Shown in pieces: positions 1-64,000 of a stretch of DNA of 64,000 nt. The stretch is from the NCBI GenBank assembly GCA_016711505.1, contig JADJSV010000018.1, positions 320,352-384,351 of the forward strand, in the 5' to 3' direction. How positions within the stretch are numbered: position 1 is the stretch's first letter; every line of letters starts with the position of its first letter. The notes under the pieces were generated by a model. The model saw only the letters and a list, made by a program, of their open reading frames with translations, was not told where the DNA came from and searched no databases. The translations under genes and the position numbers were made by a program. Origin of the DNA: Bacteroidota bacterium. GTDB taxonomy: Bacteria > Bacteroidota > Bacteroidia > AKYH767-A > 2013-40CM-41-45.

Positions 1-66
1 AGCAAATGGTTTATCTACCCTTCTGTCACCACCCCACGTAAGCAATCTTTTTAGTACTTTTGCCAC

Positions 67-1104
67 ATGTTTGAGAATAAAGAAAACCGCACAGAACTTA
101 GCTCATTGGGAGAGTTTGGATTGATAGATCAGATTGCTTCTGCAGTTGAATTAAAAAATCCGGAAAGTGTCAGAGGAATCGGAGACGATGCTGCAGTGAT
201 CGATAATGGTGATGAAATGACCGTTGTTACTACTGATATGCTTGTTGAAGGTGTTCATTTTGACCTTACTTTTCAACCATTAAAGCATTTGGGTTATAAA
301 GCTGTCACGGTCAATCTGAGTGATATTTATGCAATGAATGCCACACCCAAACAAATTGTTGTCGGAATAGCTATTTCAAACCGATTTTCCCTGGAAGCAA
401 TTGAAGAATTATATGAAGGAATTCAGATGGCTTGCGATAAATATTCTGTCGATCTGGTTGGTGGTGATACTACTTCCTCAACTTCAGGTTTAGTTATTTC
501 GATTACTGCAATTGGTAAAGCCAAAAGAGAAGACATTGTCTACAGAAATGGGGCGGGAGTCGGAGATCTGATTTGTGTATCAGGTGATCTGGGTGGAGCA
601 TACGTTGGATTACAATTGCTCGAAAGAGAAAAGAAAATTTTTCTTGAGAATCCAAAGATCCAGCCTGATCTGAGTAATGCTGATTACATTCTCGAGCGTC
701 AGTTAAAACCTGAACCAAGAAAAGATATTATAGATAAATTGAAACAAGTGGATGTCAAACCAACAGCAATGATCGACATCTCTGACGGACTGTCTTCTGA
801 AGTAATGCATCTTTGTAAACAATCTCAAACAGGTTGCACTTTATATGAAGACAAATTTCCAATTGATCCGCAAACTTACGAGAAGGCTAGAGAATTTAAT
901 TTAGACCCGACTGTTTGTGCTTTAAGTGGTGGCGAAGATTATGAATTACTTTTTACGATCAAACAATCTGACTATGAAAAGATGCGGATGCATGTTGATA
1001 TTTCAATTGTCGGTCACATGGTTGCAAAAGAAGAAGGTTTGCACCTCATAGATAAATCAGGAAATCAGGTTAAGTTGCAAGCACAAGGTTGGAAAGCTTT
1101 CTGA
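67..1104 (+). CDS. thiL: thiamine-monophosphate kinase (AIR-synthase-related fold)
   Basis: 345 aa; N-terminal 'GEFGLIDQIA...IGDDAAVI...TTDMLVEGVHF' and Gly-rich PurM-like core typical of ThiL. Confidence 0.85.
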   Translation: MFENKENRTELSSLGEFGLIDQIASAVELKNPESVRGIGDDAAVIDNGDEMTVVTTDMLVEGVHFDLTFQPLKHLGYKAVTVNLSDIYAMNATPKQIVVGIAISNRFSLEAIEELYEGIQMACDKYSVDLVGGDTTSSTSGLVISITAIGKAKREDIVYRNGAGVGDLICVSGDLGGAYVGLQLLEREKKIFLENPKIQPDLSNADYILERQLKPEPRKDIIDKLKQVDVKPTAMIDISDGLSSEVMHLCKQSQTGCTLYEDKFPIDPQTYEKAREFNLDPTVCALSGGEDYELLFTIKQSDYEKMRMHVDISIVGHMVAKEEGLHLIDKSGNQVKLQAQGWKAF

Positions 1105-1797
1105 TCAATAACTTGCCCAGCCAATTCCAATACTCAATCCAAAAGTTATAGTTGATTTATGATAAGTAACTGATTTGTCAATGATACTTCCTGTTGGAAT
1201 TGAAAGATCGTAAACATTTTTTGGCAGGAATGCATAACCAAAATTAAAATAAAATATAAACCCTTCCAGATTACTTCTGTGTCCTATAGTTAACGATAAT
1301 GGAGTTATGAAAACACTTTGTGAATATTCTCCATTCACTTCTATATCGTGAAAACTTGTCTGAGGAGAATTATAGTCTCCTATGTAATGAATTATAGTAG
1401 TTTCTTTTCTACTTTGAAAACTGGCTTTACTTGCCATGTACCATGAATTTTCATCATTATCACGGAAAAAATATCTGGACTCAAATGTAAGTTTGAGTGT
1501 AGTGTGCTTTCTTGAAAAACCAATATCCGTTACATCATTATCATATTGGTACAATCCGTCTCTATAATCATAACTAAAAGTATCGTCAAGATCATCCGGA
1601 TACTCCATGCCGGGATTTATTAAAATACTGATTCTGCTGTTTAGGTTTTGTTCGTAACCAATTCCAAAGGCAGAGTTGTCAGTACCAGTTCGCCCAACTT
1701 CATTATATTCTATTAAAGTTAACTTAATGGCCTGTGCAAAAACGAAGTTTGCATTAACAGAAAGAAAAAAAGCGAACAGAATAAATTTGAATTTCAT
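1105..1797 (-). CDS. hypothetical outer-membrane beta-barrel-like protein, paralog 1 of a tandem pair
   Basis: Signal peptide (MKFKFILFAFFLSVNANFVFAQA), alternating aromatic/hydrophilic pattern, C-terminal aromatic residue. Paralogous to the next gene (both begin QAIK... after the signal peptide; shared FGIGYEQN motif). The supplied ORF starts on an upstream TTG; ATG at 1797 is preferred. Confidence 0.4.
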   Translation of the reverse strand: MKFKFILFAFFLSVNANFVFAQAIKLTLIEYNEVGRTGTDNSAFGIGYEQNLNSRISILINPGMEYPDDLDDTFSYDYRDGLYQYDNDVTDIGFSRKHTTLKLTFESRYFFRDNDENSWYMASKASFQSRKETTIIHYIGDYNSPQTSFHDIEVNGEYSQSVFITPLSLTIGHRSNLEGFIFYFNFGYAFLPKNVYDLSIPTGSIIDKSVTYHKSTITFGLSIGIGWASY

Positions 1798-1830
1798 GAG
1801 TTGTTTTTGTTGTTCGTTCAAGGAATAAAT

Positions 1831-2523
1831 TTAGTCTGCCCAACTAACGCCAAAACATAAGGCAATGTGAAATGAAACAGGATCAAACATTGTTTCTACT
1901 CCTCTGTTGTGAAGAAACTGTGGCTTAACATCTTTTTTATTTCCAAATGGAAGGATGGATAAGCCCAGGTAAAAATCATAATACCAGCCGTCGAATTCAC
2001 TTCTTGATCCGAGATCGAATGATATGGGTACAAGAGTCAGATCCTGCTTGTAAACACCGTAAGAAATATCAAATGCATTATATACAGGAGATTGATCCAG
2101 CCAGATATTTTGTATGTCATATTCAATTTCAGATTTTACAAGACCTATACTTGTTGAAAAATATCCGCCATCTAAATTATCCTCAAAAAAATATTTTGAA
2201 GTATAAACGAATTCATGCCAGTTTGAAATATTTAAAATATCGAATGAAACATTATATCCAACACCATTTTCATATCCAACAAAACTGTATGAATTAACTA
2301 ACGTACTATAATCCGGATCAATAGAATATCCTTTTCTATATGTCAGACCCAATGAGATCTTTTCTCCTACATTTTGTTCGTATCCAAAACCGTAATAGAA
2401 AGTACTTGTATAAGATTTCTGAAGGGTAGTGTACCCCAGTACATCCATTTTTATCGCCTGAGAATAAACCGGATTTTGTACGATGAGAAAATATATGCAG
2501 ACGAATATGATCTTTAATTTCAT
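1831..2523 (-). CDS. hypothetical outer-membrane beta-barrel-like protein, paralog 2 of the tandem pair
   Basis: Signal peptide MKLKIIFVCIYFLIVQNPVYSQA; YGFGYEQN motif shared with the 1105-1797 product. Confidence 0.4.
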   Translation of the reverse strand: MKLKIIFVCIYFLIVQNPVYSQAIKMDVLGYTTLQKSYTSTFYYGFGYEQNVGEKISLGLTYRKGYSIDPDYSTLVNSYSFVGYENGVGYNVSFDILNISNWHEFVYTSKYFFEDNLDGGYFSTSIGLVKSEIEYDIQNIWLDQSPVYNAFDISYGVYKQDLTLVPISFDLGSRSEFDGWYYDFYLGLSILPFGNKKDVKPQFLHNRGVETMFDPVSFHIALCFGVSWAD

Positions 2524-2555
2524 GTGGGTAGAGTTAATAACGATTAGTGTCCGGA

Positions 2556-4073
2556 TCAGAATTTGATATTCAATTTATCTAATACAACTTTAGATGGAAT
2601 ACAGAAGCCAATTCCTTCTATACCTTTTCCAGAAAGTTTCATCGTTGTTACACCAATCACTTCACCGTTTTCGTTGATCAACGGTCCGCCGCTATTACCT
2701 GAATTAATACTTACATCAGTCTGAATATAACTCATGTTGTTTATTTCTCTTATTCCTGAAACGATGCCACTTGTTATTGTCTGACCAAGACTTGTTTCCA
2801 ATGGTGTGCCGATAGCGTATACTGGATCTCCGGTTTCAATGGCATCACTGTTACCCATGTAAAGTGGTTTAAGTTCTTCTGCATCTATTTTTAAAAGCAA
2901 TAAGTCGTAGTCTTCATTACTTTTTACAACTGTTGCTTTTAATTTTACATTGGAATTTAATTTTACCTGAATATTGTTTTTCTGACCATCAGCGACGTGA
3001 TAATTTGTCACAATATATCCGTCAGGTGAAATTATAAACCCACTTCCAAATCCATCTTTTGTCAGAACAGTTACAACACCTTCTTTAGTGGTCTTGAACA
3101 TATCTTTCTTTGTCTCAAAATTAACTTTAGGAGAAGTAGAGATCTTTATCTCAGAACCTTTTGAATCTGACAAATAAATTTTTTCATTTTTATCGAGGAA
3201 GTCATAAAGGGTGTCAATGGCTAATAATTCAGATATGGATTCTGACATCAGGTCGTCAAGGATTGTAGTAGTTGTTCCTTTTGAACGACTCATGCTAACA
3301 TTGGTAACAATAGATCCGATCTTATCTTTGCCATCCGTACCTCGGAAAAAATTCCATGTACATTTCATCGATTCTGTTCCTTCATATAATTTCAGATATT
3401 TACCTTTAACAGTAAAATCAATAGAGTTGATTACCGGTTTGACACGAACCTTAGCTTTGGTCATACCTGATTTAGCATTATTGTTCGATGATACTGTTAC
3501 AGCATCAATATAACTTTTTTCCAGTTTTTCGATAATTGTATTTTCTATGTAATCAATATCGCCAATAGATCTTGAAGCTCCTTTGTCAGAAGGTTTTTTA
3601 GTCATTCCATTTACACGACCTTTTACCATCTCTTCATTCTCATATGAAGTCTTATCTATTGCAAGCAAAATCGGCCGGTCATATTCCTTTGGCGCTTTTT
3701 TAAGATCAACAACCTTATTCTTAGGTTCTATGTAAGTTATATTGTCAGAAGGAAGATCAACTATACACGGTATACATAACAATAATGCATCAAGAAAAAG
3801 TAAACCGTTTTTTGTTTTTCTGTAAATAGGCACTTGTTTACTTACATACCCTTCTTTTTTAATTGTAAGAAGTTTTACTTTCGATCCTACTTTTTTCATA
3901 TCGAAAGGAGTTGTTCCAATCATATGATCATTTTCATCATATACTTCTGCAGGACCGGGCGTAGCATCCAGAGTATTAGTTCCTTTCTCAGGACTTAAAA
4001 TAGTAGCACAACTCGAAATAATCATCGAAATTGATAATATAAGGCAATAAAATTGCGTTTTCTTAAGGGTCAT
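2556..4073 (-). CDS. lipoprotein with C-terminal trypsin-like (S1, HtrA/DegP-type) serine protease domain and an uncharacterised ~330-aa N-terminal region
   Basis: Lipobox-like N-terminus (ILSISMIISSCAT). The C-terminal 190 aa carry the catalytic-triad context GFIISPDGYIVTNYHV (His), DYDLLLLKI (Asp), GNSGGPLINENGEVIGV (Ser). No PDZ domain seen. Confidence 0.7.
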   Translation of the reverse strand: MTLKKTQFYCLILSISMIISSCATILSPEKGTNTLDATPGPAEVYDENDHMIGTTPFDMKKVGSKVKLLTIKKEGYVSKQVPIYRKTKNGLLFLDALLLCIPCIVDLPSDNITYIEPKNKVVDLKKAPKEYDRPILLAIDKTSYENEEMVKGRVNGMTKKPSDKGASRSIGDIDYIENTIIEKLEKSYIDAVTVSSNNNAKSGMTKAKVRVKPVINSIDFTVKGKYLKLYEGTESMKCTWNFFRGTDGKDKIGSIVTNVSMSRSKGTTTTILDDLMSESISELLAIDTLYDFLDKNEKIYLSDSKGSEIKISTSPKVNFETKKDMFKTTKEGVVTVLTKDGFGSGFIISPDGYIVTNYHVADGQKNNIQVKLNSNVKLKATVVKSNEDYDLLLLKIDAEELKPLYMGNSDAIETGDPVYAIGTPLETSLGQTITSGIVSGIREINNMSYIQTDVSINSGNSGGPLINENGEVIGVTTMKLSGKGIEGIGFCIPSKVVLDKLNIKF

Positions 4074-4213
4074 GTGGGCTCAAATTTGCTGTCGACAAAT
4101 ATAATATTTATTGATTGGTATCAAAATCTTTATTTACTTGCGCGCAGTTATCCACATTCAAAAAATTATAATCTTAAATTTAATTATCACTGATTCGTCA
4201 TAGAGATACTTTG

Positions 4214-5818
4214 ATGATGAATCAAACATTAATAGCATTAAAGAAACCAAGTCATATGAAATTGAAATTATTTTTATTACTTCTTTTACTGAACGTAAAT
4301 CTATTTGCTCAAAATGGATTAGGTAAATTTTCTGTTAAATGGGGACCGCAACTAAAAGGCACCAACAGCGGATCAATTTCCGATTTGATCGGAATGGACG
4401 ATGATTTCTATTACTTCGGTGCCAGACTTAAAAATGATCTTACAATAGAAAAACTGGATAAAAATCTTGATAACCCTGTCAACTTTATTTTTGAAGAAAA
4501 GAACAGAGAAACGAAAGAAAGATTTAGTCTATTTGAAAGAGTCTATTTCGCAGATCGCTTATATGTTTTCAAAACTAATATTGATAAGGACACGAAAACA
4601 ACTACACTATTGGCTGAGGAAGTCAATAAGAAAACGATGACGTCTGTAGGAAGCGATAAAAAAATTGCCGCAATTCAATATGAAAAAAGAAGGGAAAAAG
4701 GAGATTTCTCAATCTACACTTCTGCAAATGATAGTTACCTGATGGTTATTGAAGAAATTCCTGTTGAGAAAGATGAGAACGAAAAATTCAATGTGATCAT
4801 GTTTGATAATGCTCTGAATATTACCTGGAAAAAAAATATTCAATTGCCATATCAGAATACACTGTTCAGAACAAATAGATTTATGGTAGATGATAACGGG
4901 AATTTTTATGTCTTAGGAATTTTGTATCGCGATAAGGATAGTTGGGTGAAAAAAGAAGTAAACTATACTCATCATATTATTGTATTCAATGATCAGGGAA
5001 ATTCAACCATTGATTATGAAGTTAAACTCAAAGACAAATTTATAGCGGATATTACTTTCAGAATTAATAAGGATGGTGATATCACATGTGCAGGCTTCTA
5101 TAGTAATCTGGGAAAAGGAGGTATTAATGGTGCCTTTTTCCTTACTCTTGATCCAATTTCAAAGCAAGTCAAAGCTTCTAATTTTAAGGAATTCGATATG
5201 GATTTCATGACCGAATACATGACCGAAAAGGAAGAAAAGAAAGCAAAAAAGAATGAAGAAAAAGGTAAGGAAATGGAACTCGGCTCATATCACTTAAGGT
5301 CATTGATAAAAAGATCAGACGGTGGTGCCATACTGGTTGCTGAACAGATCTATATTTATACGTACACTTACCCTTGCGGTAATAATATGACTTGTAGTGC
5401 CACGATCTATAATTATAACGATATAATCGTAGTTAATATTGATGCTGAAGGAAAAATCGAATGGTCGAAGAAAGTTCCAAAACGCCAGCGTTCAAAAAAT
5501 GATGGCGGAAGTTATTCGTCATTTGCTTTAATGGTAACAGATGATTTCATTGGATTTATTTACAATGATAACAGAGATAATTTAGAAATTGAAACAACCA
5601 GAAACCTGAAGAATTTCAATTTGAGAGATAGAAATGGAATTGTCACCATTGCAAGAATTAATAATCAAGGGAAATTAACTCGTGAAACATTGTTTGACAA
5701 TAAAGAAGTCGAAGTCGTTATTCAACCAAGAGTCTGTGAACAAGTAGACGACAATAATTTAATGATCTTCGGCCAGAAAAGAAAATACGATCAATTTGGA
5801 ATTGTCTCATTCAATTGA
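4214..5818 (+). CDS. hypothetical secreted protein
   Basis: Signal peptide (MKLKLFLLLLLLNVNLFAQ), internal Lys/Glu-rich segment (KEEKKAKKNEEKGKE), no recognisable domain. The supplied ORF starts on a TTG 3 nt upstream. Confidence 0.4.
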   Translation: MMNQTLIALKKPSHMKLKLFLLLLLLNVNLFAQNGLGKFSVKWGPQLKGTNSGSISDLIGMDDDFYYFGARLKNDLTIEKLDKNLDNPVNFIFEEKNRETKERFSLFERVYFADRLYVFKTNIDKDTKTTTLLAEEVNKKTMTSVGSDKKIAAIQYEKRREKGDFSIYTSANDSYLMVIEEIPVEKDENEKFNVIMFDNALNITWKKNIQLPYQNTLFRTNRFMVDDNGNFYVLGILYRDKDSWVKKEVNYTHHIIVFNDQGNSTIDYEVKLKDKFIADITFRINKDGDITCAGFYSNLGKGGINGAFFLTLDPISKQVKASNFKEFDMDFMTEYMTEKEEKKAKKNEEKGKEMELGSYHLRSLIKRSDGGAILVAEQIYIYTYTYPCGNNMTCSATIYNYNDIIVVNIDAEGKIEWSKKVPKRQRSKNDGGSYSSFALMVTDDFIGFIYNDNRDNLEIETTRNLKNFNLRDRNGIVTIARINNQGKLTRETLFDNKEVEVVIQPRVCEQVDDNNLMIFGQKRKYDQFGIVSFN

Positions 5819-5840
5819 ATATTTTAAATATTCATTGGAA

Positions 5841-5880
5841 GGGGATAGTTTCTTAGAAAATTATCCCCTTTTTTATTTTT
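5841..5880 (+). terminator. putative rho-independent terminator after the 4214-5818 gene
   Basis: GGGGATA ... TATCCCC stem followed by TTTTTTATTTTT. Confidence 0.45.
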
Positions 5881-5915
5881 AAAAAAAAAGTCATTTGGTT
5901 TAAATAAAATTCAAA

Positions 5916-7130
5916 GTGAAAAAAATAAAAAATTTATATCGTGATGCATACAGCGGGTTGTCCAGACCTGCCTGGTTGTTGTCAATGGTTATGTTCGTGA
6001 ACCGGGCCGGGACTATGGTTATGCCTTTCATGACTCTTTACTTGACGACTGCATTAGGTTACACTATTGGAAAAGCAGGGTGGGTGATGGCATGTTTTGG
6101 CTGCGGAGCAGTAGTTGGTGGCTGGTTAGGAGGAAAACTAACAGACAAATTTGGATTCTATTTTATCCAGCTGTTTGCTTTGTTAGGTGGTGGATTAATG
6201 TTCTTTGTGATAGGACAACTTACGGAGTTTTCGCAGATCTGTATTGCAAGTTTTATCCTTGCGTCTATTAATGAAGCATTTCGTCCGGCAAATTCTTCTG
6301 CTATTACTCATTATAGTACACTTGAAAACAGAACGCGATCTTTCGCATTGAATCGCCTTGCTATAAATGTTGGCTGGGCTTTCGGTGGTGCATTAGGTGG
6401 AATTATCGCTTCAACAAATTATCATTTGTTGTTCTGGATCGATGGCATTACTAATATTCTTGCGGCATTTTTTCTCTACTTCGCACTTGCGCCTTCTAAA
6501 ATAAAATCGGTTCACAAAGCGGTAGAAAAGAAACCGGATGTGATCCGATCTCCTTACAGAGATAAAAATTATCTGATTTACATAATCTGTGTGTTCCTTT
6601 ATGCATTTACTTTTTTTCAGTTGTTTACTACTCAACCGGTATATTTCAAAAGAGAATTGAATTTAGCTGAAACATCAATTGGAATTTTAATGGCTCTGAA
6701 TGGATTGGTAATTACAGCATTTGAAATGATCATTGTACATTCTATTGACGGGAAAAGAAACACACTGCAATTGATATCTCTGGGTTCAGTGTTATTAGGA
6801 TTTTCATACCTGATTTTCAATTTATTTCCCGGAGGATTTTTACTTGCGCTTATTTCTACATTGATTTGTGTTGGTGGTGAAATATTTTCTCTGCCTTTTA
6901 TGAACTCTCATGCTATGAGCAGAACAAATGCGCATAACCGTGGACAATATGCCGGTCTGTTTACGATGGCATGGGCTGTTGCTCAAGTACTTGGTCCCGC
7001 AGCAGGTAGTCAGATCGCCTACAATTTTGGATTTCCTGTAATGTGGTGGATAATGGGTGGAATATTTATTGTAGCATCAATGGGCTTTAGTTATTTAAAG
7101 AAAAGAGAAAGTGCAGAACAATTGTCCTGA
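5916..7130 (+). CDS. MFS transporter
   Basis: 404 aa, about 12 predicted TM segments, MFS-like loop motifs. GTG start at 5916; the alternative ATG is 69 nt downstream. Confidence 0.7.
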   Translation: MKKIKNLYRDAYSGLSRPAWLLSMVMFVNRAGTMVMPFMTLYLTTALGYTIGKAGWVMACFGCGAVVGGWLGGKLTDKFGFYFIQLFALLGGGLMFFVIGQLTEFSQICIASFILASINEAFRPANSSAITHYSTLENRTRSFALNRLAINVGWAFGGALGGIIASTNYHLLFWIDGITNILAAFFLYFALAPSKIKSVHKAVEKKPDVIRSPYRDKNYLIYIICVFLYAFTFFQLFTTQPVYFKRELNLAETSIGILMALNGLVITAFEMIIVHSIDGKRNTLQLISLGSVLLGFSYLIFNLFPGGFLLALISTLICVGGEIFSLPFMNSHAMSRTNAHNRGQYAGLFTMAWAVAQVLGPAAGSQIAYNFGFPVMWWIMGGIFIVASMGFSYLKKRESAEQLS

Positions 7131-7170
7131 GAATTTCGTACAAACTCTCTTCGAATAAACTTAACATAGA

Positions 7171-7893
7171 ATGAACAGGCCCAATTCACAAATTTATTCT
7201 GATTATACCGACGAAGATTTCCGGGTATGGAAAATATTGTTTGACCGGCAAATGGATATTTTGTCACAAACAGTTTCCCGGAATTATCTCGACGCATTGA
7301 AAATTGTCAATTTCAGAAACGATAAGATCCCGGATTTTAACGAGGTCAATTCAACTTTGAACGATCTGACAGGTTGGAATCTGCATGTAGTTCCTAATAT
7401 CAGTCCGCAAAAAGAATTTTTCAAATACCTGTCTGAAAAAAAATTTACAGCTACCTGCTGGTTGCGATCATTTGAACAACTTGATTATATAGAAGAGCCG
7501 GATATGTTTCATGATGTATTTGCTCATGTTCCACTTTTAAGCAATACTGCATATTGCAATTTCTTCAAGGGTATCAGCGATATAGCCCTTGAACATATTG
7601 ATGATCCGAAAGCAATCGAACTGCTTGGAAGAATTTATTGGTTCACTATTGAATTCGGATTGATCAGAGAGAATGATAAATTAAAGATCTATGGCGCCGG
7701 AATAATTTCTTCTAATGGAGAAACTAAACATTGTCTGAGTAATGAATGTGAAAAATTGAACTTTGATGTAAATAAAATCATGTCAACCGATTTCAGAACC
7801 GATATTCTCCAGGATAAATATTTTGTTATTGATTCGTTTGATCAGCTCTATAATGCACTGCCCGAAATAAGGAAATTAGTAATTAATAATTAA
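7171..7893 (+). CDS. phhA: phenylalanine-4-hydroxylase (biopterin-dependent aromatic amino acid hydroxylase)
   Basis: Iron-binding FHDVFAHVPLL (His-x4-His) and downstream Glu (IYWFTIEFGL), typical of the bacterial PAH catalytic core. Confidence 0.7.
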   Translation: MNRPNSQIYSDYTDEDFRVWKILFDRQMDILSQTVSRNYLDALKIVNFRNDKIPDFNEVNSTLNDLTGWNLHVVPNISPQKEFFKYLSEKKFTATCWLRSFEQLDYIEEPDMFHDVFAHVPLLSNTAYCNFFKGISDIALEHIDDPKAIELLGRIYWFTIEFGLIRENDKLKIYGAGIISSNGETKHCLSNECEKLNFDVNKIMSTDFRTDILQDKYFVIDSFDQLYNALPEIRKLVINN

Positions 7894-7895
7894 CC

Positions 7896-8393
7896 TTACT
7901 CTTCAGAGCGGGAAAAAAACGAAACCACCGTATCCGTTTTCACACAGCCTACAAACCAACAAACATGATTTGTATCTGAATCCAGAATGGCTTTTCCGGA
8001 ATTGGCCGAACTGTATTTCATTGTAGCCAAAGCCCTGAATGCATATACTCTTACAACTGCGCTCTTGTTTCTGAGTAATCCGAATAATTGCTGTTCGGTT
8101 GCCAGTTGTGTCATTCGCTCATACAATGCATAAGTACGGGTGTACTCAGCAGCAAAACCAACACCATTTTCGTCAACACATTCTGAAGTTTCCAGTTCTC
8201 TGACGATCTTATTCAGATTGTTCTGATTTTTAATATCCGGAAACCGACTCATGTCCCTTATCGTAACTGATCCAGATTTGGGAATTTCCTGCACTGCTGT
8301 CGTGTCTGAAACCGAAATACCTGATTCAGGTTTTCGTGAGGAGCAACTTGAAGAAAGCAGGATTACGAAAAGAACATAGATTATTTTGTACAT
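7896..8393 (-). CDS. hypothetical lipoprotein
   Basis: N-terminus MYKIIYVLFVILLSSSCSS (lipobox); no known domain. Confidence 0.4.
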   Translation of the reverse strand: MYKIIYVLFVILLSSSCSSRKPESGISVSDTTAVQEIPKSGSVTIRDMSRFPDIKNQNNLNKIVRELETSECVDENGVGFAAEYTRTYALYERMTQLATEQQLFGLLRNKSAVVRVYAFRALATMKYSSANSGKAILDSDTNHVCWFVGCVKTDTVVSFFSRSEE

Positions 8394-8519
8394 AGTATAA
8401 AGGTAGAGTTCAAAAATTTATTCTGCAACTACTATCAGCAGAATAAAATTTTTACATTGCAGACTTATCAGAACGAATGCACCTGAATTTGAGTTTTTAC
8501 TTAATTGAACAAACAAATA

Positions 8520-10517
8520 ATGAAAAGTAAGTTACAATACATCTTTCCCGTCTTACTCTTGATTTGTGGTTTGTATTCAATGCCATTAAAAATTATAGAA
8601 ACCAATCTTTCTAAAATGCCCGGAGATCTGGGTGATACCCGATTTAACAATTATATTCTTGAACATGGGCATAAGTATCTGACAGGGCAAATTGATTCGT
8701 TTTGGAATGCACCATTTTTATATCCATATAAAAACGTAACTGCATTATCAGATAATTTAATCGGAACACTTCCCATTTATAGCGTATTCAGATTTGGGAC
8801 AGACCGGGAAACTTCATTTTTGTTATGGATTATCTCGCTCTTTGTACTTAATTATATTTTCTGTTTCATTGCATTGAAAAAATGGTCCGGAGAAAATATC
8901 TTATCCTCCGTAGGTGCTTATATTTTTGCCTTTTCAATTTATAATCTGGGTCAATTTGATCATGTTCAGGTATTGCCAAAATTTATTGCACCACTTGTAA
9001 TTTTCTGGTGCTGGAAGTTTCTTTCTGAAGGAAAGTCAAAGTATTTTATTTTTATGTCACTTGGACTTATCTATCAGTTTTATTGCGGGATCTATCTTGC
9101 ATTTTTACTGATCTACATTCTTATGTTTCTAAGCATTTCCTATTTTATTGTTTACAAAGATTTCAAAGTCTTTTCTGGGTTTAAAGAGAAGAAATATTTA
9201 GCAACGTTAGCAGTAACAATTATTGCATCAATCGTACTTTTGTTTCCATTGATTCAACCATATCTAGATGTTGCAAAAACAATGGGTATGCGCAAATTTG
9301 AATCAGCATTTTCGACCATTCCGCATCTCAGATCTTATTTTTTCGCAACTCCTTCATCCGCAGTATGGAATGTGTTATCTGATCATGGTATCGGTAAACT
9401 CGATGTTTGGTGGAATCACTATCTTTTTGTTGGGGCACTTCCTTGGATTGGAGTCTTAACAACAGTCTTTTTGTTGTTTTTTAAAAAGAACGATAAACTT
9501 AATAAGAAGCAGAATCTATTTTTCTTAACTACATTATTTCTTTGTGTAATTTTTTGTCTGAACATTAATGGATTCACTTTATATGAATACATTTTTAAAA
9601 TTCCCGGATTTTCATCAATGCGATCTATTGACCGAATTATTAATCTGGAAGTATTTGTTTTCATTCTTGTATTTGTATTTTCATTTAAAAGTATAATTCA
9701 GGCATTTCCGAAAATGCAATTCTTACTTTACTTATTGCCGGTTTTAGTAGTTATAGAAAACCAGGTTGATGCTAATAAAGTAAAGAGATTTGATAAAGAA
9801 ACATCTCAGTCTCGTATAGCCGATGTTAAGGCGAGAATCGAAAAACAGTATGATCCAAAATATTCTGCAATAGCCTACATGGCATTTCATACTTATGTCG
9901 GCCCGGAAGAAAGCGGTTATATGGGATATGTCGCAAGGGCACTTGATGTAATGATCGCTTGTCAGGAATTAAATATTAAATGTGTAAATTCTTATACCGG
10001 TTTCGATCCGGGTAATTATCTGAATTTTTTCTATGAGCCACGTGACAGAACACTCAAAGAATGGTGTGAATTCAATAAGACGGATTATTCTTTAGTTCAA
10101 CATTTGAACGATTTTGGAAGGAAAGAAATTAGCCGGACGAAGATCAATCTAAAAGCATTTAATGGGAAATATATTTCCGCGATTGATAATGAAAATCCGG
10201 TGCTTGAAGCCAATAGAGATATTGCCCAAAGTTGGGAAACGTTTTTAATGATCAGATTTGAGAATGGAGAATGTATGATAAAGGCTCAAACAAATTTGAT
10301 TTTGCATCTGGAGAAAGATTCGATGTCTGAAATTAAAGCGAATAAAATAACAGGATCAGAAGAAGAAACTTTTCGGATTATTGAATTTTCAGATTCAACA
10401 GTAGCATTTCAGGCAGCTAACGGAAAATATCTGACCGTAGATAGTTCAACATTCCGAATTGCTGCAAAAGCCCCGGTCGTGGGAGTTGCTGAAAAATTCC
10501 GGATAATTGAATTGTAA
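8520..10517 (+). CDS. polytopic membrane protein (GT-C-like N-terminal region) with C-terminal fascin-like beta-trefoil repeats
   Basis: More than 10 hydrophobic segments in the first 430 aa. The C-terminal 150 aa contain repeated 'NGKY[IL].A.D......FRIIE' units characteristic of fascin-like beta-trefoil folds. The supplied ORF starts at TTG 8505; ATG at 8520. Confidence 0.5.
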   Translation: MKSKLQYIFPVLLLICGLYSMPLKIIETNLSKMPGDLGDTRFNNYILEHGHKYLTGQIDSFWNAPFLYPYKNVTALSDNLIGTLPIYSVFRFGTDRETSFLLWIISLFVLNYIFCFIALKKWSGENILSSVGAYIFAFSIYNLGQFDHVQVLPKFIAPLVIFWCWKFLSEGKSKYFIFMSLGLIYQFYCGIYLAFLLIYILMFLSISYFIVYKDFKVFSGFKEKKYLATLAVTIIASIVLLFPLIQPYLDVAKTMGMRKFESAFSTIPHLRSYFFATPSSAVWNVLSDHGIGKLDVWWNHYLFVGALPWIGVLTTVFLLFFKKNDKLNKKQNLFFLTTLFLCVIFCLNINGFTLYEYIFKIPGFSSMRSIDRIINLEVFVFILVFVFSFKSIIQAFPKMQFLLYLLPVLVVIENQVDANKVKRFDKETSQSRIADVKARIEKQYDPKYSAIAYMAFHTYVGPEESGYMGYVARALDVMIACQELNIKCVNSYTGFDPGNYLNFFYEPRDRTLKEWCEFNKTDYSLVQHLNDFGRKEISRTKINLKAFNGKYISAIDNENPVLEANRDIAQSWETFLMIRFENGECMIKAQTNLILHLEKDSMSEIKANKITGSEEETFRIIEFSDSTVAFQAANGKYLTVDSSTFRIAAKAPVVGVAEKFRIIEL

Positions 10518-10910
10518 AGTAAAATTGTACTTCAAATAGTCTTAACTCATTACAATCTTTTCTTACATCTTATTTTCTGTCGGCATTTTTATTTAAACAA
10601 CTATTTTCATTAAAATGATATTATATAACAGGATGTTTCCAATTTATTGTATTCTGAATTTCTGAAATTATAAATGAACACTATAGAAAAGTTCAATTTT
10701 CTTACAGTTATTCTTCAGAATTTCAATCTTGGAAAAATTCAAAATGAGTCATTTTAACTTAATTTCAAGGAACTTTAATTTCTAAGCTGCCGTTTGAATT
10801 CACAGATAGGTCTAAGCCCACACTTGGAATTATCTGCTTTCACAATTTCTTTCCAAAGAATTTGCAGAAGCATTTTAATTGAAATTAAATAAATACCACA
10901 CATATCCATT

Positions 10911-12494
10911 ATGAAAATTCATCCACACAATGCCTCTATGGAGGTGAATTCTGTTTACAAAACAAAACGCTTTGTAAATAAAATCAAAACAAGTTTAATA
11001 CTTGTTTTCTCAATTCTATCCCTAAATGGAATTGTATCAGCAAACAATCTTCAGATCACCGGTATCTCCGTGAATCAGACTGCAAAGACAGTTTCTTTCT
11101 CTGTGTCATGGGATAATAGCTGGAACATTGCCGGTACCGGAGTTCCTAACAACTGGGATGCAGTATGGATCTTTATTAAGTATAAAGATTGTAATGCTAC
11201 ATCAGCTATTCCATTTACACATGGAGCTTTAAGTAATGTACTTGCGAATCATACTATTCCTGCTTCACTGGAAGCAATGACTTCTGTCAACTGGAATGGT
11301 ACATCAGGTATTACTGAAAGCGTTGCTCAAGGTGCAACACTTGATTTTACGGATGGTATTATGTTGCGTCCAAAAGTTACAGGTACCGGAACTCTGGCTG
11401 CCTCAACTGTTGTACTAAACGTTCCTGCCCTTCCTGGTCCGGGAACAAACTTAAGCGTAAATGTTTTCGGAATAGAAATGGTTTACGTTCCTCAAGGTGA
11501 TTTTACAATTGGTGATGGTAGCGGTACTACTGCTGCTGTAAATAGTTTCCTTGGTTCAAACGTTCTGAACTCTGCATCTATGACAGTTACAGGTGCTTTT
11601 GAAACAGGTACATCTACTTTTTATATGAACAACGAACCGGTTGGTTCTGTACTTACAGTAAATAACGTATCGGCTGCTTTTCCAAAAGGCAATTACGGAT
11701 TCTATATGACAAAGTATGAAATTACAGAAGGTCAGTATATGGAATTCCTGAACACACTTGGAACTGCACAACAAACTACCCGTGCACCGGGAAGCTTTGG
11801 TACAAACAGAAATCAACTTCAACAAGCAGTACTTCCATATTCAACAACTCGTCCCGACAGAGCTCAAAACTTTTTAGGATGGGCTGATGTTACTGCATAT
11901 CTTGATTGGGCATGTTTACGTCCGGGATCAGAAACAGAATTTGAAAAAGCTTGTCGTGGTAACGGATCAACTTTAGGTGAATATGCCTGGGGAAATCTTG
12001 TTATCGCCCCGGGAACAACTTTCGCAGGTGCTGCAACGGAAAATGGAACAGAAACTTTCATCGCCGGAAATTGCACATATGGTAACGGTACTTATACTAA
12101 CGGTGACGGTGCCATTGGACCTGCACGTGTTGGGATCTATGCTACATCAAGCAGTACTCGTCAGACAGCAGGTGCTTCTTATTTCGGTATCATGGATATG
12201 AGTGGAAATGTAATGGAATATTATGTTGGTATTCACTCAACGCCTGCTTCTAATGCTTTGACTCGTACATGGGGAAATGGAGCACTTGATGCTGCAGGTC
12301 AACATGATGTTACTACATGGCCTGCCAATAACACAACTGCGACTAACGGTAGTGCTGCAAACTTAATCGGTTTACGCGGCGGTGCTTATAACAACGGTAT
12401 TGCACAGCTTCAGGTATCTGATAGAAACTATATGTATAATAACCCGAACCAAATTGGTAGAAATGCTCAAAATGGCGGACGGGGTATCAGATAA
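10911..12494 (+). CDS. secreted FGE-sulfatase (SUMF1) fold protein, GldJ/GldK-like
   Basis: Signal peptide, then FGE-domain signatures: IEMVYVPQGDFTIGDG, YMTKYEITEGQYMEFLN, GWADVTAYLDWACLRPGSETEFEKACRGNG..YAWGN, GIMDMSGNVMEYYVG, GLRGGAYNN. No Cys in the last ~130 aa, where FGE catalytic cysteines would sit, so probably non-catalytic like GldJ/GldK. Confidence 0.65.
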   Translation: MKIHPHNASMEVNSVYKTKRFVNKIKTSLILVFSILSLNGIVSANNLQITGISVNQTAKTVSFSVSWDNSWNIAGTGVPNNWDAVWIFIKYKDCNATSAIPFTHGALSNVLANHTIPASLEAMTSVNWNGTSGITESVAQGATLDFTDGIMLRPKVTGTGTLAASTVVLNVPALPGPGTNLSVNVFGIEMVYVPQGDFTIGDGSGTTAAVNSFLGSNVLNSASMTVTGAFETGTSTFYMNNEPVGSVLTVNNVSAAFPKGNYGFYMTKYEITEGQYMEFLNTLGTAQQTTRAPGSFGTNRNQLQQAVLPYSTTRPDRAQNFLGWADVTAYLDWACLRPGSETEFEKACRGNGSTLGEYAWGNLVIAPGTTFAGAATENGTETFIAGNCTYGNGTYTNGDGAIGPARVGIYATSSSTRQTAGASYFGIMDMSGNVMEYYVGIHSTPASNALTRTWGNGALDAAGQHDVTTWPANNTTATNGSAANLIGLRGGAYNNGIAQLQVSDRNYMYNNPNQIGRNAQNGGRGIR

Positions 12495-12560
12495 TCTCTT
12501 TATCATTTTATCCTTTCTCAAGGACCTTGGATGATCCTTCGTGGAAAGTGTTATTGAAAT

Positions 12561-12598
12561 AGTAATAGGACAGAGATATTACATCTCTTCCTATTACT
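12561..12598 (+). terminator. putative terminator hairpin downstream of the FGE-like gene
   Basis: AGTAATAGGACAGAGAT / ATCTCTTCCTATTACT imperfect 16-bp stem with ATTAC loop, followed by an A/T-rich stretch. Confidence 0.35.
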
Positions 12599-12734
12599 TA
12601 TTTTAAATCATTACAAAAAAATTTAATAGTAAAAGTTTAATCACTTTAGCAGTTGTACTGGCTGATCGTTGATTGCATTAATTAGATGCTTCCGGTTTGA
12701 CAATGCATGTTAGTGTTGATCTATAATAAAATTT

Positions 12735-15279
12735 ATGCGGACCAGTTTTATCCTCGCCTTAATTATTTTATTCAGGCTCCCTGCATTTTCGCAATACAGG
12801 GGAGGAGATTATAGTGGTTCTGCTGTTTCAATTAGTTCTTGCGTTTCAACTTACTCACCATTTTCAGGAGGATCAAATGACGGATCTTCATTGTCGCAAA
12901 CTGTTTCCTGTTCAAGTTCAGCAAATATTTATAAAGGTGGTTCATATGACGGCATAGGTGTCAGCATGACTTCATGTACAATGGTTGAAATCTACAAAGG
13001 TGGATCTTACCAGGGTTCTTCAATGAGCGCGATTGTTTGTGCAACTACAATTTACAGTGGCGGAGCTTTCAATGGCGGTGGATTTAATTCATGGAATAGT
13101 TGTCAGGGAAATATTTATAATGGCGGAAGAAATTCCGGATTTTCAGTTTACAAATTTGAATGTACTGTTGCAGCTTCCGTTTTTACCGGTGGTGCATACG
13201 ATGGTTTCAGCCTTAGTGCCGGTACATGTGTTACAACTTCGCCACCAATTTATACCGGTGGTCCATACGATGGTTTTTCTACCAGTAAAACATCTTGTAT
13301 AGTTTCGGCTTCTATTTTAAAGGCGGATCTTATAGTGGCTATGCAGTAGATACAGCTTCTAATTGTTTCTTTTCTTCACTCAGTATATTTTTTGGTGGCC
13401 CATATGATGGTTCTTCTGTCGATAAATTTGCACCATGTCCGACTTCATTTTCAATTTACTCAGGCGGATCTTATGATGGATTTCATCTTAATAGCATCTC
13501 TTGCCCGCCACCAATCACTGCAATTTATCAAGGCGGTTCATATGATGGATTCAGTTTGAATTCAGCAAGCTGTGCTGTTGCTGCCAGCATTTATAAGGGT
13601 GGCCCCTATGATGGATTCTCATCTTCAGGATTCTCATGTGTGTATTCAAATCTGATATACAGAGGTGGACCTTACGATGGAACTTCAGAAGATGGTGTCG
13701 CTTGTCCGGTTGCTGCCAGTATTTTTATTGGTGGATCTTATGATGGGTATGCAAGTAATCCTTTTGTTGCTTGTCCAAGCCCGATCAATATTTATAACGG
13801 CGGACCTTATGATGGTTTCAGTTCAAGTAGCACAACATGTATTTCAGTCTCTGTGTTTACCGGTGGCTCGTATAGTGGGTTTTCTGTAAATACGGTTTCA
13901 TCATGTACATTTGCTGCCAGTATTTATTCAGGTGGGCCTTACGATGGAAATAGTCAGGATTTCACAACTTGTCAGTCTACAATTTATTCAGGAGGTTCAT
14001 TCAGCGGTTATTCAATGGACAGTTACATCGCATGTCTGGCGGATATCTACAAAGGTGGTTCTTATGATGGCCATTCTATTAATTCAACTTTATGTGCACC
14101 ACCAATTACAGCAATTTATCACGGTGGTTCGTATGATGGTTTAGCAGTTGGAAAAATTTCTTGCTCTGTTGCTGCTACTATATTCTCCGGTGGACCTTAT
14201 GATGGACACTCAGTTATTGGAACTTCTTGTCCATTACCAATTACAGCTTTTTACAAAGGCGGTCCATACCAGGGAAGTTCTGTCAGCAGTCTCACTTGCG
14301 GACCGATGAGTATTATCTTCAAAGGCGGAGCATATGATGGTTCTTCCAATTCAGGAACTTCATGTGCTGTTGCTGCGACGATCTACAAAGGAGGTTCTTA
14401 TGATGGCTTTGCAAATAACGGTATTGCATGTTTACCGGTTGCACAAATTTTTACCGGAGGTTCTTATAATGGATTCTCAAATAGCAAAACCACTTGTCCA
14501 TCGACAGTTTCAATTTACTTCGGAGGATCATATGATGGCTTCTCTGCAAATATTGATGCTTGTCCTGCACCACCGGGATCAATTTTCAGTGGTGGACCAT
14601 TCGATGGACATTCAAAAGGTGTTAGAAACGAATGCGCAACATTATTTACATTCCTGAATGGAGGAATTCACGACGGTGGTGCACTTGCAAGTACAGGTTG
14701 TTTAATTCCGCTGCCGGTTGAATTACTTTATTTCAATGCACAACTCACAGATCAGGAAACAAATCCTAATGTGCTTTGTACATGGGCAACTGCAAGTGAA
14801 ACAAATAATGATTTCTTTACTGTAGAAAAAACGATCGACTTCTTTATATATGAAAAAGTTGGTATCGTTCCGGAAAAGGTAACTCAACACACTTCCAGTC
14901 TTATTCATTTGTTGATCCGAGACCATATCCGGGTACTTCATACTATCGTTTGAAACAAACTGACTTCAATGGCAATGAAGAATACTCAAGAACTGTTTCT
15001 ATAGATCTGAATAAACCTGATGAATTAACTTTGGAAGTTTATCCGAATCCGGTAGTCGGTCCGTTCATTAACGTTAGCATTTCCGGAAGTCGAAATCAGG
15101 AAGTCGAACTGAAGATCGTTGATATGCTTGGTAAAGAGCAATACTCTCAAAACATCACATTGAACGACAGAGTTGCTTCCGTTGCGATCAAGAATGATCA
15201 CTTCATTTCAGGAATCTATTATGTTATTGTAAATAGCGGAACGAAGGACAGGGTGTTTAAGAAAATTATGATTCAATAG
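12735..15279 (+). CDS. Cys-periodic 'GG-x-Y-D-G' tandem-repeat cell-surface protein with type-A T9SS C-terminal sorting domain; split into 3 ORFs by two 1-nt homopolymer frameshifts
   Basis: Signal peptide, then about 28 tandem 23-26-aa repeats (C-x5-7-[IV][YF]-x-GG-[SPA]-[YF]-[DNSQ]-G-x-S). They are followed by the conserved pre-CTD module (LPVELLYFNA...FTVEK..D...YYRLKQTDFNGNEEYS) and a Por-secretion tail (LEVYPNPVVG...GIYYVIV). Frameshifts at 13315-13321 (T4/A3 run) and 14874-14877 (A4 run) join ORFs 12735-13349, 13295-14953 and 14950-15279. Confidence 0.6.
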
Positions 15280-15296
15280 TATTCTGGAGTTATATT

Positions 15297-15391
15297 TTAA
15301 CACTAAGGTCACTAAAATTTGTCACAAGAACACTTATGAAAAAAGCATCACTTGTGCTCTTGTGCTAAAAATTTAGTGATCTTAGTGTTAA
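15297..15391. repeat. MITE-like palindromic element, copy A
   Basis: TTAACACTAAGGTCACTAAA ... TTTAGTGATCTTAGTGTTAA terminal inverted repeats (20 bp, 1 mismatch) enclosing a nested inverted repeat (CACAAGAACAC / GTGCTCTTGTG). A second copy lies at 37853-37958. Confidence 0.5.
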
Positions 15392-15402
15392 AATTAATAG
15401 GT

Positions 15403-16220
15403 ATGCTTAAACGGATAATACCATCCACAGGAGAATTACTACCTGCTATCGGTCTCGGCACGTGGCAAAGTTTTGATGTTGACGAAAGCAATCAATCAAA
15501 CTTAATTCCGGTTTTGGAGGAGCTGCACAACAGTGGCGGAAGATTGATCGATAGTTCACCAATGTATGGAAGATCTGAAACTGTTATTGGAAACCTCACA
15601 TCCAAATTAAAATCAAGAAATGATTTTTTCTACGCAACTAAAGTCTGGACAACCGGAAGACAAGCCGGTATCGATCAGATGAAATCATCTATGAAAAAAA
15701 TGCAGCGGGAGAAAATCGACTTGATGCAAATTCATAATCTGCTCGACTGGAAAACGCATTTGCCCGTTTTAAGAGAATGGAAAGAAGAAGGAATTATAAA
15801 ATACATTGGCATCACGCATTACCAGGATTCAATGCATGATGAACTTGCCAAAATAATTTCTTCAGAAAAAATTGATTTCGTTCAGTTTAATTACTCAATC
15901 GATTCATTGCATGCGGAAAAAGATTAATGAAAGTTGCCGGAGACAATGGTGTTGCAATTTTGATCAACAGACCATTTGGTGAAGGGAGATTGTTTGAAAA
16001 AGTAAAAGGAAAAAAATTACCGGAATGGTGTATTGAAGTCGGAATAAAAAACTGGAGTGAGTACTTTCTGAAATTTATTCTTGCTGATCCTAATGTTACA
16101 TGCGTTATTCCTGCAACTTCTGATGTTCAACATGCAGTAGAAAACTATCGTGCCGGTTCAGTTTCTATTCCGGATTTCGATTTGAGTCGGAAAATGGTCA
16201 ACTTTTTGAATTATATCTGA
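15403..16220 (+). CDS. aldo/keto reductase (one 1-nt frameshift in an A5 run at 15917-15921)
   Basis: AKR signatures (GLGTW, SPMYG, IGITHY); ORFs 15352-15927 and 15927-16220 rejoin as ...HAEKRLMKVAGDNGVA after adding one A. ATG at 15403; the upstream ORF extension overlaps the MITE-like element. Confidence 0.7.
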
Positions 16221-16304
16221 TTGAATATTGACATTGAATTTTAGTTACCATAGAATTTTCAGAAATTAAATAAATATACAAAGAAAAAGAATCAATCTCA
16301 TATG

Positions 16305-18829
16305 CTAGTTTTTAACGAACATTGCGCTACTGGAAAAATCGTTCGAGGATAATTTGATTAAATATATACCATTTTCAAGATGAGTGACATCAATCTTGAC
16401 TGAATATTCAGAACCTGTCACATCTATCATTTCAACAACTCTTCCAGTCATGTCCAAAATTTGGATTCTGATTGAGCCGATTCTTATTTGTTGAAAAATA
16501 TTATATATGTTCAATATTTCATGGCAAGGATTTGGGCCAATTGAAATTAAATCACCGTGAAGATTATTAGTATTTGTACATATGTCAACAATAATGGATA
16601 TGCTGTCTGATTGAATACAGTTGTTACTATCTGTAACAATGACAGTAGCTAGCATTGTATCTGCCACAGAAGAAGTGTAATTGAAAAACGGACCACTGTC
16701 TCCGTTCTGCCATAAATAGCTTGTGAAATTTGTTCCTGCATTTAGAATTATCGATTGGTTTATACAGATGGTCGTATCAGGCCCTAAAGTTGGTGGTGCA
16801 ATTGAATTTCCTATAACACTTATTGTGTCAGTGGACGAACATTGATTTGAATCTATTAAAGTACAGAAATAGGTTCCGGGATTGTGAATGATAAATTGTG
16901 AACTGTTGGATCCGTCATTCCATAGAATGGAATCGGAAGAAGGAATATTAAGTTGGATGGAATCATTTAAACAAAGAACCCTATCAGCGCCAAGTTGGAT
17001 AAACGGCAGCGGGAGAATAAGAATTTCATTTGATCTTACATTGTTTGCACAAGATGTGTTGACTTGTATCTGAAAATTGCTGGAAAAGGAATTACAAAAA
17101 TTGGTTGATTTGAAGTAGAAATAACTGACCCATCTTCTACCAGACTGTACAGATAATTACCTGATAATGGTGGCGAAACTATTGCAACAAGTGTATCTCC
17201 AATACAAGCTGTAGTTGGAAACAATGATAGAGTATGATTATTGCCACGCAAAGTAAATGATGTTGATATTTGTTGGCCGATGGAATCTGTAACAGTTAGA
17301 ATAAACATTGTATTACTATCAGGAAAAAATATTGGCATCTCTGAATTTGGATATAGAATATTTAAAGTGTCATTCCAGTTTATTGAATATGGTGGATATC
17401 CACCTGATATAGTTATCAGACCATAATTTGGACTACGCTGACAACTAATCGTGTCACTAAAATTAATAGAAACTGTAAGTATATTGACGGTGTCAATTAC
17501 CCATGAATAATGTTCGTATTTATGGTTTAACGGATAGTGATATCTATCTGAATAAATTAAATTATCATTTACGTCGTATTGGAAATAGTAATTATAACCA
17601 TCTGAACCTGTACGATCACTTAGTACTTTTCCTGTTGAATTGTATTCAATGCCTGTGGAACTGAGATATGTCAGCACCCCGGAATTGAATGAATAGTATG
17701 TTATCAAATAACCTCCAAAATTTCCGAAAGTGTATTTTGTAAGTTTAACAGTGTCGTTGCATAATCCACTCGGACATTCAATTTCGAAACGATCAATGGT
17801 TGATGGGGCTTGGGTATAATCGAATAGAAATAGGTTGGTGTTCTGATAAACTCCTGAAATATATTGCTGACATGTAGAATCAATCGGTTGTCCTATCGGA
17901 TCTCTTGTGATTAGATAACGGTAGGTTGTATATGTTGGAATTCCTGAAACAGATGTGACTTCATTGATGTCAGTCTGTATTAAAAAATTATTATTATCAT
18001 AAGTGTTTATTGTAATAGTTGAATCAGGTGTTCCTGTAAAATAATTAATCTGCAGACTTTGAGAAATATTTCCGGCTGCATTGAATTGATAATTTGCAGT
18101 ATCTAATAGGCTAAATATGCCGAAATTCATTCCCCTAAATCCATATATTTCAAGTTGACCACTTGAAGAATATTGAAATGATTGCCGATAAGTTTCAGTG
18201 AGAACTGTATTGTTGATGGACTGAATAGTAAAAAGTATGACGTTGCCATTAATATCATATGTACAAGTACGCCTTTCTTTAAGTATTGGAATGCCGGTCG
18301 GAGAATAAAAATAGTATTCCCTGAGGATTGCTCTCCCAAATGCATCACGAGTTATCTCCCATTTGTCATAAAAAATATAGGATGTAGAATCAATTTGAAA
18401 TCTGTCAATTGTAATTGTATCATTATTGGCATCTCTATCAACTGTTGTTAAAATATGAAGCTTGAAATCGAATAAACTGTCAATTGTCAGTTCGTCATTT
18501 AGGTCATAGTAATAATGATGAACACTATTTAAAGCATACCCTAGCGTATCAATCGAAAGAAAATTACTATCTGTGATCAAATTCCAATTCAAGTCATAAT
18601 AATAATTTACATATTCCCCATAAGATTGAGGATAATAAGCATCAAAAGTACGTCCAACTTTTTCTGCTTTTATTAAATGTCCTTCGGAATCATATCTTTT
18701 TACACCATAACTTTGAGAATATAAATTTCCGCTCACTTCCAACTCACCTCTGGTTATTGCAAGGCTGTCTTGTCCTGATGAGTATATAAAATTGAGAATT
18801 AGAATTATAAACGGGAAAGTTGTTTTCAT
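16305..18829 (-). CDS. YD-repeat plus SprB-repeat T9SS cargo protein (frameshifted between 16667 and 17036)
   Basis: Signal peptide; YD-repeat-like units (RYDSEGHLI, TYDINGNVI, QYDVNDNLIYSD); SprB-type motif SGGYPPYSINW; the downstream fragment 16305-16667 carries the Por-secretion tail (GIYLIKLSSNDFSSSAMFVKN). Confidence 0.55.
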
Positions 18830-19162
18830 AATATTGAATATAATTATAAGTAGGAAGTTAATGTAAAAAATGAAGTGAAATCTATTAATTGAGATTTTAT
18901 TTTACATATATATTGTGCATTATTGCCCAAATTCCCATCTTCCTCAAGTCTAATATACCTCAGGCCAAAGTATAGTAAGATGAATTAATTGTTTTGTTTT
19001 ACATTTAGATTTATAATTCCTGTCCTTTATGCTAAACCGAATCATCTCATCAACCTAAGAGAATACAACGAGAGAAAACAGACTTGATATTTGCTCTAAA
19101 AATCGCTTTCCTTCCAGCCACTTTTTGAATCTCAAGAACTTTTCTTATTTTCATAGCCACAT

Positions 19163-21076
19163 TTGCTGAATTTATATTTTACCGTTAACCCTAAAATTAA
19201 TTCTCATGAAAAATATTTACTTACTTTCCTCTTAATTATTTCGATCAACCAACTATTTGCTCAATGTACTGTTTCGTTAATTGGTGTTACTAACTCGGGT
19301 TGCGATAATCAGAGTGGACAAATAACTTTACAAGCAGATAGCGGAACTGCTCCATACACATTTTATTTTCAGGCAAACCCGAATTCCACTTCCGGTTTAT
19401 ATACTATAACCAGCTTGACTGCCGGTGTATATAGTTTTTTTACGATCGATGCAAGTGGTGATACATGTAGTGGTGCTACGACAGCTACAGTTCTTCCAAT
19501 TTCTGCAAATCCGCTGAGTGTAACTTATAATTTAATCTATCCTTCATGTTTTACTTGCAATGATGGAAGTATTTCACCCAGTGTGTTTGGAGGATCTCCT
19601 CCTTATTCGTATTCGTGGAGTAATGGTGTAACAACACCTATAGCGAGTAATCTTTTAAGTGGGATTTATATATTTTATGCAGTTGATGGAAACGGTTGTA
19701 TGGTAACTGACACCATTAATCTTTATCCGGGACATCATTCTATCACAGGTACCGTTTATTGGGATTTGAATGGAAATGGGTTAATAGATTCTACAGACAT
19801 AGGTTTAAACGGTCAACAGATATTGCTTACTCCATCAATGCAAATTGCTTATACGAATCAAAATGGAAATTATCTTTTAAATGATACAATAGGAAATTAC
19901 ACAATTGAATATTCTGCAATAGGAAATTTTTCAATTGCAGGTGGACCTGTTTCATACAATATTGTACTTAACAGCGATACAACAGGATTTGATTTTTTAA
20001 TAATGCCGGATACGTTTTATCATGAAATGACTTCTTCCATTACTGCTCCGCTTACACGTTGTAATCTAGTTGGTGGAATCATTACCAGTTTTCAGAATAT
20101 AGGAACATATTTAGATTCTTTTACTGTTGAATTGACATTAGATACCAATTTGGTATATAATTATTCATATCCCGCAGGAACGGTAAACGGTCAAACAATC
20201 ACATATAGTTTTGCAAATTTAGTTCCCGGACAAACTATTAATATTCAAACGTCCTGTTTGTTTCCAGCGGCTGGTAGTGTTTTTGAGATCAATGGAGTAG
20301 TAAATCAATTTGACACAGCTGGTGTCATAGTCAATCAAAATATTCTTCATTTTACAAATACCGTTAGGTGCTCTTATGATCCGAATGATAAATCTGCATT
20401 CCCTCTCGGTGTAGGTGTAGACAGCGCTGTAGTTATGGATCAGGAATTATTATATCAGATCCGTTTTCAAAATACAGGGAATGATACTGCATTTAATGTT
20501 TTTGTGATGGATACTCTTGATGCAGGATTGAACCCTCAATCAATGCAATTGGTTGGTACTTCTCATCCGTGTACAGTAGAAAGAATGAATAATAACATTC
20601 TGAAATTTAATTTTGATAATATTCTTTTACCTGATAGTAATATTGACGAAGCTTCAAGTCACGGTTATATCTTATTCCGTATAAGCGGAAGTTCATCGAA
20701 TGTTGATCCTACGCCTGTAAATAATACAGCATATATTTATTTTGATCAGAATGCTCCTGTGGTGACGAATACTACCATGAGAACTTTCAGCAATAATCTT
20801 GTTTCCGGAATTCGCGATTTAAAAAGATCAATTGACTTTTCTATTCAGCCAATGCCTGTCACGGATCATGCTCGTGTGATCATCAACTCCAATGAAACCG
20901 GAAACTATGAGATTTTAATTTATGATCTTCTTGGTAAGAAAAATTTCATTGCTGATAAATTTGTTGGCATTGAATATTTATTGAACACAGAAAAACTTTC
21001 AAAAGGAGTTTACATTGTTCAGATCACAAATGTAAAAACTTCTGAATCCGGAAATTTAAAACTCATTAAACAATAA
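19163..21076 (+). CDS. SprB-repeat / DUF11-like T9SS cargo protein
   Basis: Cys-rich SprB repeats (GGSPPYSYSWSNG), CSYDPNDK conserved-repeat-domain signature, C-terminal Por-secretion tail (YEILIYDLLGKK...GVYIVQI). Apparent TTG start. Confidence 0.6.
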   Translation: MLNLYFTVNPKINSHEKYLLTFLLIISINQLFAQCTVSLIGVTNSGCDNQSGQITLQADSGTAPYTFYFQANPNSTSGLYTITSLTAGVYSFFTIDASGDTCSGATTATVLPISANPLSVTYNLIYPSCFTCNDGSISPSVFGGSPPYSYSWSNGVTTPIASNLLSGIYIFYAVDGNGCMVTDTINLYPGHHSITGTVYWDLNGNGLIDSTDIGLNGQQILLTPSMQIAYTNQNGNYLLNDTIGNYTIEYSAIGNFSIAGGPVSYNIVLNSDTTGFDFLIMPDTFYHEMTSSITAPLTRCNLVGGIITSFQNIGTYLDSFTVELTLDTNLVYNYSYPAGTVNGQTITYSFANLVPGQTINIQTSCLFPAAGSVFEINGVVNQFDTAGVIVNQNILHFTNTVRCSYDPNDKSAFPLGVGVDSAVVMDQELLYQIRFQNTGNDTAFNVFVMDTLDAGLNPQSMQLVGTSHPCTVERMNNNILKFNFDNILLPDSNIDEASSHGYILFRISGSSSNVDPTPVNNTAYIYFDQNAPVVTNTTMRTFSNNLVSGIRDLKRSIDFSIQPMPVTDHARVIINSNETGNYEILIYDLLGKKNFIADKFVGIEYLLNTEKLSKGVYIVQITNVKTSESGNLKLIKQ

Positions 21077-21085
21077 TCTATTTGC

Positions 21086-21460
21086 TCTGCTTGATTGGAA
21101 AACACATTTACCTGTTTTAAGAGAATGGAAAGAAGAAGGAATTAAAAATTATATTGGCATCACACACTATCAGGATTCAATGCATGATGAGCTTACAAAA
21201 ATAATTTTTTCCGAAAAAATTGATTTTTCCAATTTAATTATTCAATCGATTTACTGTACTAAGAGAAAAAATTATTAAAAGTAGCCGGAGACAATGGTGT
21301 TGCAACTTTGATCAACAGATCATTTGGTGGTGGCAGGTTGTTTGAAAAGTAAAAGGGAAAAATTACCGGAATGGTGTATTGAAGTCGGAATAAAAAACTG
21401 GAGTGAGTATTCCCGACTATAATTTAAGACGGAAAATGGTCAATCAACTTAATTTAATCT
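21086..21460 (+). pseudogene. decayed duplicate of the 3' end of the aldo/keto reductase gene at 15403-16220
   Basis: I estimate 85-90% nucleotide identity to 15740-16220, with a roughly 100-bp internal deletion and stop codons in frame. Confidence 0.6.
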
Positions 21461-21463
21461 GAC

Positions 21464-23572
21464 CTATTTAATAATTGAAATCTTGAATTGATAATTAACC
21501 TTTCCACTTTCTGAAAGTAATTTTCCTACATAAATACCATTTGAAAGATTCTCAAGTTCAATATCAGTTTCTGCTGATTCTAGTTCTGCTGATTTTACGA
21601 ATATTCCTTGTAGATCATAAATTTTAAGTAAAATATTTTCATTAATACTTTCCGGCGTTTTTAAATGTATGTTTCCATTCGTTGGATTAGGATAAACTGA
21701 CAATTCTTTTTCTGAATTAGAAATATAACCAACACCAAGAATAGTGTTTTCCCGCCATATTCCTTGATATTCTGAACCAATATATAATCTGTCATTAATC
21801 AATGTCAAATTTCTTGATTCAAATGGAAGGTTTGAATATAATGGCGTCCAGTCAATTCCATTATTAGAAGAAGTGTAAATTCCATTCTTTCTTAGCAAGC
21901 CAATTAACTCGCCATTTCTTCCAACGATTGAGTGTGGAGTAAGCTGGGTTCCTCTGTGATCTTGGCACACCGTTTAAAGGAGATTGATTCCATGTTTGTC
22001 CGGAATCCAAACTTGTATAGAGTGTTGAAGCAGTTGTCGAAATAAGTATATTATTTACAAAAGTTGTATTCGAAAGATATAAATTATTAGTCTGGGATGG
22101 AATGCAGTATAAATATGTCCAAGATGATGTTACGGGATCAAACTTAAAGATGCCGCCAGTAAATGTATTTGCAATTAGATCATTTCCTATCGCGCATAAC
22201 GTACCGGAAAAATTTGAACTAGTAGTACATCCCGAAATGATTGGAAGAGGAGGTAGTGACGTCCAATTATCCCCAAGGTCATCACTATAAAAAAGTTTAG
22301 TGCTTGTTTTGCAATAGAATCTGTTATTTATTTTGATAGGTGGACTGTATAAAACGACGTTTGAACTCGAACCTGTATTTAATCCCTGTTGCCAGGTAAT
22401 CCCCGATCGTAACTTCTAATGAAGTAAAGATTTGTAGAAAAGATGCTGTCGCCGCTTACAATTATTGATGACATATTTCTATTTATAGTATCCCAATTTA
22501 GGCCATCAGTTTCACTTTTATTAAGAATATTTAGTTCAGCTGTGCAATACAAAACATTGCTATTCCCTTCTAAATTTAAAATGAATTGACCTTTGATTCC
22601 AGAACATGATAAATATGCAGAGTCGAGAGATGGAATATAGTGGACAAGATTGTAAAGTTCATTGCTAAAGGATAATTCATCTCCATTTGGCAAAGTATAG
22701 CGATTCTGATATCGTACTTGATATGGAATTGGAGAAGCTGTCCAGGTTATACCAAAATCACTAGACACAGTATAATTATTTGATCGATCTACCCAATATA
22801 ATAAATTGTCTGCTGACCGAAGGAAGAAAAATATTGTTGAGTCAATTGTCACTGATGTATTCCATGTTATACCTCTGTCTTCACTTTTCATAATTGATAC
22901 AAAACCTGGTGGACCCCATTTATATCCGAATACTAAAGAGTCAATTATAAGTTTATGTTGAATCTGATCTAGTGAGTCTATTCTTGAAAAATTTAAGGTA
23001 GTATCAGAAATATAATGTTTGGACTCAAGAGAATCGAAGCTCACTAGATAAAGAAAATTGTTGCTGAAGACGGATCCTACAAACTCTCCACCATCAGGCA
23101 TGTTTATCGGATAATAAGTGCTGCCAAAATCGTCAGATTCAAGAATAGTTGGAGCTGCACTTACAATTATTTTATTGCCAAATCTATTTAGCGAAGGTTC
23201 AATTATATATGTGTATATTAGTGTATCAAGCGGCCAAGTTTGGCCACCATCAAAACTTTTTGTCACATGTATACTATCGTACGAATCATAAACTTCAATT
23301 CCGGAAAAATAGAGAAGTACTATGGTATCAGAAGATGTTAACATAGAACAAATCTGCTTACCTTGAAAATCGGAAAATGCTACCCAATTTCTCCCTTCAT
23401 TTGGAGAGATATACAAATTCTGCATTGATCCGCAGAGGATACCTGTTGAAATTTTTGCAAAACAATTTGGAAAGCATCCCTCTGGACCATTTAGTTGTGT
23501 GAATTGGGCCATTCCGTTTAGACTTGAAAACAGGAAAGTTGCAAGTAATATGAAAGTGTTTTTTAGGTTCAT
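21464..23572 (-). CDS. BNR/Asp-box repeat T9SS cargo protein (frameshifted between 21970 and 22379)
   Basis: Signal peptide; Asp-box motifs (SFDGGQTWP, SEDRGITWN, SSDFGITWT); C-terminal fragment 21464-21970 carries the Por-secretion tail (ELSVYPNPTNGNIHL...GIYVGKL). Confidence 0.55.
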
Positions 23573-23672
23573 TTTTAAATATTCTATGGACTTAAAAATA
23601 TGGAAATTCTTTCAATCAGCTAACTTTTGCTTTAAAGCATTGTTTATGAGTACATAAAACCCACTAAAAAGG

Positions 23673-23703
23673 TTGGATTTCACCCCCTGAAAGCCTACCT
23701 TTG
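23673..23703 (+). promoter_or_regulatory. candidate Bacteroidota sigma-A promoter of the suf operon
   Basis: TTG (23673-23675), 20-nt spacer, TACCTTTG (23696-23703) matching the Bacteroidetes -33 TTG / -7 TAnnTTTG consensus; 29 nt upstream of the sufA ATG. Confidence 0.35.
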
Positions 23704-23732
23704 TACCTGATTTTAAAGCAGAAAGGCAAAAA

Positions 23733-24059
23733 ATGATAACGGTAACAGAGCGCGCCAAAGAAAAAGCGCTGGAATTGATTCAAAAAGACCATAAACCGGC
23801 TGATTCGTTCATTCGAGTGGGTGTGGAAGGTGGCGGTTGTTCAGGTTTGACATACAAACTGGACTTCGATAATGTGCAATTACCTGAGGACAAAGTGTTT
23901 GAAGATAAGGGAATTAAGATCGTTTGCGACAAGAAGAGCTTCCTGTACCTGATTGGTACTGAGCTTGATTTCTCAGATGGACTGAATGGTAAAGGATTCA
24001 ATTTTATCAATCCAAATGCTTCCCGTACTTGTGGTTGTGGTGAAAGTTTTTCGGTGTAA
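23733..24059 (+). CDS. sufA: Fe-S cluster insertion protein, HesB/IscA/SufA family
   Basis: 108 aa; GGGCSG and C-terminal CGCGESF motifs. Confidence 0.8.
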   Translation: MITVTERAKEKALELIQKDHKPADSFIRVGVEGGGCSGLTYKLDFDNVQLPEDKVFEDKGIKIVCDKKSFLYLIGTELDFSDGLNGKGFNFINPNASRTCGCGESFSV

Positions 24060-24177
24060 TTTTTTTTGCCCGAATTCCTTAATTAGATTAAGTCTGATTA
24101 AAGATAACGTTCGATAACGTTGTTTTTAATTTAATAAAGAAGTAAATAAAACATCAGGGACTAATTCCCATTGATTC

Positions 24178-25619
24178 ATGTCAGATACAAAGATCATAGA
24201 CGATATCACCCAAAGCGAATACAAGTATGGCTTTGTCAGTAATATCGAATCCGATAATGCACCGAAAGGATTGAACGAAGAGATCGTTCGGTTCATCTCT
24301 GCAAAAAAAAATGAACCTGAATGGTTACTCGAATGGCGATTGAAATCTTTTCGTCATTGGTTAACTATGACCGAACCGAAATGGCCGAATGTTCATTATC
24401 CGGAAATTAATTTTCAGGATATCATCTATTACTCTGCACCGAAACAAAAATTACACTGAACTCACTGGATGAAGTTGATCCGGAAATTCGTGCAACGTTT
24501 GATAAACTTGGCATCTCTCTCGAAGAACAAAAACGTTTAACAGGTGTTGCTGTTGATGCTGTCATCGATAGCGTTTCTGTAAAAACAACTTTTCGCGGAG
24601 CACTTGCTGAACTTGGAATAATCTTCTGTTCATTCAGTGAAGCAGTTCATGATCACCCGGAACTGATAAAAAAATATTTAGGCTCTGTCGTTCCGAGTAC
24701 CGATAATTTTTATGCAGCATTGAACTCCGCAGTTTTCAGCGATGGTTCTTTCTGTTATATTCCAAAAGGCGTTCGTTGCCCGATGGAATTATCGACGTAC
24801 TTCAGAATAAATTCTGCCGGCACCGGACAATTCGAACGTACACTCATCATCGCTGATGAAGGTGCATTCGTTAGTTATCTGGAAGGTTGCACTGCTCCAA
24901 TGCGTGATGAAAATCAATTGCATGCTGCAGTAGTAGAAATTTACGCTCACAAAGATGCACAGGTAAAATACAGTACAGTACAAAACTGGTATCCGGGCGA
25001 TAAAAATGGAAAAGGCGGAATCTATAATTTCGTAACCAAGCGCGGAATTTGTGCAGGTGATAATTCAAAGATCTCATGGACGCAAGTTGAAACAGGTTCA
25101 TCTATCACCTGGAAATATCCGAGTGTGATTTTGAAAGGTGATAATTCTGTTGGTGAATTCTATAGTGTAGCCGTAACGAATAATTATCAGCAGGCTGATA
25201 CCGGAACGAAAATGATTCACCTCGGAAAAAATACGAAGAGTACAATCGTATCAAAAGGTATTTCCGGTGGACATAGTCATAACAGTTACCGTGGACTCGT
25301 TCGCATTTCACCAAAAGCAGAAAATGCCCGCAACTATTCGCAATGTGATTCACTATTACTCGGCGACAAATGCGGCGCACATACATTCCCATATCTTGAA
25401 GTAAACAATAAATCAGCAACAGTAGAACACGAAGCTACAACATCAAAAGTCGGCGAAGACCAGATCTTTTATTGCAACCAACGCGGCATCTCTAACGAAG
25501 ATGCAGTAGGACTGATTGTTAACGGTTATTGCAAAGAAGTCTTTAACCAACTACCAATGGAATTCGCTGTGGAGGCGCAGAAGTTGCTGGCGGTTTCTTT
25601 AGAGGGAAGTGTGGGGTGA
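24178..25619 (+). CDS. sufB: Fe-S cluster assembly protein SufB (1-nt frameshift in an A5 run at 24446-24450)
   Basis: N-terminal fragment 24178-24459 and C-terminal fragment 24720-25619 are both SufB; the intervening frame reads ...[26 protein letters not shown]..., restored by adding one A. Confidence 0.85.
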
Positions 25620-25764
25620 TTTTGTTTGCTGGTTGCATGTTACAGCATATTAGTATGCCTAAAAAAATAAAAGTAAATAAGTTGGTTCATTGGTAACCTG
25701 CAAACCTGAAAATTGCAACCTGCAAACCAAAGTTGATAAAGTACATTAGAATTAAACAAAAAAA

Positions 25765-26525
25765 ATGCTATCAATTAAAAATCTATCTGCTAGAGTAGAA
25801 GATAAAGAAATATTAAATGGCTTCAACCTCGAAGTAGGTAAAGGAGAAGTCCACGCCATCATGGGCCCTAACGGTTCAGGAAAAAGCACTCTTGCTTCAG
25901 TATTGCGGGGAGAGAAAGTTATGAAGTCACTGATGGTGAAGTAAAGTTTAATGGAGAGGATCTTTTAGATATGTCGCCCGAAGACAGCGCACGTAAGGGG
26001 TTATTTCTTGCTTTTCAATATCCCGTTGAAATTCCCGGAGTAACGAATGCTAACTTTCTAAAGACAGCATTAAACGAAGTTCGTAAATCAAAAGGTCTTG
26101 CGCCGATGGATTCGAAAGACTTTTTGGTGTTGATGAAGGAAAAGATGAAACTCGTTGAAATGGACAAAGCAATGACGCAGCGTTCAGTGAATGAAGGTTT
26201 CAGTGGAGGTGAGAAAAAACGCAATGAAGTTTTTCAAATGGCAATGCTCGAACCGACGCTTTCTATACTTGATGAAACTGATTCAGGTCTGGATATTGAT
26301 GCCTTGAGAATTGTTGCTAACGGTGTGAATGCATTGAGAAGCCCTGAACGTTCTTTCATCGTTATCACTCACTATCAGCGATTACTTGACTATATCGTAC
26401 CTGATTTCGTTCACGTATTGTACAAAGGAAAAATAGTAAAGTCCGGGACAAAAGAACTTGCTTTCGAACTGGAAGAAAAAGGTTACGACTGGATCAAAGA
26501 AGAAGTAGATGCAGCCAAAGTATAA
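25765..26525 (+). CDS. sufC: Fe-S cluster assembly ATPase SufC (1-nt frameshift in a G4 run at 25907-25910)
   Basis: Walker [10 protein letters not shown] at the N-terminus; the supplied ORF 25971-26525 is the C-terminal part (ABC signature LSGGEKKR, Walker [11 protein letters not shown]). Confidence 0.85.
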
Positions 26526-26539
26526 TTGGCAGAAACATT

Positions 26540-27841
26540 ATGAATACAACGATCAATACAATGCCGGAATATTTAACACGGTATTTTGAAAATAATAATC
26601 TGGCGGGACCTGCTGTTTTGAAGCAGATCAGAAAAGATGCGCTTGCACGTTTTGAAGCATTAGGAATTCCTTCGACTAAACATGAAGAATGGAAGTATAC
26701 AAATCTCGCACAACTTTCTAAATCAGAATTTCATCCCGCACTTTATCATACACTTTCTGAAAACGATGTTGTGAATGATATGATCGCCGGAAAAGATGTT
26801 GTTCTTATGGTTTTTGAAAATGGAAGATTTAACGAAGAACTTTCGAATTTCAATGACCTTCCTGAAGGGGTCACTATCGGAAATCTTTCCGATAACTTAG
26901 ATAATACTTTAGTAGTTGAAAATATTTCACGCCACGCTTCTTTTCAGAATGAAGCTATGGTTGCATTGAACACAGCACATATTTCAGAAGGTTCATTCAT
27001 TCACATTGCTAAAGGCGTAATATTTGAAAAACCAATTCATCTGATGTACATCTCCGGTGGTGAAGCTGATACTCTTGCATTACCAAGAAATCTGCTTATC
27101 GCAGAAAAAAATTCTTCAGTGAATGTCATTGAAAGTTTTCACTCTCGGGGCAGAGAAACGTCTTTTATCAATATCGTTACTGAAGTTGTAATGGAAGAGA
27201 ATGCAAAAGTTGAGTGGTCAAAAATTCAACTTGAGAATTCTAATACAATTCATATTAGTCATACTGAATGTACTCAGGCAGTGAATTCGAATTTTGATAT
27301 TCACACCATTACTTTTGGAGGAAAAATAGTCCGGAACAATCTGCACATTGTATTGAACGGAAAAAATATTACTGCAAACCTCAACGGATTGTATGTTGGT
27401 GGTGGTGATTCGCTGATCGATAATCATACGCTTGTTGATCATGCAATGCCTAATTGCCAGAGTAATGAACTTTACAAAGGTGTTTTAGATGGCAGATCTA
27501 AAGGTGTGTTCAACGGAAAAATTTTCGTTCGTAAAGATGCCCAGAAATCAAACGCTTATCAATCGAATAAAAATATTTTGATGTCTGACGAAGCTTCCAT
27601 GAATGCAAAACCGCAACTGGAGATCTTCGCTGATGATGTTAAATGTAGCCACGGTGCTACAACCGGTCAACTCGACAAAGAAGCCCTCTTCTATTTACGC
27701 AGTAGGGGTATCGGTGAAGAAGCGGCACGGGCTTTTCTTACCATTGCTTTTGCTGAAGATGTTCTCAACAGAATTACGAATGAAACACTTCGTGAAGAAT
27801 TGAAATCACGAATCAGCGAAAGATTAATTGCAAAAAATTAA
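26540..27841 (+). CDS. sufD: Fe-S cluster assembly protein SufD
   Basis: 433 aa; position between sufC and sufS; SufBD-family C-terminal beta-helix region. Confidence 0.8.
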   Translation: MNTTINTMPEYLTRYFENNNLAGPAVLKQIRKDALARFEALGIPSTKHEEWKYTNLAQLSKSEFHPALYHTLSENDVVNDMIAGKDVVLMVFENGRFNEELSNFNDLPEGVTIGNLSDNLDNTLVVENISRHASFQNEAMVALNTAHISEGSFIHIAKGVIFEKPIHLMYISGGEADTLALPRNLLIAEKNSSVNVIESFHSRGRETSFINIVTEVVMEENAKVEWSKIQLENSNTIHISHTECTQAVNSNFDIHTITFGGKIVRNNLHIVLNGKNITANLNGLYVGGGDSLIDNHTLVDHAMPNCQSNELYKGVLDGRSKGVFNGKIFVRKDAQKSNAYQSNKNILMSDEASMNAKPQLEIFADDVKCSHGATTGQLDKEALFYLRSRGIGEEAARAFLTIAFAEDVLNRITNETLREELKSRISERLIAKN

Positions 27842-29088
27842 TGGACAGTGTAATTACAGATCCGGTGACTAAAGCACCATTTGATGTTGAATCTGTCAGA
27901 CGAGATTTTCCTGTACTGAAAGGAAAAGCTCATGGAAAACCTTTGATTTATTTTGATAATGCTGCGACAAGTCAGAAACCACAGGTGGTGATTGATAAAC
28001 TGGTCGACTATTACTCTAATTATAATGCTAACATTCATCGTGGTGTTCATTATCTAAGTCAGAAAGCTTCGAATGAATTTGATGTTGTTCGCTCAATCGT
28101 TCAGAAATTCATTAACGCTTCTTCTGAAAGAGAGATCATTTTTGTTAAAGGAACTACCGAAGGAATAAATTTAGTCGCATCGACTTATGGCCGGAAGAAT
28201 GTAAAGGCCGGTGATGAAGTGATTGTGTCTGCAATGGAGCATCATAGTAACATCGTTCCATGGCAAATGCTTTGTGAGGAAAAAGGAGCTACTCTGAAAG
28301 TCATTCCGATGAATGAAAAAGGAGAGATCATAATGGATGAGTATAAAAAATTACTGTCTGATAAAACGAAATTTGTCAGCGTAGTTCATACTTCAAATTC
28401 TCTTGGTACGGTGAATCCGGTGAAAGAGATCATTCGTCTTGCTCATGAAAGAAATATTCCTGTGATGGTGGATGCTGCTCAAGGTATTGTACATTCAACA
28501 ATCGATGTACAAAAACTGGATTGTGATTTTTTAACTTTTTCAGGACATAAAGTATTTTCTCCAACAGGAACAGGTGTTTTATTTGGAAAAACTGAATTGC
28601 TTGAAGCGATGCCACCATATCAGGGTGGAGGTGAGATGATCAGTTCAGTGAAATTTGAGAAAACGACTTACAATGAGATACCATATAAGTTTGAAGCCGG
28701 TACTCCTAATATTGCTGATGTAATTGGTTTAGGAGCCGGACTGAATTATTTTTCCGGAATTGATCAGGCAGGAGCGCATGCTCATGAGCAGGCTTTGCTG
28801 AAATATGCTTCGGAGAAATTGTCTGCTATCGACGGAGTACGACTGATCGGAACTGCAAAAGAAAAGGCAAGTGTTGTTTCATTTGTCATTGATGGATTGA
28901 ATGCACTTGATGTCGGAATGTTTCTTGATACGATGGGAATTGCTGTCCGCACCGGACAACATTGTACTGAACCTGTAATGGATCAATTCTGTATTCCAGG
29001 AACAATACGAGCTTCGTTTTTATTCTATAACACATTTGCTGAAATCGATTCTTTAATAGAAGGAGTGAAAAGGCAATTAAATTACTGA
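27841..29088 (+). CDS. sufS: cysteine desulfurase SufS (class V PLP aminotransferase)
   Basis: PLP-Lys context FSGHKVFSPTGTGVLFG, catalytic Cys region RTGQHCTEP; TAATG stop/start overlap with sufD. Confidence 0.85.
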   Translation: MDSVITDPVTKAPFDVESVRRDFPVLKGKAHGKPLIYFDNAATSQKPQVVIDKLVDYYSNYNANIHRGVHYLSQKASNEFDVVRSIVQKFINASSEREIIFVKGTTEGINLVASTYGRKNVKAGDEVIVSAMEHHSNIVPWQMLCEEKGATLKVIPMNEKGEIIMDEYKKLLSDKTKFVSVVHTSNSLGTVNPVKEIIRLAHERNIPVMVDAAQGIVHSTIDVQKLDCDFLTFSGHKVFSPTGTGVLFGKTELLEAMPPYQGGGEMISSVKFEKTTYNEIPYKFEAGTPNIADVIGLGAGLNYFSGIDQAGAHAHEQALLKYASEKLSAIDGVRLIGTAKEKASVVSFVIDGLNALDVGMFLDTMGIAVRTGQHCTEPVMDQFCIPGTIRASFLFYNTFAEIDSLIEGVKRQLNY

Positions 29089-29097
29089 AGAACTAAA

Positions 29098-29523
29098 ATG
29101 AAGATCGAAGAAATTGAAAAATCAATAGTTGAAGATTTTGAACTCTTCGATGAATGGGCTGAAAAATATCAGTACATCATTGAACTGGGACAAAAACTTC
29201 CACCTCTTGATGATAAATATAAAATTGAAGAAAATAAGATCAAAGGTTGCCAAAGCAGTGTTTGGTTAAATGCATATAGTAAAGAAGGAAAAGTATTTTT
29301 TGAAGCTGACAGCGACTCTACCTTTGTGAAAGGTGAGATTGCATTACTTATAAATGTTCTTTCCGGACAAGATCCAAAAGATGTTGTTGAAACTGATTTA
29401 AAGTTCATCGATGAAATTGGATTACGTCAGCATATTGCAGTTACCCGCGCTAACGGACTTGCATCAATGATCAAGCAAATGAAATTATACGCATTAGGTT
29501 TGAACTCGAAACAATCGGCATGA
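29098..29523 (+). CDS. sufE: sulfur acceptor SufE
   Basis: 141 aa, conserved Cys in KIKGCQSSVWL. Confidence 0.8.
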   Translation: MKIEEIEKSIVEDFELFDEWAEKYQYIIELGQKLPPLDDKYKIEENKIKGCQSSVWLNAYSKEGKVFFEADSDSTFVKGEIALLINVLSGQDPKDVVETDLKFIDEIGLRQHIAVTRANGLASMIKQMKLYALGLNSKQSA

Positions 29524-29870
29524 CAGAAAACACGCCATCAACTATAACTCCAGACGGTCATCCGGTCAGATCGTTACGTGAACGAGTGATTGAAACATTG
29601 AAAACATGTTACGATCCGGAAATTCCTGTCGATATCTATGAGCTCGGATTAATTTATGAGATCAAAGAACTTCCCGGGAACGACTTGCATATTAAAATGA
29701 CATTGACATCACCCGCATGTCCGGTTGCTGAAACTTTACCGGTTGATGTAGAAAATAAATTAAAATTAATGCCCGACGTTAACAATGCCACAGTAGAAAT
29801 CACATTCGACCCGCCATGGGAAAAGGATATGATGAGTGAAGAGGCGAAGTTGGAGTTGGGGATGTGGTGA
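29520..29870 (+). CDS. sufT: DUF59 / SufT-like Fe-S assembly protein (MIP18 family)
   Basis: 116 aa, TSPACPVAE motif; ATGA overlap with the sufE stop. Confidence 0.7.
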   Translation: MTENTPSTITPDGHPVRSLRERVIETLKTCYDPEIPVDIYELGLIYEIKELPGNDLHIKMTLTSPACPVAETLPVDVENKLKLMPDVNNATVEITFDPPWEKDMMSEEAKLELGMW

Positions 29871-29876
29871 GTCGAA

Positions 29877-29955
29877 GTTCAATGTTCAAAGTTCAAAGTT
29901 CAAAGTTGGCTTCGTAGGTGACTACGAAGCCAACTTTGAACTTTGAACATTGAAC
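29877..29955. repeat. long hairpin built from GTTCAAA heptamer repeats
   Basis: Left arm: GTTCAAT plus three GTTCAAA units plus GTTGGCTTCGTAG. Loop: GTGA. Right arm: CTACGAAGCCAAC, two TTTGAAC units, ATTGAAC. This gives a 34-bp perfect stem with one extra unpaired heptamer on the left. Confidence 0.6.
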
Positions 29956-29976
29956 AAAAAAAACATTCTAAAGAAA

Positions 29977-30489
29977 ATGGAACCTATCATAAATAAAGTA
30001 GCTTCTTCCGGTCTTATCACCATCGACCTTGAAGATCTCTATCCTGAAGAAGAGCGTATACTTTTTGATCTAAAGCCGTGGTTGTTTCAGGAATTGATAC
30101 TTAAAGAAAAAGACTTTCGTGAAAATTTAAAAACGCACGACTGGAGTCAATACAAAGATAAATTTGTTGCTGTTGTTTGTTCAGCTGATGCAATTGTTCC
30201 GGCGTGGACGTACATGTTGATTTTTTCCCAGCTTGAACCTGTTGCTAAAAAAATTATTTTCGGTGATCTGAAGAGACTTGAAGAAGAAATTTTTGAAGAT
30301 GTGATCGATTCAATCGATGCAGAAAAGTATCGTGATCAACGTGTGATCATTAAAGGCTGTTCGAAAAAAGAAATTCCACTTTTTACTTATGCTGCATTGA
30401 CTGCTAAGCTTCGTCCTTTTGTAAAGAGTATCATGTTTGGGGAACCTTGTAGTACTGTGCCGGTGTTCAAGAGGAAGGACACTGTTTAA
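29977..30489 (+). CDS. DUF2480-like protein commonly found downstream of suf operons in Bacteroidota
   Basis: Position after sufT; FVAVVCSADAIVPAWTYML motif. The supplied ORF begins on a TTG inside the hairpin; ATG at 29977 preferred. Confidence 0.45.
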   Translation: MEPIINKVASSGLITIDLEDLYPEEERILFDLKPWLFQELILKEKDFRENLKTHDWSQYKDKFVAVVCSADAIVPAWTYMLIFSQLEPVAKKIIFGDLKRLEEEIFEDVIDSIDAEKYRDQRVIIKGCSKKEIPLFTYAALTAKLRPFVKSIMFGEPCSTVPVFKRKDTV

Positions 30490-30492
30490 ATT

Positions 30493-30601
30493 AGGTCAAA
30501 GGTTAAAGGTCAAAGGTCACGCGGACTGGCAAAACTCCTAGCTTAATTGGAAATTTCGACTTTTTCTGTGGTTTTTCTGCGTTTTCTGCGCAATTCTGCG
30601 G
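30493..30601. repeat. tandem heptamer (AAAGGTC/AAAGGTT x4) and nonamer (TTTTCTGCG x3-4) repeat tract
   Basis: AGGTCAAAGGTTAAAGGTCAAAGGTCAC at 30493-30520 and TTTTCTGTGGTTTTTCTGCGTTTTCTGCGCAATTCTGCGG at 30562-30601, in the intergenic region downstream of the DUF2480-like gene. Confidence 0.4.
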
Positions 30602-30686
30602 GAAATAAATTTTTGTCGCTATTATTTTGGAATATGCTGAAAATTGATTTGCTTTGTATCGCAAAGTACTTTTAAATCAATCAAAA

Positions 30687-31325
30687 ATGAACCAGCAGGA
30701 AAAGCAACTAGAAACACTGACAGAGATCCGTTCACTCATGGAACGCTCTTCACGTTTTATTTCTCTCAGCGGACTCTCAGGAATATTTGCAGGAATTTTT
30801 GCTCTCCTGGGCGCAACTGCTGTCGCTGTTAATTATGGTTTTACATTCGATTCAATGTTTTATTATGGAAAAGCAGAACTTGAAACAGGTGAAGCAAATT
30901 TGTCTTTTTATATTTTCTTTGGAATTATTGCATTAAGTATGGTTGTCGCTTCGCTGACTTTTGGTTACTACTTTACTTCTAAAAAAGCAAAAAAGAATAA
31001 CCTTGCAGTATGGGATTCATCTGCAAAAAGATTACTCATTAATTTATTTATTCCTTTAGTTACCGGCGGATTGTTTTGCGAAATTTTAATTTATCACGAA
31101 CTACTTCCACTTGTTGTTCCTTCTACACTTATATTTTACGGACTTGCTTTACTCAATGCAAGTAAATACACATTAAACGATATTCGTTTTTTGGGAATCT
31201 GTGAAATTATTCTTGGATTAGCTTCAGCTATATTTGTGAAATATGGATTACTTTGCTGGACAATCGGTTTTGGTTTACTTCATATCATTTATGGTACAGC
31301 AATGTATTACAAGTACGAGCGATGA
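30687..31325 (+). CDS. hypothetical polytopic membrane protein
   Basis: About 5 hydrophobic segments; the supplied ORF starts at TTG 30654, ATG at 30687; its stop overlaps the next gene's start (ATGA). Confidence 0.45.
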   Translation: MNQQEKQLETLTEIRSLMERSSRFISLSGLSGIFAGIFALLGATAVAVNYGFTFDSMFYYGKAELETGEANLSFYIFFGIIALSMVVASLTFGYYFTSKKAKKNNLAVWDSSAKRLLINLFIPLVTGGLFCEILIYHELLPLVVPSTLIFYGLALLNASKYTLNDIRFLGICEIILGLASAIFVKYGLLCWTIGFGLLHIIYGTAMYYKYER

Positions 31326-31621
31326 AAAATTATATCGACGATCTTAATAAAGCATTCGAAAGCAGGATCAGGCTCGGTATCATGTCCATTCTCATGGTCA
31401 ATGATTCGGTTGACTTTAATACTTTCAAAGAATTGCTCAATATTACAGATGGTAACCTTGCCAGTCATGCTGCTGCCTTAGAAAAACTGGAATTCATTCT
31501 GATCAGAAAACAATTCGTTGGAAAAAAACCTAATACGACTTATGCAATTACAAAAAAGGGACGTAAAGCTTTCGGAGAACATCTCGATGGACTTGAAAAA
31601 TTATTAAAAAAAAGAGAGTGA
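31322..31621 (+). CDS. small winged-helix transcriptional regulator (HTH_34-like)
   Basis: About 100 aa, RLGIMSIL....F..L...L..T.GNLS.H...LE..G.I motif; translationally coupled to the upstream membrane protein. Confidence 0.55.
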   Translation: MKNYIDDLNKAFESRIRLGIMSILMVNDSVDFNTFKELLNITDGNLASHAAALEKLEFILIRKQFVGKKPNTTYAITKKGRKAFGEHLDGLEKLLKKRE

Positions 31622-31715
31622 TATTTTTTTATACCATCACTTTGAAATACAAAGTACTTTTAAATAAAGAAACTAGAAACTCATACAAACGAAATTAATC
31701 CTAAATATATCTAAA

Positions 31716-33545
31716 ATGAAAAAGAACGATTGGATACTGATCATCAGTGTAATCTTATACAGCTTCCTATTCTATAATCAATTTGCAGGAGTGAATTTTT
31801 TAATTTTCAACATCGCTCTGATAATTGGATTATTGTTGAAAGAAAGGGAACTTGTTAAAAATAAAAAGTGGAAACTTTCAGCATTCCTGAGTCTGGGAAC
31901 TTCTCTGGCAATAACCATTTATGGAAACGGACTCGCAGTATTTGCAAATGTTATTGCTTTAAGTTTGCTTTCTGCATTTAGTTTAAGAAACAACAATTCA
32001 TTTTTAATATCACTTGCATTTTCTTTTTATTCTTATGCAACGTCCGTTTTTTATATGGTACTGGATTGGCAAAAGCGAGCAAATAGTGAAGCAACAAAAT
32101 CAGTACCTTCAGTTAAAAGAACATTTCTGATCATAATACCTGTTCTGATCACAATATTCTTTTTGTTTCTCTACAGAGCGTCAAATCCATTGTTCAATGA
32201 TTTTATTAAGAAAATAAATCTGGATTTTATTTCATTTGAGCTTATCTTTTTTACAATATTTGGATTTATACTTCTTTATGGTTTTTATTATCACAGAAAG
32301 ATAAATCTTATCTCTGCGATAGATGAAAATTCTAAGCAATCTATATCAGCCGGCGCAAGCGAATCCACATTAATATTTGGAAAATCACTTTCGCAAAGCG
32401 ATGAATTATTTTCAGGAAAACTTCTCTTCGTCTTGTTGAATATTCTGGTGCTAATAATAAATATTCTGGATTTTGACTTTTTATTTATTAGTCATCATTT
32501 ACCGGAAGATGTAACATATTCTCAATTTGTTCATCAGGGAATCGGAGCATTGATCTTTTCAATTGTTATGTCTGTACTGATTATTCTCTTCTATTTCCGG
32601 GGCGGGATCAATTTTTCGAAAGATAATAAACTAATAAAGACACTTGCTTACTTATGGATAATTCAGAACGTGATCATGCTAATCTCAACCTCAATGAGGA
32701 ACGGCATGTATATAAATGAATATGGACTGACATATAAACGAATTGGAGTATTTATTTATCTTCTTCTTACTACAATTGGTCTGATTACAACATCTATAAA
32801 GATCGCAAAATATAAAACCACATCCTTCCTTATCAGGATAAACTCTTGGCTGTTTTATTTTGTTCTTGTTATTTCATGTTTTGTAAATTGGGATATGTTT
32901 ATCACCAATTACAATATTAAACATAGTGGGAAAGTCAGTAAAGATTATCTGGTTATGCTTTCTGAAACAAATCTCCCGGAACTTTTTAAACTTGAAAAGG
33001 AAGACGTTAAATTAATGAAATCTGTTATTGGTGATTCGGTTACTGATGCACAGAGATATTATGAAGTACAATTGGGGACTAAACTTTTTGAATTTATGAA
33101 GCAGGATAAACAAATGGATTGGCGGTCCTGGAATTATGATCATTCACAAGTGAAGAATGATCTTATCGATTTAAATAGTCGTTCTGAAATCCCACGGGTC
33201 AGGTTAGTAGAGAAAGGATTATATGATCTCAATGTAATTAAAGAGTTCTGGAATTTGACAGACTTGGATGTTCAGTCGAATTACATAAGATCTGTATCTG
33301 AAATTAAATTCTTCCCCGGACTTGTAAAACTTGATCTTGGTTGGAATCGAATTTCGAGATTGGAAGGAATTGATAATCTTCAAAAGTTAGAGTATCTTAA
33401 TTTGAGAGGAAATCCTATCACAGACTATTCGCCTTTACTTAAGCTGAATAATCTTAAAGAACTTCATTTGCCGATAAATATATCGAATGCACAAGTAGAC
33501 TCCCTGAAATTACGTTTCCCGGATTTGATTCTTGTCAAGTATTAA
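31716..33545 (+). CDS. polytopic membrane protein (DUF4173-like) with C-terminal leucine-rich-repeat domain
   Basis: About 12 hydrophobic segments in the first 400 aa. LRR units in the last 120 aa (LDVQSNYIRSVSEIKFFPGLVKLDLGWNRISRLEGIDNLQKLEYLNLRGNPITDYSPLLKLNNLKELHLP). Confidence 0.55.
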   Translation: MKKNDWILIISVILYSFLFYNQFAGVNFLIFNIALIIGLLLKERELVKNKKWKLSAFLSLGTSLAITIYGNGLAVFANVIALSLLSAFSLRNNNSFLISLAFSFYSYATSVFYMVLDWQKRANSEATKSVPSVKRTFLIIIPVLITIFFLFLYRASNPLFNDFIKKINLDFISFELIFFTIFGFILLYGFYYHRKINLISAIDENSKQSISAGASESTLIFGKSLSQSDELFSGKLLFVLLNILVLIINILDFDFLFISHHLPEDVTYSQFVHQGIGALIFSIVMSVLIILFYFRGGINFSKDNKLIKTLAYLWIIQNVIMLISTSMRNGMYINEYGLTYKRIGVFIYLLLTTIGLITTSIKIAKYKTTSFLIRINSWLFYFVLVISCFVNWDMFITNYNIKHSGKVSKDYLVMLSETNLPELFKLEKEDVKLMKSVIGDSVTDAQRYYEVQLGTKLFEFMKQDKQMDWRSWNYDHSQVKNDLIDLNSRSEIPRVRLVEKGLYDLNVIKEFWNLTDLDVQSNYIRSVSEIKFFPGLVKLDLGWNRISRLEGIDNLQKLEYLNLRGNPITDYSPLLKLNNLKELHLPINISNAQVDSLKLRFPDLILVKY

Positions 33546-33576
33546 TTAATTGTTCTACTGCTAATAATTAAAAACA

Positions 33577-34275
33577 ATGAAAACGATCAAATCAACCATG
33601 CTGTGGTTGACCCTGTTTGGTATAGCTATGGGTTTTCTTGAGACCTCTGTTGTAATTTATTTGCGGAAAATTTACTATCCGGATGGATTTCGCTTTCCAT
33701 TAGTTGAAATTGGAAATGATATTTTATTGGTGGAAATATTAAGAGAATTTGCAACTATGATAATGCTTTTATCTATTGGATTGCTGATTGGAAAAACAAA
33801 ATTACAACGATTCGCATTCTTTATTTTCAGTTTCGCTGTTTGGGATATATTTTATTACATCTTTCTTAAAATATTAATTGACTGGCCGGAATCATTTCTG
33901 ACACCTGATATTTTATTCTTAATTCCTGTTCCGTGGGTTGGACCGGTAGTGACACCGATCATCTTGTCTATATCAATGATTGTTTTATCATTTATTATCC
34001 TCCGACACGAAGAATCGCAGAAATCTAATTCTTTATTAAGAAGGGATTGGGTGCTATTGATCAGTGGGAGTCTAATTGCAATTATTTCATTCCTGATCAA
34101 TTTTATAAAAACACTGGAAGAAATGATGATGTCTTCAGTTTTTGGAAATAAAATGTCCATCGAAATAATTGAGCCAAACTTTTCATACCTTAACTGGACA
34201 GTATTTGGAATTGGCGAATGCCTGATTGTCTATGCAATTATCGGTATCATGAAAAAGAAACCGTTAATTGCATAG
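33577..34275 (+). CDS. hypothetical polytopic membrane protein
   Basis: 232 aa, about 6 TM segments; no recognised domain. Confidence 0.4.
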   Translation: MKTIKSTMLWLTLFGIAMGFLETSVVIYLRKIYYPDGFRFPLVEIGNDILLVEILREFATMIMLLSIGLLIGKTKLQRFAFFIFSFAVWDIFYYIFLKILIDWPESFLTPDILFLIPVPWVGPVVTPIILSISMIVLSFIILRHEESQKSNSLLRRDWVLLISGSLIAIISFLINFIKTLEEMMMSSVFGNKMSIEIIEPNFSYLNWTVFGIGECLIVYAIIGIMKKKPLIA

Positions 34276-34294
34276 ATTATTATCAGGAATAAAT

Positions 34295-35757
34295 TTATTC
34301 GATTACCAATTTTTTCACCACGGAATAATCTCCGGAAAAGATTTCAGCAGAATAAATTCCGCTTGCAAATGATGAAGTATTTACCTGAACGTTATCAGAA
34401 TTGAGATCAGCCTGGTAAATAATCTTACCAAGCATATCAGATACACGAACCTTCAAGTTGTTTCCTTTCAATCTGGAGACATCGATTGTTATATTGTTTT
34501 TTGCAGGATTAGGATAAATTGAAAAATCCAAAAATTTGTTTTCATCTATTCCTGTGAACAAATCATGTGAAGGCCATGAGGTAACTTGCGATAGGGCATT
34601 CCATACAAGATTATCTACATCAGTTGATAGTTGTGTACCATTTGCCGGACGAGTATTTAAAAGAATAGCCCAGTTTAATTGTAAATTTCCTGCCCGAACG
34701 AATTCTGTTGTTGTACCCGACAAAGATCCATTATGCCACCAGTTGTTAAAGGAGTTTACGGCAAATCCACATGCATAATTTGGATCGGTTGTCGATGGTT
34801 TGATCATCGTGTCAATTGTTGCTGTTGTAAGGATATCCGGCTTTGTTGTAAACCGATCGACAGAAACTAAAAATTTGCATAGATCTTCTGCAGACGAAAC
34901 CCAGCCACCATGAGCATCCATGTACTCAATATTGAAACCTGCGTAAGGCCATGGAACTTGCGTTGAATTATCATATACAGATGAAGCCAGGGGAGCAAAC
35001 GGATAGTCATAGTACGTTACTTCATTCGGTAAAATATCTGCTTCAAGATTTCTTCCAAGCTGAATTTCGGTAATACCCATTGGTACGAAAATAGTTCCAC
35101 GAAGATAATTTTCATAACTCTCACCGGTAATTTTTCTATTACTCTTCCTAAAATACAATATCCGAAGTTTGAATATTGTGCTTGAGTTCCGGGATCAAAA
35201 TCAAGCATTTTATTTGCAAGCATATAACGAATCATTGTAACTGCATCACCCGGTGGTGGTACACTCATAAAGGTTGCAATATTGTAAGCGTTGAACATCG
35301 GATCTCCGGAGATATTTCTATTCCATCCGCCTTCATGTTGCAATAATTGTCTGACAGTAATATCTGTTACTCTGCTATCAAGAATATTCTGGTAAATGGA
35401 ATCATTCAAAATTCCGGTTGGTCCGAAAACTTTTGCATCGAGTGTAAGTAAACCTTGTTCGAAAAGTTTCATAACTGCAACTGATGTTATCGGTTTTGAT
35501 AAACTCGCAATTCGGAATACACTATTTGGTTGAACAAGTGAAGATGTAGATGTATTTGCATAGCCAAATCCCCGATTGTAAACAAGCCTTCCATGATAAG
35601 TTAAAGCCAATTGGCCACCCGGCACACTATGGTTTGCGAGTAAGGTAGTCATTGCTGCATCAAAGGCAGCTAATTCAGGTACGTATAATCCTGTTTGTGC
35701 TTTTGTTTGTATTATACTACTGACGAGAATGAGAATAGAAGTAAAGATTTTTTTCAT
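34295..35757 (-). CDS. beta-lactamase-family serine hydrolase with T9SS C-terminal sorting domain (1-nt frameshift in an A-run near 35110)
   Basis: Signal peptide MKKIFTSILILVSSIIQTKAQ; SxxK active-site motif RIASLSKPIT; YSNFGY motif; the C-terminal fragment carries the Por-secretion tail (SIYPNPAKNNITI...GIYSAEI). The supplied upstream ORF extension begins at a TTG. Confidence 0.6.
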
Positions 35758-35905
35758 AGTGATGAGGTTAAGTGATGTTTTCGGATATATTGAATTCAAA
35801 CTTTCGGGAATTTGAATTTATTTAATTCAAACAGGTAGTAAAACAAATTACTTCAATATTATCAGTTATAAAAATACTTAAAATTGATTACGATGACAAA
35901 AATTA

Positions 35906-36214
35906 TTAATGATTACGCAAGTAGAAAGCTAATATTATCAATGTGAAACTTGCCGGAATTCCAATTATGAGTGACCAGAATAAACTTTTCGAATTGTCCC
36001 ATTTTTGCAGCAAAAACAAATATATCAGGTATGAAAGTAGAAAAGTTGGGACAAAATAAATGAGTAATGCTACCAGATTCCCTATTTTAAATAAATCTCC
36101 GACTTCCTTAGTCTCATAGTCAAGCCAGAATAATCCCCAACATGCAAGTAAAACAGAAAATGACAGAATCAAAGTTGATTTGAATGATGATTTGGTAATG
36201 GTCTGGGTTGTCAT
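35906..36214 (-). CDS. small hypothetical membrane protein
   Basis: 102 aa, 3 hydrophobic segments. Confidence 0.35.
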   Translation of the reverse strand: MTTQTITKSSFKSTLILSFSVLLACWGLFWLDYETKEVGDLFKIGNLVALLIYFVPTFLLSYLIYLFLLQKWDNSKSLFWSLIIGIPASFTLIILAFYLRNH

Positions 36215-36251
36215 TCTAGGGTTTTTTTGACTAACGAATTCGATTCCTTCT

Positions 36252-37763
36252 TTATTTTATTTGTAACGGTAAAATTAGTTTATCAAAATCGGTTTTAAAT
36301 TTACTGTCGAGAACAGGAGTTACCTTATCACTGAAGGAAAAATGAACGCCTTCAATGATTTTCTCTCTATGTTCAATTGGACAGTTTTCTACTATAGAAA
36401 TTAACTTTAGAAGATCTTTCTGTTCTTTTTTATTCTCAAGAATTGTTGCTGATAAGCCCCAGCCTAATCCAATAGTAAATTCATCACGAAATTCAGCTTT
36501 TGAAATATCTCTTATCTTAAATAATTTTTCTGTATCATGTCCGAATTTTCTTGCCGTAACCCATCCGGCTGCTTTGTAAAGCGGATATTCTGTTTTTTTT
36601 GTTGAATAAATGTATTCGGTGGATGCAATTACACAAAGTAATATCCAGCTGACGAGTAAGAAGTATTTACTTTTTGCCGAATGATAAAAACCAGCCATCA
36701 TTATCAGGACTAGAACTGGAATGATGTAACATAAGTGCCGGTAGAATACATAGCCTTTGTGTTCAAAGTACCATGTAAAGAATGGACTAAAAGAATATAG
36801 AATGAAAAAAATTATCACAAGAGAAATAGAAAGTGATTTAATCTGTAGCGAAATTGTCTTTGACCGAATGAAGAAAATAATTCCGGTCAAAATGAATGCT
36901 GCAATTATATATTTCAGTATTGAACTTAATAGAGCGGGAGAGTTTAGCAAAAACGATCCGGGAAGAGTTTTATACCAGACTTCCATAAAATTTGTTAAAC
37001 TCGTTGTTGTCAAAAAATTATTTAAAGGAACTCCACGAATTGATGCAACAGGATTTTTTTCCAGACCAAATCCGGTGTCGATAAAAATTCTTGTATATAA
37101 GTGCGGCATTAAAATTATAAAGCAAGTAAGACTAAATTTTAATAACGATTTTACCCGCATTCCGGTGAAATTTTCTGAAAGCAATATGTACAGGATAGAA
37201 AGTATGACCAACGATATGTTGTCGTAAGAATAGGAGATAGCAATTCCTGACAACAATCCCAGAAATATTATCAGATTTTTTGATTGCTTGTATGTTACTG
37301 CTATGTATAAAAAAAGAAATGGAAAAAATGATGATAGGGCATGCATTCCAAAATTTACAATGGTCCAAGGAATAAGAAGAGGAATAGAAAAAATTGTCCA
37401 TACACCAAACCATAATGCAACTTGTTTCCCAAAGACTTGTTCTGCTACTCTTATCTGAATCAATCGGGAGAAAAAATCAATTGCTAAAGCAACCCAGGAT
37501 AAAGTTGGTAATATATTTTCAAAAGGCCGGAATAGAATGGAAATAAAACCGAAAAGAAAACTCCCGCCTTCGTGTGGATAATGAATGAACTGTAAATATG
37601 AGAATGAAAGACTGTTGAACATTTCATCAATGCTCAATCCCCATGCTAATTGATCAGGAGAAGATAACCAGGCTTTTGTCGAATATCCATAAATAAACCG
37701 CACAATTGTTCCTGCAATGAGAATTAAAGTCAGATGGCGGTTATTTATTTTTTCATTTGTCAT
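36252..37763 (-). CDS. hypothetical polytopic membrane protein (GT-C / GT39-like topology)
   Basis: 503 aa, more than 10 TM segments, N-terminal ...IVRFIYGY... loop reminiscent of GT-C glycosyltransferases; weak assignment. Confidence 0.4.
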   Translation of the reverse strand: MTNEKINNRHLTLILIAGTIVRFIYGYSTKAWLSSPDQLAWGLSIDEMFNSLSFSYLQFIHYPHEGGSFLFGFISILFRPFENILPTLSWVALAIDFFSRLIQIRVAEQVFGKQVALWFGVWTIFSIPLLIPWTIVNFGMHALSSFFPFLFLYIAVTYKQSKNLIIFLGLLSGIAISYSYDNISLVILSILYILLSENFTGMRVKSLLKFSLTCFIILMPHLYTRIFIDTGFGLEKNPVASIRGVPLNNFLTTTSLTNFMEVWYKTLPGSFLLNSPALLSSILKYIIAAFILTGIIFFIRSKTISLQIKSLSISLVIIFFILYSFSPFFTWYFEHKGYVFYRHLCYIIPVLVLIMMAGFYHSAKSKYFLLVSWILLCVIASTEYIYSTKKTEYPLYKAAGWVTARKFGHDTEKLFKIRDISKAEFRDEFTIGLGWGLSATILENKKEQKDLLKLISIVENCPIEHREKIIEGVHFSFSDKVTPVLDSKFKTDFDKLILPLQIK

Positions 37764-37852
37764 TAGGGGATGTTTCGGTGGCTAATATATTGAAATTCTT
37801 TATAAGATTTAGCCAATGGAATATGTAATGAATTTAATCTGGTAAAAAATAA

Positions 37853-37958
37853 AACACTAAGATCACTAAGTTTTTAGCACAAGAACACAAGTGATGCTCT
37901 TTTCATAGTACCTTTATAGCTGATTTAGTTGAACTCGAAAGTTAGTGATCTTAGTGTT
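37853..37958. repeat. MITE-like palindromic element, copy B (inverted relative to copy A)
   Basis: AACACTAAGATCACTAA ... TTAGTGATCTTAGTGTT terminal inverted repeats. The inner ~38 bp (TTTTTAGCACAAGAACACAAGTGATGCTCTTTTCATAG) match the reverse complement of copy A's core. Confidence 0.5.
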
Positions 37959-37990
37959 AACCCTTTTCTAAAATTAGTTTCAAGCATTCA

Positions 37991-38581
37991 TTAGAATAAG
38001 ACCTGATACCCAAAATGAATTGCAACGATATATGAAAATTTATCAATACTGAATTCATTTTCGGCTATGTAATTTTGTCCTGAAGTAATAATTTCTTTTC
38101 CAACATTTACCCATGGATTCAAATAGAAACCTGAATTCCGAAATGGTTTATAAACGTAGCCAACCCTTAGATTTGGATAGATACTTTTAAAATTCATGGC
38201 TTCTTTTCTTGCATTTATTCCGATCGTTTTTGAATAATAAAAAACGGACGGACCCAAATGAAAACCGGATCTGTTGTCTGATAAAAAGTAATCAGCAAAC
38301 AAAGCATAACTGGTATTGATCTTCACATCACGGAAACCTTTTTCGAAATTTGATTTCTTCATCATTTTATCCGGAAAATCGGAACGATAAACGGAACCTG
38401 TGATTGTGAAGTGATTTAATGTGGAAGGACTATATTTCATACTAAAAGAGTATCCGCCCAGGATAAACGGTGCCGGATCCAATTCGATGGAAAGATAATT
38501 CTTCGATGTTGACAAGGTGTCTTCCTTGGCACTTGCTGCAAGTCCAAGCAGAAGAAAGGCGATGATTTTGATATTTTTCAT
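37991..38581 (-). CDS. hypothetical outer-membrane beta-barrel protein
   Basis: Signal peptide MKNIKIIAFLLLGLAASA, alternating amphipathic strands, C-terminal ...GYQVLF; the supplied ORF starts at an upstream TTG. Confidence 0.4.
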   Translation of the reverse strand: MKNIKIIAFLLLGLAASAKEDTLSTSKNYLSIELDPAPFILGGYSFSMKYSPSTLNHFTITGSVYRSDFPDKMMKKSNFEKGFRDVKINTSYALFADYFLSDNRSGFHLGPSVFYYSKTIGINARKEAMNFKSIYPNLRVGYVYKPFRNSGFYLNPWVNVGKEIITSGQNYIAENEFSIDKFSYIVAIHFGYQVLF

Positions 38582-38658
38582 TTGTTTTTGAGTTATTAAT
38601 TGTCCGGCAAATAACCGGTCATTAAGTTTAATACCCATTAACAAATGATAAAAAGTGA

Positions 38659-39213
38659 TCAGCCTTTCAAAATTTCTTTTCTTAAACGACTTAGCGATAC
38701 ATTTGTAATTCCCAGATAAGAGGCAATTATTGAATGAGGAATCAAATTCTCCAATAAACTATATTCATTTCTGAAATTTATTAGCCTGTCCTTCGCCGAC
38801 AAAGATGCCAATGAGATTTCTTTCTCTGTCTTTTTAATCAGTTCATTTAATAAAATTGAATTTCCAAAATTTCTTATTTCAAGATTCTGAATCATAAGAT
38901 TTAAAAACTGATCACTGTCGAATTCGATCAAATGTAATTTTGTTAAAGCCTGTAAATTGAAAAGTGATTGATTGTTTTTTGTTCTTATAATATGTGGTGA
39001 TAAAACGGAATTTGTTTTATAAAACGATAGTGTTATTTCTTCGCCTTCAGGATTTAGAAGAAAACTTCTGCAGTAACCTTCAACTATGATGTATTCTGAA
39101 TTATTTCTTTGTCCTACCTTAACGAATACTTCATCTTTTTCAAAGGAAATTTCTTTGAATAATTTTTCTAATTCAGAAAATGAACTATCCGAAAGCGGTA
39201 AAATGTTTTTCAT
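38659..39213 (-). CDS. Crp/Fnr family transcriptional regulator
   Basis: N-terminal cNMP-binding-like beta-roll plus C-terminal HTH (IASYLGITNVSLSRLRKEI). Confidence 0.7.
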   Translation of the reverse strand: MKNILPLSDSSFSELEKLFKEISFEKDEVFVKVGQRNNSEYIIVEGYCRSFLLNPEGEEITLSFYKTNSVLSPHIIRTKNNQSLFNLQALTKLHLIEFDSDQFLNLMIQNLEIRNFGNSILLNELIKKTEKEISLASLSAKDRLINFRNEYSLLENLIPHSIIASYLGITNVSLSRLRKEILKG

Positions 39214-40382
39214 TCTGCTCCCATTAGTTTTTTATTAAACGACACAAGAAGTTTAAACAAGTCTTCATGTTCATTCAATGGCAGTGTTTCGCTCTTGTCA
39301 TAAATATCATGATAGTAACTTATACCACCTAATGTGTAGAAGAAAAAGGAAGGAACACCTTTCTCAGTAAAAAAATAGTGGTCACTATTAGCAGCTTTGC
39401 CTCTGGAATTTACAGCCTTTAATAATTGATACTCTGAATTTACATTTTGGAGTATTTTGAACTCTTGAGGAAACTCTGATGCATTTACTACTGTTATTCC
39501 ATCTATGCCGGTACCTGCCAGATCTGTATTTGTCAGAAACCTTATTTTATTTAAGGGGATCAGCGGATTTTCTGTAAAATATTTTGATCCTACTAATCCG
39601 GCTTCTTCACCTGAAAACAAGATAAATCCGATACTATAACGCTGTGGATTTTTTGCATAGAATCTGGCGAGATTCAGAAGAAGCGCAACACCACTTGCAT
39701 TATCATTTGCTCCGGGGAAATATGTGTCTGAGCCAAGACCTCCGAGATGATCATAGTGAGCAGTAATCAGTAAAAATGAATCAGGAACTATAATTCCATT
39801 AACAAAACCACAAATATTAGTTGCTTCAAATTTTTTACGAAATACATTTTCAATATTTATCTTATATGAATTGGGTAATTTATTGATTGATGATTTTAAA
39901 ATCTTAATAATTGTAAGATCGCCAACTTCCTGCGAAACATCCATTGTCAGTTTCTCTTCTAGTTTTATAATTAACCTGCTACTTTTATCTACAAAGGAAA
40001 CAGAATCTACCTGAACAAGATTTCCTGATCCGGAAAAGCCTTTACTTTCTGCTGCAAGAATAAAATCTTTTCCGGGAACTAATTTTACATCATTAATTGT
40101 TAACTCCATTTTCCCGGGAAATGTATTTACAGAAAAAGAGTACTCCTGATAGTAATTTTTACCTTTCATCGGAAGCAATTTGTATTCCGAAAATTGTTGA
40201 GCCAGAAAATTACCTGCTGTCTTCATTCCGTCTTTGGTATAGCCGCGCCCCCAGAAAACTTCACTGCTTAGTGTGTCAACAATTTTTCTCCCAAATTCTA
40301 AATCCTGTGCCTTTCCTGAAATTGAAAAAAAGTTGGCAATTACCAGAATAGTATACCGTATGATTATTCTGTTTGATTTCAA
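39210..40382 (-). CDS. M28 family zinc peptidase
   Basis: HYDHLGGLG, GANDNASGVALLLNLARFY, FILFSGEEAGLVGSKYF metal-ligand motifs; signal peptide; apparent TTG start. Confidence 0.75.
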   Translation of the reverse strand: MKSNRIIIRYTILVIANFFSISGKAQDLEFGRKIVDTLSSEVFWGRGYTKDGMKTAGNFLAQQFSEYKLLPMKGKNYYQEYSFSVNTFPGKMELTINDVKLVPGKDFILAAESKGFSGSGNLVQVDSVSFVDKSSRLIIKLEEKLTMDVSQEVGDLTIIKILKSSINKLPNSYKINIENVFRKKFEATNICGFVNGIIVPDSFLLITAHYDHLGGLGSDTYFPGANDNASGVALLLNLARFYAKNPQRYSIGFILFSGEEAGLVGSKYFTENPLIPLNKIRFLTNTDLAGTGIDGITVVNASEFPQEFKILQNVNSEYQLLKAVNSRGKAANSDHYFFTEKGVPSFFFYTLGGISYYHDIYDKSETLPLNEHEDLFKLLVSFNKKLMGAE

Positions 40383-40527
40383 TTTTTAATTGCTTTTAAT
40401 TGTATAGATTGATTCAAAATGAGTATAAAATGCATGTGTGTGCAGGTTTGAAATACATAATTACTAAAAAATTGAATAAAGTTTGAAAATTATTATACAT
40501 TTATTGGACATTTAAATTTAAGTCAAA

Positions 40528-41967
40528 ATGAACTTTAGAAATTACACATTAATTATATTCTTCTTAATTTCTAATTCAATAAATGCACAGAAATACGGCA
40601 ATGTCTGGCATTTTGGTGATCAGGCAGGAATAGATTTTAAATCCTGTAAAGCAGAAGCGTTTATAAGTAGTTCAATCACCGGTTTTGAAGGATGTGCTGC
40701 AATTTGTGATAATAACGGGAATATTTTGTTTTATACAAATTCTGATGTAGTTTGGAATAAAACGAATTCTGTAATGTCGAATGGAAACCTGATCTCCAGC
40801 AGTGGGTCGTTAAGTCAGGTTCTAATAATTCCCCAACCCGGATCAACAACTATCTTTTACATTATCACTACAAAAATTCAAGCAAGTGGAAATTTAACGA
40901 TGCAATATCATACAATTGATATGCTTCAGAATTCAGGACTTGGTGAAGTTGTAAGTAGCAATAATGTAATGACAACCTGGAACATCACTGAACAGGTTGC
41001 TGCAACAACTCATGCAAATGGAACAGATATCTGGGTTATGACTCATGAGTATGGAACGGATAAGTTTCTTTCATTTCTTGTTACTTCGGGTGGAATTAAT
41101 CTGACTCCAATTATTTCTTCAATTGGACCAACGCATGTTTCCTGCACTTCTAATATTAATTCAAGAGGAGAGATAAAATTTTCACCGGATGGAAGTATGG
41201 TTGCATTCAATGGAAATGGAGTTGGTAATAATAGTTTGACTAATATTCTTGCGCTTTTTGATTTCGACAATGCGACAGGAATAGTTTCCAATGCAATTAA
41301 TCTACCCTATAGCAATGGTGAATTCGGTTTGTCTTTTTCCCCTGATAATTCAAAACTTTATGGCTCTACCTGGAAAGCATTTGCCTTTGGAGCAGGAGAG
41401 TATAATTATATTTATCAATTCGATCTTTCATCCGGAAACCCAAATTCTATTATCAATTCAAAAGTAATTATTGATTCAGTAGCAACAAATTCGATCTATG
41501 GCTCAATGAAAATTGGTCCGGACGGGAAAATTTATGTTGCAAGAATGAACGCTCAATATGTTGGTGTGATAAATGAGCCAAATCTTGTAGGAGTCGCTTG
41601 TAATTATGTGAGTAATGGATTCTATCTGGATGGAAAAATTTGTAAGTACGGATTGAATAATTATATCGAATACCAAACTTATTGCACACCGGCAACAAGT
41701 ATCGATCAAGTGAATGCAGAAAGTAATCTTATTTCAATTTTTCCAAATCCGGTTTCTGAAAAAACAAAAATTAAAATTAAGGTTGAGTTGAAAAAAGCAA
41801 CAATGATAGTATTCAATTCACTTAATCAAGAGATTTCAAGAATTGTGAATGTTTCAGGAAACCAATTTGAATTTGACAGCAATAATCTGCCTGCAGGATT
41901 GTATTATATTTTACTGATTGAAGATAACTCTGAAATAGCAAGAAATAAATTTGTTAAAGTAGAATGA
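40528..41967 (+). CDS. hypothetical T9SS cargo protein
   Basis: Signal peptide; C-terminal Por-secretion tail (ISIFPNPVSEKTKIKI...GLYYILL). Confidence 0.5.
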   Translation: MNFRNYTLIIFFLISNSINAQKYGNVWHFGDQAGIDFKSCKAEAFISSSITGFEGCAAICDNNGNILFYTNSDVVWNKTNSVMSNGNLISSSGSLSQVLIIPQPGSTTIFYIITTKIQASGNLTMQYHTIDMLQNSGLGEVVSSNNVMTTWNITEQVAATTHANGTDIWVMTHEYGTDKFLSFLVTSGGINLTPIISSIGPTHVSCTSNINSRGEIKFSPDGSMVAFNGNGVGNNSLTNILALFDFDNATGIVSNAINLPYSNGEFGLSFSPDNSKLYGSTWKAFAFGAGEYNYIYQFDLSSGNPNSIINSKVIIDSVATNSIYGSMKIGPDGKIYVARMNAQYVGVINEPNLVGVACNYVSNGFYLDGKICKYGLNNYIEYQTYCTPATSIDQVNAESNLISIFPNPVSEKTKIKIKVELKKATMIVFNSLNQEISRIVNVSGNQFEFDSNNLPAGLYYILLIEDNSEIARNKFVKVE

Positions 41968-41979
41968 GAGAGTAATAAA

Positions 41980-42663
41980 CTATTTTACAAAGTTCCAGAT
42001 AGTCCATAGAATGAAACAGCTGATTCCGAGCAGGAATATTCTGTTTCCATGTTTTCTGTCACTAGGCGAATTGGCATAAACACGGACACCATTAGGTAGT
42101 GTTTTCTTTTGTGATAATAATAACCATCCGATTATTATCGCCAGTATTCCGCCGAAAAGTGAAAAAATATATCCAAGAACAATCCATAATGTTTCACTTT
42201 TATCAGGTTTTGAAAGTTCAACTAAACGTTCTTGTTTCAATTTACTTGTCTGAATAATATCGATTTCCTTTCCTCTTTCTTTCAGGATTTTTTGCGCCAA
42301 TACCAAATCAAGCGGGCTCCATTCGTCGGACTTAAATATTACTTCCATTAACTCCTCATCTGTAAACTGAAACAAATGATAATCGCTGTCAATACCTTCA
42401 ATTTGCTTTTTCGAGATTCCAATGATAATATTTTCTGCTTTATTAAAATCTCCTTTTCTTAATTTTATTGTAAACTCTTTTATCGGCTCGCTATTAGTAA
42501 GAAGTGGGGCAGGGGTAGTTGTTTCAGATATAATGTAGTCGATTTTAGAATCTTTAAAAGCACTTCCAATTTCGTTTGCATACTCTTCATCATTAAATTT
42601 TCTGAATACTACGAATTGATCTGTATGTTCTTCCTGGTAATCAAGTATTGGATCTCCGGCCAT
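41980..42663 (-). CDS. hypothetical protein with C-terminal membrane anchor
   Basis: 227 aa, acidic N-terminal domain, two C-terminal TM segments. Confidence 0.4.
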   Translation of the reverse strand: MAGDPILDYQEEHTDQFVVFRKFNDEEYANEIGSAFKDSKIDYIISETTTPAPLLTNSEPIKEFTIKLRKGDFNKAENIIIGISKKQIEGIDSDYHLFQFTDEELMEVIFKSDEWSPLDLVLAQKILKERGKEIDIIQTSKLKQERLVELSKPDKSETLWIVLGYIFSLFGGILAIIIGWLLLSQKKTLPNGVRVYANSPSDRKHGNRIFLLGISCFILWTIWNFVK

Positions 42664-42747
42664 AAAATTGATTTTATGTTAAGTTAGATTTAGTTATATT
42701 TTTCATTGTAGAATTCAATAGAAAATATTTTTTGTTTTGGGAAATTA

Positions 42748-44115
42748 TTAAATTAAAGGCAAAGGAACCAGACTTTCTGAATCTTTCAATTCCAGATTGT
42801 TTAATTTTTCTGCATGTTTACCTACATGAATGAGTTGAAAGATCAGCCAGGCGATTGCAAAGATTATTGTGAATGATAAAATAGTATATTCCCATGTGAA
42901 ATTTGTTTTGATGGGTCCAATTAATTTTGCACCTGCAATGCGGCCGAGATTTCCAATCGTCATATATAAAGTAAATTGACTGGCGGAAACTTTTTTCCAG
43001 CAGAATTCCATAGCATTTGCAAACAAACCAATGCATGTGAATACATAGAAGATCTGGTAAATGATCATGAATCCGCTGATAAACCAGGTCTGACTCCAGT
43101 ATTTTTGAAGAAATGCCAGTGCAATGTTTATAGTGATCAATAATGCAAAGTAAATATTCAGCATTCTTTTTTTGCCGAATTTGTCTATTAAAAATCCACC
43201 AATTAACATTCCACCAATTCCACCGATCAGACTTGCAGTTGCAAAGAATTGAGAGTAGGTGATATTCGTCCAGCCGAGTTCCTGTACTGTAAAGATCGGA
43301 AGCAAAGTTGCAATCAAATTGAATGCTGTTTGTGTAACGAATAGTACAAATGCAAGTAGTAAACTATTGCGAAGTGTAAATACTTTGAAAAGTGATTTAA
43401 AGATGACACTCCAGTTATGCAACTGCATCTTCTGTGTTTCGACCGATGCTTTTCCTTTTGTCCATGGCAAAAGTTTTTCTCCCGGTCGTTCTCTTAAAAA
43501 TAAAGGTGCAAGCATGATAATGCTGACTGCAACAGCAAGCATCAGAATTGAAGTGGTAAAACCATATGCGTTAATCAGCCAGCTTCCAATTGCAAGTGAT
43601 GCCGAGGTGCCTATAATTTTTGCACCCCACATCATTCCGTTTGCTCTTGCCTGTTGATGAATAGGAACAATGTCAATTGCCATTCCATCTGTTGCAACAT
43701 CCTGAAACGATCCGAAAAAGCCAACTGCAAATCCGGCAATCATCAGGAGATTTAAATTGTTTAATGGATCCGGAACAAATGCCATTGCAATAAAACTGAT
43801 CATTAATCCAATCTGTCCAAATAAAACCCATGGCCGGCGACGGCCCATTGGTAAATATGTAAATCGGTCCATCATCGGAGCAACTATTATTTTGAAACTC
43901 CACGGTAACCCAAAGGCAGCGACAAAAGCTCCGATCTCTCCGGGTGTTTTTCCATTCATCGCCATCCATGCAGGGATCCCAAATAAGGTCATGCCTTCAG
44001 GAATTCCTTGTGCTACATATAAAGCAACGAAGTTGAGATATCTTAAAAATGTGTTTTCGGAAAGGGATGGGATGGTTTTTTTTGTACTCAAGTGATTTGT
44101 AATCGTTGATTTCAT
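42748..44115 (-). CDS. MFS transporter (AmpG/PAT-family-like)
   Basis: 12 TM; N-terminal FLRYLNFVALYVAQGIP...MDRF..LPMGRRRPW motif typical of AmpG-type permeases. Confidence 0.65.
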   Translation of the reverse strand: MKSTITNHLSTKKTIPSLSENTFLRYLNFVALYVAQGIPEGMTLFGIPAWMAMNGKTPGEIGAFVAAFGLPWSFKIIVAPMMDRFTYLPMGRRRPWVLFGQIGLMISFIAMAFVPDPLNNLNLLMIAGFAVGFFGSFQDVATDGMAIDIVPIHQQARANGMMWGAKIIGTSASLAIGSWLINAYGFTTSILMLAVAVSIIMLAPLFLRERPGEKLLPWTKGKASVETQKMQLHNWSVIFKSLFKVFTLRNSLLLAFVLFVTQTAFNLIATLLPIFTVQELGWTNITYSQFFATASLIGGIGGMLIGGFLIDKFGKKRMLNIYFALLITINIALAFLQKYWSQTWFISGFMIIYQIFYVFTCIGLFANAMEFCWKKVSASQFTLYMTIGNLGRIAGAKLIGPIKTNFTWEYTILSFTIIFAIAWLIFQLIHVGKHAEKLNNLELKDSESLVPLPLI

Positions 44116-44153
44116 AATTTACTATTTGACAATACGACTACTATATTTTTGGA

Positions 44154-44747
44154 TTATTGCTTAAGTAACTTTCCTGTTAAATATCTACCGTCTTTTGATC
44201 TGAGAATATAAATGTAGATTCCCGAAGAGATTGTTGTTAAATTAATATTCAAGATTTTACTGAAACTATTTTGGAGTACTGGTTTTGATAAACAATCAAT
44301 TAAAGTAAATTGTAATTTTTCGCTAAGGTTTGTTTGAATGTAAAATTCATCAGAAGCATAATTTTGGAATATTGTAAAATCTGATTCGTTAAGTTCAGAT
44401 ATACCAGCGGTAATAATACAGCGTGACCTGGTCGAGTCACGTTGTATATAATTTGGCTTGCAATGTTGATTACTATTTCCAAATGCGTCTGTTATTGTTA
44501 AGCAAACAGTGTAGAATCCTATATTTTCATAGCAGACACAATATGGATGTTGATCACTACTTGTTTCACCATTTCCAAAATCCCAATACCATGATGTTAT
44601 TGGATTTGTCCCTGAACTGGATAAATCGTGAAATCCATTGCCACAACATCCATCATATCCCACCCCTACACATGAGAAATCTGCACTAAGCTGTGCGTAG
44701 GAAAAATTGCAAGCGAATACTCCGATTAATAATATAATATTTTTCAT
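44154..44747 (-). CDS. small PKD-domain T9SS cargo protein
   Basis: WYWDFGNGETS PKD motif; C-terminal Por-secretion tail (GIYIYILRSKDGRYLTGKLLKQ). Confidence 0.55.
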   Translation of the reverse strand: MKNIILLIGVFACNFSYAQLSADFSCVGVGYDGCCGNGFHDLSSSGTNPITSWYWDFGNGETSSDQHPYCVCYENIGFYTVCLTITDAFGNSNQHCKPNYIQRDSTRSRCIITAGISELNESDFTIFQNYASDEFYIQTNLSEKLQFTLIDCLSKPVLQNSFSKILNINLTTISSGIYIYILRSKDGRYLTGKLLKQ

Positions 44748-44843
44748 GCTATTAAGATTTTGATATTGAACTTATCTCAAATAAAAGTAAATATTTTATA
44801 AATACTAAATGTAATAATAGTAGAAAATGAAACTTATCTTGAA

Positions 44844-45974
44844 TTAAAAGTAAGCAATACAAACCAAAGCTCCTACAATCACGCAAACCAAGTCAACTAA
44901 CAGCATTACACCTAACGTATATCTGGTCTCTTTCACATTTACAGAGCCAAAATACAAGGCAATCACATAAAAAGTTGTTTCAGCTGCGCCCTGAAATAAG
45001 CAGGAAAGTTGTCCGGTAAGACTGTCGGGTCCGTAGGTCTTCATTGCATCAAGCATAAATCCACGTGAACCGCCTGCACTGAATGGTCGCATCAATGCTA
45101 CCGGAATTGCATTGGTGATCTGCGGATCGACATTAAATAGTCCCATCGTAGCACGAATACCTTTCATAATTATTTCCATCATTCCTGAATTCCGGAAAAT
45201 ACTTAACGCAACTAGCATTGCGATCATATATGGAAGAACACGTACACCTGTTGTGAATCCGTCTTTGGCACCATTTACAAATGAATCAAAAATATTTGTC
45301 TGATTTAACTTGAAGATCTTTTCATTCAACAAACTGTAAAGTACTATTGCAAGAATGATGAATAAGAGAACAGCATTGCTGAGATTTCCTGTAAAATGTA
45401 TTTTTTCAATTCCACCAAGACCCATTATGTAGTAAAGGAGTAAACCGATAATTGCACTGATCCCTGCTACAAAGAGAAGCACTACGCCATTTAATAAATT
45501 AATCCTTTGTTTTATGCTTACAAATATCAGAGCTGCTATTGTACCGATGAAAGATGTAATAATGGTTGGCAACATAATGTCTGCAGGGTTAGCAGCATTT
45601 TGAGCAGCGCGATAGCCGATGATCGAAGTCGGAATTAATGTAAGTCCGGCTGCATGCAGACAGAGAAACATGATCTGACTATTTGATGCACGATCTTTAT
45701 TCGGATTTACTTCCTGCATACTTTCCATGGCTTTAAGTCCAAAAGGAGTAGCAGCATTGTCAAGACCAAGGAAGTTTGCAGCGAAATTCATCGTCATAAA
45801 TCCATAAGCCGGATGACCTTTAGGTAGCTCAGGAAAAATTCGTGTGAACAAAGGCGAGATCAGCCTTGCCAGCTTATCTAGCGCATTTGATGCACTTAAC
45901 AGATTGAGTAAGCCGCAAAAAAAGTCAGATAACCAATCAAAGGCAACCAGATATCCATAATCGTATTTTTGCAT
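44844..45974 (-). CDS. nucleoside-recognition (Gate) domain membrane protein
   Basis: 376 aa polytopic protein; weak resemblance to the SpmA/SpmB and YjiH family. Confidence 0.45.
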   Translation of the reverse strand: MQKYDYGYLVAFDWLSDFFCGLLNLLSASNALDKLARLISPLFTRIFPELPKGHPAYGFMTMNFAANFLGLDNAATPFGLKAMESMQEVNPNKDRASNSQIMFLCLHAAGLTLIPTSIIGYRAAQNAANPADIMLPTIITSFIGTIAALIFVSIKQRINLLNGVVLLFVAGISAIIGLLLYYIMGLGGIEKIHFTGNLSNAVLLFIILAIVLYSLLNEKIFKLNQTNIFDSFVNGAKDGFTTGVRVLPYMIAMLVALSIFRNSGMMEIIMKGIRATMGLFNVDPQITNAIPVALMRPFSAGGSRGFMLDAMKTYGPDSLTGQLSCLFQGAAETTFYVIALYFGSVNVKETRYTLGVMLLVDLVCVIVGALVCIAYF

Positions 45975-46421
45975 GTCTGGAAAATTCCATCTGCGGGTTG
46001 TTTTCCTGCAGAGACCTGAACCACTCCAGCATTGGTCACGTGTAAAGAGTATCGTTATGCAATAATCCGGAAGTTCCTGACTTACAAGTTGTGAATATAA
46101 AGCTGTATCACCATTTTGAAAATCCTTCAGCGGTTTTTCAGCGATGAGAACAGGATCGCTTTGCTTACCATTTACAACCGGACTGATCGTATATAACCTG
46201 CCTGTTGCAGCAATACCAATAGGTAGATTATACTACCTGTTATTATGAAAGACCAAAAACGACTGAGTACCATTGTGCTTCACAAGAAAACAATTAAACA
46301 GCAATTTGGAACAGAGAGAATGTTGATTTTTCTCAGAACATTTCAACAGTCAATTTCTTATAACTACAGTATTGATACTCTAATTACTGGTTTCAGGACA
46401 TTAATTCAGGAAACTCCGGAT

Positions 46422-46924
46422 TTATTTTTTTGAAATTAAAACTGTATGCAGCTCACTTCCTGTATTAGATAATTCATAATTAATCTGAAATGAAGAAAGA
46501 ATTTCAAATCCTGCGGATGTAAGTTTGTCAATGAGAAAATCTGTTTTGTAATAATAGAAATATGTCCTGTCGCCTGTACTTGCGGTTTTGTATCCGGAAT
46601 CAACAGGATCTCCTTCAACAAAGCTGATATAAAAGATGCCATTCTCATTTAAAAGATCATATACATCTTTGATCAGGGAAGATGATTCAGAGTCCGAAAG
46701 ATAAGGAAGACAGAAACCGCACAATGCCCCATCGTATTTTTCCGGATAATTTTGATGTCCCTGCTATCCATAACTTTAAAAGTTGCTGCCGGATAATTTT
46801 TTTTGCAAGTAAGATCATATTGGGAGCAATGTCAATACCATCAATCAGTAATTCGGATATTTTGACAAGAGATAGCCCTGTGATGATTCCCCGGGCCACA
46901 ACCTATATCCAGTAATCTTTGCAT
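46422..46924 (-). CDS. small class I SAM-dependent methyltransferase (three homopolymer frameshifts)
   Basis: Reconstructed MQRLLDIGCGPG...GIDIAPNMILLAKKNYPAATFKVMDSRDIKNYPEKYDGALCGFCLPYLSD...NGIFYISF across three frames; breaks fall in a G4 run, an A8 run and an A4 run. Confidence 0.45.
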
Positions 46925-47128
46925 TTTAATTTTTAATGTATTGCAAAACTCTCATATGATGTCATATATGGTCAGACCCGTAAATTTTTCCTGGTACAAT
47001 ATGGCGACCTTATTCCAGGTTTCGAAAGTTTCTTTGTCCATGTCCATTTCAAATAGTATGTTATTTACTTAAGCTTCTTAGATTGATCTCTCAGAAAATT
47101 TTTGAATATTTTCTTTATTTCAATCATT

Positions 47129-47563
47129 TCAGAAGGCTAAGGTCTTTTTGAGAATAATAATTGCAGACAAATTATTCTGATAGATAAGAAAACACTCAGA
47201 ATGTTCAACGATCCTAAAAATTTTATCCCAGATCACTTCAAGATAAAATGACTCTCCTTTTATTTTAAAATCTGTTTTTGTCACTTCCATTTCAAGTGAT
47301 TCCCGGAGGTGATTACTTGAAAAATAATTTCTTCTGATCGTTAAAAATATAGCAAGAGGCTGAACTATTAAGATCAACCCTACAGTTAAGTATTGATAGA
47401 ATAGCGGCCTTGGCAAATTAAAAATATTCAGAAAATAAAATGAAATCCAAAGTATCAATAGCAGAGATAACCCAAGTAGAAAGATCATTATAGGCTTTCT
47501 ATATGCCAATCCAAAGAGAATCTTAAGATATTCCCTGAGCGATACTCTGGTTGTTATTTTCAA
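47129..47563 (-). CDS. hypothetical membrane protein
   Basis: 144 aa, two hydrophobic segments; TTG start. Confidence 0.35.
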   Translation of the reverse strand: MKITTRVSLREYLKILFGLAYRKPIMIFLLGLSLLLILWISFYFLNIFNLPRPLFYQYLTVGLILIVQPLAIFLTIRRNYFSSNHLRESLEMEVTKTDFKIKGESFYLEVIWDKIFRIVEHSECFLIYQNNLSAIIILKKTLAF

Positions 47564-47689
47564 TGGAGTTTTTTACAGACAAGAATAGTTAAAATTCATA
47601 CCTTCATTAGTGGTCTGTGAATGTAGAAAAGAATATCCATATTTTGAATTTATACAGAAAAAAAGTGATATTTAACAATGATGAGAATT

Positions 47690-48709
47690 TCAGGAAAATG
47701 ATAATTCTATTTCTAATATATATATATTATCATTAAATGATTCAAAGATATTACCCGAGTAATAATCAATCCTGCATAAAATTGAATTGTATTCTTTTGA
47801 ATTTAAGTTCAGATCTATTTTAGTGTCTGTCGAAAAAGTGATCTTTGTTTTTGAATCCAGATAAATAATAGTGACCTCAATTGCAGTTGATGCCGGACTT
47901 TCCTGAAGAATGAAAAAAAAGTATTGAATTATTCTGAATACTGACAGCTTATCTTTGATTGCAATTCTTTCAATGTCGTCTCCGGAAATATTGAGATCTA
48001 TTAAGAGATTTTTTTCGGAAGAAAATCTTTGACAATACAGTTCAATGGATTCCCTTAATCCCAAAATTTCAATTTCAGTTGGAGTCAGATTCTGACACAA
48101 TTTATTGATGTCATTGATTGTTTCAACCAGGAGGGAACTTAAGTCTTTGTCGGAGTCAGAAACCTGGTTTTTGTTTTGCGCTCTCGGAAGCATCATTTTG
48201 CATACAGCCAGCTTTTGATTTATACTCTCTCTTAAAATCTCTACAAGGTACCGCTTTTCGTTTTCTTCAGTTTCTATTGCCTGGCGCAGGAAATTTCTTT
48301 TTGAAATTATTAATTCTTTTTCCAGATTCTTGATGTAGCTTACATCAGCGACATGCACAAAAAATCCTTTCACTTCATCATTGATAATTTCCGGGAGATA
48401 GGTGGCCAGAGAATGTCTGATACCCTTACCATCAGGAGTTGGTATTTCTCTTTCGAATAATTGCTTTTCTCCGGATAATGCGCCTTTTATGTATGGCAGA
48501 TTCTTTTCATATATCGGCCCCAGCAATTCGCTGATATGCATCCGGTCAATCATTTCCTCTTTGGTTTTCCCAAACCATTCAACATATGCATTATTTGCGA
48601 ACCGGCAGATCAGGTCTTTATCCCAGTAGGCTATCATGGCAGAAATGTGGTCTGCGATTGACAAAGCAAATTCACCGGTATTACTATGTAAAGTATTTTC
48701 GGGTATCAT
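47690..48709 (-). CDS. PAS-domain sensor with degenerate HisKA_3-type histidine-kinase-like C-terminus
   Basis: PAS-like N-terminus (ISAMIAYWDKDLICRFANNAYVEWFGK). The C-terminal region aligns with NarX/LiaS-type kinases (LTPTEIEILGL...FRIIQYFFFILQESPAS) but lacks the phospho-acceptor His and N/G boxes. No response regulator nearby. Confidence 0.5.
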   Translation of the reverse strand: MIPENTLHSNTGEFALSIADHISAMIAYWDKDLICRFANNAYVEWFGKTKEEMIDRMHISELLGPIYEKNLPYIKGALSGEKQLFEREIPTPDGKGIRHSLATYLPEIINDEVKGFFVHVADVSYIKNLEKELIISKRNFLRQAIETEENEKRYLVEILRESINQKLAVCKMMLPRAQNKNQVSDSDKDLSSLLVETINDINKLCQNLTPTEIEILGLRESIELYCQRFSSEKNLLIDLNISGDDIERIAIKDKLSVFRIIQYFFFILQESPASTAIEVTIIYLDSKTKITFSTDTKIDLNLNSKEYNSILCRIDYYSGNIFESFNDNIYILEIELSFS

Positions 48710-48828
48710 CGCAGATAGAGTGTTACATTTCGAAGTAAATATTCAAGTCAACCTTTCTACAATTCTAAATGTATTCTTTCTGGAATGAAAGCTACATGAT
48801 TCCTGTCATGTGAAGGAAATGTCTTGAA

Positions 48829-50436
48829 CTATGGCGTGATAATTATTTTCTGAGTCGCTTTTTCATAAGGCGTTTCAATGGTTAGGAAATAAGTGCCTCC
48901 TAACTTCAGACTTTCAACTTTTTTCCGGAATGAATTTTCACCGACTGTTAAATTAGTTAAAATTATTCGATCTTTTATTTCTCCATTCAGACTATATATT
49001 GAGAAAGTTGTCTCTGAAATTTTGTCCAGATTGAATTTCACGACAAAGATTCCATCATTTGGATTAGGCAAAACTTGCAACTTCAATGTCCCTGTACTTT
49101 GTATATTCAGATTATGCATTCCGACTGATGAATTTTTGATTACAAAAACTTTGAAGATCTGACTACTTGCGCTACTTTGATTTCCTGTATTTGTGAAAAA
49201 GATATTAGCCGCTGTGCTACTTATTCCGCCATAGATATATCCAACTAAGGTTGTATCAGAAGAGAATTCATCCAATTTGAACACTTCATTGCTATAATGT
49301 GGGACATTTCTTTGTGGAATAAACTCAGCACCGGCACCCAGGAGCCCGGGCATTTCAACCGGTAATTTGTATTCAGCCATTGATCCACTCGAATTTCTTG
49401 TTACACGGGCAATTGTATTTACAAAGGGAACATCATTGTCTTGGACTAAAATTCCTGAGCTATCATAGTATTGTGCAATGCCTCCAAAAAATACATTATG
49501 CATTTCGTTATTTGAATTTGAATAGAGTGGCAATACGGCACAATGATAGTGATTGTAATATTGTTGAAATGCATTATTAACAGTATATCCCGTGCTGTCA
49601 ATGTTTACGCAATTCAAGAATGGTAAATCAATCGTTGGTTGAAATACACCGGAAAAGGCTGTAATACCTTCTGCGCCATCGGGCATTATTTGCTGGACTG
49701 CATTATAATCTCTTCGGTGTAGATTGATCGGATCGGTAATAGTAGGAAGGTGATTGATCGAAAGGTTTATATCATCATCAATCAAATTAAATTTCCGAAT
49801 TGCGTCTGTATAGACTTGAGTATAGGTTGGATTTCCCATTGGATTGTAATTGCCATCAAATTTGTTTCCGCCAACGAGATAGTAGGTATTATTTATTTTT
49901 TTCAAATGCCCGCCTGTTACAGCAAACTGAATGTCCGAAATTTGTCGGAAATAAGTTGTGAATGAATTTCCTGAAATAATTGCATTGATCACAGCTGGAA
50001 CATCGATTGCAGTTAGATTGTCAAACGTTTTTCTTGAAGCCGTTTGTGCGTTATATCCGTAACCACCGATGATATACAAATACTTTCCATCCTGATGAAA
50101 TTCCATATTGGTTGAACTTAATTGTTCCTGTAATGCAATAGGAAGACTCGTTAGCGGCGCATCCCATTTTTGTTGAGATACAGGGTCAACAACAATTAAT
50201 TGATTATTATTCCCTGCAACATCAAAAGAAGCAAAAGGCTGTCTTCGGTGAAGACCATCCAGTCGCCCACCTATTATTAACCATTTACCATTTTCCTGGC
50301 CGTATGCAAACGCCTGCAATCCGCCAAGTCCTGAAATATTCAATGGTTCGATTTGAATATTAAAAGGTGATGTTTGTGAGTAAACTGATAGGCTGATTAA
50401 AATCAGTCCAATGAATGTTGAAATTCGCTTTATCAT
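48829..50436 (-). CDS. Kelch-like repeat T9SS cargo protein
   Basis: Signal peptide; repeated GG..G..W Kelch-like units; C-terminal Por-secretion tail (LQVLPNPNDGIFVVKF...GTYFLTIE). Confidence 0.5.
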   Translation of the reverse strand: MIKRISTFIGLILISLSVYSQTSPFNIQIEPLNISGLGGLQAFAYGQENGKWLIIGGRLDGLHRRQPFASFDVAGNNNQLIVVDPVSQQKWDAPLTSLPIALQEQLSSTNMEFHQDGKYLYIIGGYGYNAQTASRKTFDNLTAIDVPAVINAIISGNSFTTYFRQISDIQFAVTGGHLKKINNTYYLVGGNKFDGNYNPMGNPTYTQVYTDAIRKFNLIDDDINLSINHLPTITDPINLHRRDYNAVQQIMPDGAEGITAFSGVFQPTIDLPFLNCVNIDSTGYTVNNAFQQYYNHYHCAVLPLYSNSNNEMHNVFFGGIAQYYDSSGILVQDNDVPFVNTIARVTRNSSGSMAEYKLPVEMPGLLGAGAEFIPQRNVPHYSNEVFKLDEFSSDTTLVGYIYGGISSTAANIFFTNTGNQSSASSQIFKVFVIKNSSVGMHNLNIQSTGTLKLQVLPNPNDGIFVVKFNLDKISETTFSIYSLNGEIKDRIILTNLTVGENSFRKKVESLKLGGTYFLTIETPYEKATQKIIITP

Positions 50437-50508
50437 TCTGTGATATCTTTAGGTACCGCAATTGTACAAAATCGTAAATTATACTTTGGTAACAATAGTC
50501 ACAGAACT

Positions 50509-50620
50509 CTACCAGGAAAGTTTGATATTTTTAACAGGGCTATAAATTTCGTTTTTTAATCTGATAAAGTAAATTCCATTCTTCAGTTCCGAGATATTAA
50601 TTTCAGAAAGATTTGTAGTT
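50509..50620 (-). pseudogene. orphan remnant of a T9SS C-terminal sorting domain
   Basis: Minus-strand reading TTNLSEINISELKNGIYFIRLKNEIYSPVKNIKLSW* with no upstream body, in the intergenic region upstream of the 48829-50436 cargo gene. Confidence 0.4.
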
Positions 50621-50736
50621 CATTTTTTTGAAAGCCTTTCGTAAACTTCGCAGTAATTGATTCAGTTGCTTTTTTTTCAATTAAACCCCGGGGCGCGCCA
50701 TGTCCAATCGACAGCGACTTCAAACCCTCTCAATTT

Positions 50737-51111
50737 TCAACCACCCACTTCACTCCTTAAAATCTTCTCCATTTTTCTTCCTTTCGCTAATTCATCTACC
50801 AACTTGTCCAGATATCGCACTTTTTTTGTTAAAGGATTTTCAATTTCTTCGATTCGATATCCACAAATCAATCCTGTGATCAATTCTGCATTCGGATTCA
50901 ATTTTGCTTTCATGAAAAATGTTTCGAATGTAGCATTTGAATCAATCAGAGATTGTATTTTTTTTTCATTATAACCGGTAAGCCATTCTATGACTTCGTT
51001 CAATTCCTTTTTCGTTCTTCCTTTCTTCTCAATCTTGGTGACGTAGAGGGGATATACAGTAGCGAATGACATTTTTGCCATACGCTCGTCATGATTGTTT
51101 TTGCTATTCAT
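50737..51111 (-). CDS. DUF2200-like hypothetical protein
   Basis: 124 aa; weak family-level resemblance only. Confidence 0.4.
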   Translation of the reverse strand: MNSKNNHDERMAKMSFATVYPLYVTKIEKKGRTKKELNEVIEWLTGYNEKKIQSLIDSNATFETFFMKAKLNPNAELITGLICGYRIEEIENPLTKKVRYLDKLVDELAKGRKMEKILRSEVGG

Positions 51112-51149
51112 TTATTTTCAATTTTCATTCTGAAAAATGCGCTGTATTT

Positions 51150-51542
51150 TTATTTCAGCTTTACTAACTTGCCTTTTCTTTTTACTATGTTTTTATAATC
51201 CCACTGAATTTCCTTTGATTTTTTCAGCCAGCGTTTAAGATCCTTTAATTTGACCTCTTCGATATCAGTATAGAAGATGGAAGCATCCTTAAATTTTTTG
51301 CCAGTGATATTCAGACCTTCTTCTTCGAAACTTGCACCGCTCCAAAACATGAGTCGGATTCCGGGTTTTTGTTTACTATATCCGACAATCGGATTCTCAT
51401 CTAAAAACCATACAGGGTGTGCGTGCCAGATTTTACTTTCTGCTTTACTCAACTCTTTATCGATCGTTTGAGAGAGTAAATTACAAATTGCTTTGTCCTT
51501 TAAGGATTGTTTATCGTTGTGCGATTTTATTTCTTTATTCAT
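51150..51542 (-). CDS. DUF1801 (YdhG-like) hypothetical protein
   Basis: 130 aa; weak family-level resemblance. Confidence 0.4.
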   Translation of the reverse strand: MNKEIKSHNDKQSLKDKAICNLLSQTIDKELSKAESKIWHAHPVWFLDENPIVGYSKQKPGIRLMFWSGASFEEEGLNITGKKFKDASIFYTDIEEVKLKDLKRWLKKSKEIQWDYKNIVKRKGKLVKLK

Positions 51543-51720
51543 AATTCAGAAATGAACTTTACTTGATTCAATAATATAGTCCGCTGAAAGGTCTTAAAAA
51601 AATATTAAAAATACCAGATATTTGAATTTGTAATTTAAAATGAAAATATCTGAATAAATCATAAATGAGATCCTAATTGAGAGCACCCTGCAATAAACTC
51701 AATAATTTTTGTGAATGAGA

Positions 51721-52575
51721 TTATTGAGGATGATGAACAACTCTTTGTGGAAACGGAATCTCTATTCCTTCTTTATCGAATGCAACTTTAATTCTTTTAC
51801 GAAGTTCTCCCGTTACATCCCATTGTTTGAGAGCTTGTGTTTCTCCCAGAATTTTTATAATAATTGAAGAATCCGCAAATTCATCTACTCTTAAAAACTG
51901 AGGTGCTTTAATGATAAATTCTTTCCAGTTGCTATCTTGAGACAACTCCAAACCCGCTCTATTTACAATTTGGATTACATGGTCCAGTTTTGAATTATAT
52001 GAAACTCCGATATTCAAATTGACACGTGCAAAATCTTTCGAAAGGTTGGCTACTTTTTTGATCTCTCCATGAGGGACATGATGCACTGTTCCGTCAAGAT
52101 CTCTTAATGTTGTCAGACGTAAACTAATGTCTTCTACCAACCCTCCTGTACCATCAAAATTCACCACATCACCAATTCGATATTGGTTTTCGAGTATGAT
52201 AAAGAATCCGGAAATTATATCACGGATCAGATATTGTCCTCCAAAACCCACAGCAAGGCCTATAATACCTAGTCCTGCTAAAATAGGGCCTACTGAAATA
52301 CCTAATTCCTGAAGAATCATCAGGATTGCAATCATCATAATAATTATCCTTGATGTCCAGGAAAAAATTCTGATAAGTGTATCTTCTCGTTTCTCTTCAG
52401 CTTGCTTTGATAAATATCTGTCGGATACAACAGCAACTCTGACAACCTTTTCAATTGATTTATTAGCCAGTTTACTCAAAATATATGCTCCAAGTGCAAT
52501 TAATATGATTTTAACTCCATGTGTTAACAACCATGGAATTGCCATTTTCGTCCATTTTAAAAATATTTCTTCCAT
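51721..52575 (-). CDS. small-conductance mechanosensitive channel (MscS family)
   Basis: Three TM segments followed by the MscS beta-domain motif GGQYLIRDIISGFFIILENQYRIGDVVNFDG; the supplied ORF extends to an upstream TTG. Confidence 0.75.
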   Translation of the reverse strand: MEEIFLKWTKMAIPWLLTHGVKIILIALGAYILSKLANKSIEKVVRVAVVSDRYLSKQAEEKREDTLIRIFSWTSRIIIMMIAILMILQELGISVGPILAGLGIIGLAVGFGGQYLIRDIISGFFIILENQYRIGDVVNFDGTGGLVEDISLRLTTLRDLDGTVHHVPHGEIKKVANLSKDFARVNLNIGVSYNSKLDHVIQIVNRAGLELSQDSNWKEFIIKAPQFLRVDEFADSSIIIKILGETQALKQWDVTGELRKRIKVAFDKEGIEIPFPQRVVHHPQ

Positions 52576-52755
52576 TTTTATTACTCTTTTGTGTTGAATT
52601 AATTCCTTACAATACAAAATTTGTTCCTGTATTTGAAAAAGTTCAATTTATAAAGGAGAATGATGTCCGGTAAATTCGAAAAGTTAGTTAATACAAAATA
52701 ACTAATTGCGGCAAGTTAAGTCCAGCCGGTAATTTCAAATAATTTGTCTGTCAAC

Positions 52756-53538
52756 TTATCTCCTTATTGTTATAAATAGATAATCTCCAGATTCGCTTTT
52801 ATACCGATTCTTTATTTCATCAAACAAATTGTTGTCAATGTCATTTCTTAATTTTGTGAGGCCGCATTCTACTTCTTCAGAATTCGCCAGTGAAGTGAAT
52901 GATGAAATTCCGTTGCGGAATGTTTCTTCAAAATAGATATCAGGATTATTTTTTCCGGAATACAGAAAGTGATCTTTAAGTTTATCCTCAATAAAGTAGA
53001 TTTCTGTATTGGTAATTTTAAGATCCGTTGTTTTAATTGCTTCTTCTATACTGTGTAATGAAGGCATCTGTAAAATAGAAGACTTAAGCATTTTCGGGAA
53101 GTAATGATTTAACCAATAACCCTCCATTTGTTCGGACGTTGATGTAAACAAAACAATTCTGCCGTTTTCTGAAAGTGTTCTGGCGATTTCTGAAAATGCT
53201 TTTTTAAGATCTTTCCAGTGATGTATAGTCAAGGTCCCGATTATTCCATCAAAAAAATTATCTTCTGCAGGGAGTTGTTCAGCAAAACCGTTCAGCCATT
53301 TAATTTTTTTATTTCTGGATCTGGCTAAATCAAGCATTTGTTCTGAAGGATCAATACCCCAGAAACTAAAACCATTTTGGGCTATGGCGATTGTATAATT
53401 TCCCGTACCGCAACCAATATCAAGATAGACCTGATTCAATTCAGGTTTCAAATGATGAATAAGTCTTTCTGTTAAAAATGGATCAGCTTGTCGTGTTAAA
53501 TTGTATCCGGATCCGATATTGTCGTATAAAGTATCCAT
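52756..53538 (-). CDS. class I SAM-dependent methyltransferase
   Basis: Motif I LDIGCGTGNYT, motif post-I GIDPSEQML. Confidence 0.7.
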   Translation of the reverse strand: MDTLYDNIGSGYNLTRQADPFLTERLIHHLKPELNQVYLDIGCGTGNYTIAIAQNGFSFWGIDPSEQMLDLARSRNKKIKWLNGFAEQLPAEDNFFDGIIGTLTIHHWKDLKKAFSEIARTLSENGRIVLFTSTSEQMEGYWLNHYFPKMLKSSILQMPSLHSIEEAIKTTDLKITNTEIYFIEDKLKDHFLYSGKNNPDIYFEETFRNGISSFTSLANSEEVECGLTKLRNDIDNNLFDEIKNRYKSESGDYLFITIRR

Positions 53539-53655
53539 TTTTTTTAATGTGTTATTTTATGATATCAGACTTGTAAATCTTGATGTATGCATCCTGAAAC
53601 CAAGGTAGTGTTTTATTTAAATGACGACAAAACATCTTGATTTGAAGCCGGGCGA

Positions 53656-54468
53656 TCAACCATTAGAAATAAATCCGGGATAGAGTAACATTCCGCCGTC
53701 AATGAAGAGGGTAGTGCCGTTTATATAATCGCTTTCATCTGAAGCAAGCCATACAGCGGCTTTGCCGACATCTTCGGTTTCGCCGATACGTCCATAAGGT
53801 ATTAATGTAAGCAATTCCTTTTCTGCAGCCTGAGTATTCCACGCTTTAATATTAATATGAGTCCGTATGGCGCCGGGAGCAATACTATTGATGCGGATCT
53901 TATGCTGTGCATATTCCTGTGCTATCGTTTTCATCAGCATCATGACCCCTCCTTTTGAAGCTGCATAATTAGCATGACCGGCCCAGGGTATCACTTCATG
54001 TACAGAACTGATGCAAATTATTTTTCCGGCAGATAGTGATGTTTGTTTTTGAATGCCACGCTTTAAAAATTCCCTGACTGCTTCTTTCGAACACAGAAAT
54101 TGCGCGGTAAGATTTACATTTATAACTGCTTGCCATTGCTCTAATGTCATTTCGATCAATGGTGCATCATTCTGAATTCCTGCATTATTTACAAGAATGT
54201 CTACTGTCCCTTCATTTGTTATCACGTCATGAAACATAGACTTTACCTGATCTTCTATACTCACATCGGCCTGATAAATATTTGCTTTACCTCCTGACTG
54301 TCTGATTTCATCTTGTAATTTTTCAGCTTCTTCCCGCAATTTTGGAAACGGATAGTTGATTATAACTGTAGCACCTTCTGTTGCCATTTCTCTTGCAATA
54401 CCTGAACCTATTCCTGAATTGGCACCGGTAATAATTGCTATCTGATTTTTTAATCTTTCGCGGTTCAT
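53656..54468 (-). CDS. SDR-family oxidoreductase (glucose-1-dehydrogenase-like)
   Basis: TGANSGIGSGIA Rossmann motif, NNAG, catalytic YAASK. Confidence 0.75.
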   Translation of the reverse strand: MNRERLKNQIAIITGANSGIGSGIAREMATEGATVIINYPFPKLREEAEKLQDEIRQSGGKANIYQADVSIEDQVKSMFHDVITNEGTVDILVNNAGIQNDAPLIEMTLEQWQAVINVNLTAQFLCSKEAVREFLKRGIQKQTSLSAGKIICISSVHEVIPWAGHANYAASKGGVMMLMKTIAQEYAQHKIRINSIAPGAIRTHINIKAWNTQAAEKELLTLIPYGRIGETEDVGKAAVWLASDESDYINGTTLFIDGGMLLYPGFISNG

Positions 54469-55433
54469 TTTATTTCTTCATACAGATACTGGTCACTATT
54501 ACTAACTTTTCCGAATTTCCTTTCGTATTTAATACCATTATCTTCTCCGAACGGATGACCGCCAAAACCATTTCTCATCATTGCAATTGCTTTATCTGAA
54601 ATGTGAACTTTTTCACGTGAAGCAAAAAGTTGCATAACAGATTGTGCAATGACCGGAATCGGGATTTCCATTCTCAAAGCATCTGCTACCAACCAATTTA
54701 CTTCACCTGTATCTTCGATGTATGATGGAACAGAATCGAAACTTTTTTTGTCGTCGTAAACCTGTTTCATCAGATCGATCAGCCAGGATCGGATAACTGA
54801 GCCATGCCCCCATACACCAAGAATTTCAGATATATTAAGTTCTTCCCTGAAATTTTTCAAGAGTGCCATGCCTTCTCCGATTGCTTGTAACATTCCGAAT
54901 TCAATTCCATTATGAACTAACTTAACAAAATGACCCGAACCGGAACTTCCGGTATATATATATCCGTTTACTACCGCAAGATCTTTTAGAATTGGAGATA
55001 CTTTTTTTACAGCTTTTTTATCTCCGCCGACCATAAAACACACACCTTCACGTGCACCACTTACTCCTCCGCTGGTACCGCAGTCAAGAAAGTGAATTCC
55101 TTTTTCACTGAGCGAAGCAGCACGACGAATAGAATCGCCCCAATATGAATTTCCACCATCTATAATTATATCTTCAGATTGAAGCAGTAAAGAAATTTCA
55201 TTGAGTAGTTGATCAATAGCTTTTCCCGCAGGGATATATGTAAAAATTATTTTTGGCGAGGGTAGGGATAATACCAATTCAGATAAATTTGATTTAATAT
55301 TAATTCCGGTTTTATTATCATCGTTTTTAAGATATTTATCGAAGCCCACGACCTCGTAGCCTTTTTCTAAGGCATTCATGCCAAGATTACTTCCCATTTT
55401 TCCTAAACCGATTATTCCAATTATTTTTTTCAT
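54465..55433 (-). CDS. 6-phosphogluconate dehydrogenase-like NAD(P)-binding protein (short Gnd/YqeC type)
   Basis: GIIGLGKMGSNLGMN Rossmann motif; 322 aa; 6PGDH-like middle region. Confidence 0.6.
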   Translation of the reverse strand: MKKIIGIIGLGKMGSNLGMNALEKGYEVVGFDKYLKNDDNKTGINIKSNLSELVLSLPSPKIIFTYIPAGKAIDQLLNEISLLLQSEDIIIDGGNSYWGDSIRRAASLSEKGIHFLDCGTSGGVSGAREGVCFMVGGDKKAVKKVSPILKDLAVVNGYIYTGSSGSGHFVKLVHNGIEFGMLQAIGEGMALLKNFREELNISEILGVWGHGSVIRSWLIDLMKQVYDDKKSFDSVPSYIEDTGEVNWLVADALRMEIPIPVIAQSVMQLFASREKVHISDKAIAMMRNGFGGHPFGEDNGIKYERKFGKVSNSDQYLYEEIK

Positions 55434-56042
55434 CTGATATTTATTTTTTTGAGAAGCACTCGTGCAGGTGCTCCGTCTGCATCTTTAATTTTCAAGGGGA
55501 GACAAATCATTTCATATTTTCCCGGAATAACATTGAAAAGAATTAATCCCTCAATGATCAGTATTTTCTTTTCAAGAAGTGTACGGTGTACTTCAGCTGC
55601 ATGATCAAATTGGGCTACTGACAGATAATCCACGCCAATACAACTAATACCGATCTCACTTAGATAAACTGCCGCATCGGTATCCAGTGAGATATAGTTT
55701 TTATTGAATGGTTCTGATATCCAATCAATGTCTGAGTTTTTTGTTTTAAAAATGATTAGATCGCCTGATCGTATTAAAAAAGATTTTATTTCCTTTAAAG
55801 TAATCTGATGCTCATCTTTTACCTGGAAAATGGTCACCCGGTCCGATCATCCGGCTCATAGGTATCTGCAATGTATCTTCACCTTCTGAAAAAAAATGAT
55901 TTTCTGCATCAATATGAGTTCCTGTATGAGCGCTGAATTTTAAAGCAGTCACATTGGCCTCATCTCCGTTTTGAATGGCAGAACTTTTTGGATCTTTACC
56001 GGAATATCACCTGGCCAGTGAACCATGTCATTTTGAATGCAT
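55430..56042 (-). CDS. cyclase-family protein (kynurenine-formamidase-like), frameshifted
   Basis: The N-terminal part reads ...HTGTHIDAENHFF... on the minus strand upstream of the supplied ORF 55430-55837, which has a GTG start; frames are joined by an indel in between. Confidence 0.5.
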
Positions 56043-56128
56043 GCTGTTATGTCTATCCAATTTGCTTCATACCATTCCATGATCGTTTTTTTATTTGAAG
56101 AAATTCTGATGCGCCTTATTGCAGTTTT

Positions 56129-57955
56129 TCAGCCGCTTTCAGGAGCGTTTTTATTCCGGCTATTATTCAACTGTTTATTAAGATTGAAAGCAGCACTGAT
56201 CAAACCCAGATGTGTAAAGGCTTGCGGGAAATTTCCCAGATGTTTCCCGTCAAATCCAAGTTGCTCTGAAAACAAACCCAAATGATTTCCATATCCGATC
56301 ATCTTCTCAAAATACAACCGCGCTTTTTCAAGTTGACCGGATCGGGACAAGCACTCAACATACCAGAAAGTGCACATTGAAAATGTTCCTTCACGGCTAT
56401 TCATTCCATCGTAAGCTGCAAATTCGTTTTTATATCTATATACCAATGAGTCGGAAACCAACTCACTTTCTATTTTCTTTAGTGTTGAAAGCCAGCGAGG
56501 GTCTTTCGGACTGATGAACCGGAAGAGAGGCATCAGTAATAAGGATGCATCAACATGTGATGAACCTTTATGCTGAACAAATGATTTTTCTTCCTCATTC
56601 CAGAAATCAATGAAGATACTTTCGTAGATCAGATCACGTTGTCTTTTCCAGTTGTCATCGACAGGAAAGGATCTTTGTTCTGAAATTTTTATTGCTCTGT
56701 CAAAAGCCACCCAACTCATTAATCTGGAATATAAAAATTCTTTTTTTCCGCCTCTTACTTCCCATACACCTTCATCAGGTCTTCTCCAATTTTCTGCCAA
56801 CCATGCGATTTGTTTTTTCAGATCTTCCCATAAATCATAGCCGATCTGTTCGCCATGTTTATTATACAGAAAAACGGCATCCATTAACTCACCGTAAATG
56901 TCGAGTTGAAGCTGATCATATGCTTCATTCCCGATACGAACCGGTGTGGATTTCATGTAGCCTTCGAAGTGATCAAGAACTTTTTCTTTGAGCTGTCTTG
57001 ACCCATCAATAGAGTACATTATTCCCAGTGATTTATGACCTTTAATGTCGCGGCATAATTTTTCAATCCAGCTAATGAAGTTTCCCGCTTCCTTAGTATA
57101 GCCGAGGACCATCAAAGCATAAATTGTAAAGGAGGCATCACGAATCCATGTGTAGCGATAATCCCAGTTTCGTTCGCCCCCAATATATTCCGGAAGGCTG
57201 AATGTTGGTGCAGCAATCACTGAACCATATTTAAATGAGGTCAGAAGTTTTAAAACCAATGCTGAACGATTGACGATTTCTCGCCATCGTCCGTTGTATT
57301 GAGAGCGTTCTACCCATTCTTTCCAGTAATTGATAGTTCGGAATAGACTTTCTGTGATAAATAATTTAAAATCTTTACGCTCGTCATGTTCTTTTACAAT
57401 ATGTTCCAGGAGGAAATCGGCGGTTTCTTTTTCCTGCAGAGTAAATTCTGAATATACATCTCCATCCTGAATGAATAATTCAACACTACTGGTCAGCCGT
57501 AACGAAATGTTGTGTTCACCTTCGCTTTTAAACAGTACACAGTTCGCAGAAATTTGTTCCGCAGTATGAGACTGAAGAGCATAATTCAATCGTGGTTGAC
57601 ATAACATCTGATAATTTCCATTACCCCTTACATTTGTTACTCTTCTGATAAGTTCACTGCCTTCATAAAGCTCTTCAACAGGCATAAAGTCTGTGATTTC
57701 GCTCACACCTTCGGCCGATAGAAATCTTGTAAGCAAGACATTGGTATCAGGAAGATAAAGTTGTTTGGTCTTCATTTCACCGAATTGTGGACGAATTTCA
57801 AAACGCCCGCCTTTTTTATCATCCAATAACGCAGCGAAAATTGTTGGCGAATCAAAATCCGGAAAACACATAAAATCTATGGATCCATTGAGATTGACCA
57901 AAGCGATTGTGTTCAGATCACCTATTATTCCATAATTTTCTATAGGAGAATACAT
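56129..57955 (-). CDS. glycoside hydrolase family 15 (glucoamylase/glucodextranase/trehalase-like)
   Basis: N-terminal YSPIENYGIIGDLNTIALV..GSIDFMCFPDFDSPTIFAALLD GH15 signature; (alpha/alpha)6-barrel-length C-terminus. ATG at 57955; the supplied ORF uses an upstream TTG. Confidence 0.7.
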   Translation of the reverse strand: MYSPIENYGIIGDLNTIALVNLNGSIDFMCFPDFDSPTIFAALLDDKKGGRFEIRPQFGEMKTKQLYLPDTNVLLTRFLSAEGVSEITDFMPVEELYEGSELIRRVTNVRGNGNYQMLCQPRLNYALQSHTAEQISANCVLFKSEGEHNISLRLTSSVELFIQDGDVYSEFTLQEKETADFLLEHIVKEHDERKDFKLFITESLFRTINYWKEWVERSQYNGRWREIVNRSALVLKLLTSFKYGSVIAAPTFSLPEYIGGERNWDYRYTWIRDASFTIYALMVLGYTKEAGNFISWIEKLCRDIKGHKSLGIMYSIDGSRQLKEKVLDHFEGYMKSTPVRIGNEAYDQLQLDIYGELMDAVFLYNKHGEQIGYDLWEDLKKQIAWLAENWRRPDEGVWEVRGGKKEFLYSRLMSWVAFDRAIKISEQRSFPVDDNWKRQRDLIYESIFIDFWNEEEKSFVQHKGSSHVDASLLLMPLFRFISPKDPRWLSTLKKIESELVSDSLVYRYKNEFAAYDGMNSREGTFSMCTFWYVECLSRSGQLEKARLYFEKMIGYGNHLGLFSEQLGFDGKHLGNFPQAFTHLGLISAAFNLNKQLNNSRNKNAPESG

Positions 57956-58059
57956 TCTTTCGAAATACAATTTATATGCCTCCCCGATAAAATGAGAAAG
58001 AAAAAAAATTGATGGATTATCTGAAAAGAAAAAAATAAAATTTTGTAATTGCGGTTTAA

Positions 58060-59281
58060 TTAACTTTTTGCCACTCTTTCAATTGTAAGCCCCTGGATTA
58101 TTATACTGAACAGAACACAAAAGTAGGTTGCAATCAAAAGCAGGTTTTTTGTTTCACTGGTCGGAAGCGACAATGCCAAAGCAAGTGAAAGCCCGCCACG
58201 CAGGCCGCCCCAACCTATAATTCTTGCCTCTTTGCTGGTTAATTTCAAGAGTTTTGGAAAGACTAAATGCGGCAGATATACAACAACCAATCTGGATACT
58301 AAAACCAGAATCACAGAAAGAATTCCTATTGCCAGATATGTGAAGTTAAAATCAATAACAATAATTACGAAGGCAATTATTATAAACAGAATTGCATTCA
58401 GGATGACATCCAGCAATTCCCAGAATTTATTTATGTACTCCTGTGTAATATCGCTCATTGAAATATTGACTTTGTAATTGCCAACCATAAGTCCCATTAC
58501 TACCATTGACAAAGCACCTGAAAGATGAAGATAGTTACAGAAAGAGTAACCGGCCATCACAAAGGCGATTGTGAGAAGGATCTCCGTCTCATAATGATCA
58601 ACAGATTTCATAAGTAAATACAATAAATATCCTAGTCCAAAACCCATCAGAATTCCTCCCACAGCCTCTTTCACAAATAAAATTCCAAAATGAGCAAAGC
58701 TGAAAGTGCCATTACTGAGAGAATCCAATAATGAAATATATACTACTACGCCAACACCATCGTTAAATAAACTTTCACCAACAATTGTATATTCTGTTTT
58801 TTTTCGGAACCTTTGCTTTTTTTAATATTCCCAATACAGCAATCGGATCGGTAGGCGAGATTAGTGAACCGAAAATCAGGCAATAGATAAAATTTATGTG
58901 CAGATTAAAGGCCAGACTTAATCCATAAAACAGAATGGCAACGATGATAGTTGATAGCAGAACTCCACCCAAAGCGAATATTGCAATTGGTTTGATCTGT
59001 TCCTTGAGATTGCTCCAGTTGGTATGAAGTGATCCGGCAAAAAGTAAAAAACCTAAAAGGACATTCAGAATGATCTGATCAATATTGGCAAATTCTATAT
59101 ACTTTTTGATTTCATCGATTGGAATATCCATCCATAATTTGGAACTGATCACCAGTAAGGATAATACAGTTGAGAGAAAAAATAAGCCTATTACAAATGG
59201 TAGTTTTAAGAATTTTTGATTTATATAGGAGAATCCTGCGGAAAGACAGATCAAGATGGTTAAGGCGAAATAGATATTCAT
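58060..59281 (-). CDS. Na+/H+ antiporter, CPA1 (NhaP-type), one homopolymer frameshift
   Basis: ORFs 58775-59281 and 58060-58728 rejoin as ...ILKKAKVPKKTEYTIVGESLFNDGVGVVVY... across an A8 run at about 58787-58794. Confidence 0.65.
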
Positions 59282-59321
59282 TTATTTTCTTCTGCTGTAA
59301 ATGGATTCTCAATGATAAAAA

Positions 59322-60719
59322 TTAAATTGATTTGGAAAAAGGCTTTTCTTCTTCCATGGAATCTATTTCTGAAAGATATTGTTCCTTCAGATGTTCATAA
59401 AGTGATCGCCTGCTTAACGATACTGCAACTAAATTCGAAAAAAGTGCTGTCAGCATGATATAGAATATTACGTTGTGACTATTGGTCATTTCCAGAACAA
59501 GAATTGAAGAAGTAAATGGACTTCTTGTTATACTTGTGAGGAAACCGGTCATCCCACAAAGAATTATCAGATTGGTTTCGGGATTTGATAAATGAAACCA
59601 CTCAGCGAGTACTGCACCTATTGTTGCTCCTGCACTCAAGGAAGGAGCGAAAATTCCACCGGCTGCACCTGCTGAAAAAGAAAAAATCGGCCCGACCATT
59701 CTTAGAAAAGGAATGTACCATTCTATTTTTTTTTGATCGCTGAATAATGTAGAAACCATAATGTCTTTTCCTGAACCAAAAGTCCTGAAGTCAACTAAAA
59801 TAGCCAAACCGGATATAATCAATCCACAGATAACTATGTAAATTATCTTAAGATAATTCTTCTTTAAATTTCTTTTTATTTTTAAAAAGTAGAGTAGTAC
59901 CTTGCTCATTGCAATTCCAGAAATTCCCGCTAAGATTGATAAGGGAATTATTGCTACAATTACCCAGGGAGTAATAAGATCGAGTGTCGGATATCCGAGG
60001 TAAAGGTAAGGCCCTAAAAAATTTAAAGCGGTTAATCCTGAAATTATAACTCCGGTAAGCAATGCTGACTTAAAATAGCTGAAGTGTGTTTTTGTCAATT
60101 CTTCAAGAGCAAATACAATTCCTCCTAAAGGTGTATTAAAGGCAGCAGCAAGACCTGCAGCCGCACCGGTAACGATCATGTTTCTTCTGGAAATTTTCGG
60201 ATACCATGCCGGTAAATAATCACCGATGGTTTTAAATATTGAAGCGGATATCTGTATCGTTGGACCTTCCCGGCCTATTACTCCACCTCCGAAAACCATT
60301 ATCAGGCTGGAGAAAATTTTGGTGAAAATTATTCTCAGACTTAATAATGATTTTACTTTATGATTGGTTTTGGGAGTGGATAATTCAATTGCGGCGGTTA
60401 CTTGTGGTATTCCACTTCCTCTTGAAAAAGGCGCATATCTGTCGATAATTTTCCACGCTAGCACAAAACAAACAGGAGTTATAATCAGGAATGACCAGCT
60501 TGCTCTTTCAAAAATGAATTTTGTTCCTGCTTCTGCTAATAAAAATAGTTTCGCATAAAAAACTGACACTATACCGGTGATAATTGCACAAAGCCAGTAC
60601 GGAAATGCATTGAGTAAATTATTTTTTAATTTTTCATTATTTATTAAATCAAATTTGGATTTTAGTATACTCTTTATTTTCCGTGATATATTCATTTCCT
60701 TATTTAATAATTCCTGCAT
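59322..60719 (-). CDS. ClC-family voltage-gated chloride channel / H+-Cl- antiporter
   Basis: GSGIP, GREGP and the GFLTSITRSPFTS selectivity-filter motifs. Confidence 0.8.
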   Translation of the reverse strand: MQELLNKEMNISRKIKSILKSKFDLINNEKLKNNLLNAFPYWLCAIITGIVSVFYAKLFLLAEAGTKFIFERASWSFLIITPVCFVLAWKIIDRYAPFSRGSGIPQVTAAIELSTPKTNHKVKSLLSLRIIFTKIFSSLIMVFGGGVIGREGPTIQISASIFKTIGDYLPAWYPKISRRNMIVTGAAAGLAAAFNTPLGGIVFALEELTKTHFSYFKSALLTGVIISGLTALNFLGPYLYLGYPTLDLITPWVIVAIIPLSILAGISGIAMSKVLLYFLKIKRNLKKNYLKIIYIVICGLIISGLAILVDFRTFGSGKDIMVSTLFSDQKKIEWYIPFLRMVGPIFSFSAGAAGGIFAPSLSAGATIGAVLAEWFHLSNPETNLIILCGMTGFLTSITRSPFTSSILVLEMTNSHNVIFYIMLTALFSNLVAVSLSRRSLYEHLKEQYLSEIDSMEEEKPFSKSI

Positions 60720-60816
60720 TATAAAGGATTACTGCAAACGTAACAATTTGTTCTATTGTAAATATGAATATTCCATTATGTATATAGCAGGCTTCTCGAA
60801 TAAAGAAGGAATTTCG

Positions 60817-61485
60817 CTATGAGTCAAATTTAGAAGCATCCCATTCTACACCAGGTGGAAATAATTCCGATTTCCTTTTTTTCATTTCTGAAGCTATCAG
60901 TGCGCTGTTACCGCCTTTTTCATCAAGCTTAGAAATAATATTCATGTAACTTTTCTCATCTCTGTTTTGACTGAGTGTAAAGACATTTTCGATTTTATCT
61001 GCCTTTATTTCAAATACTGTAATTCCTTGAAGCATTTTACTTAAGTATGAATCAGAAAGGTTATCATAAATTGTGGGAGACTTGGTATTTCCATTTTCAA
61101 ATTTTAAAGTAAACTTTCGCATCAATTGAATTAATTCATCAGATGTCATAAAATTCATTTTACCATTTACAAATACACTCATATAATTCCATGTAGACCC
61201 CATTTGTTGATTAGTATACCAGGTAGCGCTGACATAAGTACTGGGACCTGTAAACACAACCAATGCATTAGGATTTTCAATAAAAGCTTTATGATGATCT
61301 GTATTTCGCATAATGTGTCCCTGCAAAAACAATTCTCCATTTCTTTCTTCCAAGATAACAGGAATCTGAGTTGCAACCTGAGTGCCCGACAAATTACTTC
61401 CTGTCAAAAATGCAAAGGGATTCTCTTCGATAAAATCTTTTATTGTTTGTTTATCTTTTTCTTTGAAATAGGAGAAGTTGTACAT
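60817..61485 (-). CDS. PaiB-family FMN-binding putative transcriptional regulator
   Basis: 222 aa; N-terminal ...ENPFAFL.....G...ATQIP... pattern typical of PaiB. Confidence 0.55.
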   Translation of the reverse strand: MYNFSYFKEKDKQTIKDFIEENPFAFLTGSNLSGTQVATQIPVILEERNGELFLQGHIMRNTDHHKAFIENPNALVVFTGPSTYVSATWYTNQQMGSTWNYMSVFVNGKMNFMTSDELIQLMRKFTLKFENGNTKSPTIYDNLSDSYLSKMLQGITVFEIKADKIENVFTLSQNRDEKSYMNIISKLDEKGGNSALIASEMKKRKSELFPPGVEWDASKFDS

Positions 61486-61548
61486 GAATGACTTTGGTTA
61501 CAAATGTTATAAAACGAAGATATGAAGTTATCTTTATAATTTGTTTGA

Positions 61549-62085
61549 TTACATTTTTGTCCTTAATGTAAAGTTATAATAAATGATTTCCTTTTCGTTA
61601 TGACTAACCAGCACTTCTCCAATCCTTGGGCTGAAAAAGTCAATAGCATACGCTTCTTTATCCGGAATCATTGCATCCATTCCTGAGTGATAACAATGTC
61701 TGAAAGTTGATTTTAATACTTTAAGAGATTTGTTGAAAAAAGCGTCGTCCTGAATTTCTTCTAAGTTTTTAATTTGTATCAAAGAATCCACGTCTGCAGG
61801 ATTAAATCGAAACATTGCTGCTGAACATTTTTCATTCAACCCTTTTGTTTTAATTTGAATGGTAGCATCACTTTCAACAAAATATCCTGTAATACCTGAA
61901 AGAGTACGGATTTCGAGTATTTTGCAATTCTTAGATTCAAATAGTACTGAATCAGATTTAAAAGTAAAACTCTTTGCTTTAAAGATTTTTGGATGCAGCC
62001 AATCTACAGCTTCAATCTTGTTGGATTGTGCAAAGCAAAAAACAGTTATCAGTAAAAAGAAGGTCGTGATAATGGATTTTTTCAT
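61549..62085 (-). CDS. hypothetical secreted protein
   Basis: Signal peptide MKKSIITTFFLLITVFCFAQ; no recognised domain. Confidence 0.35.
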   Translation of the reverse strand: MKKSIITTFFLLITVFCFAQSNKIEAVDWLHPKIFKAKSFTFKSDSVLFESKNCKILEIRTLSGITGYFVESDATIQIKTKGLNEKCSAAMFRFNPADVDSLIQIKNLEEIQDDAFFNKSLKVLKSTFRHCYHSGMDAMIPDKEAYAIDFFSPRIGEVLVSHNEKEIIYYNFTLRTKM

Positions 62086-62417
62086 TGTAGTAGTTTTAAT
62101 TAGAGTATCAATTAGGTTAGCTGTGGGTTAAGACGCCTCTTGATTCGAACATAGAACTACGAGACCGGCTGCACTCTTGAATCGAAGATATAACTTTCTA
62201 TTCTTAATATCAAGGCCATTGAAAGCAATAACTTTTAAACTCTTGTGACTTGCAATAAAACTGTCTATGTCGTTCAATTCAACATCTTCATGTTATGGGA
62301 ATGACCATCATATTCTACAAGTTCAAGTCTTTGATTGCATAGGTATTTGAGGCGTTTTTAAAAACATATGTGGTACAAAGTTCTTAGTACAATTTATGCT
62401 AAAGTGAGAAAAAACTA

Positions 62418-62425
62418 TAACTTTG
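62418..62425 (+). promoter_or_regulatory. candidate -7 element (TAACTTTG) for the AraC-family gene
   Basis: Matches the Bacteroidetes TAnnTTTG -7 consensus 22 nt upstream of the ATG at 62448. Confidence 0.3.
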
Positions 62426-62447
62426 CTATTATTTGAATTTTGCAACA

Positions 62448-63377
62448 ATGGAAAGCATAGGTATAAAGGATTTTTACAGAGAGATATTTGGCGAAAATGG
62501 AAGTCAGTTGGATTTATTTTTAGAAAGCAACAGTGCAAAAAATTTAGGGCATTTCAATGTTTTTGATACAAAGAAATTTTATTTCAGCGGTGCAAAAAAA
62601 TCTGAAATGACATACAATCGAAGATTGTATTATAAAATCAGCCTAATAAAAGGGAAAAATCTGGTGGAGTTTGCTGGGAAATCTGTGCTCATTGAAAAAC
62701 AAGGAATTTTATTTGCCACACCTAAAATTCCATATCGCTACACGCCACAAGATCAAAACCAGTCGGGTTTTTTCTGCGTGTTTACAAAAGAGTTTTTGTC
62801 AAAATCGAAAACAGGAATTCTGGTGGATGAATTACCTATATATAAGCCCAACAGTGATTTCGTCTTTCAATTGACTGATAAAAAATACATGGAAATTCAA
62901 AAGATGTTTATGAAAATGGACTTAGAACTTTCGTCAGATTACCCTTATAAATACGATTTACTTCGTAATTATGTAATGGAAGTGATACATACCGGACAAA
63001 AGTTAACTCCCATGGCCAGTATTATAAACTCTACCAATGCATCAAGTAGAATATCTTCTTTGTTTATCGAATTACTTGAAAGGCAATTTCCAATTGAAAA
63101 TAATGCTCAGGTAATTCAAATCAAAGCTGCAAGTGATTTTGCAAACAGATTAGGTGTTCATATAAATCATTTGAACAAGGTTTTAAAGGAAACAACAGGT
63201 AAAAGCACTACAGAAATTATTAATGGCAGAATAGCTGAAGAAGCGAAAATATTACTTAAACAAACACAATTGAATGTTTCTGAAATAGCTTTCGCCCTGG
63301 GGTTTGATGAGGTCTCTCATTTTTCTAATTTTTTTAAAAAGCATACAGCGTACTCACCACTACAATATCGTAATTGA
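62448..63377 (+). CDS. AraC-family transcriptional regulator
   Basis: C-terminal double HTH (...IAFALGFDEVSHFSNFFKKHTAYSPLQYR); N-terminal ligand-binding-like domain. Confidence 0.7.
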   Translation: MESIGIKDFYREIFGENGSQLDLFLESNSAKNLGHFNVFDTKKFYFSGAKKSEMTYNRRLYYKISLIKGKNLVEFAGKSVLIEKQGILFATPKIPYRYTPQDQNQSGFFCVFTKEFLSKSKTGILVDELPIYKPNSDFVFQLTDKKYMEIQKMFMKMDLELSSDYPYKYDLLRNYVMEVIHTGQKLTPMASIINSTNASSRISSLFIELLERQFPIENNAQVIQIKAASDFANRLGVHINHLNKVLKETTGKSTTEIINGRIAEEAKILLKQTQLNVSEIAFALGFDEVSHFSNFFKKHTAYSPLQYRN

Positions 63378-63461
63378 TTGAAATTTGTAAATATCAGATT
63401 GTTATTTGTAAACAAATATTATGTGAAAGGCTGACTTTTGTTGTTCAATTTTAAAAGTACT

Positions 63462-64000
63462 ATGAAAAATTCAACAATATTAGGTAACAGCACTCTTCAA
63501 ATAAATCGAATCGGACTTGGCTGTATGGGAATGTCGGAGTTTTACGGCTCGTACAATGAATTAGAATCTGTCCGTACATTGCATAAGGCAATTGATCTGG
63601 GTGTTAATTTTTTCGACACTGCTGATATGTATGGTAGTGGCGCCAATGAAAAGTTAATTGGAAAAGCATTTAAAGGTAAATGGAATGAAGTTGTGTTGGC
63701 AACAAAATTCGCGGTGATGAGAGGTCCAAATGGCGAATGGCTAGGCTTAAATGGACAACCTGATTACATTCGAAAAGCTTGCGAGCAAAGTCTTTTAAAT
63801 TTAGGTATCGACGCTATTGATTTATACTATATGCATCGTCAGGCTCCTGATGTCGATATTGAGGTTATTGTAGGTGCAATGTCTGAATTGGTTAAACAAG
63901 GAAAAGTGAAATTTATAGGTTTATCGGAAGTGAATGCTGAAACTATAAGAAGAGCACATAAGATACATCCAATTACAGCTATCCAAAGTGAATATTCTTT
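63462..64000 (+). CDS. aldo/keto reductase (5' part; continues beyond the window)
   Basis: [27 protein letters not shown] signatures; not in the supplied ORF list because it has no stop. Confidence 0.7.

Follow-up and report, generated by a model that had tools for sequence, protein, structure and literature searches.

An FGE-fold protein and a repeat-bearing T9SS cargo form a conserved two-gene module in Bacteroidota

We find that an FGE-fold protein and a T9SS cargo built of [YF]xGGx[YF]DG…C repeats are encoded by a conserved two-gene module. The pair lies in a 64,000-nucleotide stretch of a Bacteroidota genome (GenBank GCA_016711505.1, contig JADJSV010000018.1; hereafter the window), in which a sequence-only reading had noticed the two genes side by side and suggested that they belong together. 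Synteny bears this out: a motif-bearing cargo stands just downstream of a family member at almost all of 73 usable genome loci, and look-ups made from the cargo side found a family member directly upstream in four cases of four. For the FGE-like family we count no fewer than 571 species-level genome matches and over 1500 protein clusters. It comes in several copies per genome, and each copy has a cargo to itself (L008 and L038; L019 and L021; L086); the repeat tag sits on many otherwise unrelated T9SS substrates. Cultured carriers of the pair include Flavobacterium dankookense DSM 25687, F. solisilvae, Aequorivita viscosa and Saprospira grandis DSM 2844. A search for Rosetta-stone fusions of the FGE-like protein with the repeats returned none, its sole long match being a tandem double FGE-like protein, and the literature searched gave no account of the pair or of the repeat motif.

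Table 1. Features of the module and its surroundings, in window coordinates.
Feature	Position	Strand	Remarks
FGE-fold protein gene	10911..12494	+	527-aa exported two-domain product
N-terminal beta-sandwich domain (aa 45-185) of FGE-fold protein	11043..11465	+	absent from Pfam
Cys94 codon TGT in FGE-fold gene	11190..11192	+	family alignment
AT-rich hairpin, ~23 bp stem, then U-rich tract	12554..12604	+	RNA fold; terminator-/attenuator-like
T9SS type-A cargo gene	12735..15279	+	848 aa with two missing bases restored
29-repeat array, ~22 aa each, [YF]-x-G-G-x-[YF]-[DSN]-G-x7-C	12795..14710	+	
Cargo frameshift site 1	13315	+	T4 in window vs T5 in L001, homopolymer under-call
Spacer domain 'LPVELLYF…WATASETNNDFFTVEK…YYRLKQTDFNGNEEYS' of cargo	14711..15036	+	
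Cargo frameshift site 2	14872	+	GG in window vs GGG in L001, homopolymer under-call
T9SS type-A C-terminal sorting domain of cargo	15037..15273	+	PF18962 41.2 bits, TIGR04183 41.6 bits
27-nt inverted repeat, 93% complementary, right after cargo stop	15294..15394	+	

The upstream gene encodes a secreted FGE-fold protein, as the earlier reading had it: the 527-aa product of the open reading frame matches Pfam FGE-sulfatase (PF03781; 49.4 bits, E 6e-13), which places it in that fold, and carries all four of the motifs quoted (YMTKYEITEGQYMEFLN at aa 265, GWADVTAYLDWAC at aa 323, GIMDMSGNVMEYYVG at aa 426 and RGGAYNN at aa 489). Its distance from the co-oriented cargo gene is indeed 240 bp (12495-12734). 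A signal peptide (about aa 1-44, …IVSA|NNLQIT) is followed by a beta-sandwich N-domain (about aa 45-180) and, in an AF2 model of pLDDT 91.7, by the FGE-fold domain (about aa 185-527), which ends in GGRGIR. An exhaustive phmmer search found the N-domain essentially confined to this architecture; a word-indexed search with the N-domain alone gave 32 candidates and was uninformative. Judged from its sequence, the protein is probably Sec-exported and soluble, with neither a lipid anchor nor a T9SS CTD.

The protein's cysteines are those at residues 94, 335, 348 and 388. This leaves the final 139 aa without any, in line with an earlier remark on the last ~130 aa, and none comes after RGGAY (aa 489). 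Family alignments of 64 and 77 sequences likewise show no conserved Cys column in the C-terminal third. In human FGE the catalytic, Cu(I)-binding cysteines lie in the C-terminal segment, at C336 and C341. Because the HMMER alignment to solved FGEs spans the central motifs only, our comparison of catalytic cysteines rests on the Cys-free region and is not made residue by residue; read in this way, the protein has lost the copper-binding Cys pair and is no catalytic FGE. The C-x-P-x-R sulfatase motif occurs nowhere in the restored 848-aa cargo, and the 527-aa protein has an all-beta N-domain instead of the N-terminal DinB-like helical domain with three-His iron site of the sulfoxide synthases EgtB and OvoA. 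On these grounds we reject classical FGE or EgtB catalysis. NCBI names relatives 'SUMF1/EgtB/PvdO family nonheme iron enzyme'.

A structural, GldJ-like role had been preferred, and this view survives in part: the missing C-terminal Cys pair agrees with a non-catalytic protein, but the protein is neither GldJ nor GldK. There is next to no chance that we are dealing with the canonical gldJ or gldK/porK of this genome, a T9SS or gliding-track component placed beside the cargo gene by accident. The GldK model TIGR03525 (an NCBIfam equivalog) matches partially, at 16.9 bits (E 0.003) against a cut-off of 350 bits, and an NCBIfam search at E<=0.01 returned this weak hit and no GldJ match. A pattern search of the first 60 aa found no lipobox [LVI][ASTVI][GAS]C, the …A|NNL… junction being conserved and Cys-free across the family, and the protein has no RGC motif. 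No gldL/M/N follows the gene; the repeat cargo does, and then an aldo-keto reductase gene. Profile scores, absent lipobox, gene context and multiple copies, each with a cargo of its own, together refute the canonical identity.

In the downstream cargo, the claim of one Cys per repeat holds for the restored protein, but a single open reading frame does not exist in the window, where the gene is divided among three (12735-13349, 13295-14953 and 14950-15279). In the restored protein, 29 repeats follow one another at intervals of 20-24 aa, each with one Cys 15-16 residues past the aromatic residue. The array begins two residues past the predicted signal-peptide cleavage (…AFSQ|YRGG), and the N-terminus, MRTSFILALIILFRLPAFSQ|YRGG, resembles by eye a typical Bacteroidota signal peptide. 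No family in Pfam or NCBIfam covers the array, and its AF2 model has a pLDDT of 45.5, so that only the regular, solenoid-like pattern of two short strands per repeat is usable. The spacer domain is common to many partner cargos and looks Fn3-like, with faint fn3 matches on relatives and no significant Pfam match in the window cargo; the sorting domain scores 35.8 bits on the intact L001 copy.

The split of the cargo gene is an assembly artefact. The cargo is one 848-aa open reading frame in the independent assembly L001 (99.3% identical), its frame is open across site 13315 in L005 (98% identical), and the gene is intact in the relatives L003 and L004, the latter open through both break sites. 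Homopolymer under-calls of this kind, 1 nt each, also interrupt no fewer than four unrelated genes of the window, which is why we read the cargo frameshifts as an artefact too: an aldo-keto reductase (15917), a minus-strand T9SS gene (17084), the start of a SprB-like gene (19209) and a suf gene (24446). One could instead take the adjacency as fortuitous and the cargo as a decaying pseudogene, a phase-variable gene or one with a programmed frameshift, given its three reading frames and a first break on T_TTA_AAG, a formal X_XXY_YYZ -1 slippery heptamer. We consider this highly improbable: the pairing is conserved as seen from both genes, L001 and L005 are in frame at the first break and L001 and L004 through both, and the second site falls short of a proper heptamer. 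Programmed -1 frameshifting and phase variation of the cargo were rejected for the same reasons.

In the window's clade a terminator-like hairpin stands between the two genes, an observation that counts against the module proposal. It begins 60 nt past the stop codon of the FGE-fold gene and was missed by a consensus terminator scan because it has too few G-C pairs; L004 has a hairpin of other sequence at the same relative position. The inverted repeat behind the cargo gene is likely a terminator hairpin as well. An Rfam scan of the region gave nothing real, with spurious sub-threshold miRNA-precursor matches at this repeat, and scans for sigma-70 promoters and TAnnTTTG did no better than chance.

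We propose, with an even chance of being right, a non-catalytic role for the FGE-fold protein: it would be dedicated to binding the repeat array and, in the branch to which the window belongs, possibly disulfide-linked to it through Cys94. The first gene encodes an FGE-fold domain without the copper-binding Cys pair, against which a beta-sandwich domain specific to the family packs; the second encodes the cognate T9SS type-A cargo, a repeat passenger from its mature N-terminus onward. The fold, the missing catalytic pair, the pairing of the genes, the repeat motif and, at the level of clades, the Cys co-variation are shown here, whereas physical binding, the disulfide and the cellular site of the interaction are inferred. 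The FGE-fold protein would bind the array as a chaperone, adaptor or co-passenger, using its fold as a docking module in the manner of PorK, GldK and GldJ, and in the Bacteroidota branch that includes the window its unpaired Cys94 would form disulfide bonds with the repeat cysteines. Recent work has shown that FGE-fold proteins make up the core structure of the T9SS ring and of the gliding track and bind their partners through disulfides, GldK Cys343 and PorK Cys356 being bonded to the cysteine tails of SprF and PorG. In GldK and PorK the invariant Cys that links the partner belongs to the FGE domain, where it sits in an R-G-C-F loop (PMC12635249). Our protein and cargo are possibly joined by a disulfide in like manner, in an analogy that is functional and not homologous, since C94 lies in the N-domain, away from the GldK/PorK position. 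One topological problem for this proposal is that the cargo must cross the outer membrane, yet would be covalently bound to a soluble protein in the periplasm.

Across the 64-sequence family alignment Cys94 is invariant; no intramolecular partner for it is conserved, and one clade lacks it. Cys94 occurs only where the cargo repeats bear Cys (50 of 50 against 2 of 12 loci; Fisher p 6e-10), a p value that overstates the case, since the C94-less sequences form one NJ clade and the co-variation amounts to about one evolutionary event; the C94-less loci L078 and L080 keep Cys-bearing repeats. We find it doubtful, if worth keeping in view, that the family uses Cys94 for covalent coupling to, or chemical modification of, each cognate repeat.

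The same residue figures in an unlikely alternative, in which the FGE-fold protein is an enzyme of non-FGE chemistry that alters every repeat post-translationally while the cargo is still in the periplasm, ahead of its export by the T9SS. The change might be a cross-link or oxidation directed at Cys or at Tyr/Asp, and Cys94 would serve as the nucleophile or as a metal ligand. The pairing is one to one and the motif short and strictly conserved, as in an enzyme-substrate pair, and the polar or charged residues D83, H104, K268, R300, E381 and R417 are, with C94, invariant across sequences about 35% identical; the charged residues could equally well mark an active site. The closest structural neighbours include the true enzymes FGE, EgtB, OvsA and SenA. 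Against an enzyme speak the absent copper-binding Cys pair and the all-beta N-domain, which takes the place of the DinB iron domain on which EgtB and OvoA depend. One clade, moreover, has neither C94 nor repeat Cys and still keeps the pairing, which rules out Cys chemistry as the core function. Studied FGE-fold proteins without catalytic residues (PorK, GldK, GldJ, pFGE and DGR variable proteins) are binders (PMC12421860), as we propose for ours.

Roles could also be reversed, the FGE-fold protein being the true payload (for example a lectin-like surface receptor) and the repeat cargo its carrier: one copy would dock per repeat in the periplasm, and the CTD carrier would export it via the T9SS and anchor it on the surface. 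We know of no precedent for hitch-hiking through the T9SS. As many partner cargos have large passenger domains of their own, and the gap-versus-repeat correlation ignores phylogeny, we regard this reversal as quite unlikely.

The module differs from the known systems closest to it. GldK, PorK and GldJ are lipoproteins with the FGE fold that belong to the T9SS ring and the gliding track, whereas the window protein appears soluble, has no lipobox and is non-orthologous to them; in contrast to GldK and PorK it has a distinct N-terminal beta-sandwich, with its conserved Cys there and not in an R-G-C-F loop, pairs with the N-terminal repeat array of a cargo and not with outer-membrane barrel tails or PorN/GldN, and belongs to a family with several cargo-specific copies per genome. 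With FGE/SUMF1 it shares the fold and the defining motifs (…EWEYACRG…, G.MDMSGNV.E, RGG…R…G.R), and FGE, too, has as its target a short peptide motif with a Cys, in a secreted protein that functions together with it. It differs in its missing copper-binding pair and its extra N-domain, and in a partner that has no CxPxR and whose Cys is dispensable in one clade. Among other non-catalytic binders of the FGE/C-type-lectin fold, namely pFGE (SUMF2), PvdO and the DGR variable proteins TvpA, TaqVP and Mtd, none is known with a repeat-bearing T9SS cargo or this N-domain.

The cargo array is reminiscent of RTX beta-roll repeats (GGxGxDxUx) in its tandem glycine-rich GG…D turn motif and in its two short strands per repeat, solenoid fashion, in a low-confidence AF2 model. 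It does not match the RTX nonapeptide, having a period of about 22 aa (20-24) rather than 9, the motif GGx[YF]DG, one Cys per unit, no Pfam match, and the T9SS in place of the T1SS.

We suggest that the module reflects a second recruitment of the FGE fold, as a soluble cargo-dedicated partner for a short repeat tag. If true, this would add a new accessory layer to T9SS cargo handling, and would name two unannotated sequence families, the N-domain and the repeat. Were Cys94 to act in coupling, it would be a cargo-specific disulfide 'handle', extending the tethering principle of GldK and PorK from machine components to substrates; were it to act in modification, an FGE fold would be carrying out copper-independent, Cys-directed chemistry. 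With either role of Cys94, T9SS cargo would carry a new recognition tag in the form of the [YF]xGGxxDG…C array.

The FGE-like gene and the repeat-bearing cargo gene downstream of it form a conserved pair, in which the FGE-fold protein is most likely to be a dedicated, non-catalytic binding partner of the cargo repeat array. A scan of species-representative genomes gave at least 571 matches, and 80 loci were retained, 73 of them with 400 bp or more of sequence past the gene. At 43 of these 73 the next gene is co-oriented, usually 0-250 bp off, and encodes the motif directly past its signal peptide (…AQ followed by Y-x-G-G-x-x-D-G…); at 11 it encodes a giant cargo (2000-3300 aa) with a 'QPANDxC' start and internal motifs, and at four a motif protein comes after a tandem paralogue. 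Of the other 15, most have the same arrangement, overlooked by our simple classifier (pairs at L010, L013, L014, L021, L022, L073 and L076; degenerate motifs at L026, L045 and L065). Two or more motifs are otherwise rare in the loci, occurring in 12 of 1465 other ORFs, nearly all of which are these partners again. With the cargo as query, all four repeat-bearing T9SS cargos lie directly downstream of a family member (HMM E 1e-64 to 1e-177), one locus having two pairs in tandem. The sequence-only reading had staked its two-gene module on recurrence in other genomes; co-occurrence is clearly conserved from both the FGE side and the cargo side, which excludes chance adjacency. Flanking genes differ between loci: the window together with its near relative L001 has one set, the related locus L003 another, and Flavobacterium loci yet another; several genomes hold more than one pair. 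Partner cargos share the motif and C-terminal sorting domain (CTD) despite passengers that are unrelated (Ig_7, PKD, SprB, NosD beta-helix, Fn3) or almost absent. Such minimal cargos, and an FGE gene placed upstream, would also suit a carrier role, with the repeat cargo bringing its FGE-fold partner out to the surface of the cell, but we know of no precedent for export of this type.

Features of the window around the gene pair (coordinates in nucleotides)
Feature	Position	Strand	Remarks
Upstream neighbour	8505-10517		670-aa multi-pass membrane protein; C-terminal DUF7910/fascin/FRG1-like beta-trefoil (Pfam)
FGE-fold protein ORF	10911-12494	+	527 aa
AT-rich hairpin	12554-12604		23 bp, then U-tract; 60 nt past FGE-like stop codon
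Cargo ORFs	12735-13349; 13295-14953; 14950-15279	+	three frames
Cargo break 1	13315	+	T5->T4, single-base homopolymer deletion vs L001
Cargo break 2	14872	+	G3->G2, single-base homopolymer deletion vs L001
Second long hairpin	15294-15394		past cargo stop
Aldo-keto reductase, split	15352-15927 / 15927-16220		1-nt under-call
T9SS gene, split	16305-18829	-	1-nt under-call
ORFs in 2.5-kb segment	21464-21970; 22379-23572	-	within 21090-23620
Single-base indel sites vs L001	5874, 5881, 13315, 14872, 15917, 17084, 19209, 23663, 23666, 24446		within 5874-24446

The cargo gene starts 240 bp downstream of the FGE-like gene in the same orientation, and encodes a repeat protein, as had been read; it is not the single ORF then supposed, being spread over three ORFs in the window. 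We treat its two frameshifts as homopolymer under-calls without biological meaning, because the gene is a single 848-aa ORF in L001 (an independent metagenome assembly, 99.3% identical over 16 kb), the first site is open in L005 too (98% identical), deletions of the same type (A6->A5, A5->A4) break the aldo-keto reductase, minus-strand T9SS, SprB-like (at its start) and suf genes of the window, and the L001 FGE-like gene has a homopolymer error of its own. Real frameshifting was rejected: the first site, formally a T_TTA_AAG slippery heptamer, is read through in other assemblies, and the second has no such heptamer. Nearly all single-base indels between window and L001 lie in or beside homopolymer runs of A, T, G or C. 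Six are 1-nt under-calls that split genes (two in the cargo, one in each of the other four), and ORF calls throughout the window accordingly need caution. With two bases added back, the cargo contains 29 repeats at intervals of 20-24 aa (mode 22), with the consensus [YF]-x-G-G-x-[YF]-[DSN]-G-x7-C and exactly one Cys, 15-16 residues past the aromatic residue. The array starts two residues past the predicted signal-peptide cleavage (between …AFSQ and YRGG) and is followed by a spacer domain ('LPVELLYF…') and then a T9SS type-A sorting domain (PF18962, 41.2 bits; TIGR04183, 41.6 bits); the repeats belong to no Pfam or NCBIfam family.

All four motifs noted earlier in the FGE-fold protein are present (aa 265, 323, 426 and 489), and its sole Pfam match is FGE-sulfatase PF03781 (49.4 bits, residues 262-438). 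It begins with an apparent type-I signal peptide, cleaved between …SLNGIVSA and NNLQIT; no lipobox was found, and Pfam detected no T9SS CTD. The only NCBIfam match is to GldK, at 16.9 bits against a 350-bit cut-off, which together with the missing lipobox excludes a canonical gldJ or gldK; the sequence-only reading had named a canonical gldJ as an alternative. The AF2 model, built from a 64-sequence alignment (pLDDT 91.7, pTM 0.89), packs an all-beta domain (about 45-180) against the FGE-fold domain (about 185-527). Exhaustive phmmer with this N-domain alone returned 441 cluster representatives, almost all 480-590 aa long with the domain N-terminal; the architecture is fixed and the N-domain essentially private to it. 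The full-length search gave over 1576 clusters (90% identity), whose annotations are all generic; database names for the protein are limited to 'SUMF1/EgtB/PvdO family nonheme iron enzyme' and 'formylglycine-generating enzyme family protein'.

Because the significant Foldseek matches of the model are FGEs, pFGE, CalU17, EgtB and OvsA, the protein is about equidistant from every FGE-fold subfamily, whether catalytic or not. The copper-binding Cys pair of FGE sits in the C-terminal segment, and C336S and C341S mutants are named in PDB titles. Here the cysteines are at 94, 335, 348 and 388; the last 139 residues have none, bearing out an earlier remark on the C-terminal end, nor does the C-terminal segment (…LRGGAYNNGIAQLQVSDRNYMY…GGRGIR), and family alignments have no conserved C-terminal Cys column. 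EgtB-type chemistry requires a DinB iron domain, whereas this protein has a beta-sandwich in its place. With both the Cys pair and the DinB domain absent, neither formylglycine nor sulfoxide-synthase chemistry is supported. A new enzyme acting on the cargo repeats would fit the one-to-one motif pairing and the polar residues invariant in the family (D83, H104, K268, R300, E381 and R417), but every known catalytic element is lost and a Cys-less clade exists, both of which speak against it.

All partner cargos share the motif core [YF]xGG..[DS]G. The repeat Cys occurs in every repeat at most Bacteroidota loci, and is missing at those with an Ignavibacteria, Planctomycetia or Lentisphaeria label, as well as in a few Bacteroidales. 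The sole invariant Cys of the FGE-fold protein among 64 close relatives is Cys94 (C94), in a loop past the third strand of the N-domain; 53 of 77 genome copies have it, and the other 24 lack both C94 and its loop. Repeats carry Cys at 50/50 C94-positive loci and lack it at 10/12 C94-negative loci (Fisher 6e-10, overstated because the C94-less sequences make up one NJ clade, so that the association amounts to little more than one evolutionary event). Since no second Cys column accompanies C94, it has no obligate intramolecular partner. Contigs binned to Omnitrophota, Planctomycetia, Lentisphaeria and Verrucomicrobiota also encode family members (L017, L020, L040, L049, L070, L074, L075, L082, L083); to our knowledge, T9SS is not known from these phyla, and the occurrences reflect either mis-binning or a broader range of the Cys-less subfamily. 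At L017 and L020 a small DNA-repair-like ORF lies downstream in place of a motif cargo.

The module varies in form. Locus L086 (1-7947) has two pairs in tandem, tandem FGE-like paralogues precede a single cargo at L048, L057, L061, L068 and L076, and the 1507-aa protein P0261 is two FGE-like units fused head-to-tail; no fusion of an FGE-like unit with cargo repeats was found. The giant T9SS cargos (L007-L014, L016, L027, L041, L053, L066, L071; 2000-3300 aa) open with a galactose-binding-like domain ('QPANDxCxNA'; weak match to GBD_T9SS_assoc), their GG..DG…C motifs being internal, not N-terminal. At Flavobacterium loci (L031, L033, L036, L052, L055 and others; for example L031 5357-9925) two genes for TPR-type histidine kinases and one for a LuxR-type response regulator immediately precede the pair, which suggests two-component regulation there.

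Long hairpins lie on both sides of the cargo gene in the window and may be terminators, attenuators or palindromic elements. At the position of the first, L004 has a hairpin with another sequence (about 11645-11692), and the 511-nt spacer of L003 is extremely structured (z = -8). The gap between the genes is below 100 bp at most other loci and rises with repeat number (33 loci, Spearman rho 0.67, phylogeny-uncorrected); the two proteins could be produced in unequal amounts. The upstream membrane protein is outside the module, because it is common to L001 but not L003. About 2.5 kb of the window (21090-23620) is absent from L001, where 16081 is joined to 16315, which suggests an insertion or deletion at strain level; the first of its ORFs ends in an apparent T9SS sorting tail, and the two may be one broken T9SS cargo gene.

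In PorK, GldK and GldJ, the FGE fold without active-site cysteines serves as a docking hub (PMC12421860), and a disulfide joins GldK Cys343 / PorK Cys356 to the C-x-C tails that SprF and PorG carry, so that outer-membrane proteins are attached to the track (PMC12635249). We consider these precedents close, and from them propose that the FGE-fold protein would bind the array as a non-catalytic partner; in the window's branch we infer an additional disulfide through C94, as we do the compartment in which protein and cargo would meet. Literature searches, including the motif string, returned no description of the pair. We rate the finding as a further case of the FGE fold serving Bacteroidota envelope systems as a repurposed, partner-binding module, a role already known from PorK, GldK and GldJ; what we propose as new is that this FGE-fold protein would be soluble and cargo-dedicated, with its own N-domain, and would recognise a previously unannotated repeat tag.

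Follow-up and report, generated by a model that had tools for sequence, protein, structure and literature searches.

Much work has been devoted to dispersed palindromic repeats in Proteobacteria, and very little to those in Bacteroidota. The REP/BIME/REPIN repeats of E. coli and Pseudomonas are extragenic palindromes that lie at gene 3' ends, between convergent or tandem genes, without target duplication; they occur as single units, as inverted doublets forming a long hairpin or as tandem mosaic arrays, and are vertically inherited and conserved over the long term. In Proteobacteria, these repeats are known as mRNA 3' stabilisers or partial terminators. MITEs of the Correia (Neisseria), ERIC/IRU and RUP types are non-autonomous, multi-copy intergenic elements of ~100 nt with terminal inverted repeats (TIRs), and can act as terminators or RNA-processing hairpins. 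The cyanobacterial STRR are intergenic tandem 7-nt units, sometimes inverted, that form hairpins.

The element analysed here is represented by two copies, A and B, in a 64-kb stretch of DNA (hereafter, the window). It shares with REP/BIME/REPIN repeats the placement, the absence of target duplication, all three arrangements and the vertical inheritance, and with the Correia, ERIC/IRU and RUP elements the size, the TIRs, the lack of autonomy and the multi-copy intergenic distribution. Unlike REP, it has no GT[AG]G foot, is AT-rich and measures 73-109 nt, compared to 20-40 nt per REP; its arms, typified by the motif CACTAAG, are built of tandem 8-9-nt units, the family numbers tens rather than hundreds of copies per genome, and no RAYT was found near any copy. 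Unlike the Correia, ERIC and RUP elements, it has no TA or other target duplication, no matching IS was found for it, and it is located almost exclusively 0-40 nt after stop codons and has inner palindromes that are swapped modularly. STRR belong to another phylum and consist of other units, and the CACTAAG element, rather than being a simple heptamer tract, has a defined composite structure in which linkers and loop are conserved. Within the same phylum, "atypical" hairpins have been described around the genes of Bacteroidetes TnpA-REP subclass 2.6 (Quentin et al., 2018; PMC6006769). Like the CACTAAG element, these are non-GTAG and have extra copies elsewhere in the genome, and one that is listed, a nested hairpin of 122 nt, has arms that also look tandemly repetitive; however, most of these hairpins are short and GC-rich, with GCTAG/GCTGG as the foot, and none has a CACTAAG arm. 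In the literature on Flavobacterium or Bacteroidetes repeats, we found no description of a CACTAAG-arm family.

Copies A and B are members of a dispersed family of composite palindromic intergenic repeats, probably REP/BIME or REPIN-like in behaviour, in an uncultured lineage of Bacteroidota that is found mainly in wastewater and activated sludge. The element is best filed as an incremental addition to the known REP/BIME/MITE class of bacterial intergenic repeats.

Copies A and B and their gene context

The 17-nt arm AACACTAAGRTCACTAA has four exact matches in the window (15299+, 15373-, 37853+ and 37942-), compared to 0.39 expected by chance, and four or more matches were obtained in 0 of 100 dinucleotide shuffles. 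The matches form two inverted arms in A and in B alike, in agreement with an initial reading of these letters alone (hereafter, the sequence-only reading), which had proposed two palindromic copies here, with terminal inverted repeats and a nested inner palindrome. In copy A, both layers are evident: outer arms of 27 nt that are 93% complementary (15294-15320 / 15368-15394) and inner arms (15318-15333 / 15354-15369) that contain CACAAGAACAC / GTGCTCTTGTG. The features of the two sites are listed below, with L numbers denoting the loci that were fetched for comparison (241 in all, ~1.9 Mb).

14950-15279, + strand: gene upstream of copy A, encoding a protein with a C-terminal Por_Secre_tail sorting domain (Pfam); stop codon 19 nt before the element
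15294-15394: extended limits of the copy A palindrome
15299-15389, + strand: copy A, full element, 91 nt (arm matches, folding, match in L085, orthologous copies in L201, L244 and L248-250)
15299-15316: left outer arm of copy A
15317-15322: left linker of copy A
15323-15333: left inner arm of copy A, CACAAGAACAC
15334-15353: loop of copy A
15354-15364: right inner arm of copy A, GTGCTCTTGTG
15365-15371: right linker of copy A
15372-15389: right outer arm of copy A
15403-16220, + strand: aldo/keto reductase (AKR) gene, starting 13 nt after copy A (Pfam Aldo_ket_red, homologues)
36252-37763, - strand: gene downstream of copy B, encoding a 503-aa membrane protein; start 89 nt after the element
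37841-37852, - strand: T-rich tract TTATTTTTTACC directly after copy B, representing one of two 7-nt forms that recur at the ends of family members
37853-37958, - strand: copy B, a decayed member, 106 nt (arm matches, alignment to copy A; identical in L116)
37853-37870 and 37942-37958: outer arms of copy B
37878-37888: inner arm of copy B, CACAAGAACAC
37889-37907: loop of copy B, homologous to the reverse complement of copy A
37908-37941: mutated inner arm of copy B plus 16-nt insertion
37991-38644, - strand: gene upstream of copy B, encoding a 217-aa protein without a Pfam family; stop codon 32 nt before the element

Copy A is predicted to fold into a near-perfect nested hairpin of 91 nt, with energies of -43.7 kcal/mol (+ strand) and -47.4 kcal/mol (- strand) (z = -10.6; equal stability in 0 of 200 shuffles). 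The fold of copy B is weaker, at -31 to -33 kcal/mol: the first ~68 nt are the reverse complement of copy A, and the right inner arm is mutated at ~8 positions and carries a 16-nt insertion, so that the inner stem is unpaired. Copy B exceeds copy A by 15 nt, about half of the ~30 extra internal bases that had been claimed. At both ends of copy A, TTAA is an extension of the palindrome (TTAACACT...AGTGTTAA) and is absent from most other copies. Across the window, Rfam gave no match at the gathering score, and assignment to a known RNA family was rejected given that permissive thresholds yielded just generic hairpin (miRNA-precursor) matches far below threshold. On the + strand, the loop and right inner arm of copy A (15337-15369) read as a 10-codon ORF from ATG to TAA, ATGAAAAAAGCATCACTTGTGCTCTTGTGCTAA, the product of which, MKKASLVLLC*, resembles a lipoprotein signal peptide; we judged it to be fortuitous, given that the loops vary and that the orientation of the element is reversed at one site.

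The sequence-only reading considered copy B to be inverted relative to copy A. This holds for the + strand; relative to local transcription, the two copies have the same orientation because the flanking genes are on opposite strands too. Likewise, both copies are located downstream of a gene, as proposed, 19 and 32 nt after the stops, but copy A also ends 13 nt before the AKR start codon. The listed AKR start, TTG 15352, falls inside copy A, and the Pfam Aldo_ket_red match and the homologues favour ATG 15403, which bears out the suspicion that the ORF had been extended spuriously into the element. On the gene strand, copy B is followed by TTATTTTTT, and copy A by AAAATTAAT and then the AKR start codon, so the proposed terminator role fits copy B and not copy A. 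Comparably strong hairpins occur at just 3-4 of the 63 gene ends in the window, which indicates that CACTAAG-arm hairpins are not the general terminators of this genome.

Several side observations pertain to these genes. Between copy B and the 503-aa gene, ~25 nt upstream of the latter, there is a conserved motif, TTCAATATATTAGCCA / AATTTCAATATATTAGCCAC (window 37780-37800 on the - strand; L117 3040-3062; L121 432-452), kept in three species that are otherwise ~70% identical; AATTTCAATATATTAGCCAC is probably a promoter or regulatory site of the membrane-protein gene. The AKR gene is split in the window by a frameshift near 15927 and is an intact 289-aa ORF in strain contig L201. Altogether, genes are split into two adjacent ORFs at 15927, 24178-25619, 34295-35799, 58060-59281 and 13295-15279 (those for AKR, SufB, a beta-lactamase-family T9SS protein, a Na+/H+ exchanger and a T9SS cargo protein); the intact AKR gene in the 98.6%-identical L201 suggests that the splits reflect long-read assembly indel errors more than real pseudogenes. 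A fragment of ~325 nt at 21086-21409 corresponds, with 82-87% identity, to the central part of the AKR gene, i.e., is a partial second AKR copy. When L244 is taken as the reference, ~7.4 kb of additional DNA with many Por_Secre_tail genes separates the suf operon from the AKR gene in the window.

The CACTAAG-arm family

The exact 17-mer was found in 115 stretches when a single genome of each species was scanned. Some 45 of these represent a conserved Campylobacter stretch (mutual identity ~91-97% over kilobases) and ~35 are isolated matches, with ~70 chance matches expected, by our estimate, in 1.2e12 positions. The remaining stretches are paired hairpins in the Bacteroidota MAGs JADJFC, JBMQEM, JAYUWA and JANOBV, and also in Saprospiraceae and Flavobacterium psychrophilum. 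The exact arm is present in 7-12 separate 8-kb blocks in each of JBMQEM, JAYUWA and JADJFC and in 3 blocks in JANOBV, and a metagenome scan for it gave at least 120 contigs, many from wastewater or sludge samples, so the family extends far beyond the two copies in the window. At no more than two arm mismatches there are at least 72 paired elements, and at no more than three, at least 82, with about 70 outside the window; the inner CACAAG module is found in at least 61 paired elements, at least 48 of them non-redundant. Thus, the view of the element as non-autonomous, multi-copy and dispersed, with inverted terminal arms and a nested palindrome, is borne out.

The consensus consists of AACACTAAGATCACTAA, a short A/T linker, CACAAGAACAC, a loop of 5-30 nt, GTGTTCTTGTG, CTAAAAAC and TTAGTGATCTTAGTGTT, in this order, and the elements range from 73 to 109 nt. 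The outer arm comprises two or more tandem units of ~9 nt, CACTAAGNN, which contain CACTAAG, and the inner arm comprises tandem CACAAG units; in some members, the inner module is swapped for CCACGAATTCACGAAT or CACAATAAGACCACTAAG. The linkers are asymmetric (AAATTTGT vs AGTTTTTAG), so that orientation can be assigned for about two dozen copies. Each end of the element is preceded by a heptamer, AAAATAA or AAATTTT, which at the right end appears as its reverse complement. These A/T heptamers behave as parts of the element, not as direct repeats, and often yield an A-tract/hairpin/T-tract layout.

Copies at non-homologous loci are 85-95% identical, loops and asymmetric linkers included. For example, an element in a different MAG (L085, 620-713) matches copy A, loop included, at 94.7% identity over 94 nt, and its flanks have no match in the window. 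Judging from these alignments, elements at unrelated loci appear to share a recent common ancestry, and given that whole elements are found at many unrelated loci, the family has spread by copying.

Outside Bacteroidota, the same CACTAAG arms are present in hairpins whose interiors are unrelated, namely, in a 982-kb Vicinamibacterales contig, between convergent genes in a locally 65% GC region, and in a Micavibrio contig, a contig binned as Gemmobacter and the Deltaproteobacteria TL4 contig (L114 617-710; L115 1968-2073; L037 4817-4967, with four tandem units per arm; L072 ~7430-7580). These arms may reflect horizontal spread or a shared recognition motif. Searches of plasmid and phage collections with blastn gave no match to the element, and phage or plasmid carriage was dismissed; the two matches in viral contigs are single arms without a hairpin partner. 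A role of CACTAAG as a DNA-uptake-sequence-like motif was rejected as well: outside the elements, it was observed 8 times vs 7.7 expected.

The placement of the elements is highly constrained. Among the copies checked first, 27 of 28 lie within ~40 nt of a stop codon, and in a later tally of ~48-50 copies, ~22 are flanked by convergent genes, ~25 by tandem genes and a single one by divergent genes, so that nearly all copies are found 0-40 nt after a stop codon in convergent or tandem intergenic regions. Relative to the upstream gene, 8 copies have the same and 3 the opposite orientation, which is not significant, and a link between orientation and transcription was accordingly discarded. A clear T-tract is present at only about half of the family copies. 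The ends of integron attC sites conform to the consensus RYYYAAC/GTTRRRY; the ends of the CACTAAG elements do not, and the copies are dispersed, in both orientations, among housekeeping genes, so this identity was rejected too.

Orthologous sites

Once in place, the elements are inherited vertically. In strain contigs 98-99% identical to the window, copy B (L116, 98.6%) and copy A (L201, 98.6%) are unchanged. In L244, an element 96.1% identical to copy A is located between the same flanks, in inverted orientation, in surroundings of 79.6% nucleotide identity over 3.3 kb (AKR 86% identical). In L248-250, the element has the window orientation and is ~96% identical to copy A (AKR 89% identical), with an insertion of an 18-nt palindrome, TCCCGATAGCTATCGGGA, into its right inner arm. 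At more distant AKR loci, the element is absent and the neighbouring genes differ. Site B of the sister species (L117) is occupied, in the same place after the orthologous gene, by a different subfamily, and the orthologous loci of two MAGs (L089 and L113) both contain an element. The conservation of the element close to the family consensus could be due to sequence constraint or to gene conversion among copies.

Other comparisons reveal remodelling. L146 and L197 have coding flanks that are 100% identical, and contain different family members in opposite orientation; different members also occupy one site in L196 and L225. Identical flanks enclose 2 tandem 79-nt units in L122 and 6 in L016; the latter array was considered as a potential CRISPR and rejected, as it repeats the whole 79-nt unit, without unique spacers. 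L053 and L085 share flanks, and L053 has an unrelated hairpin with CTGTCT/AGACAG tandem arms. Thus, in-place inversion, member replacement, nested insertion and tandem array expansion are all seen, and no empty site was found among the orthologous pairs that could be compared.

The palindrome TCCCGATAGCTATCGGGA is nested also in a family member at an unrelated locus (L078). As a hairpin tip or nested insert, this perfect 18-nt palindrome was observed at L248 1523-1540, L078 6401-6418, L005 3858 and 5088, L076 3129, L085 3622 and L063 1336, and it might represent a very small module in its own right, mobile or recombinogenic.

Possible mobilisation and role

Pfam searches with all 63 ORFs of the window detected no transposase, integrase or Y1/HUH protein, in agreement with the sequence-only reading, which had noted no transposase gene here. 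A regular expression for the HUH...Y motif had no match in the window or in the 241 loci (~1.9 Mb), which include every exact-arm block of the four MAGs, and no transposase was seen next to copies in these loci. Terminal inverted arms of 17-27 nt are present in both copies and in about 70 relatives; across these copies, there is no consistent target-site duplication, and TTAA is not a general feature. The only three pairs of arms 400-5000 bp apart were considered as potential boundaries of a parent IS: the pair examined (L078) turned out to be two separate hairpins flanking an ExbD-like gene, with no transposase, and the other two pairs belong to one Shewanella contig and one Granulicatella contig. 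The arms begin with AACACTAAG and no GTAG or GTGG adjoins the hairpin, i.e., there is no GT[AG]G foot. In an alignment of 33 members, pairing was 89.8%, equal to the shuffled control, with the variable positions mostly unpaired and with the exact-arm search biasing the outer stem, which makes this test weak there; the sense strand had no folding advantage (10 of 22, p = 0.8), and strand-specific selection on the RNA was rejected. Given the lack of covariation and of a sense-strand advantage, there is no direct evidence of selection on the hairpin itself rather than on the arm sequences.

These findings bear on how the elements might move. The sequence-only reading called them MITE-like, implying a deletion derivative of an IS that is moved in trans by a DDE transposase binding the 17-nt TIRs and that duplicates a TA or TTAA target. 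The conserved inverted terminal arms, the size of 73-109 nt and the many dispersed copies are compatible with this label, and the tandem sub-terminal CACTAAG units could represent multiple transposase-binding sites. However, the proposed duplication was not borne out upon comparison, with TTAA present only where the palindrome extends and no consistent direct repeat among about 70 copies; a TIR-matched parent IS was found neither in the window nor in the fetched loci nor in the plasmid or phage collections, and the one arm pair examined of three encloses no transposase; the window itself encodes no transposase domain; and the orthologous pairs that could be compared include no empty site. The strict placement 3' of genes and the tandem arrays are also atypical of cut-and-paste MITEs. 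Because neither a target duplication nor, in the material searched, a parent IS was found, we consider a classical MITE quite improbable, although the multi-copy, TIR-bearing and non-autonomous nature of the element that the label conveyed stands. The absence of target duplication, together with the dependence on hairpin arms, argues more for recombination or for an enzyme that recognises single-strand hairpins (HUH/RAYT-like) than for a DDE transposase of the cut-and-paste kind. A specific version of this scenario is a REPIN-type element mobilised by a single-copy RAYT (Y1/HUH) encoded elsewhere in the genome, probably of Bacteroidetes subclass 2.6 or 2.4. A hairpin of two inverted repeats without target duplication, the extragenic placement at gene 3' ends, BIME-like arrays such as the 79-nt units of L016 and L122, and the long persistence with high conservation at orthologous sites would all be expected for such an element; moreover, a nested 122-nt hairpin in Belliella baltica and CACAGAACAC in Cytophaga hutchinsonii repeats are on record (Quentin et al., 2018; PMC6006769). 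Nevertheless, the GT[AG]G foot is absent, CACTAAG occurs in none of the listed subclass 2.6 repeats, and the HUH...Y motif is missing from the window and from the ~1.9 Mb of family-bearing loci, so that we regard this version as unlikely.

At the other extreme, the hairpins might not be mobile at all: they could have originated where they now are, as ordinary terminators or regulatory hairpins, and have become alike through convergent selection or slippage of short tandem units. Orthologous gene ends with unrelated hairpins of the same style (CTGTCT/AGACAG in L053, a family element in L085), as well as the other tandem-heptamer tracts and a hairpin with GTTCAAA arms in the window, point in this direction. 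Such an origin is very hard to reconcile with 85-95% identity at non-homologous loci that includes loops and asymmetric linkers, and with a nested insertion common to copies at different loci, and we give it hardly any credence. Finally, the CACTAAG hairpins might have been left by a mobilisation or recognition system not described so far, distinct from both DDE transposases and GTAG-type RAYTs, that recognises tandem CACTAAG on a hairpin, places elements behind stop codons and works across phyla, as the hairpins in Vicinamibacterales, Micavibrio and other non-Bacteroidota contigs would suggest. This is a doubtful proposition; if it were true, the CACTAAG elements would in effect serve as terminator modules that are portable and stay close to a conserved master sequence.

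Under the preferred interpretation, that of a REP/BIME or REPIN-like dispersed repeat family, the element has been copied to many loci, is lodged behind stop codons and persists by descent, with recombination between its own inverted arms and with other copies remodelling it. On transcription, the 3' end of the upstream mRNA would acquire a long hairpin, as the position of the element suggests. The layout of copy B looks like an intrinsic terminator, and the hairpin with the T-tract that follows could terminate transcription. Copy A could terminate transcription efficiently only if the AKR gene were silent; read-through appears more likely because L201, L244 and L248 all have an intact AKR gene that is preceded by the element at a distance of 13 nt, in one orientation or the other. 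The intercistronic hairpin of copy A would then protect or attenuate the transcript.

The family provides a defined, alignable example of such repeats in Bacteroidota, with a modular structure, strict post-stop placement, 96% conservation amid neighbours conserved at 80%, and visible remodelling. Possible uses include strain typing and assembly of wastewater Bacteroidota, and also better gene-start calling, given that ORF callers run into the element, as in the case of the AKR gene.

The window contains additional repeats of this kind. A third long hairpin (29872-29956) has 35-nt arms that are 97% complementary, a 4-nt loop and a predicted stability of ~-57 kcal/mol; it starts at the stop of the last gene of the suf operon (FeS_assembly_P) and precedes a DUF2480 gene. 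Its arms consist of heptamers, GTTCAAA / TTTGAAC, repeated four times in tandem, and its tip is GGCTTCGTAG/CTACGAAGCC, i.e., this hairpin is of the same style as copies A and B and belongs to a different family. Tandem heptamers without an inverted partner are found directly after a stop codon at 30493-30522 (GGTCAAA/GGTTAAA, four units) and 30560-30606 (TTCTGCG, four units). The TTCTGCG tract is matched at four places in L076 and is, therefore, another dispersed repeat.

Follow-up and report, generated by a model that had tools for sequence, protein, structure and literature searches.

In this study, we analysed a 64,000-nucleotide stretch of Bacteroidota DNA, referred to as the window, in which the 3' part of an aldo/keto reductase (AKR) gene occurs twice. 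The second copy is probably the scar of a recombination resembling homology-facilitated illegitimate recombination (HFIR), which would have imported a divergent AKR allele (AKR_x) together with a predicted T9SS cargo gene, B, into a chromosome with the gene order U-AKR-M-S-sufA. The features of the locus, in window coordinates, are as follows.

12735-15279, plus strand: U, predicted T9SS cargo gene upstream of AKR, with Por_Secre_tail at the C-terminus
15403-16220, plus strand: AKR copy 1, predicted complete aldo/keto reductase gene, 272 aa (Pfam PF00248, E = 2.9e-19 for the window fragment)
15738-16220, plus strand: repeat copy 1, AKR codon 113 to the stop codon
16305-18829, minus strand: M, predicted T9SS cargo gene with Por_Secre_tail only, 841 aa and intact in most assemblies
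19205-21076, plus strand: S, predicted SprB/DUF7619 T9SS cargo gene, 623 aa (Pfam and nucleotide comparison)
21077-21089, plus strand: last 13 nt of the native 3' flank of S, with the illegitimate junction at the CTG microhomology, 21087-21089
21086-21462, plus strand: AKR copy 2, 5'-truncated pseudogene fragment of a divergent AKR allele (alignment and allele comparison)
21090-23619, no strand: W-type block of 2,530 bp (copy 2, B and 47 bp), with breakpoints 21089/21090 and 23619/23620 against loci L075-L078 and also L062
21464-23572, minus strand: B, predicted BNR/Sortilin-like T9SS cargo gene, 703 aa, intact in L058, L064, L065 and L073
23620-23687, no strand: diverged homologous tract upstream of sufA, linked to the block (W-versus-C comparison)
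23733-24059, plus strand: sufA-like (Fe-S_biosyn) gene, first of the conserved suf operon (neighbourhood comparison)

The AKR repeat and the genes of the locus

The initial annotation had described a repeat of the AKR tail around two cargo genes. Repeat finding and local alignment placed copy 1 (15738-16220) again, in direct orientation, at 21086-21462 (copy 2), and the repeat was confirmed. The two copies are identical at 299 of 334 positions (89.5%) up to 16077/21426, and in their final 55 nt, which include the common stop codon, the identity is 73%. Copy 2 lacks about 104 nt that copy 1 has at about 16064-16165, in agreement with the internal deletion that had been noted. The repeat spans 377-483 nt with an overall identity of 87-90%, and it is not due to chance since the BLAST E-values of both copies are about 1e-110. 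Homology between the copies ends at the AKR stop codon. Repeat D5 had hinted that the duplication went past this codon and took in the sorting domains at the C-termini of M and B, and blastn and tblastx found nothing significant there. As had also been stated, exactly two genes lie between the copies, M and S. The junctions of S, copy 2 and B were also found in L058, L059, L060, L063-L066, L073, L080 and L083, and the repeat is present in at least ten independent assemblies. These results indicate that the repeat is not an assembly artefact, because the same junctions recur across those assemblies.

U, M, S and B each gave a match above the curated cut-off to Por_Secre_tail (PF18962, T9SS type A cargo) and are predicted T9SS type A cargo. 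The description of the surrounding genes as accessory T9SS cargo in a rearranging locus was thus supported. M had been called a YD/SprB-repeat cargo; in the Pfam profile search it matched Por_Secre_tail solely, with no YD or SprB repeat match. AKR copy 1 is a predicted member of the aldo/keto reductase family by its match to PF00248. No transposase, integrase or tRNA lies within or beside the island between AKR and sufA, and an Rfam scan of the whole window gave 0 matches.

Several genes appear broken in the window. Every indel between the window and L073 is a gain or loss of one nucleotide within a homopolymer run, and the rate of such indels in the window is about one per kb. AKR copy 1 is frameshifted by one missing A in an A5 run (15917-15921), so the intact AKR gene that had been assumed is not found in the window itself; it is intact, with 272 aa, in L033, L063 and L073-L078. 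U is divided into three ORFs by homopolymer errors, with indels at 13315 and 14872, and is intact (848 aa) in L063 and L075. M is split in the window, and at another position in L033 and L073; the split in the window is an error because M is intact in most other assemblies. The apparent split of B is an error as well, and the NCBI annotation of the apparent source metagenome-assembled genome (MAG) carries B as two fragments, MBK8365421 and MBK8365422. An exact look-up of the window S protein returned no match because of a homopolymer error at the start of S. The apparent pseudogenisation of five genes in the window is an assembly artefact.

The unit that varies between strains

The initial annotation had read M and S as an inserted cassette bracketed by the repeat. 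We found that the conspecific C-type loci L062 and L075-L078 have AKR, M and S and lack both the fragment and B. These loci are 99.2-99.3% identical to the window over 9205-21089. After 21089 they continue into the native flank of S, which is common to species L028, and they rejoin the window at 23620. C-type strains have 233 bp where W-type strains have 2,530 bp (21090-23619). The MAGs GCA_963851665.1, GCA_020054605.1, GCA_017990075.1 and GCA_016704865.1 are of the W-type, like that of the window, and GCA_016719005.1 is of the C-type. Since strains without copy 2 keep M and S and lack B, the unit of presence and absence among strains is copy 2 plus B, not M plus S. It had also been expected that AKR would be followed directly by the BNR gene in strains without the cassette. 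This arrangement did not turn up: the 11 contigs with B that were examined had no intact AKR beside it, and no case came from the AKR protein search.

The contents of the island differ widely among relatives. It consists of 53 bp in L074, a DUF2007 gene and S in L028, M and S in C-type strains, and M, S, the fragment and B in the window, and it holds 0-3 T9SS cargo genes in relatives. Its right edge (23620-23622) is identical in all of them. M occupies the slot of a 146-aa DUF2007 gene in the sister species L034 and L028, with breakpoints at window positions 16212-16220 and 19086-19088. S is already present at the locus in L028 and L034, and it is ancestral there. S of the window is 96% identical in nucleotides to S of L028, against a backbone of only 74-83%, and S is 96-98% identical across species with such backbones. 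This comparison shows that S has recently moved across species boundaries. B is mosaic between strains, and AKR alleles are mosaic too.

Junctions of the W-type block

At the left junction, the window reads TCTATTTGCTCTG followed by CTTGATTGG. C-type strains and L028 read TCTATTTGCCCTG followed by TGTGTCG at the same point, and AKR reads AATCTG followed by CTCGACTGG. The recipient CCCTG/TGTG and the AKR ATCTG/CTCGAC overlap in CTG only (21087-21089), and CTG is the only sequence that the S 3' flank of C-type strains and L028 has in common with AKR codons 112-113. Copy 2 is therefore fused to the flank 13 nt past the S stop codon at a microhomology of 3 nt. At the other end of copy 2, its stop codon lies 1 nt from that of B. 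Repeat finding detected no terminal inverted repeats at the ends of the block. In the W-versus-C comparison, 12 fixed differences fall in 23632-23687, within the 68-nt tract 23620-23687, and there are essentially none beyond; this tract is short and may have been eroded by later recombination. We also considered the native 3' flank of S as a terminator and rejected this, as the hairpin of L028 is not conserved in C-type strains. The anatomy of the junction and the empty-site haplotype are thus observed directly.

Copy 2 derives from a divergent AKR allele

Copy 2 begins at AKR codon 113 and covers the 3' two-thirds of AKR. The initial annotation had taken it for a decayed duplicate of the resident tail. 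Among the differences between copy 1 and copy 2, 26 of 37 fall at third codon positions (p = 5e-6), a share like that between the orthologues W1 and L034 (25/39). An undeleted copy-2 allele in L073 and L080 retains the stretch missing from the common allele. Codons 222-256 of this allele still encode an AKR C-terminus, apart from one gap codon at a 1-nt deletion, and are 68% identical to copy 1. Copy 1 and the AKRs of other species (L034 and L028) share 83-90% identity over the same codons. The ancestral residues K174, L176, T186 and DYNL are kept in copy 2 and lost from copy 1. These results demonstrate that copy 2 derives from a divergent AKR allele, AKR_x, that was under purifying selection before truncation, contrary to a duplication of the resident tail.

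AKR_x is itself mosaic, which implies more than one event in its history. Over codons 113-200, AKR_x matches W1 and L034 at about 88-90% identity (copy 2 against L034, 90%; copy 1 against L034, 91%); over codons 201-221 it is nearly identical to copy 1, and its 3' third is distant. The two copies have a run of 50 identical nt ending at AKR nt 660 (P about 0.01), and the phylogeny of codons 201-221 is discordant. These observations are only suggestive of gene conversion between the two AKR copies. Copy 2 must come from a haplotype, present at some time, in which AKR_x lay beside B. A donor haplotype with intact AKR_x and B was absent from every collection searched, which comprised AKR scans of genome and metagenome contigs, B homologues with their contexts, and AKR proteins. 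The AKR protein search gave no protein with the diagnostic residues of copy 2 (IKNY, DYNLRRKMVNQLNLI). The ending expected of an intact donor AKR beside B is ...VTCMIPATSNAKHAYDNFQSGSYNIPDYNLSRKMVNHLNLI.

Decay of copy 2

The common copy-2 allele has four true lesions: its 5' part is cut off at codon 113, one nucleotide is deleted near 21227, a TAA stop codon stands at 21260-21262, and 104 nt are deleted at 21409/21410. Two further frameshifts of copy 2 in the window are undercalls in homopolymers (A4/G3 compared with A5/G4 in L058 and L064). Copy 2 aligns to AKR codons 113-272 only and is disrupted in every allele. It is therefore a pseudogene fragment and not a member gene of the AKR family. 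L073 copy 2 contains small ORFs of 72 aa and 41 aa.

We found three copy-2 alleles, two of which were compared in detail and are 10% apart. Their differences are spread evenly over codon positions (14/8/14, p = 0.29). All three alleles have different stops, frameshifts and deletions, and the 104-nt deletion is polymorphic. The third allele (L083) is a mix of the states of the other two with deletions of its own. The decay of copy 2 after truncation was neutral. The event had been regarded as a recent rearrangement; it is not recent, because there are three copy-2 alleles, and the two compared are 10% apart with a neutral pattern.

The flanks of these divergent alleles are nearly identical. L064 and L073 have 0 differences in 2112 positions of B and 39 in 389 positions of copy 2, and all seven differences in S between the window and L073 lie in its last 400 nt, beside the fragment. 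A recombination patch of about 1 kb explains a divergent copy 2 in identical flanks, and the mosaic L083 allele supports this explanation. DGR-like or other hypermutation was considered for this divergence and rejected, as the substitution spectrum is unbiased.

Proposed origin and alternatives

We propose that AKR_x stood tail-to-tail with B on a source chromosome. A segment with AKR_x from codon 113 onwards, B and the DNA upstream of sufA would have joined the U-AKR-M-S-sufA chromosome. Its right end would have entered by a homologous crossover in sufA or shortly upstream of it; this crossover is placed just past 23620-23687 on the basis of one diverged 68-nt tract. Its left end would have joined illegitimately through the 3-nt CTG, 13 nt after the S stop codon, and 233 bp of the native 3' flank of S would have been replaced by the incoming segment. 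With no recombination between the left end and the resident AKR, M and S would have been kept and the AKR tail doubled as a direct repeat. The fragment would later have decayed neutrally while being shuffled among strains by homologous recombination. We infer the incoming partner, the mode of DNA entry and the RecA dependence. The earlier view of the repeat as a recombination footprint is supported by these data.

An identical junction and repeat would be expected if the roles were exchanged, with U-AKR_x-B-sufA as the ancestral order and an incoming U/AKR-M-S segment joined homologously upstream and illegitimately at AKR_x codon 113. M and S would then be the cassette and copy 2 the resident remnant. 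We consider this possible but improbable. The adjacency of AKR_x and B had to exist somewhere, and codons 113-200 of copy 2, as near to L034 (90%) as those of copy 1 (91%), may be native. Moreover, the event is an old one, and recombination has homogenised the flanks in the meantime (0/2112 in B between L064 and L073), so that present flank similarity is a weak guide to the incoming side and most information on polarity has been wiped out. However, the conspecific strains without copy 2 carry M and S and lack B, and no AKR-B haplotype without M and S was found; intact AKR beside B was seen in 0/11 B-bearing contigs. The only W-specific block that diverges from all relatives is 21090-23687, and in sister species S and its native flank are ancestral at this site. 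These points favour import of AKR_x and B.

The other alternatives are far less probable. One of them is that the resident AKR tail, or a longer piece, was duplicated in tandem in situ, after which the second copy decayed and cargo was inserted or replaced in between. It agrees with a direct repeat within one chromosome and with the 50-nt tract common to the copies (P about 0.01). It predicts neutral divergence, whereas a third-position bias as between orthologues was seen (26/37). In the undeleted allele, the 3' third is farther from copy 1 (68% identity) than the AKRs of other species are, copy 2 kept ancestral states that copy 1 lost, and several extra steps would be needed to place B exactly 1 nt past the AKR stop codon. 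In-situ duplication is largely refuted and very unlikely. It is likewise hardly probable that copy 2 is maintained as a functional element, such as a terminator or spacer between S and B, a small ORF, or homology for programmed excision of M and S. Copy 2 fills the whole S-B intergenic space, is kept in many strains and includes the two small ORFs in L073, but its three alleles all carry different lesions, with the two compared diverging by 10% evenly over codon positions; there is no Rfam match, and C-type strains live without it. A mis-join or collapsed repeat in an error-prone long-read MAG might be suspected from the homopolymer indels (about one per kb) and from the annotation of B as two fragments. 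This is refuted, with a negligible chance of being correct, by the same junctions in JGI, ENA, NCBI and Logan assemblies from differing samples and assemblers.

Two classes of mobile or diversifying element were also rejected. Insertion of a transposon or IS leaves a target-site duplication of a few bp, terminal inverted repeats and a transposase gene. The repeat here is 377-483 nt long and 87-90% identical, and the ORFs of the island and its flanks have no transposase or integrase Pfam match. A diversity-generating retroelement is marked by TR/VR differences at template adenines only and by a reverse transcriptase gene nearby. Here the substitutions are of all types, and the neighbourhood annotations contain no reverse-transcriptase domain.

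Relation to known systems

Campbell-type (single-crossover) integration duplicates the region of homology. The locus resembles it in that direct repeats of a gene segment, the second copy 5'-truncated, flank inserted DNA. Unlike in such integration, the left junction is illegitimate, made with the S 3' flank via 3 nt and not by a homologous crossover, and there is no vector or element backbone and no duplication on the sufA side. Like ordinary pseudogene fragments at the borders of genomic islets, copy 2 is truncated, frameshifted, neutrally decaying and polymorphic. Nothing essential sets it apart from these remnants; the case is only unusually well resolved, through its empty site, its three alleles and the undeleted allele.

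Experiments have demonstrated HFIR in Streptococcus pneumoniae, Acinetobacter baylyi, Pseudomonas stutzeri and E. coli conjugation, according to passages of PMC3240628 and its references 1-3. Its hallmarks are 3-10 bp of microhomology and an insertion accompanied by a deletion (PMC3240628). The locus shares with it a microhomology junction at one end and an insertion accompanied by a deletion in the recipient (2,530 bp in, 233 bp out) with no mobile-element genes, and the other end may lie in homologous DNA. The microhomology, 3 nt, is at the lower reported limit. In contrast to those studies, the event was not observed, and we infer it from natural haplotypes of uncultured Bacteroidota. Another difference is that the 'heterologous' end is here homologous to the resident AKR 4.9 kb away, which accounts for the long direct repeat. 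Copy 2 is an ordinary recombination scar, unusually well documented, of an event of known kind and modest interest.

Passages of PMC5361080 and work cited there describe T6SS effector/immunity displacement arrays in Vibrio cholerae and 'orphan' 3' ends in Rhs/CDI loci. Compared with the arrays as those passages portray them, the present locus also stacks cargo genes of a secretion system at a fixed site, with an array length that varies between strains; new modules would enter by one homologous end, and displaced 3' fragments stay beside older genes. The fragment here comes from a flanking housekeeping-type gene, AKR, and not from a cargo or toxin gene as in the arrays so described. Unlike in that description, no immunity genes and no 5' 'constant region' common to the cargo genes are present, and the secretion system is T9SS, not T6SS. 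A wider proposal is that the AKR-sufA site is a dedicated stacking site for T9SS cargo, where repeated one-sided, flank-anchored recombination would add, displace and sweep genes between species, with the AKR fragment as the first visible displacement scar. The 0-3 cargo genes in relatives, the cross-species identity of S, the mosaic B and the mosaic AKR alleles point in this direction, and we hold the proposal as a doubtful one.

Two cautions follow from this work. Genes bracketed by a direct repeat are not thereby an inserted unit, and apparent pseudogenes, as in this window, can be assembly artefacts. The locus provides a clean natural example of one-sided illegitimate recombination, reconstructed wholly from uncultured activated-sludge Bacteroidota metagenomes, in which the empty site, the junction microhomology, the undeleted allele and three decay alleles were recovered together. 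If the stacking-site proposal is true, the site would be a T9SS counterpart of the T6SS effector arrays and the Rhs 'orphan' arrays. These results indicate that T9SS cargo genes at this locus turn over through recombination that is anchored in the conserved neighbouring genes and involves no mobile-element machinery.

Direct repeat and gene models

Genes of the locus, in window order:
U, T9SS cargo gene
15738-16220, copy 1, 3' tail of the resident aldo/keto reductase (AKR) gene, W1
16221-19085, minus strand, M region (2.9 kb)
19088-21089, plus strand, S with 75 nt upstream
21086-21462, copy 2, AKR fragment
B, minus strand, between copy 2 and sufA

The direct repeat reported in the initial annotation was confirmed. 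A repeat search of the window found four in-register blocks (spacing 5,348-5,242 nt), and local alignment of 15738-16077 with 21086-21426 gave 299 identical positions out of 334 (89.5%). BLAST E-values for the two copies were ~1e-110. About 104 nt of copy 1 (about 16064-16165) was absent from copy 2, the final 55 nt to the stop codon common to both copies was 73% identical, and no similarity between the copies was found beyond the AKR stop codon. The order S, copy 2, B (W-type) was seen again in L058, L059, L060, L063-L066, L073, L080, and L083. Since these assemblies were drawn from JGI, ENA, NCBI, and Logan, the arrangement is not a mis-assembly.

Many ORFs near the repeat are split in the window. 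Conspecific assemblies encode AKR as one uninterrupted gene of 272 aa (L033, L063, L073-L078), with U at 848 aa and B at 703 aa; M encodes 841 aa in most assemblies and is also split in L033 and L073, at a different position. Therefore, the splits in the window are artefacts. Every indel between the window and L073 was +/-1 within a homopolymer run. The window B is split into ORFs of 168 aa and 397 aa, matching NCBI proteins MBK8365421 and MBK8365422 on a 450-kb MAG contig; the same MAG encodes MBK8365420, and the window appears to derive from it. Compared with short-read assemblies of the species, the window carries a homopolymer-length error (+/-1) about once per kb, at sites including 13315, 14872, 15917, 17084, 17620, 19122, and 19209 and more elsewhere; these errors make U, AKR, M, B, and the start of S look like fragmented pseudogenes. 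Two pairs of overlapping ORFs, at 30654-31621 and 34295-35799, may have the same cause. Two copy-2 "frameshifts" of the window were also homopolymer undercalls. Four lesions of the common copy-2 allele are genuine: it is truncated at codon 113, has lost 1 nt, carries a TAA at 21260-21262, and has a 104-nt deletion between 21409 and 21410.

Pfam assigned copy 1 to the aldo/keto reductases and found a T9SS C-terminal sorting domain in all four of U, M, S, and B. S also carries SprB and DUF7619 domains, and B carries BNR/Sortilin-like repeats. M had no Pfam match beyond the sorting domain, and its earlier "YD/SprB" label is unsupported.

The unit that varies within the species

The locus has a conserved frame, U, AKR, a variable island, and sufA-sufBCDSE. 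The left edge of the island is the AKR stop codon, and the right edge lies at 23620-23622 in every relative.

Island content in the window and relatives (backbone, identity to the window)
L074 (backbone 81-91% nt; AKR 86% aa): 53 bp, no gene
L038 (backbone 71-87%): ~1 kb
L028, L035, L036 (backbone 74-83%): DUF2007 small gene and S
L034 (backbone 91%): DUF2007 small gene, then the start of S, where the contig ends
C-type, conspecific (L062, L075-L078): M and S
Window (W-type): M, S, copy 2, and B

S is ancestral at the island, since the islands of L028, L035, and L036, the start in L034, and the C-type islands hold it. M took the place of the DUF2007 gene; the breakpoints of this exchange lie at 16212-16220 and 19086-19088. 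In sister species, this small gene encodes 146 aa with DUF2007 and zinc-ribbon domains (regions L034 2480-3393, L028 10827-11471, and L032 4003-4431). In L032, the small gene lies upstream of AKR, which is cut to its first 80 codons, and the AKR remnant directly abuts the region upstream of sufA. This arrangement and the replacement by M indicate that the locus was rearranged several times independently.

C-type strains matched window 9205-21089 at 99.2-99.3% identity and 23620-33368 at 97.2-98.0%. Between these, 233 bp replaces window 21090-23619 (2,530 bp, comprising copy 2, B, and 47 bp). Thus, copy 2 and B together form the unit whose presence varies within the species; M and S, earlier taken as the inserted cassette, are kept by conspecifics without copy 2 and B.

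The left junction (slash) reads TAATCTATTTGCCCTG/TGTGTCG in C-type and L028, TAATCTATTTGCTCTG/CTTGATTGG in the window, and CATAATCTG/CTCGACTGG in AKR. CTG is the sole overlap between the sequences, and the junction is an illegitimate join 13 nt past the S stop codon. On the right side, 12 fixed W-versus-C differences lie within 23632-23687, with essentially none further on, and the C-type state matches other examined relatives at most of these sites. Such a pattern would fit a homologous crossover in sufA or a short way upstream of it. The locus contained no transposase, integrase, or tRNA.

Other variation was observed nearby. The suf operon (25120-28600) showed patchy divergence between the window and L075 and L078, at 3-7% per 500 nt versus <1% elsewhere; the patches had no linkage to B-block presence and look like further recombination tracts. 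A second variable spot lies between U and AKR, where sister species hold 1.9-2.5 kb with extra ORFs (L028 8110-10000; L038 898-3404). The window has only 137 nt there (15276-15411), holding a hairpin element of ~110 nt with 27-nt arms (AACACTAAG[GA]TCACTAA...), a folding energy of -44.9 kcal/mol, and z = -8.8. It occurs twice in the window, each time intergenic (15289-15398 and 37849-37960), and in L074 the copy in front of AKR shows 96% conservation, against a backbone identity of 81%. It had no Rfam match and may be a REP- or MITE-like palindromic repeat.

Origin and age of copy 2

Differences between copy 1 and the L073 copy-2 allele fell at third codon positions in 26 of 37 cases (p = 5e-6), and in 25 of 40 for the common allele; the true orthologues W1 and L034 gave 25 of 39. 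The L073 allele is without the 104-nt deletion and is identical to the independent Logan assembly L080 at 492/492 positions. Over codons 222-256, this undeleted allele was 68% identical to copy 1, compared with 83% for L034 and 90% for L028. Bar one gap codon at a 1-nt deletion, these codons can still be translated into an AKR C-terminus (...VTCMIPATSNAKHAYDNFQSGSYNIPDYNLSRKMVNHLNLI), and ancestral residues lost from copy 1 are still present in copy 2. These results indicate that copy 2 descends from a different AKR allele (AKR_x), which was functional during its divergence, and not from a duplication of the resident tail as had been proposed.

AKR_x is in turn a mosaic: identity to W1 and L034 is 88-90% over codons 113-200, codons 201-221 nearly match copy 1 and include a 50-nt identical run (P about 0.01), and the 3' third is distant. 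Another mosaic is the AKR protein P0148 (ENA, 1,179-bp contig), which is W1-type at both ends and L028-type in between (residues about 167-222); in it, AKR genes from different species have recombined intragenically.

The common and L073 alleles differ at 39 of 389 positions, with no codon position favoured (14/8/14). Unique substitutions number 17 in the common allele and 12 in the L073 allele, and the two are disabled by different lesions. The third allele, that of L083, combines common and L073 states and has other deletions. Between L064 and L073, B (0/2112) and the M-S spacer (0/375) did not differ, and the seven differences in S were confined to its final 400 nt, which places the divergent allele within a recombination patch of ~1 kb. 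The scar is old relative to strain divergence, which contradicts the view of a recent rearrangement; homologous recombination reshuffles it, and the 104-nt deletion, which is polymorphic, came later.

Mechanism and polarity

In homology-facilitated illegitimate recombination (HFIR), insertion is coupled to deletion, one end is homologous, and the other junction shows 3-10 bp of microhomology (PMC3240628). The scar here is probably of the HFIR type. At least one defining feature was missing for each of Campbell-type integration, transposon target-site duplication, DGR repeats, and simple tandem duplication.

In the preferred reading, an AKR_x(113-)-B-sufA segment would have entered an AKR-M-S chromosome. 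The mirror event, in line with the initial annotation, would have brought AKR-M-S into an AKR_x-B chromosome; it yields an identical junction and, given that the flanks were later homogenised, is retained as an unlikely alternative. Present-day haplotypes favour import of AKR_x(113-)-B-sufA over this mirror event: C-type strains exist, only 21090-23687 is both W-specific and deviating from relatives, and neither the 11 B-bearing contigs examined nor an AKR protein search revealed an AKR-B haplotype without M and S.

The closest biological analogues of the scar are the orphan arrays of Rhs/CDI loci and T6SS effector-module displacement in Vibrio cholerae, in which displaced modules leave orphan 3' ends and immunity genes (PMC5361080). 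Unlike in these arrays, the remnant here derives from a flanking housekeeping-type gene and immunity logic plays no part; the secretion system is T9SS rather than T6SS.

Cargo-gene turnover

S with its 75 nt upstream (19088-21089; L028 11472-13473) was 96% identical to species L028, compared with 74-83% for the flanking backbone. A 5.8-billion-protein database contained a single cluster for S at >=90% identity, with 61 members; beyond it, the next relative was at 41%. These figures suggest that this T9SS cargo gene was recently transferred, or swept, between species. B is mosaic between strains. Compared with window 21378-24077, L061 (GCA_029562325.1) was 93-100% identical over the B 3' end and copy 2, where it shares the 104-nt deletion junction, only 70-85% over the 5' two-thirds of B, and 94-99% over sufA, a pattern suggesting that the cargo domain has been exchanged for another allele or has diversified.

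The initial interpretation was thus partly supported, failing on M and S as the unit, on the resident origin of the duplicate, and on recency. Copy 2, for which no sign of a function was seen, is a recombination scar undergoing decay; it is a well-documented fresh instance of an already known event type and of modest interest. Its value lies in documenting T9SS cargo-gene turnover at a flank-anchored hot spot in uncultured Bacteroidota.
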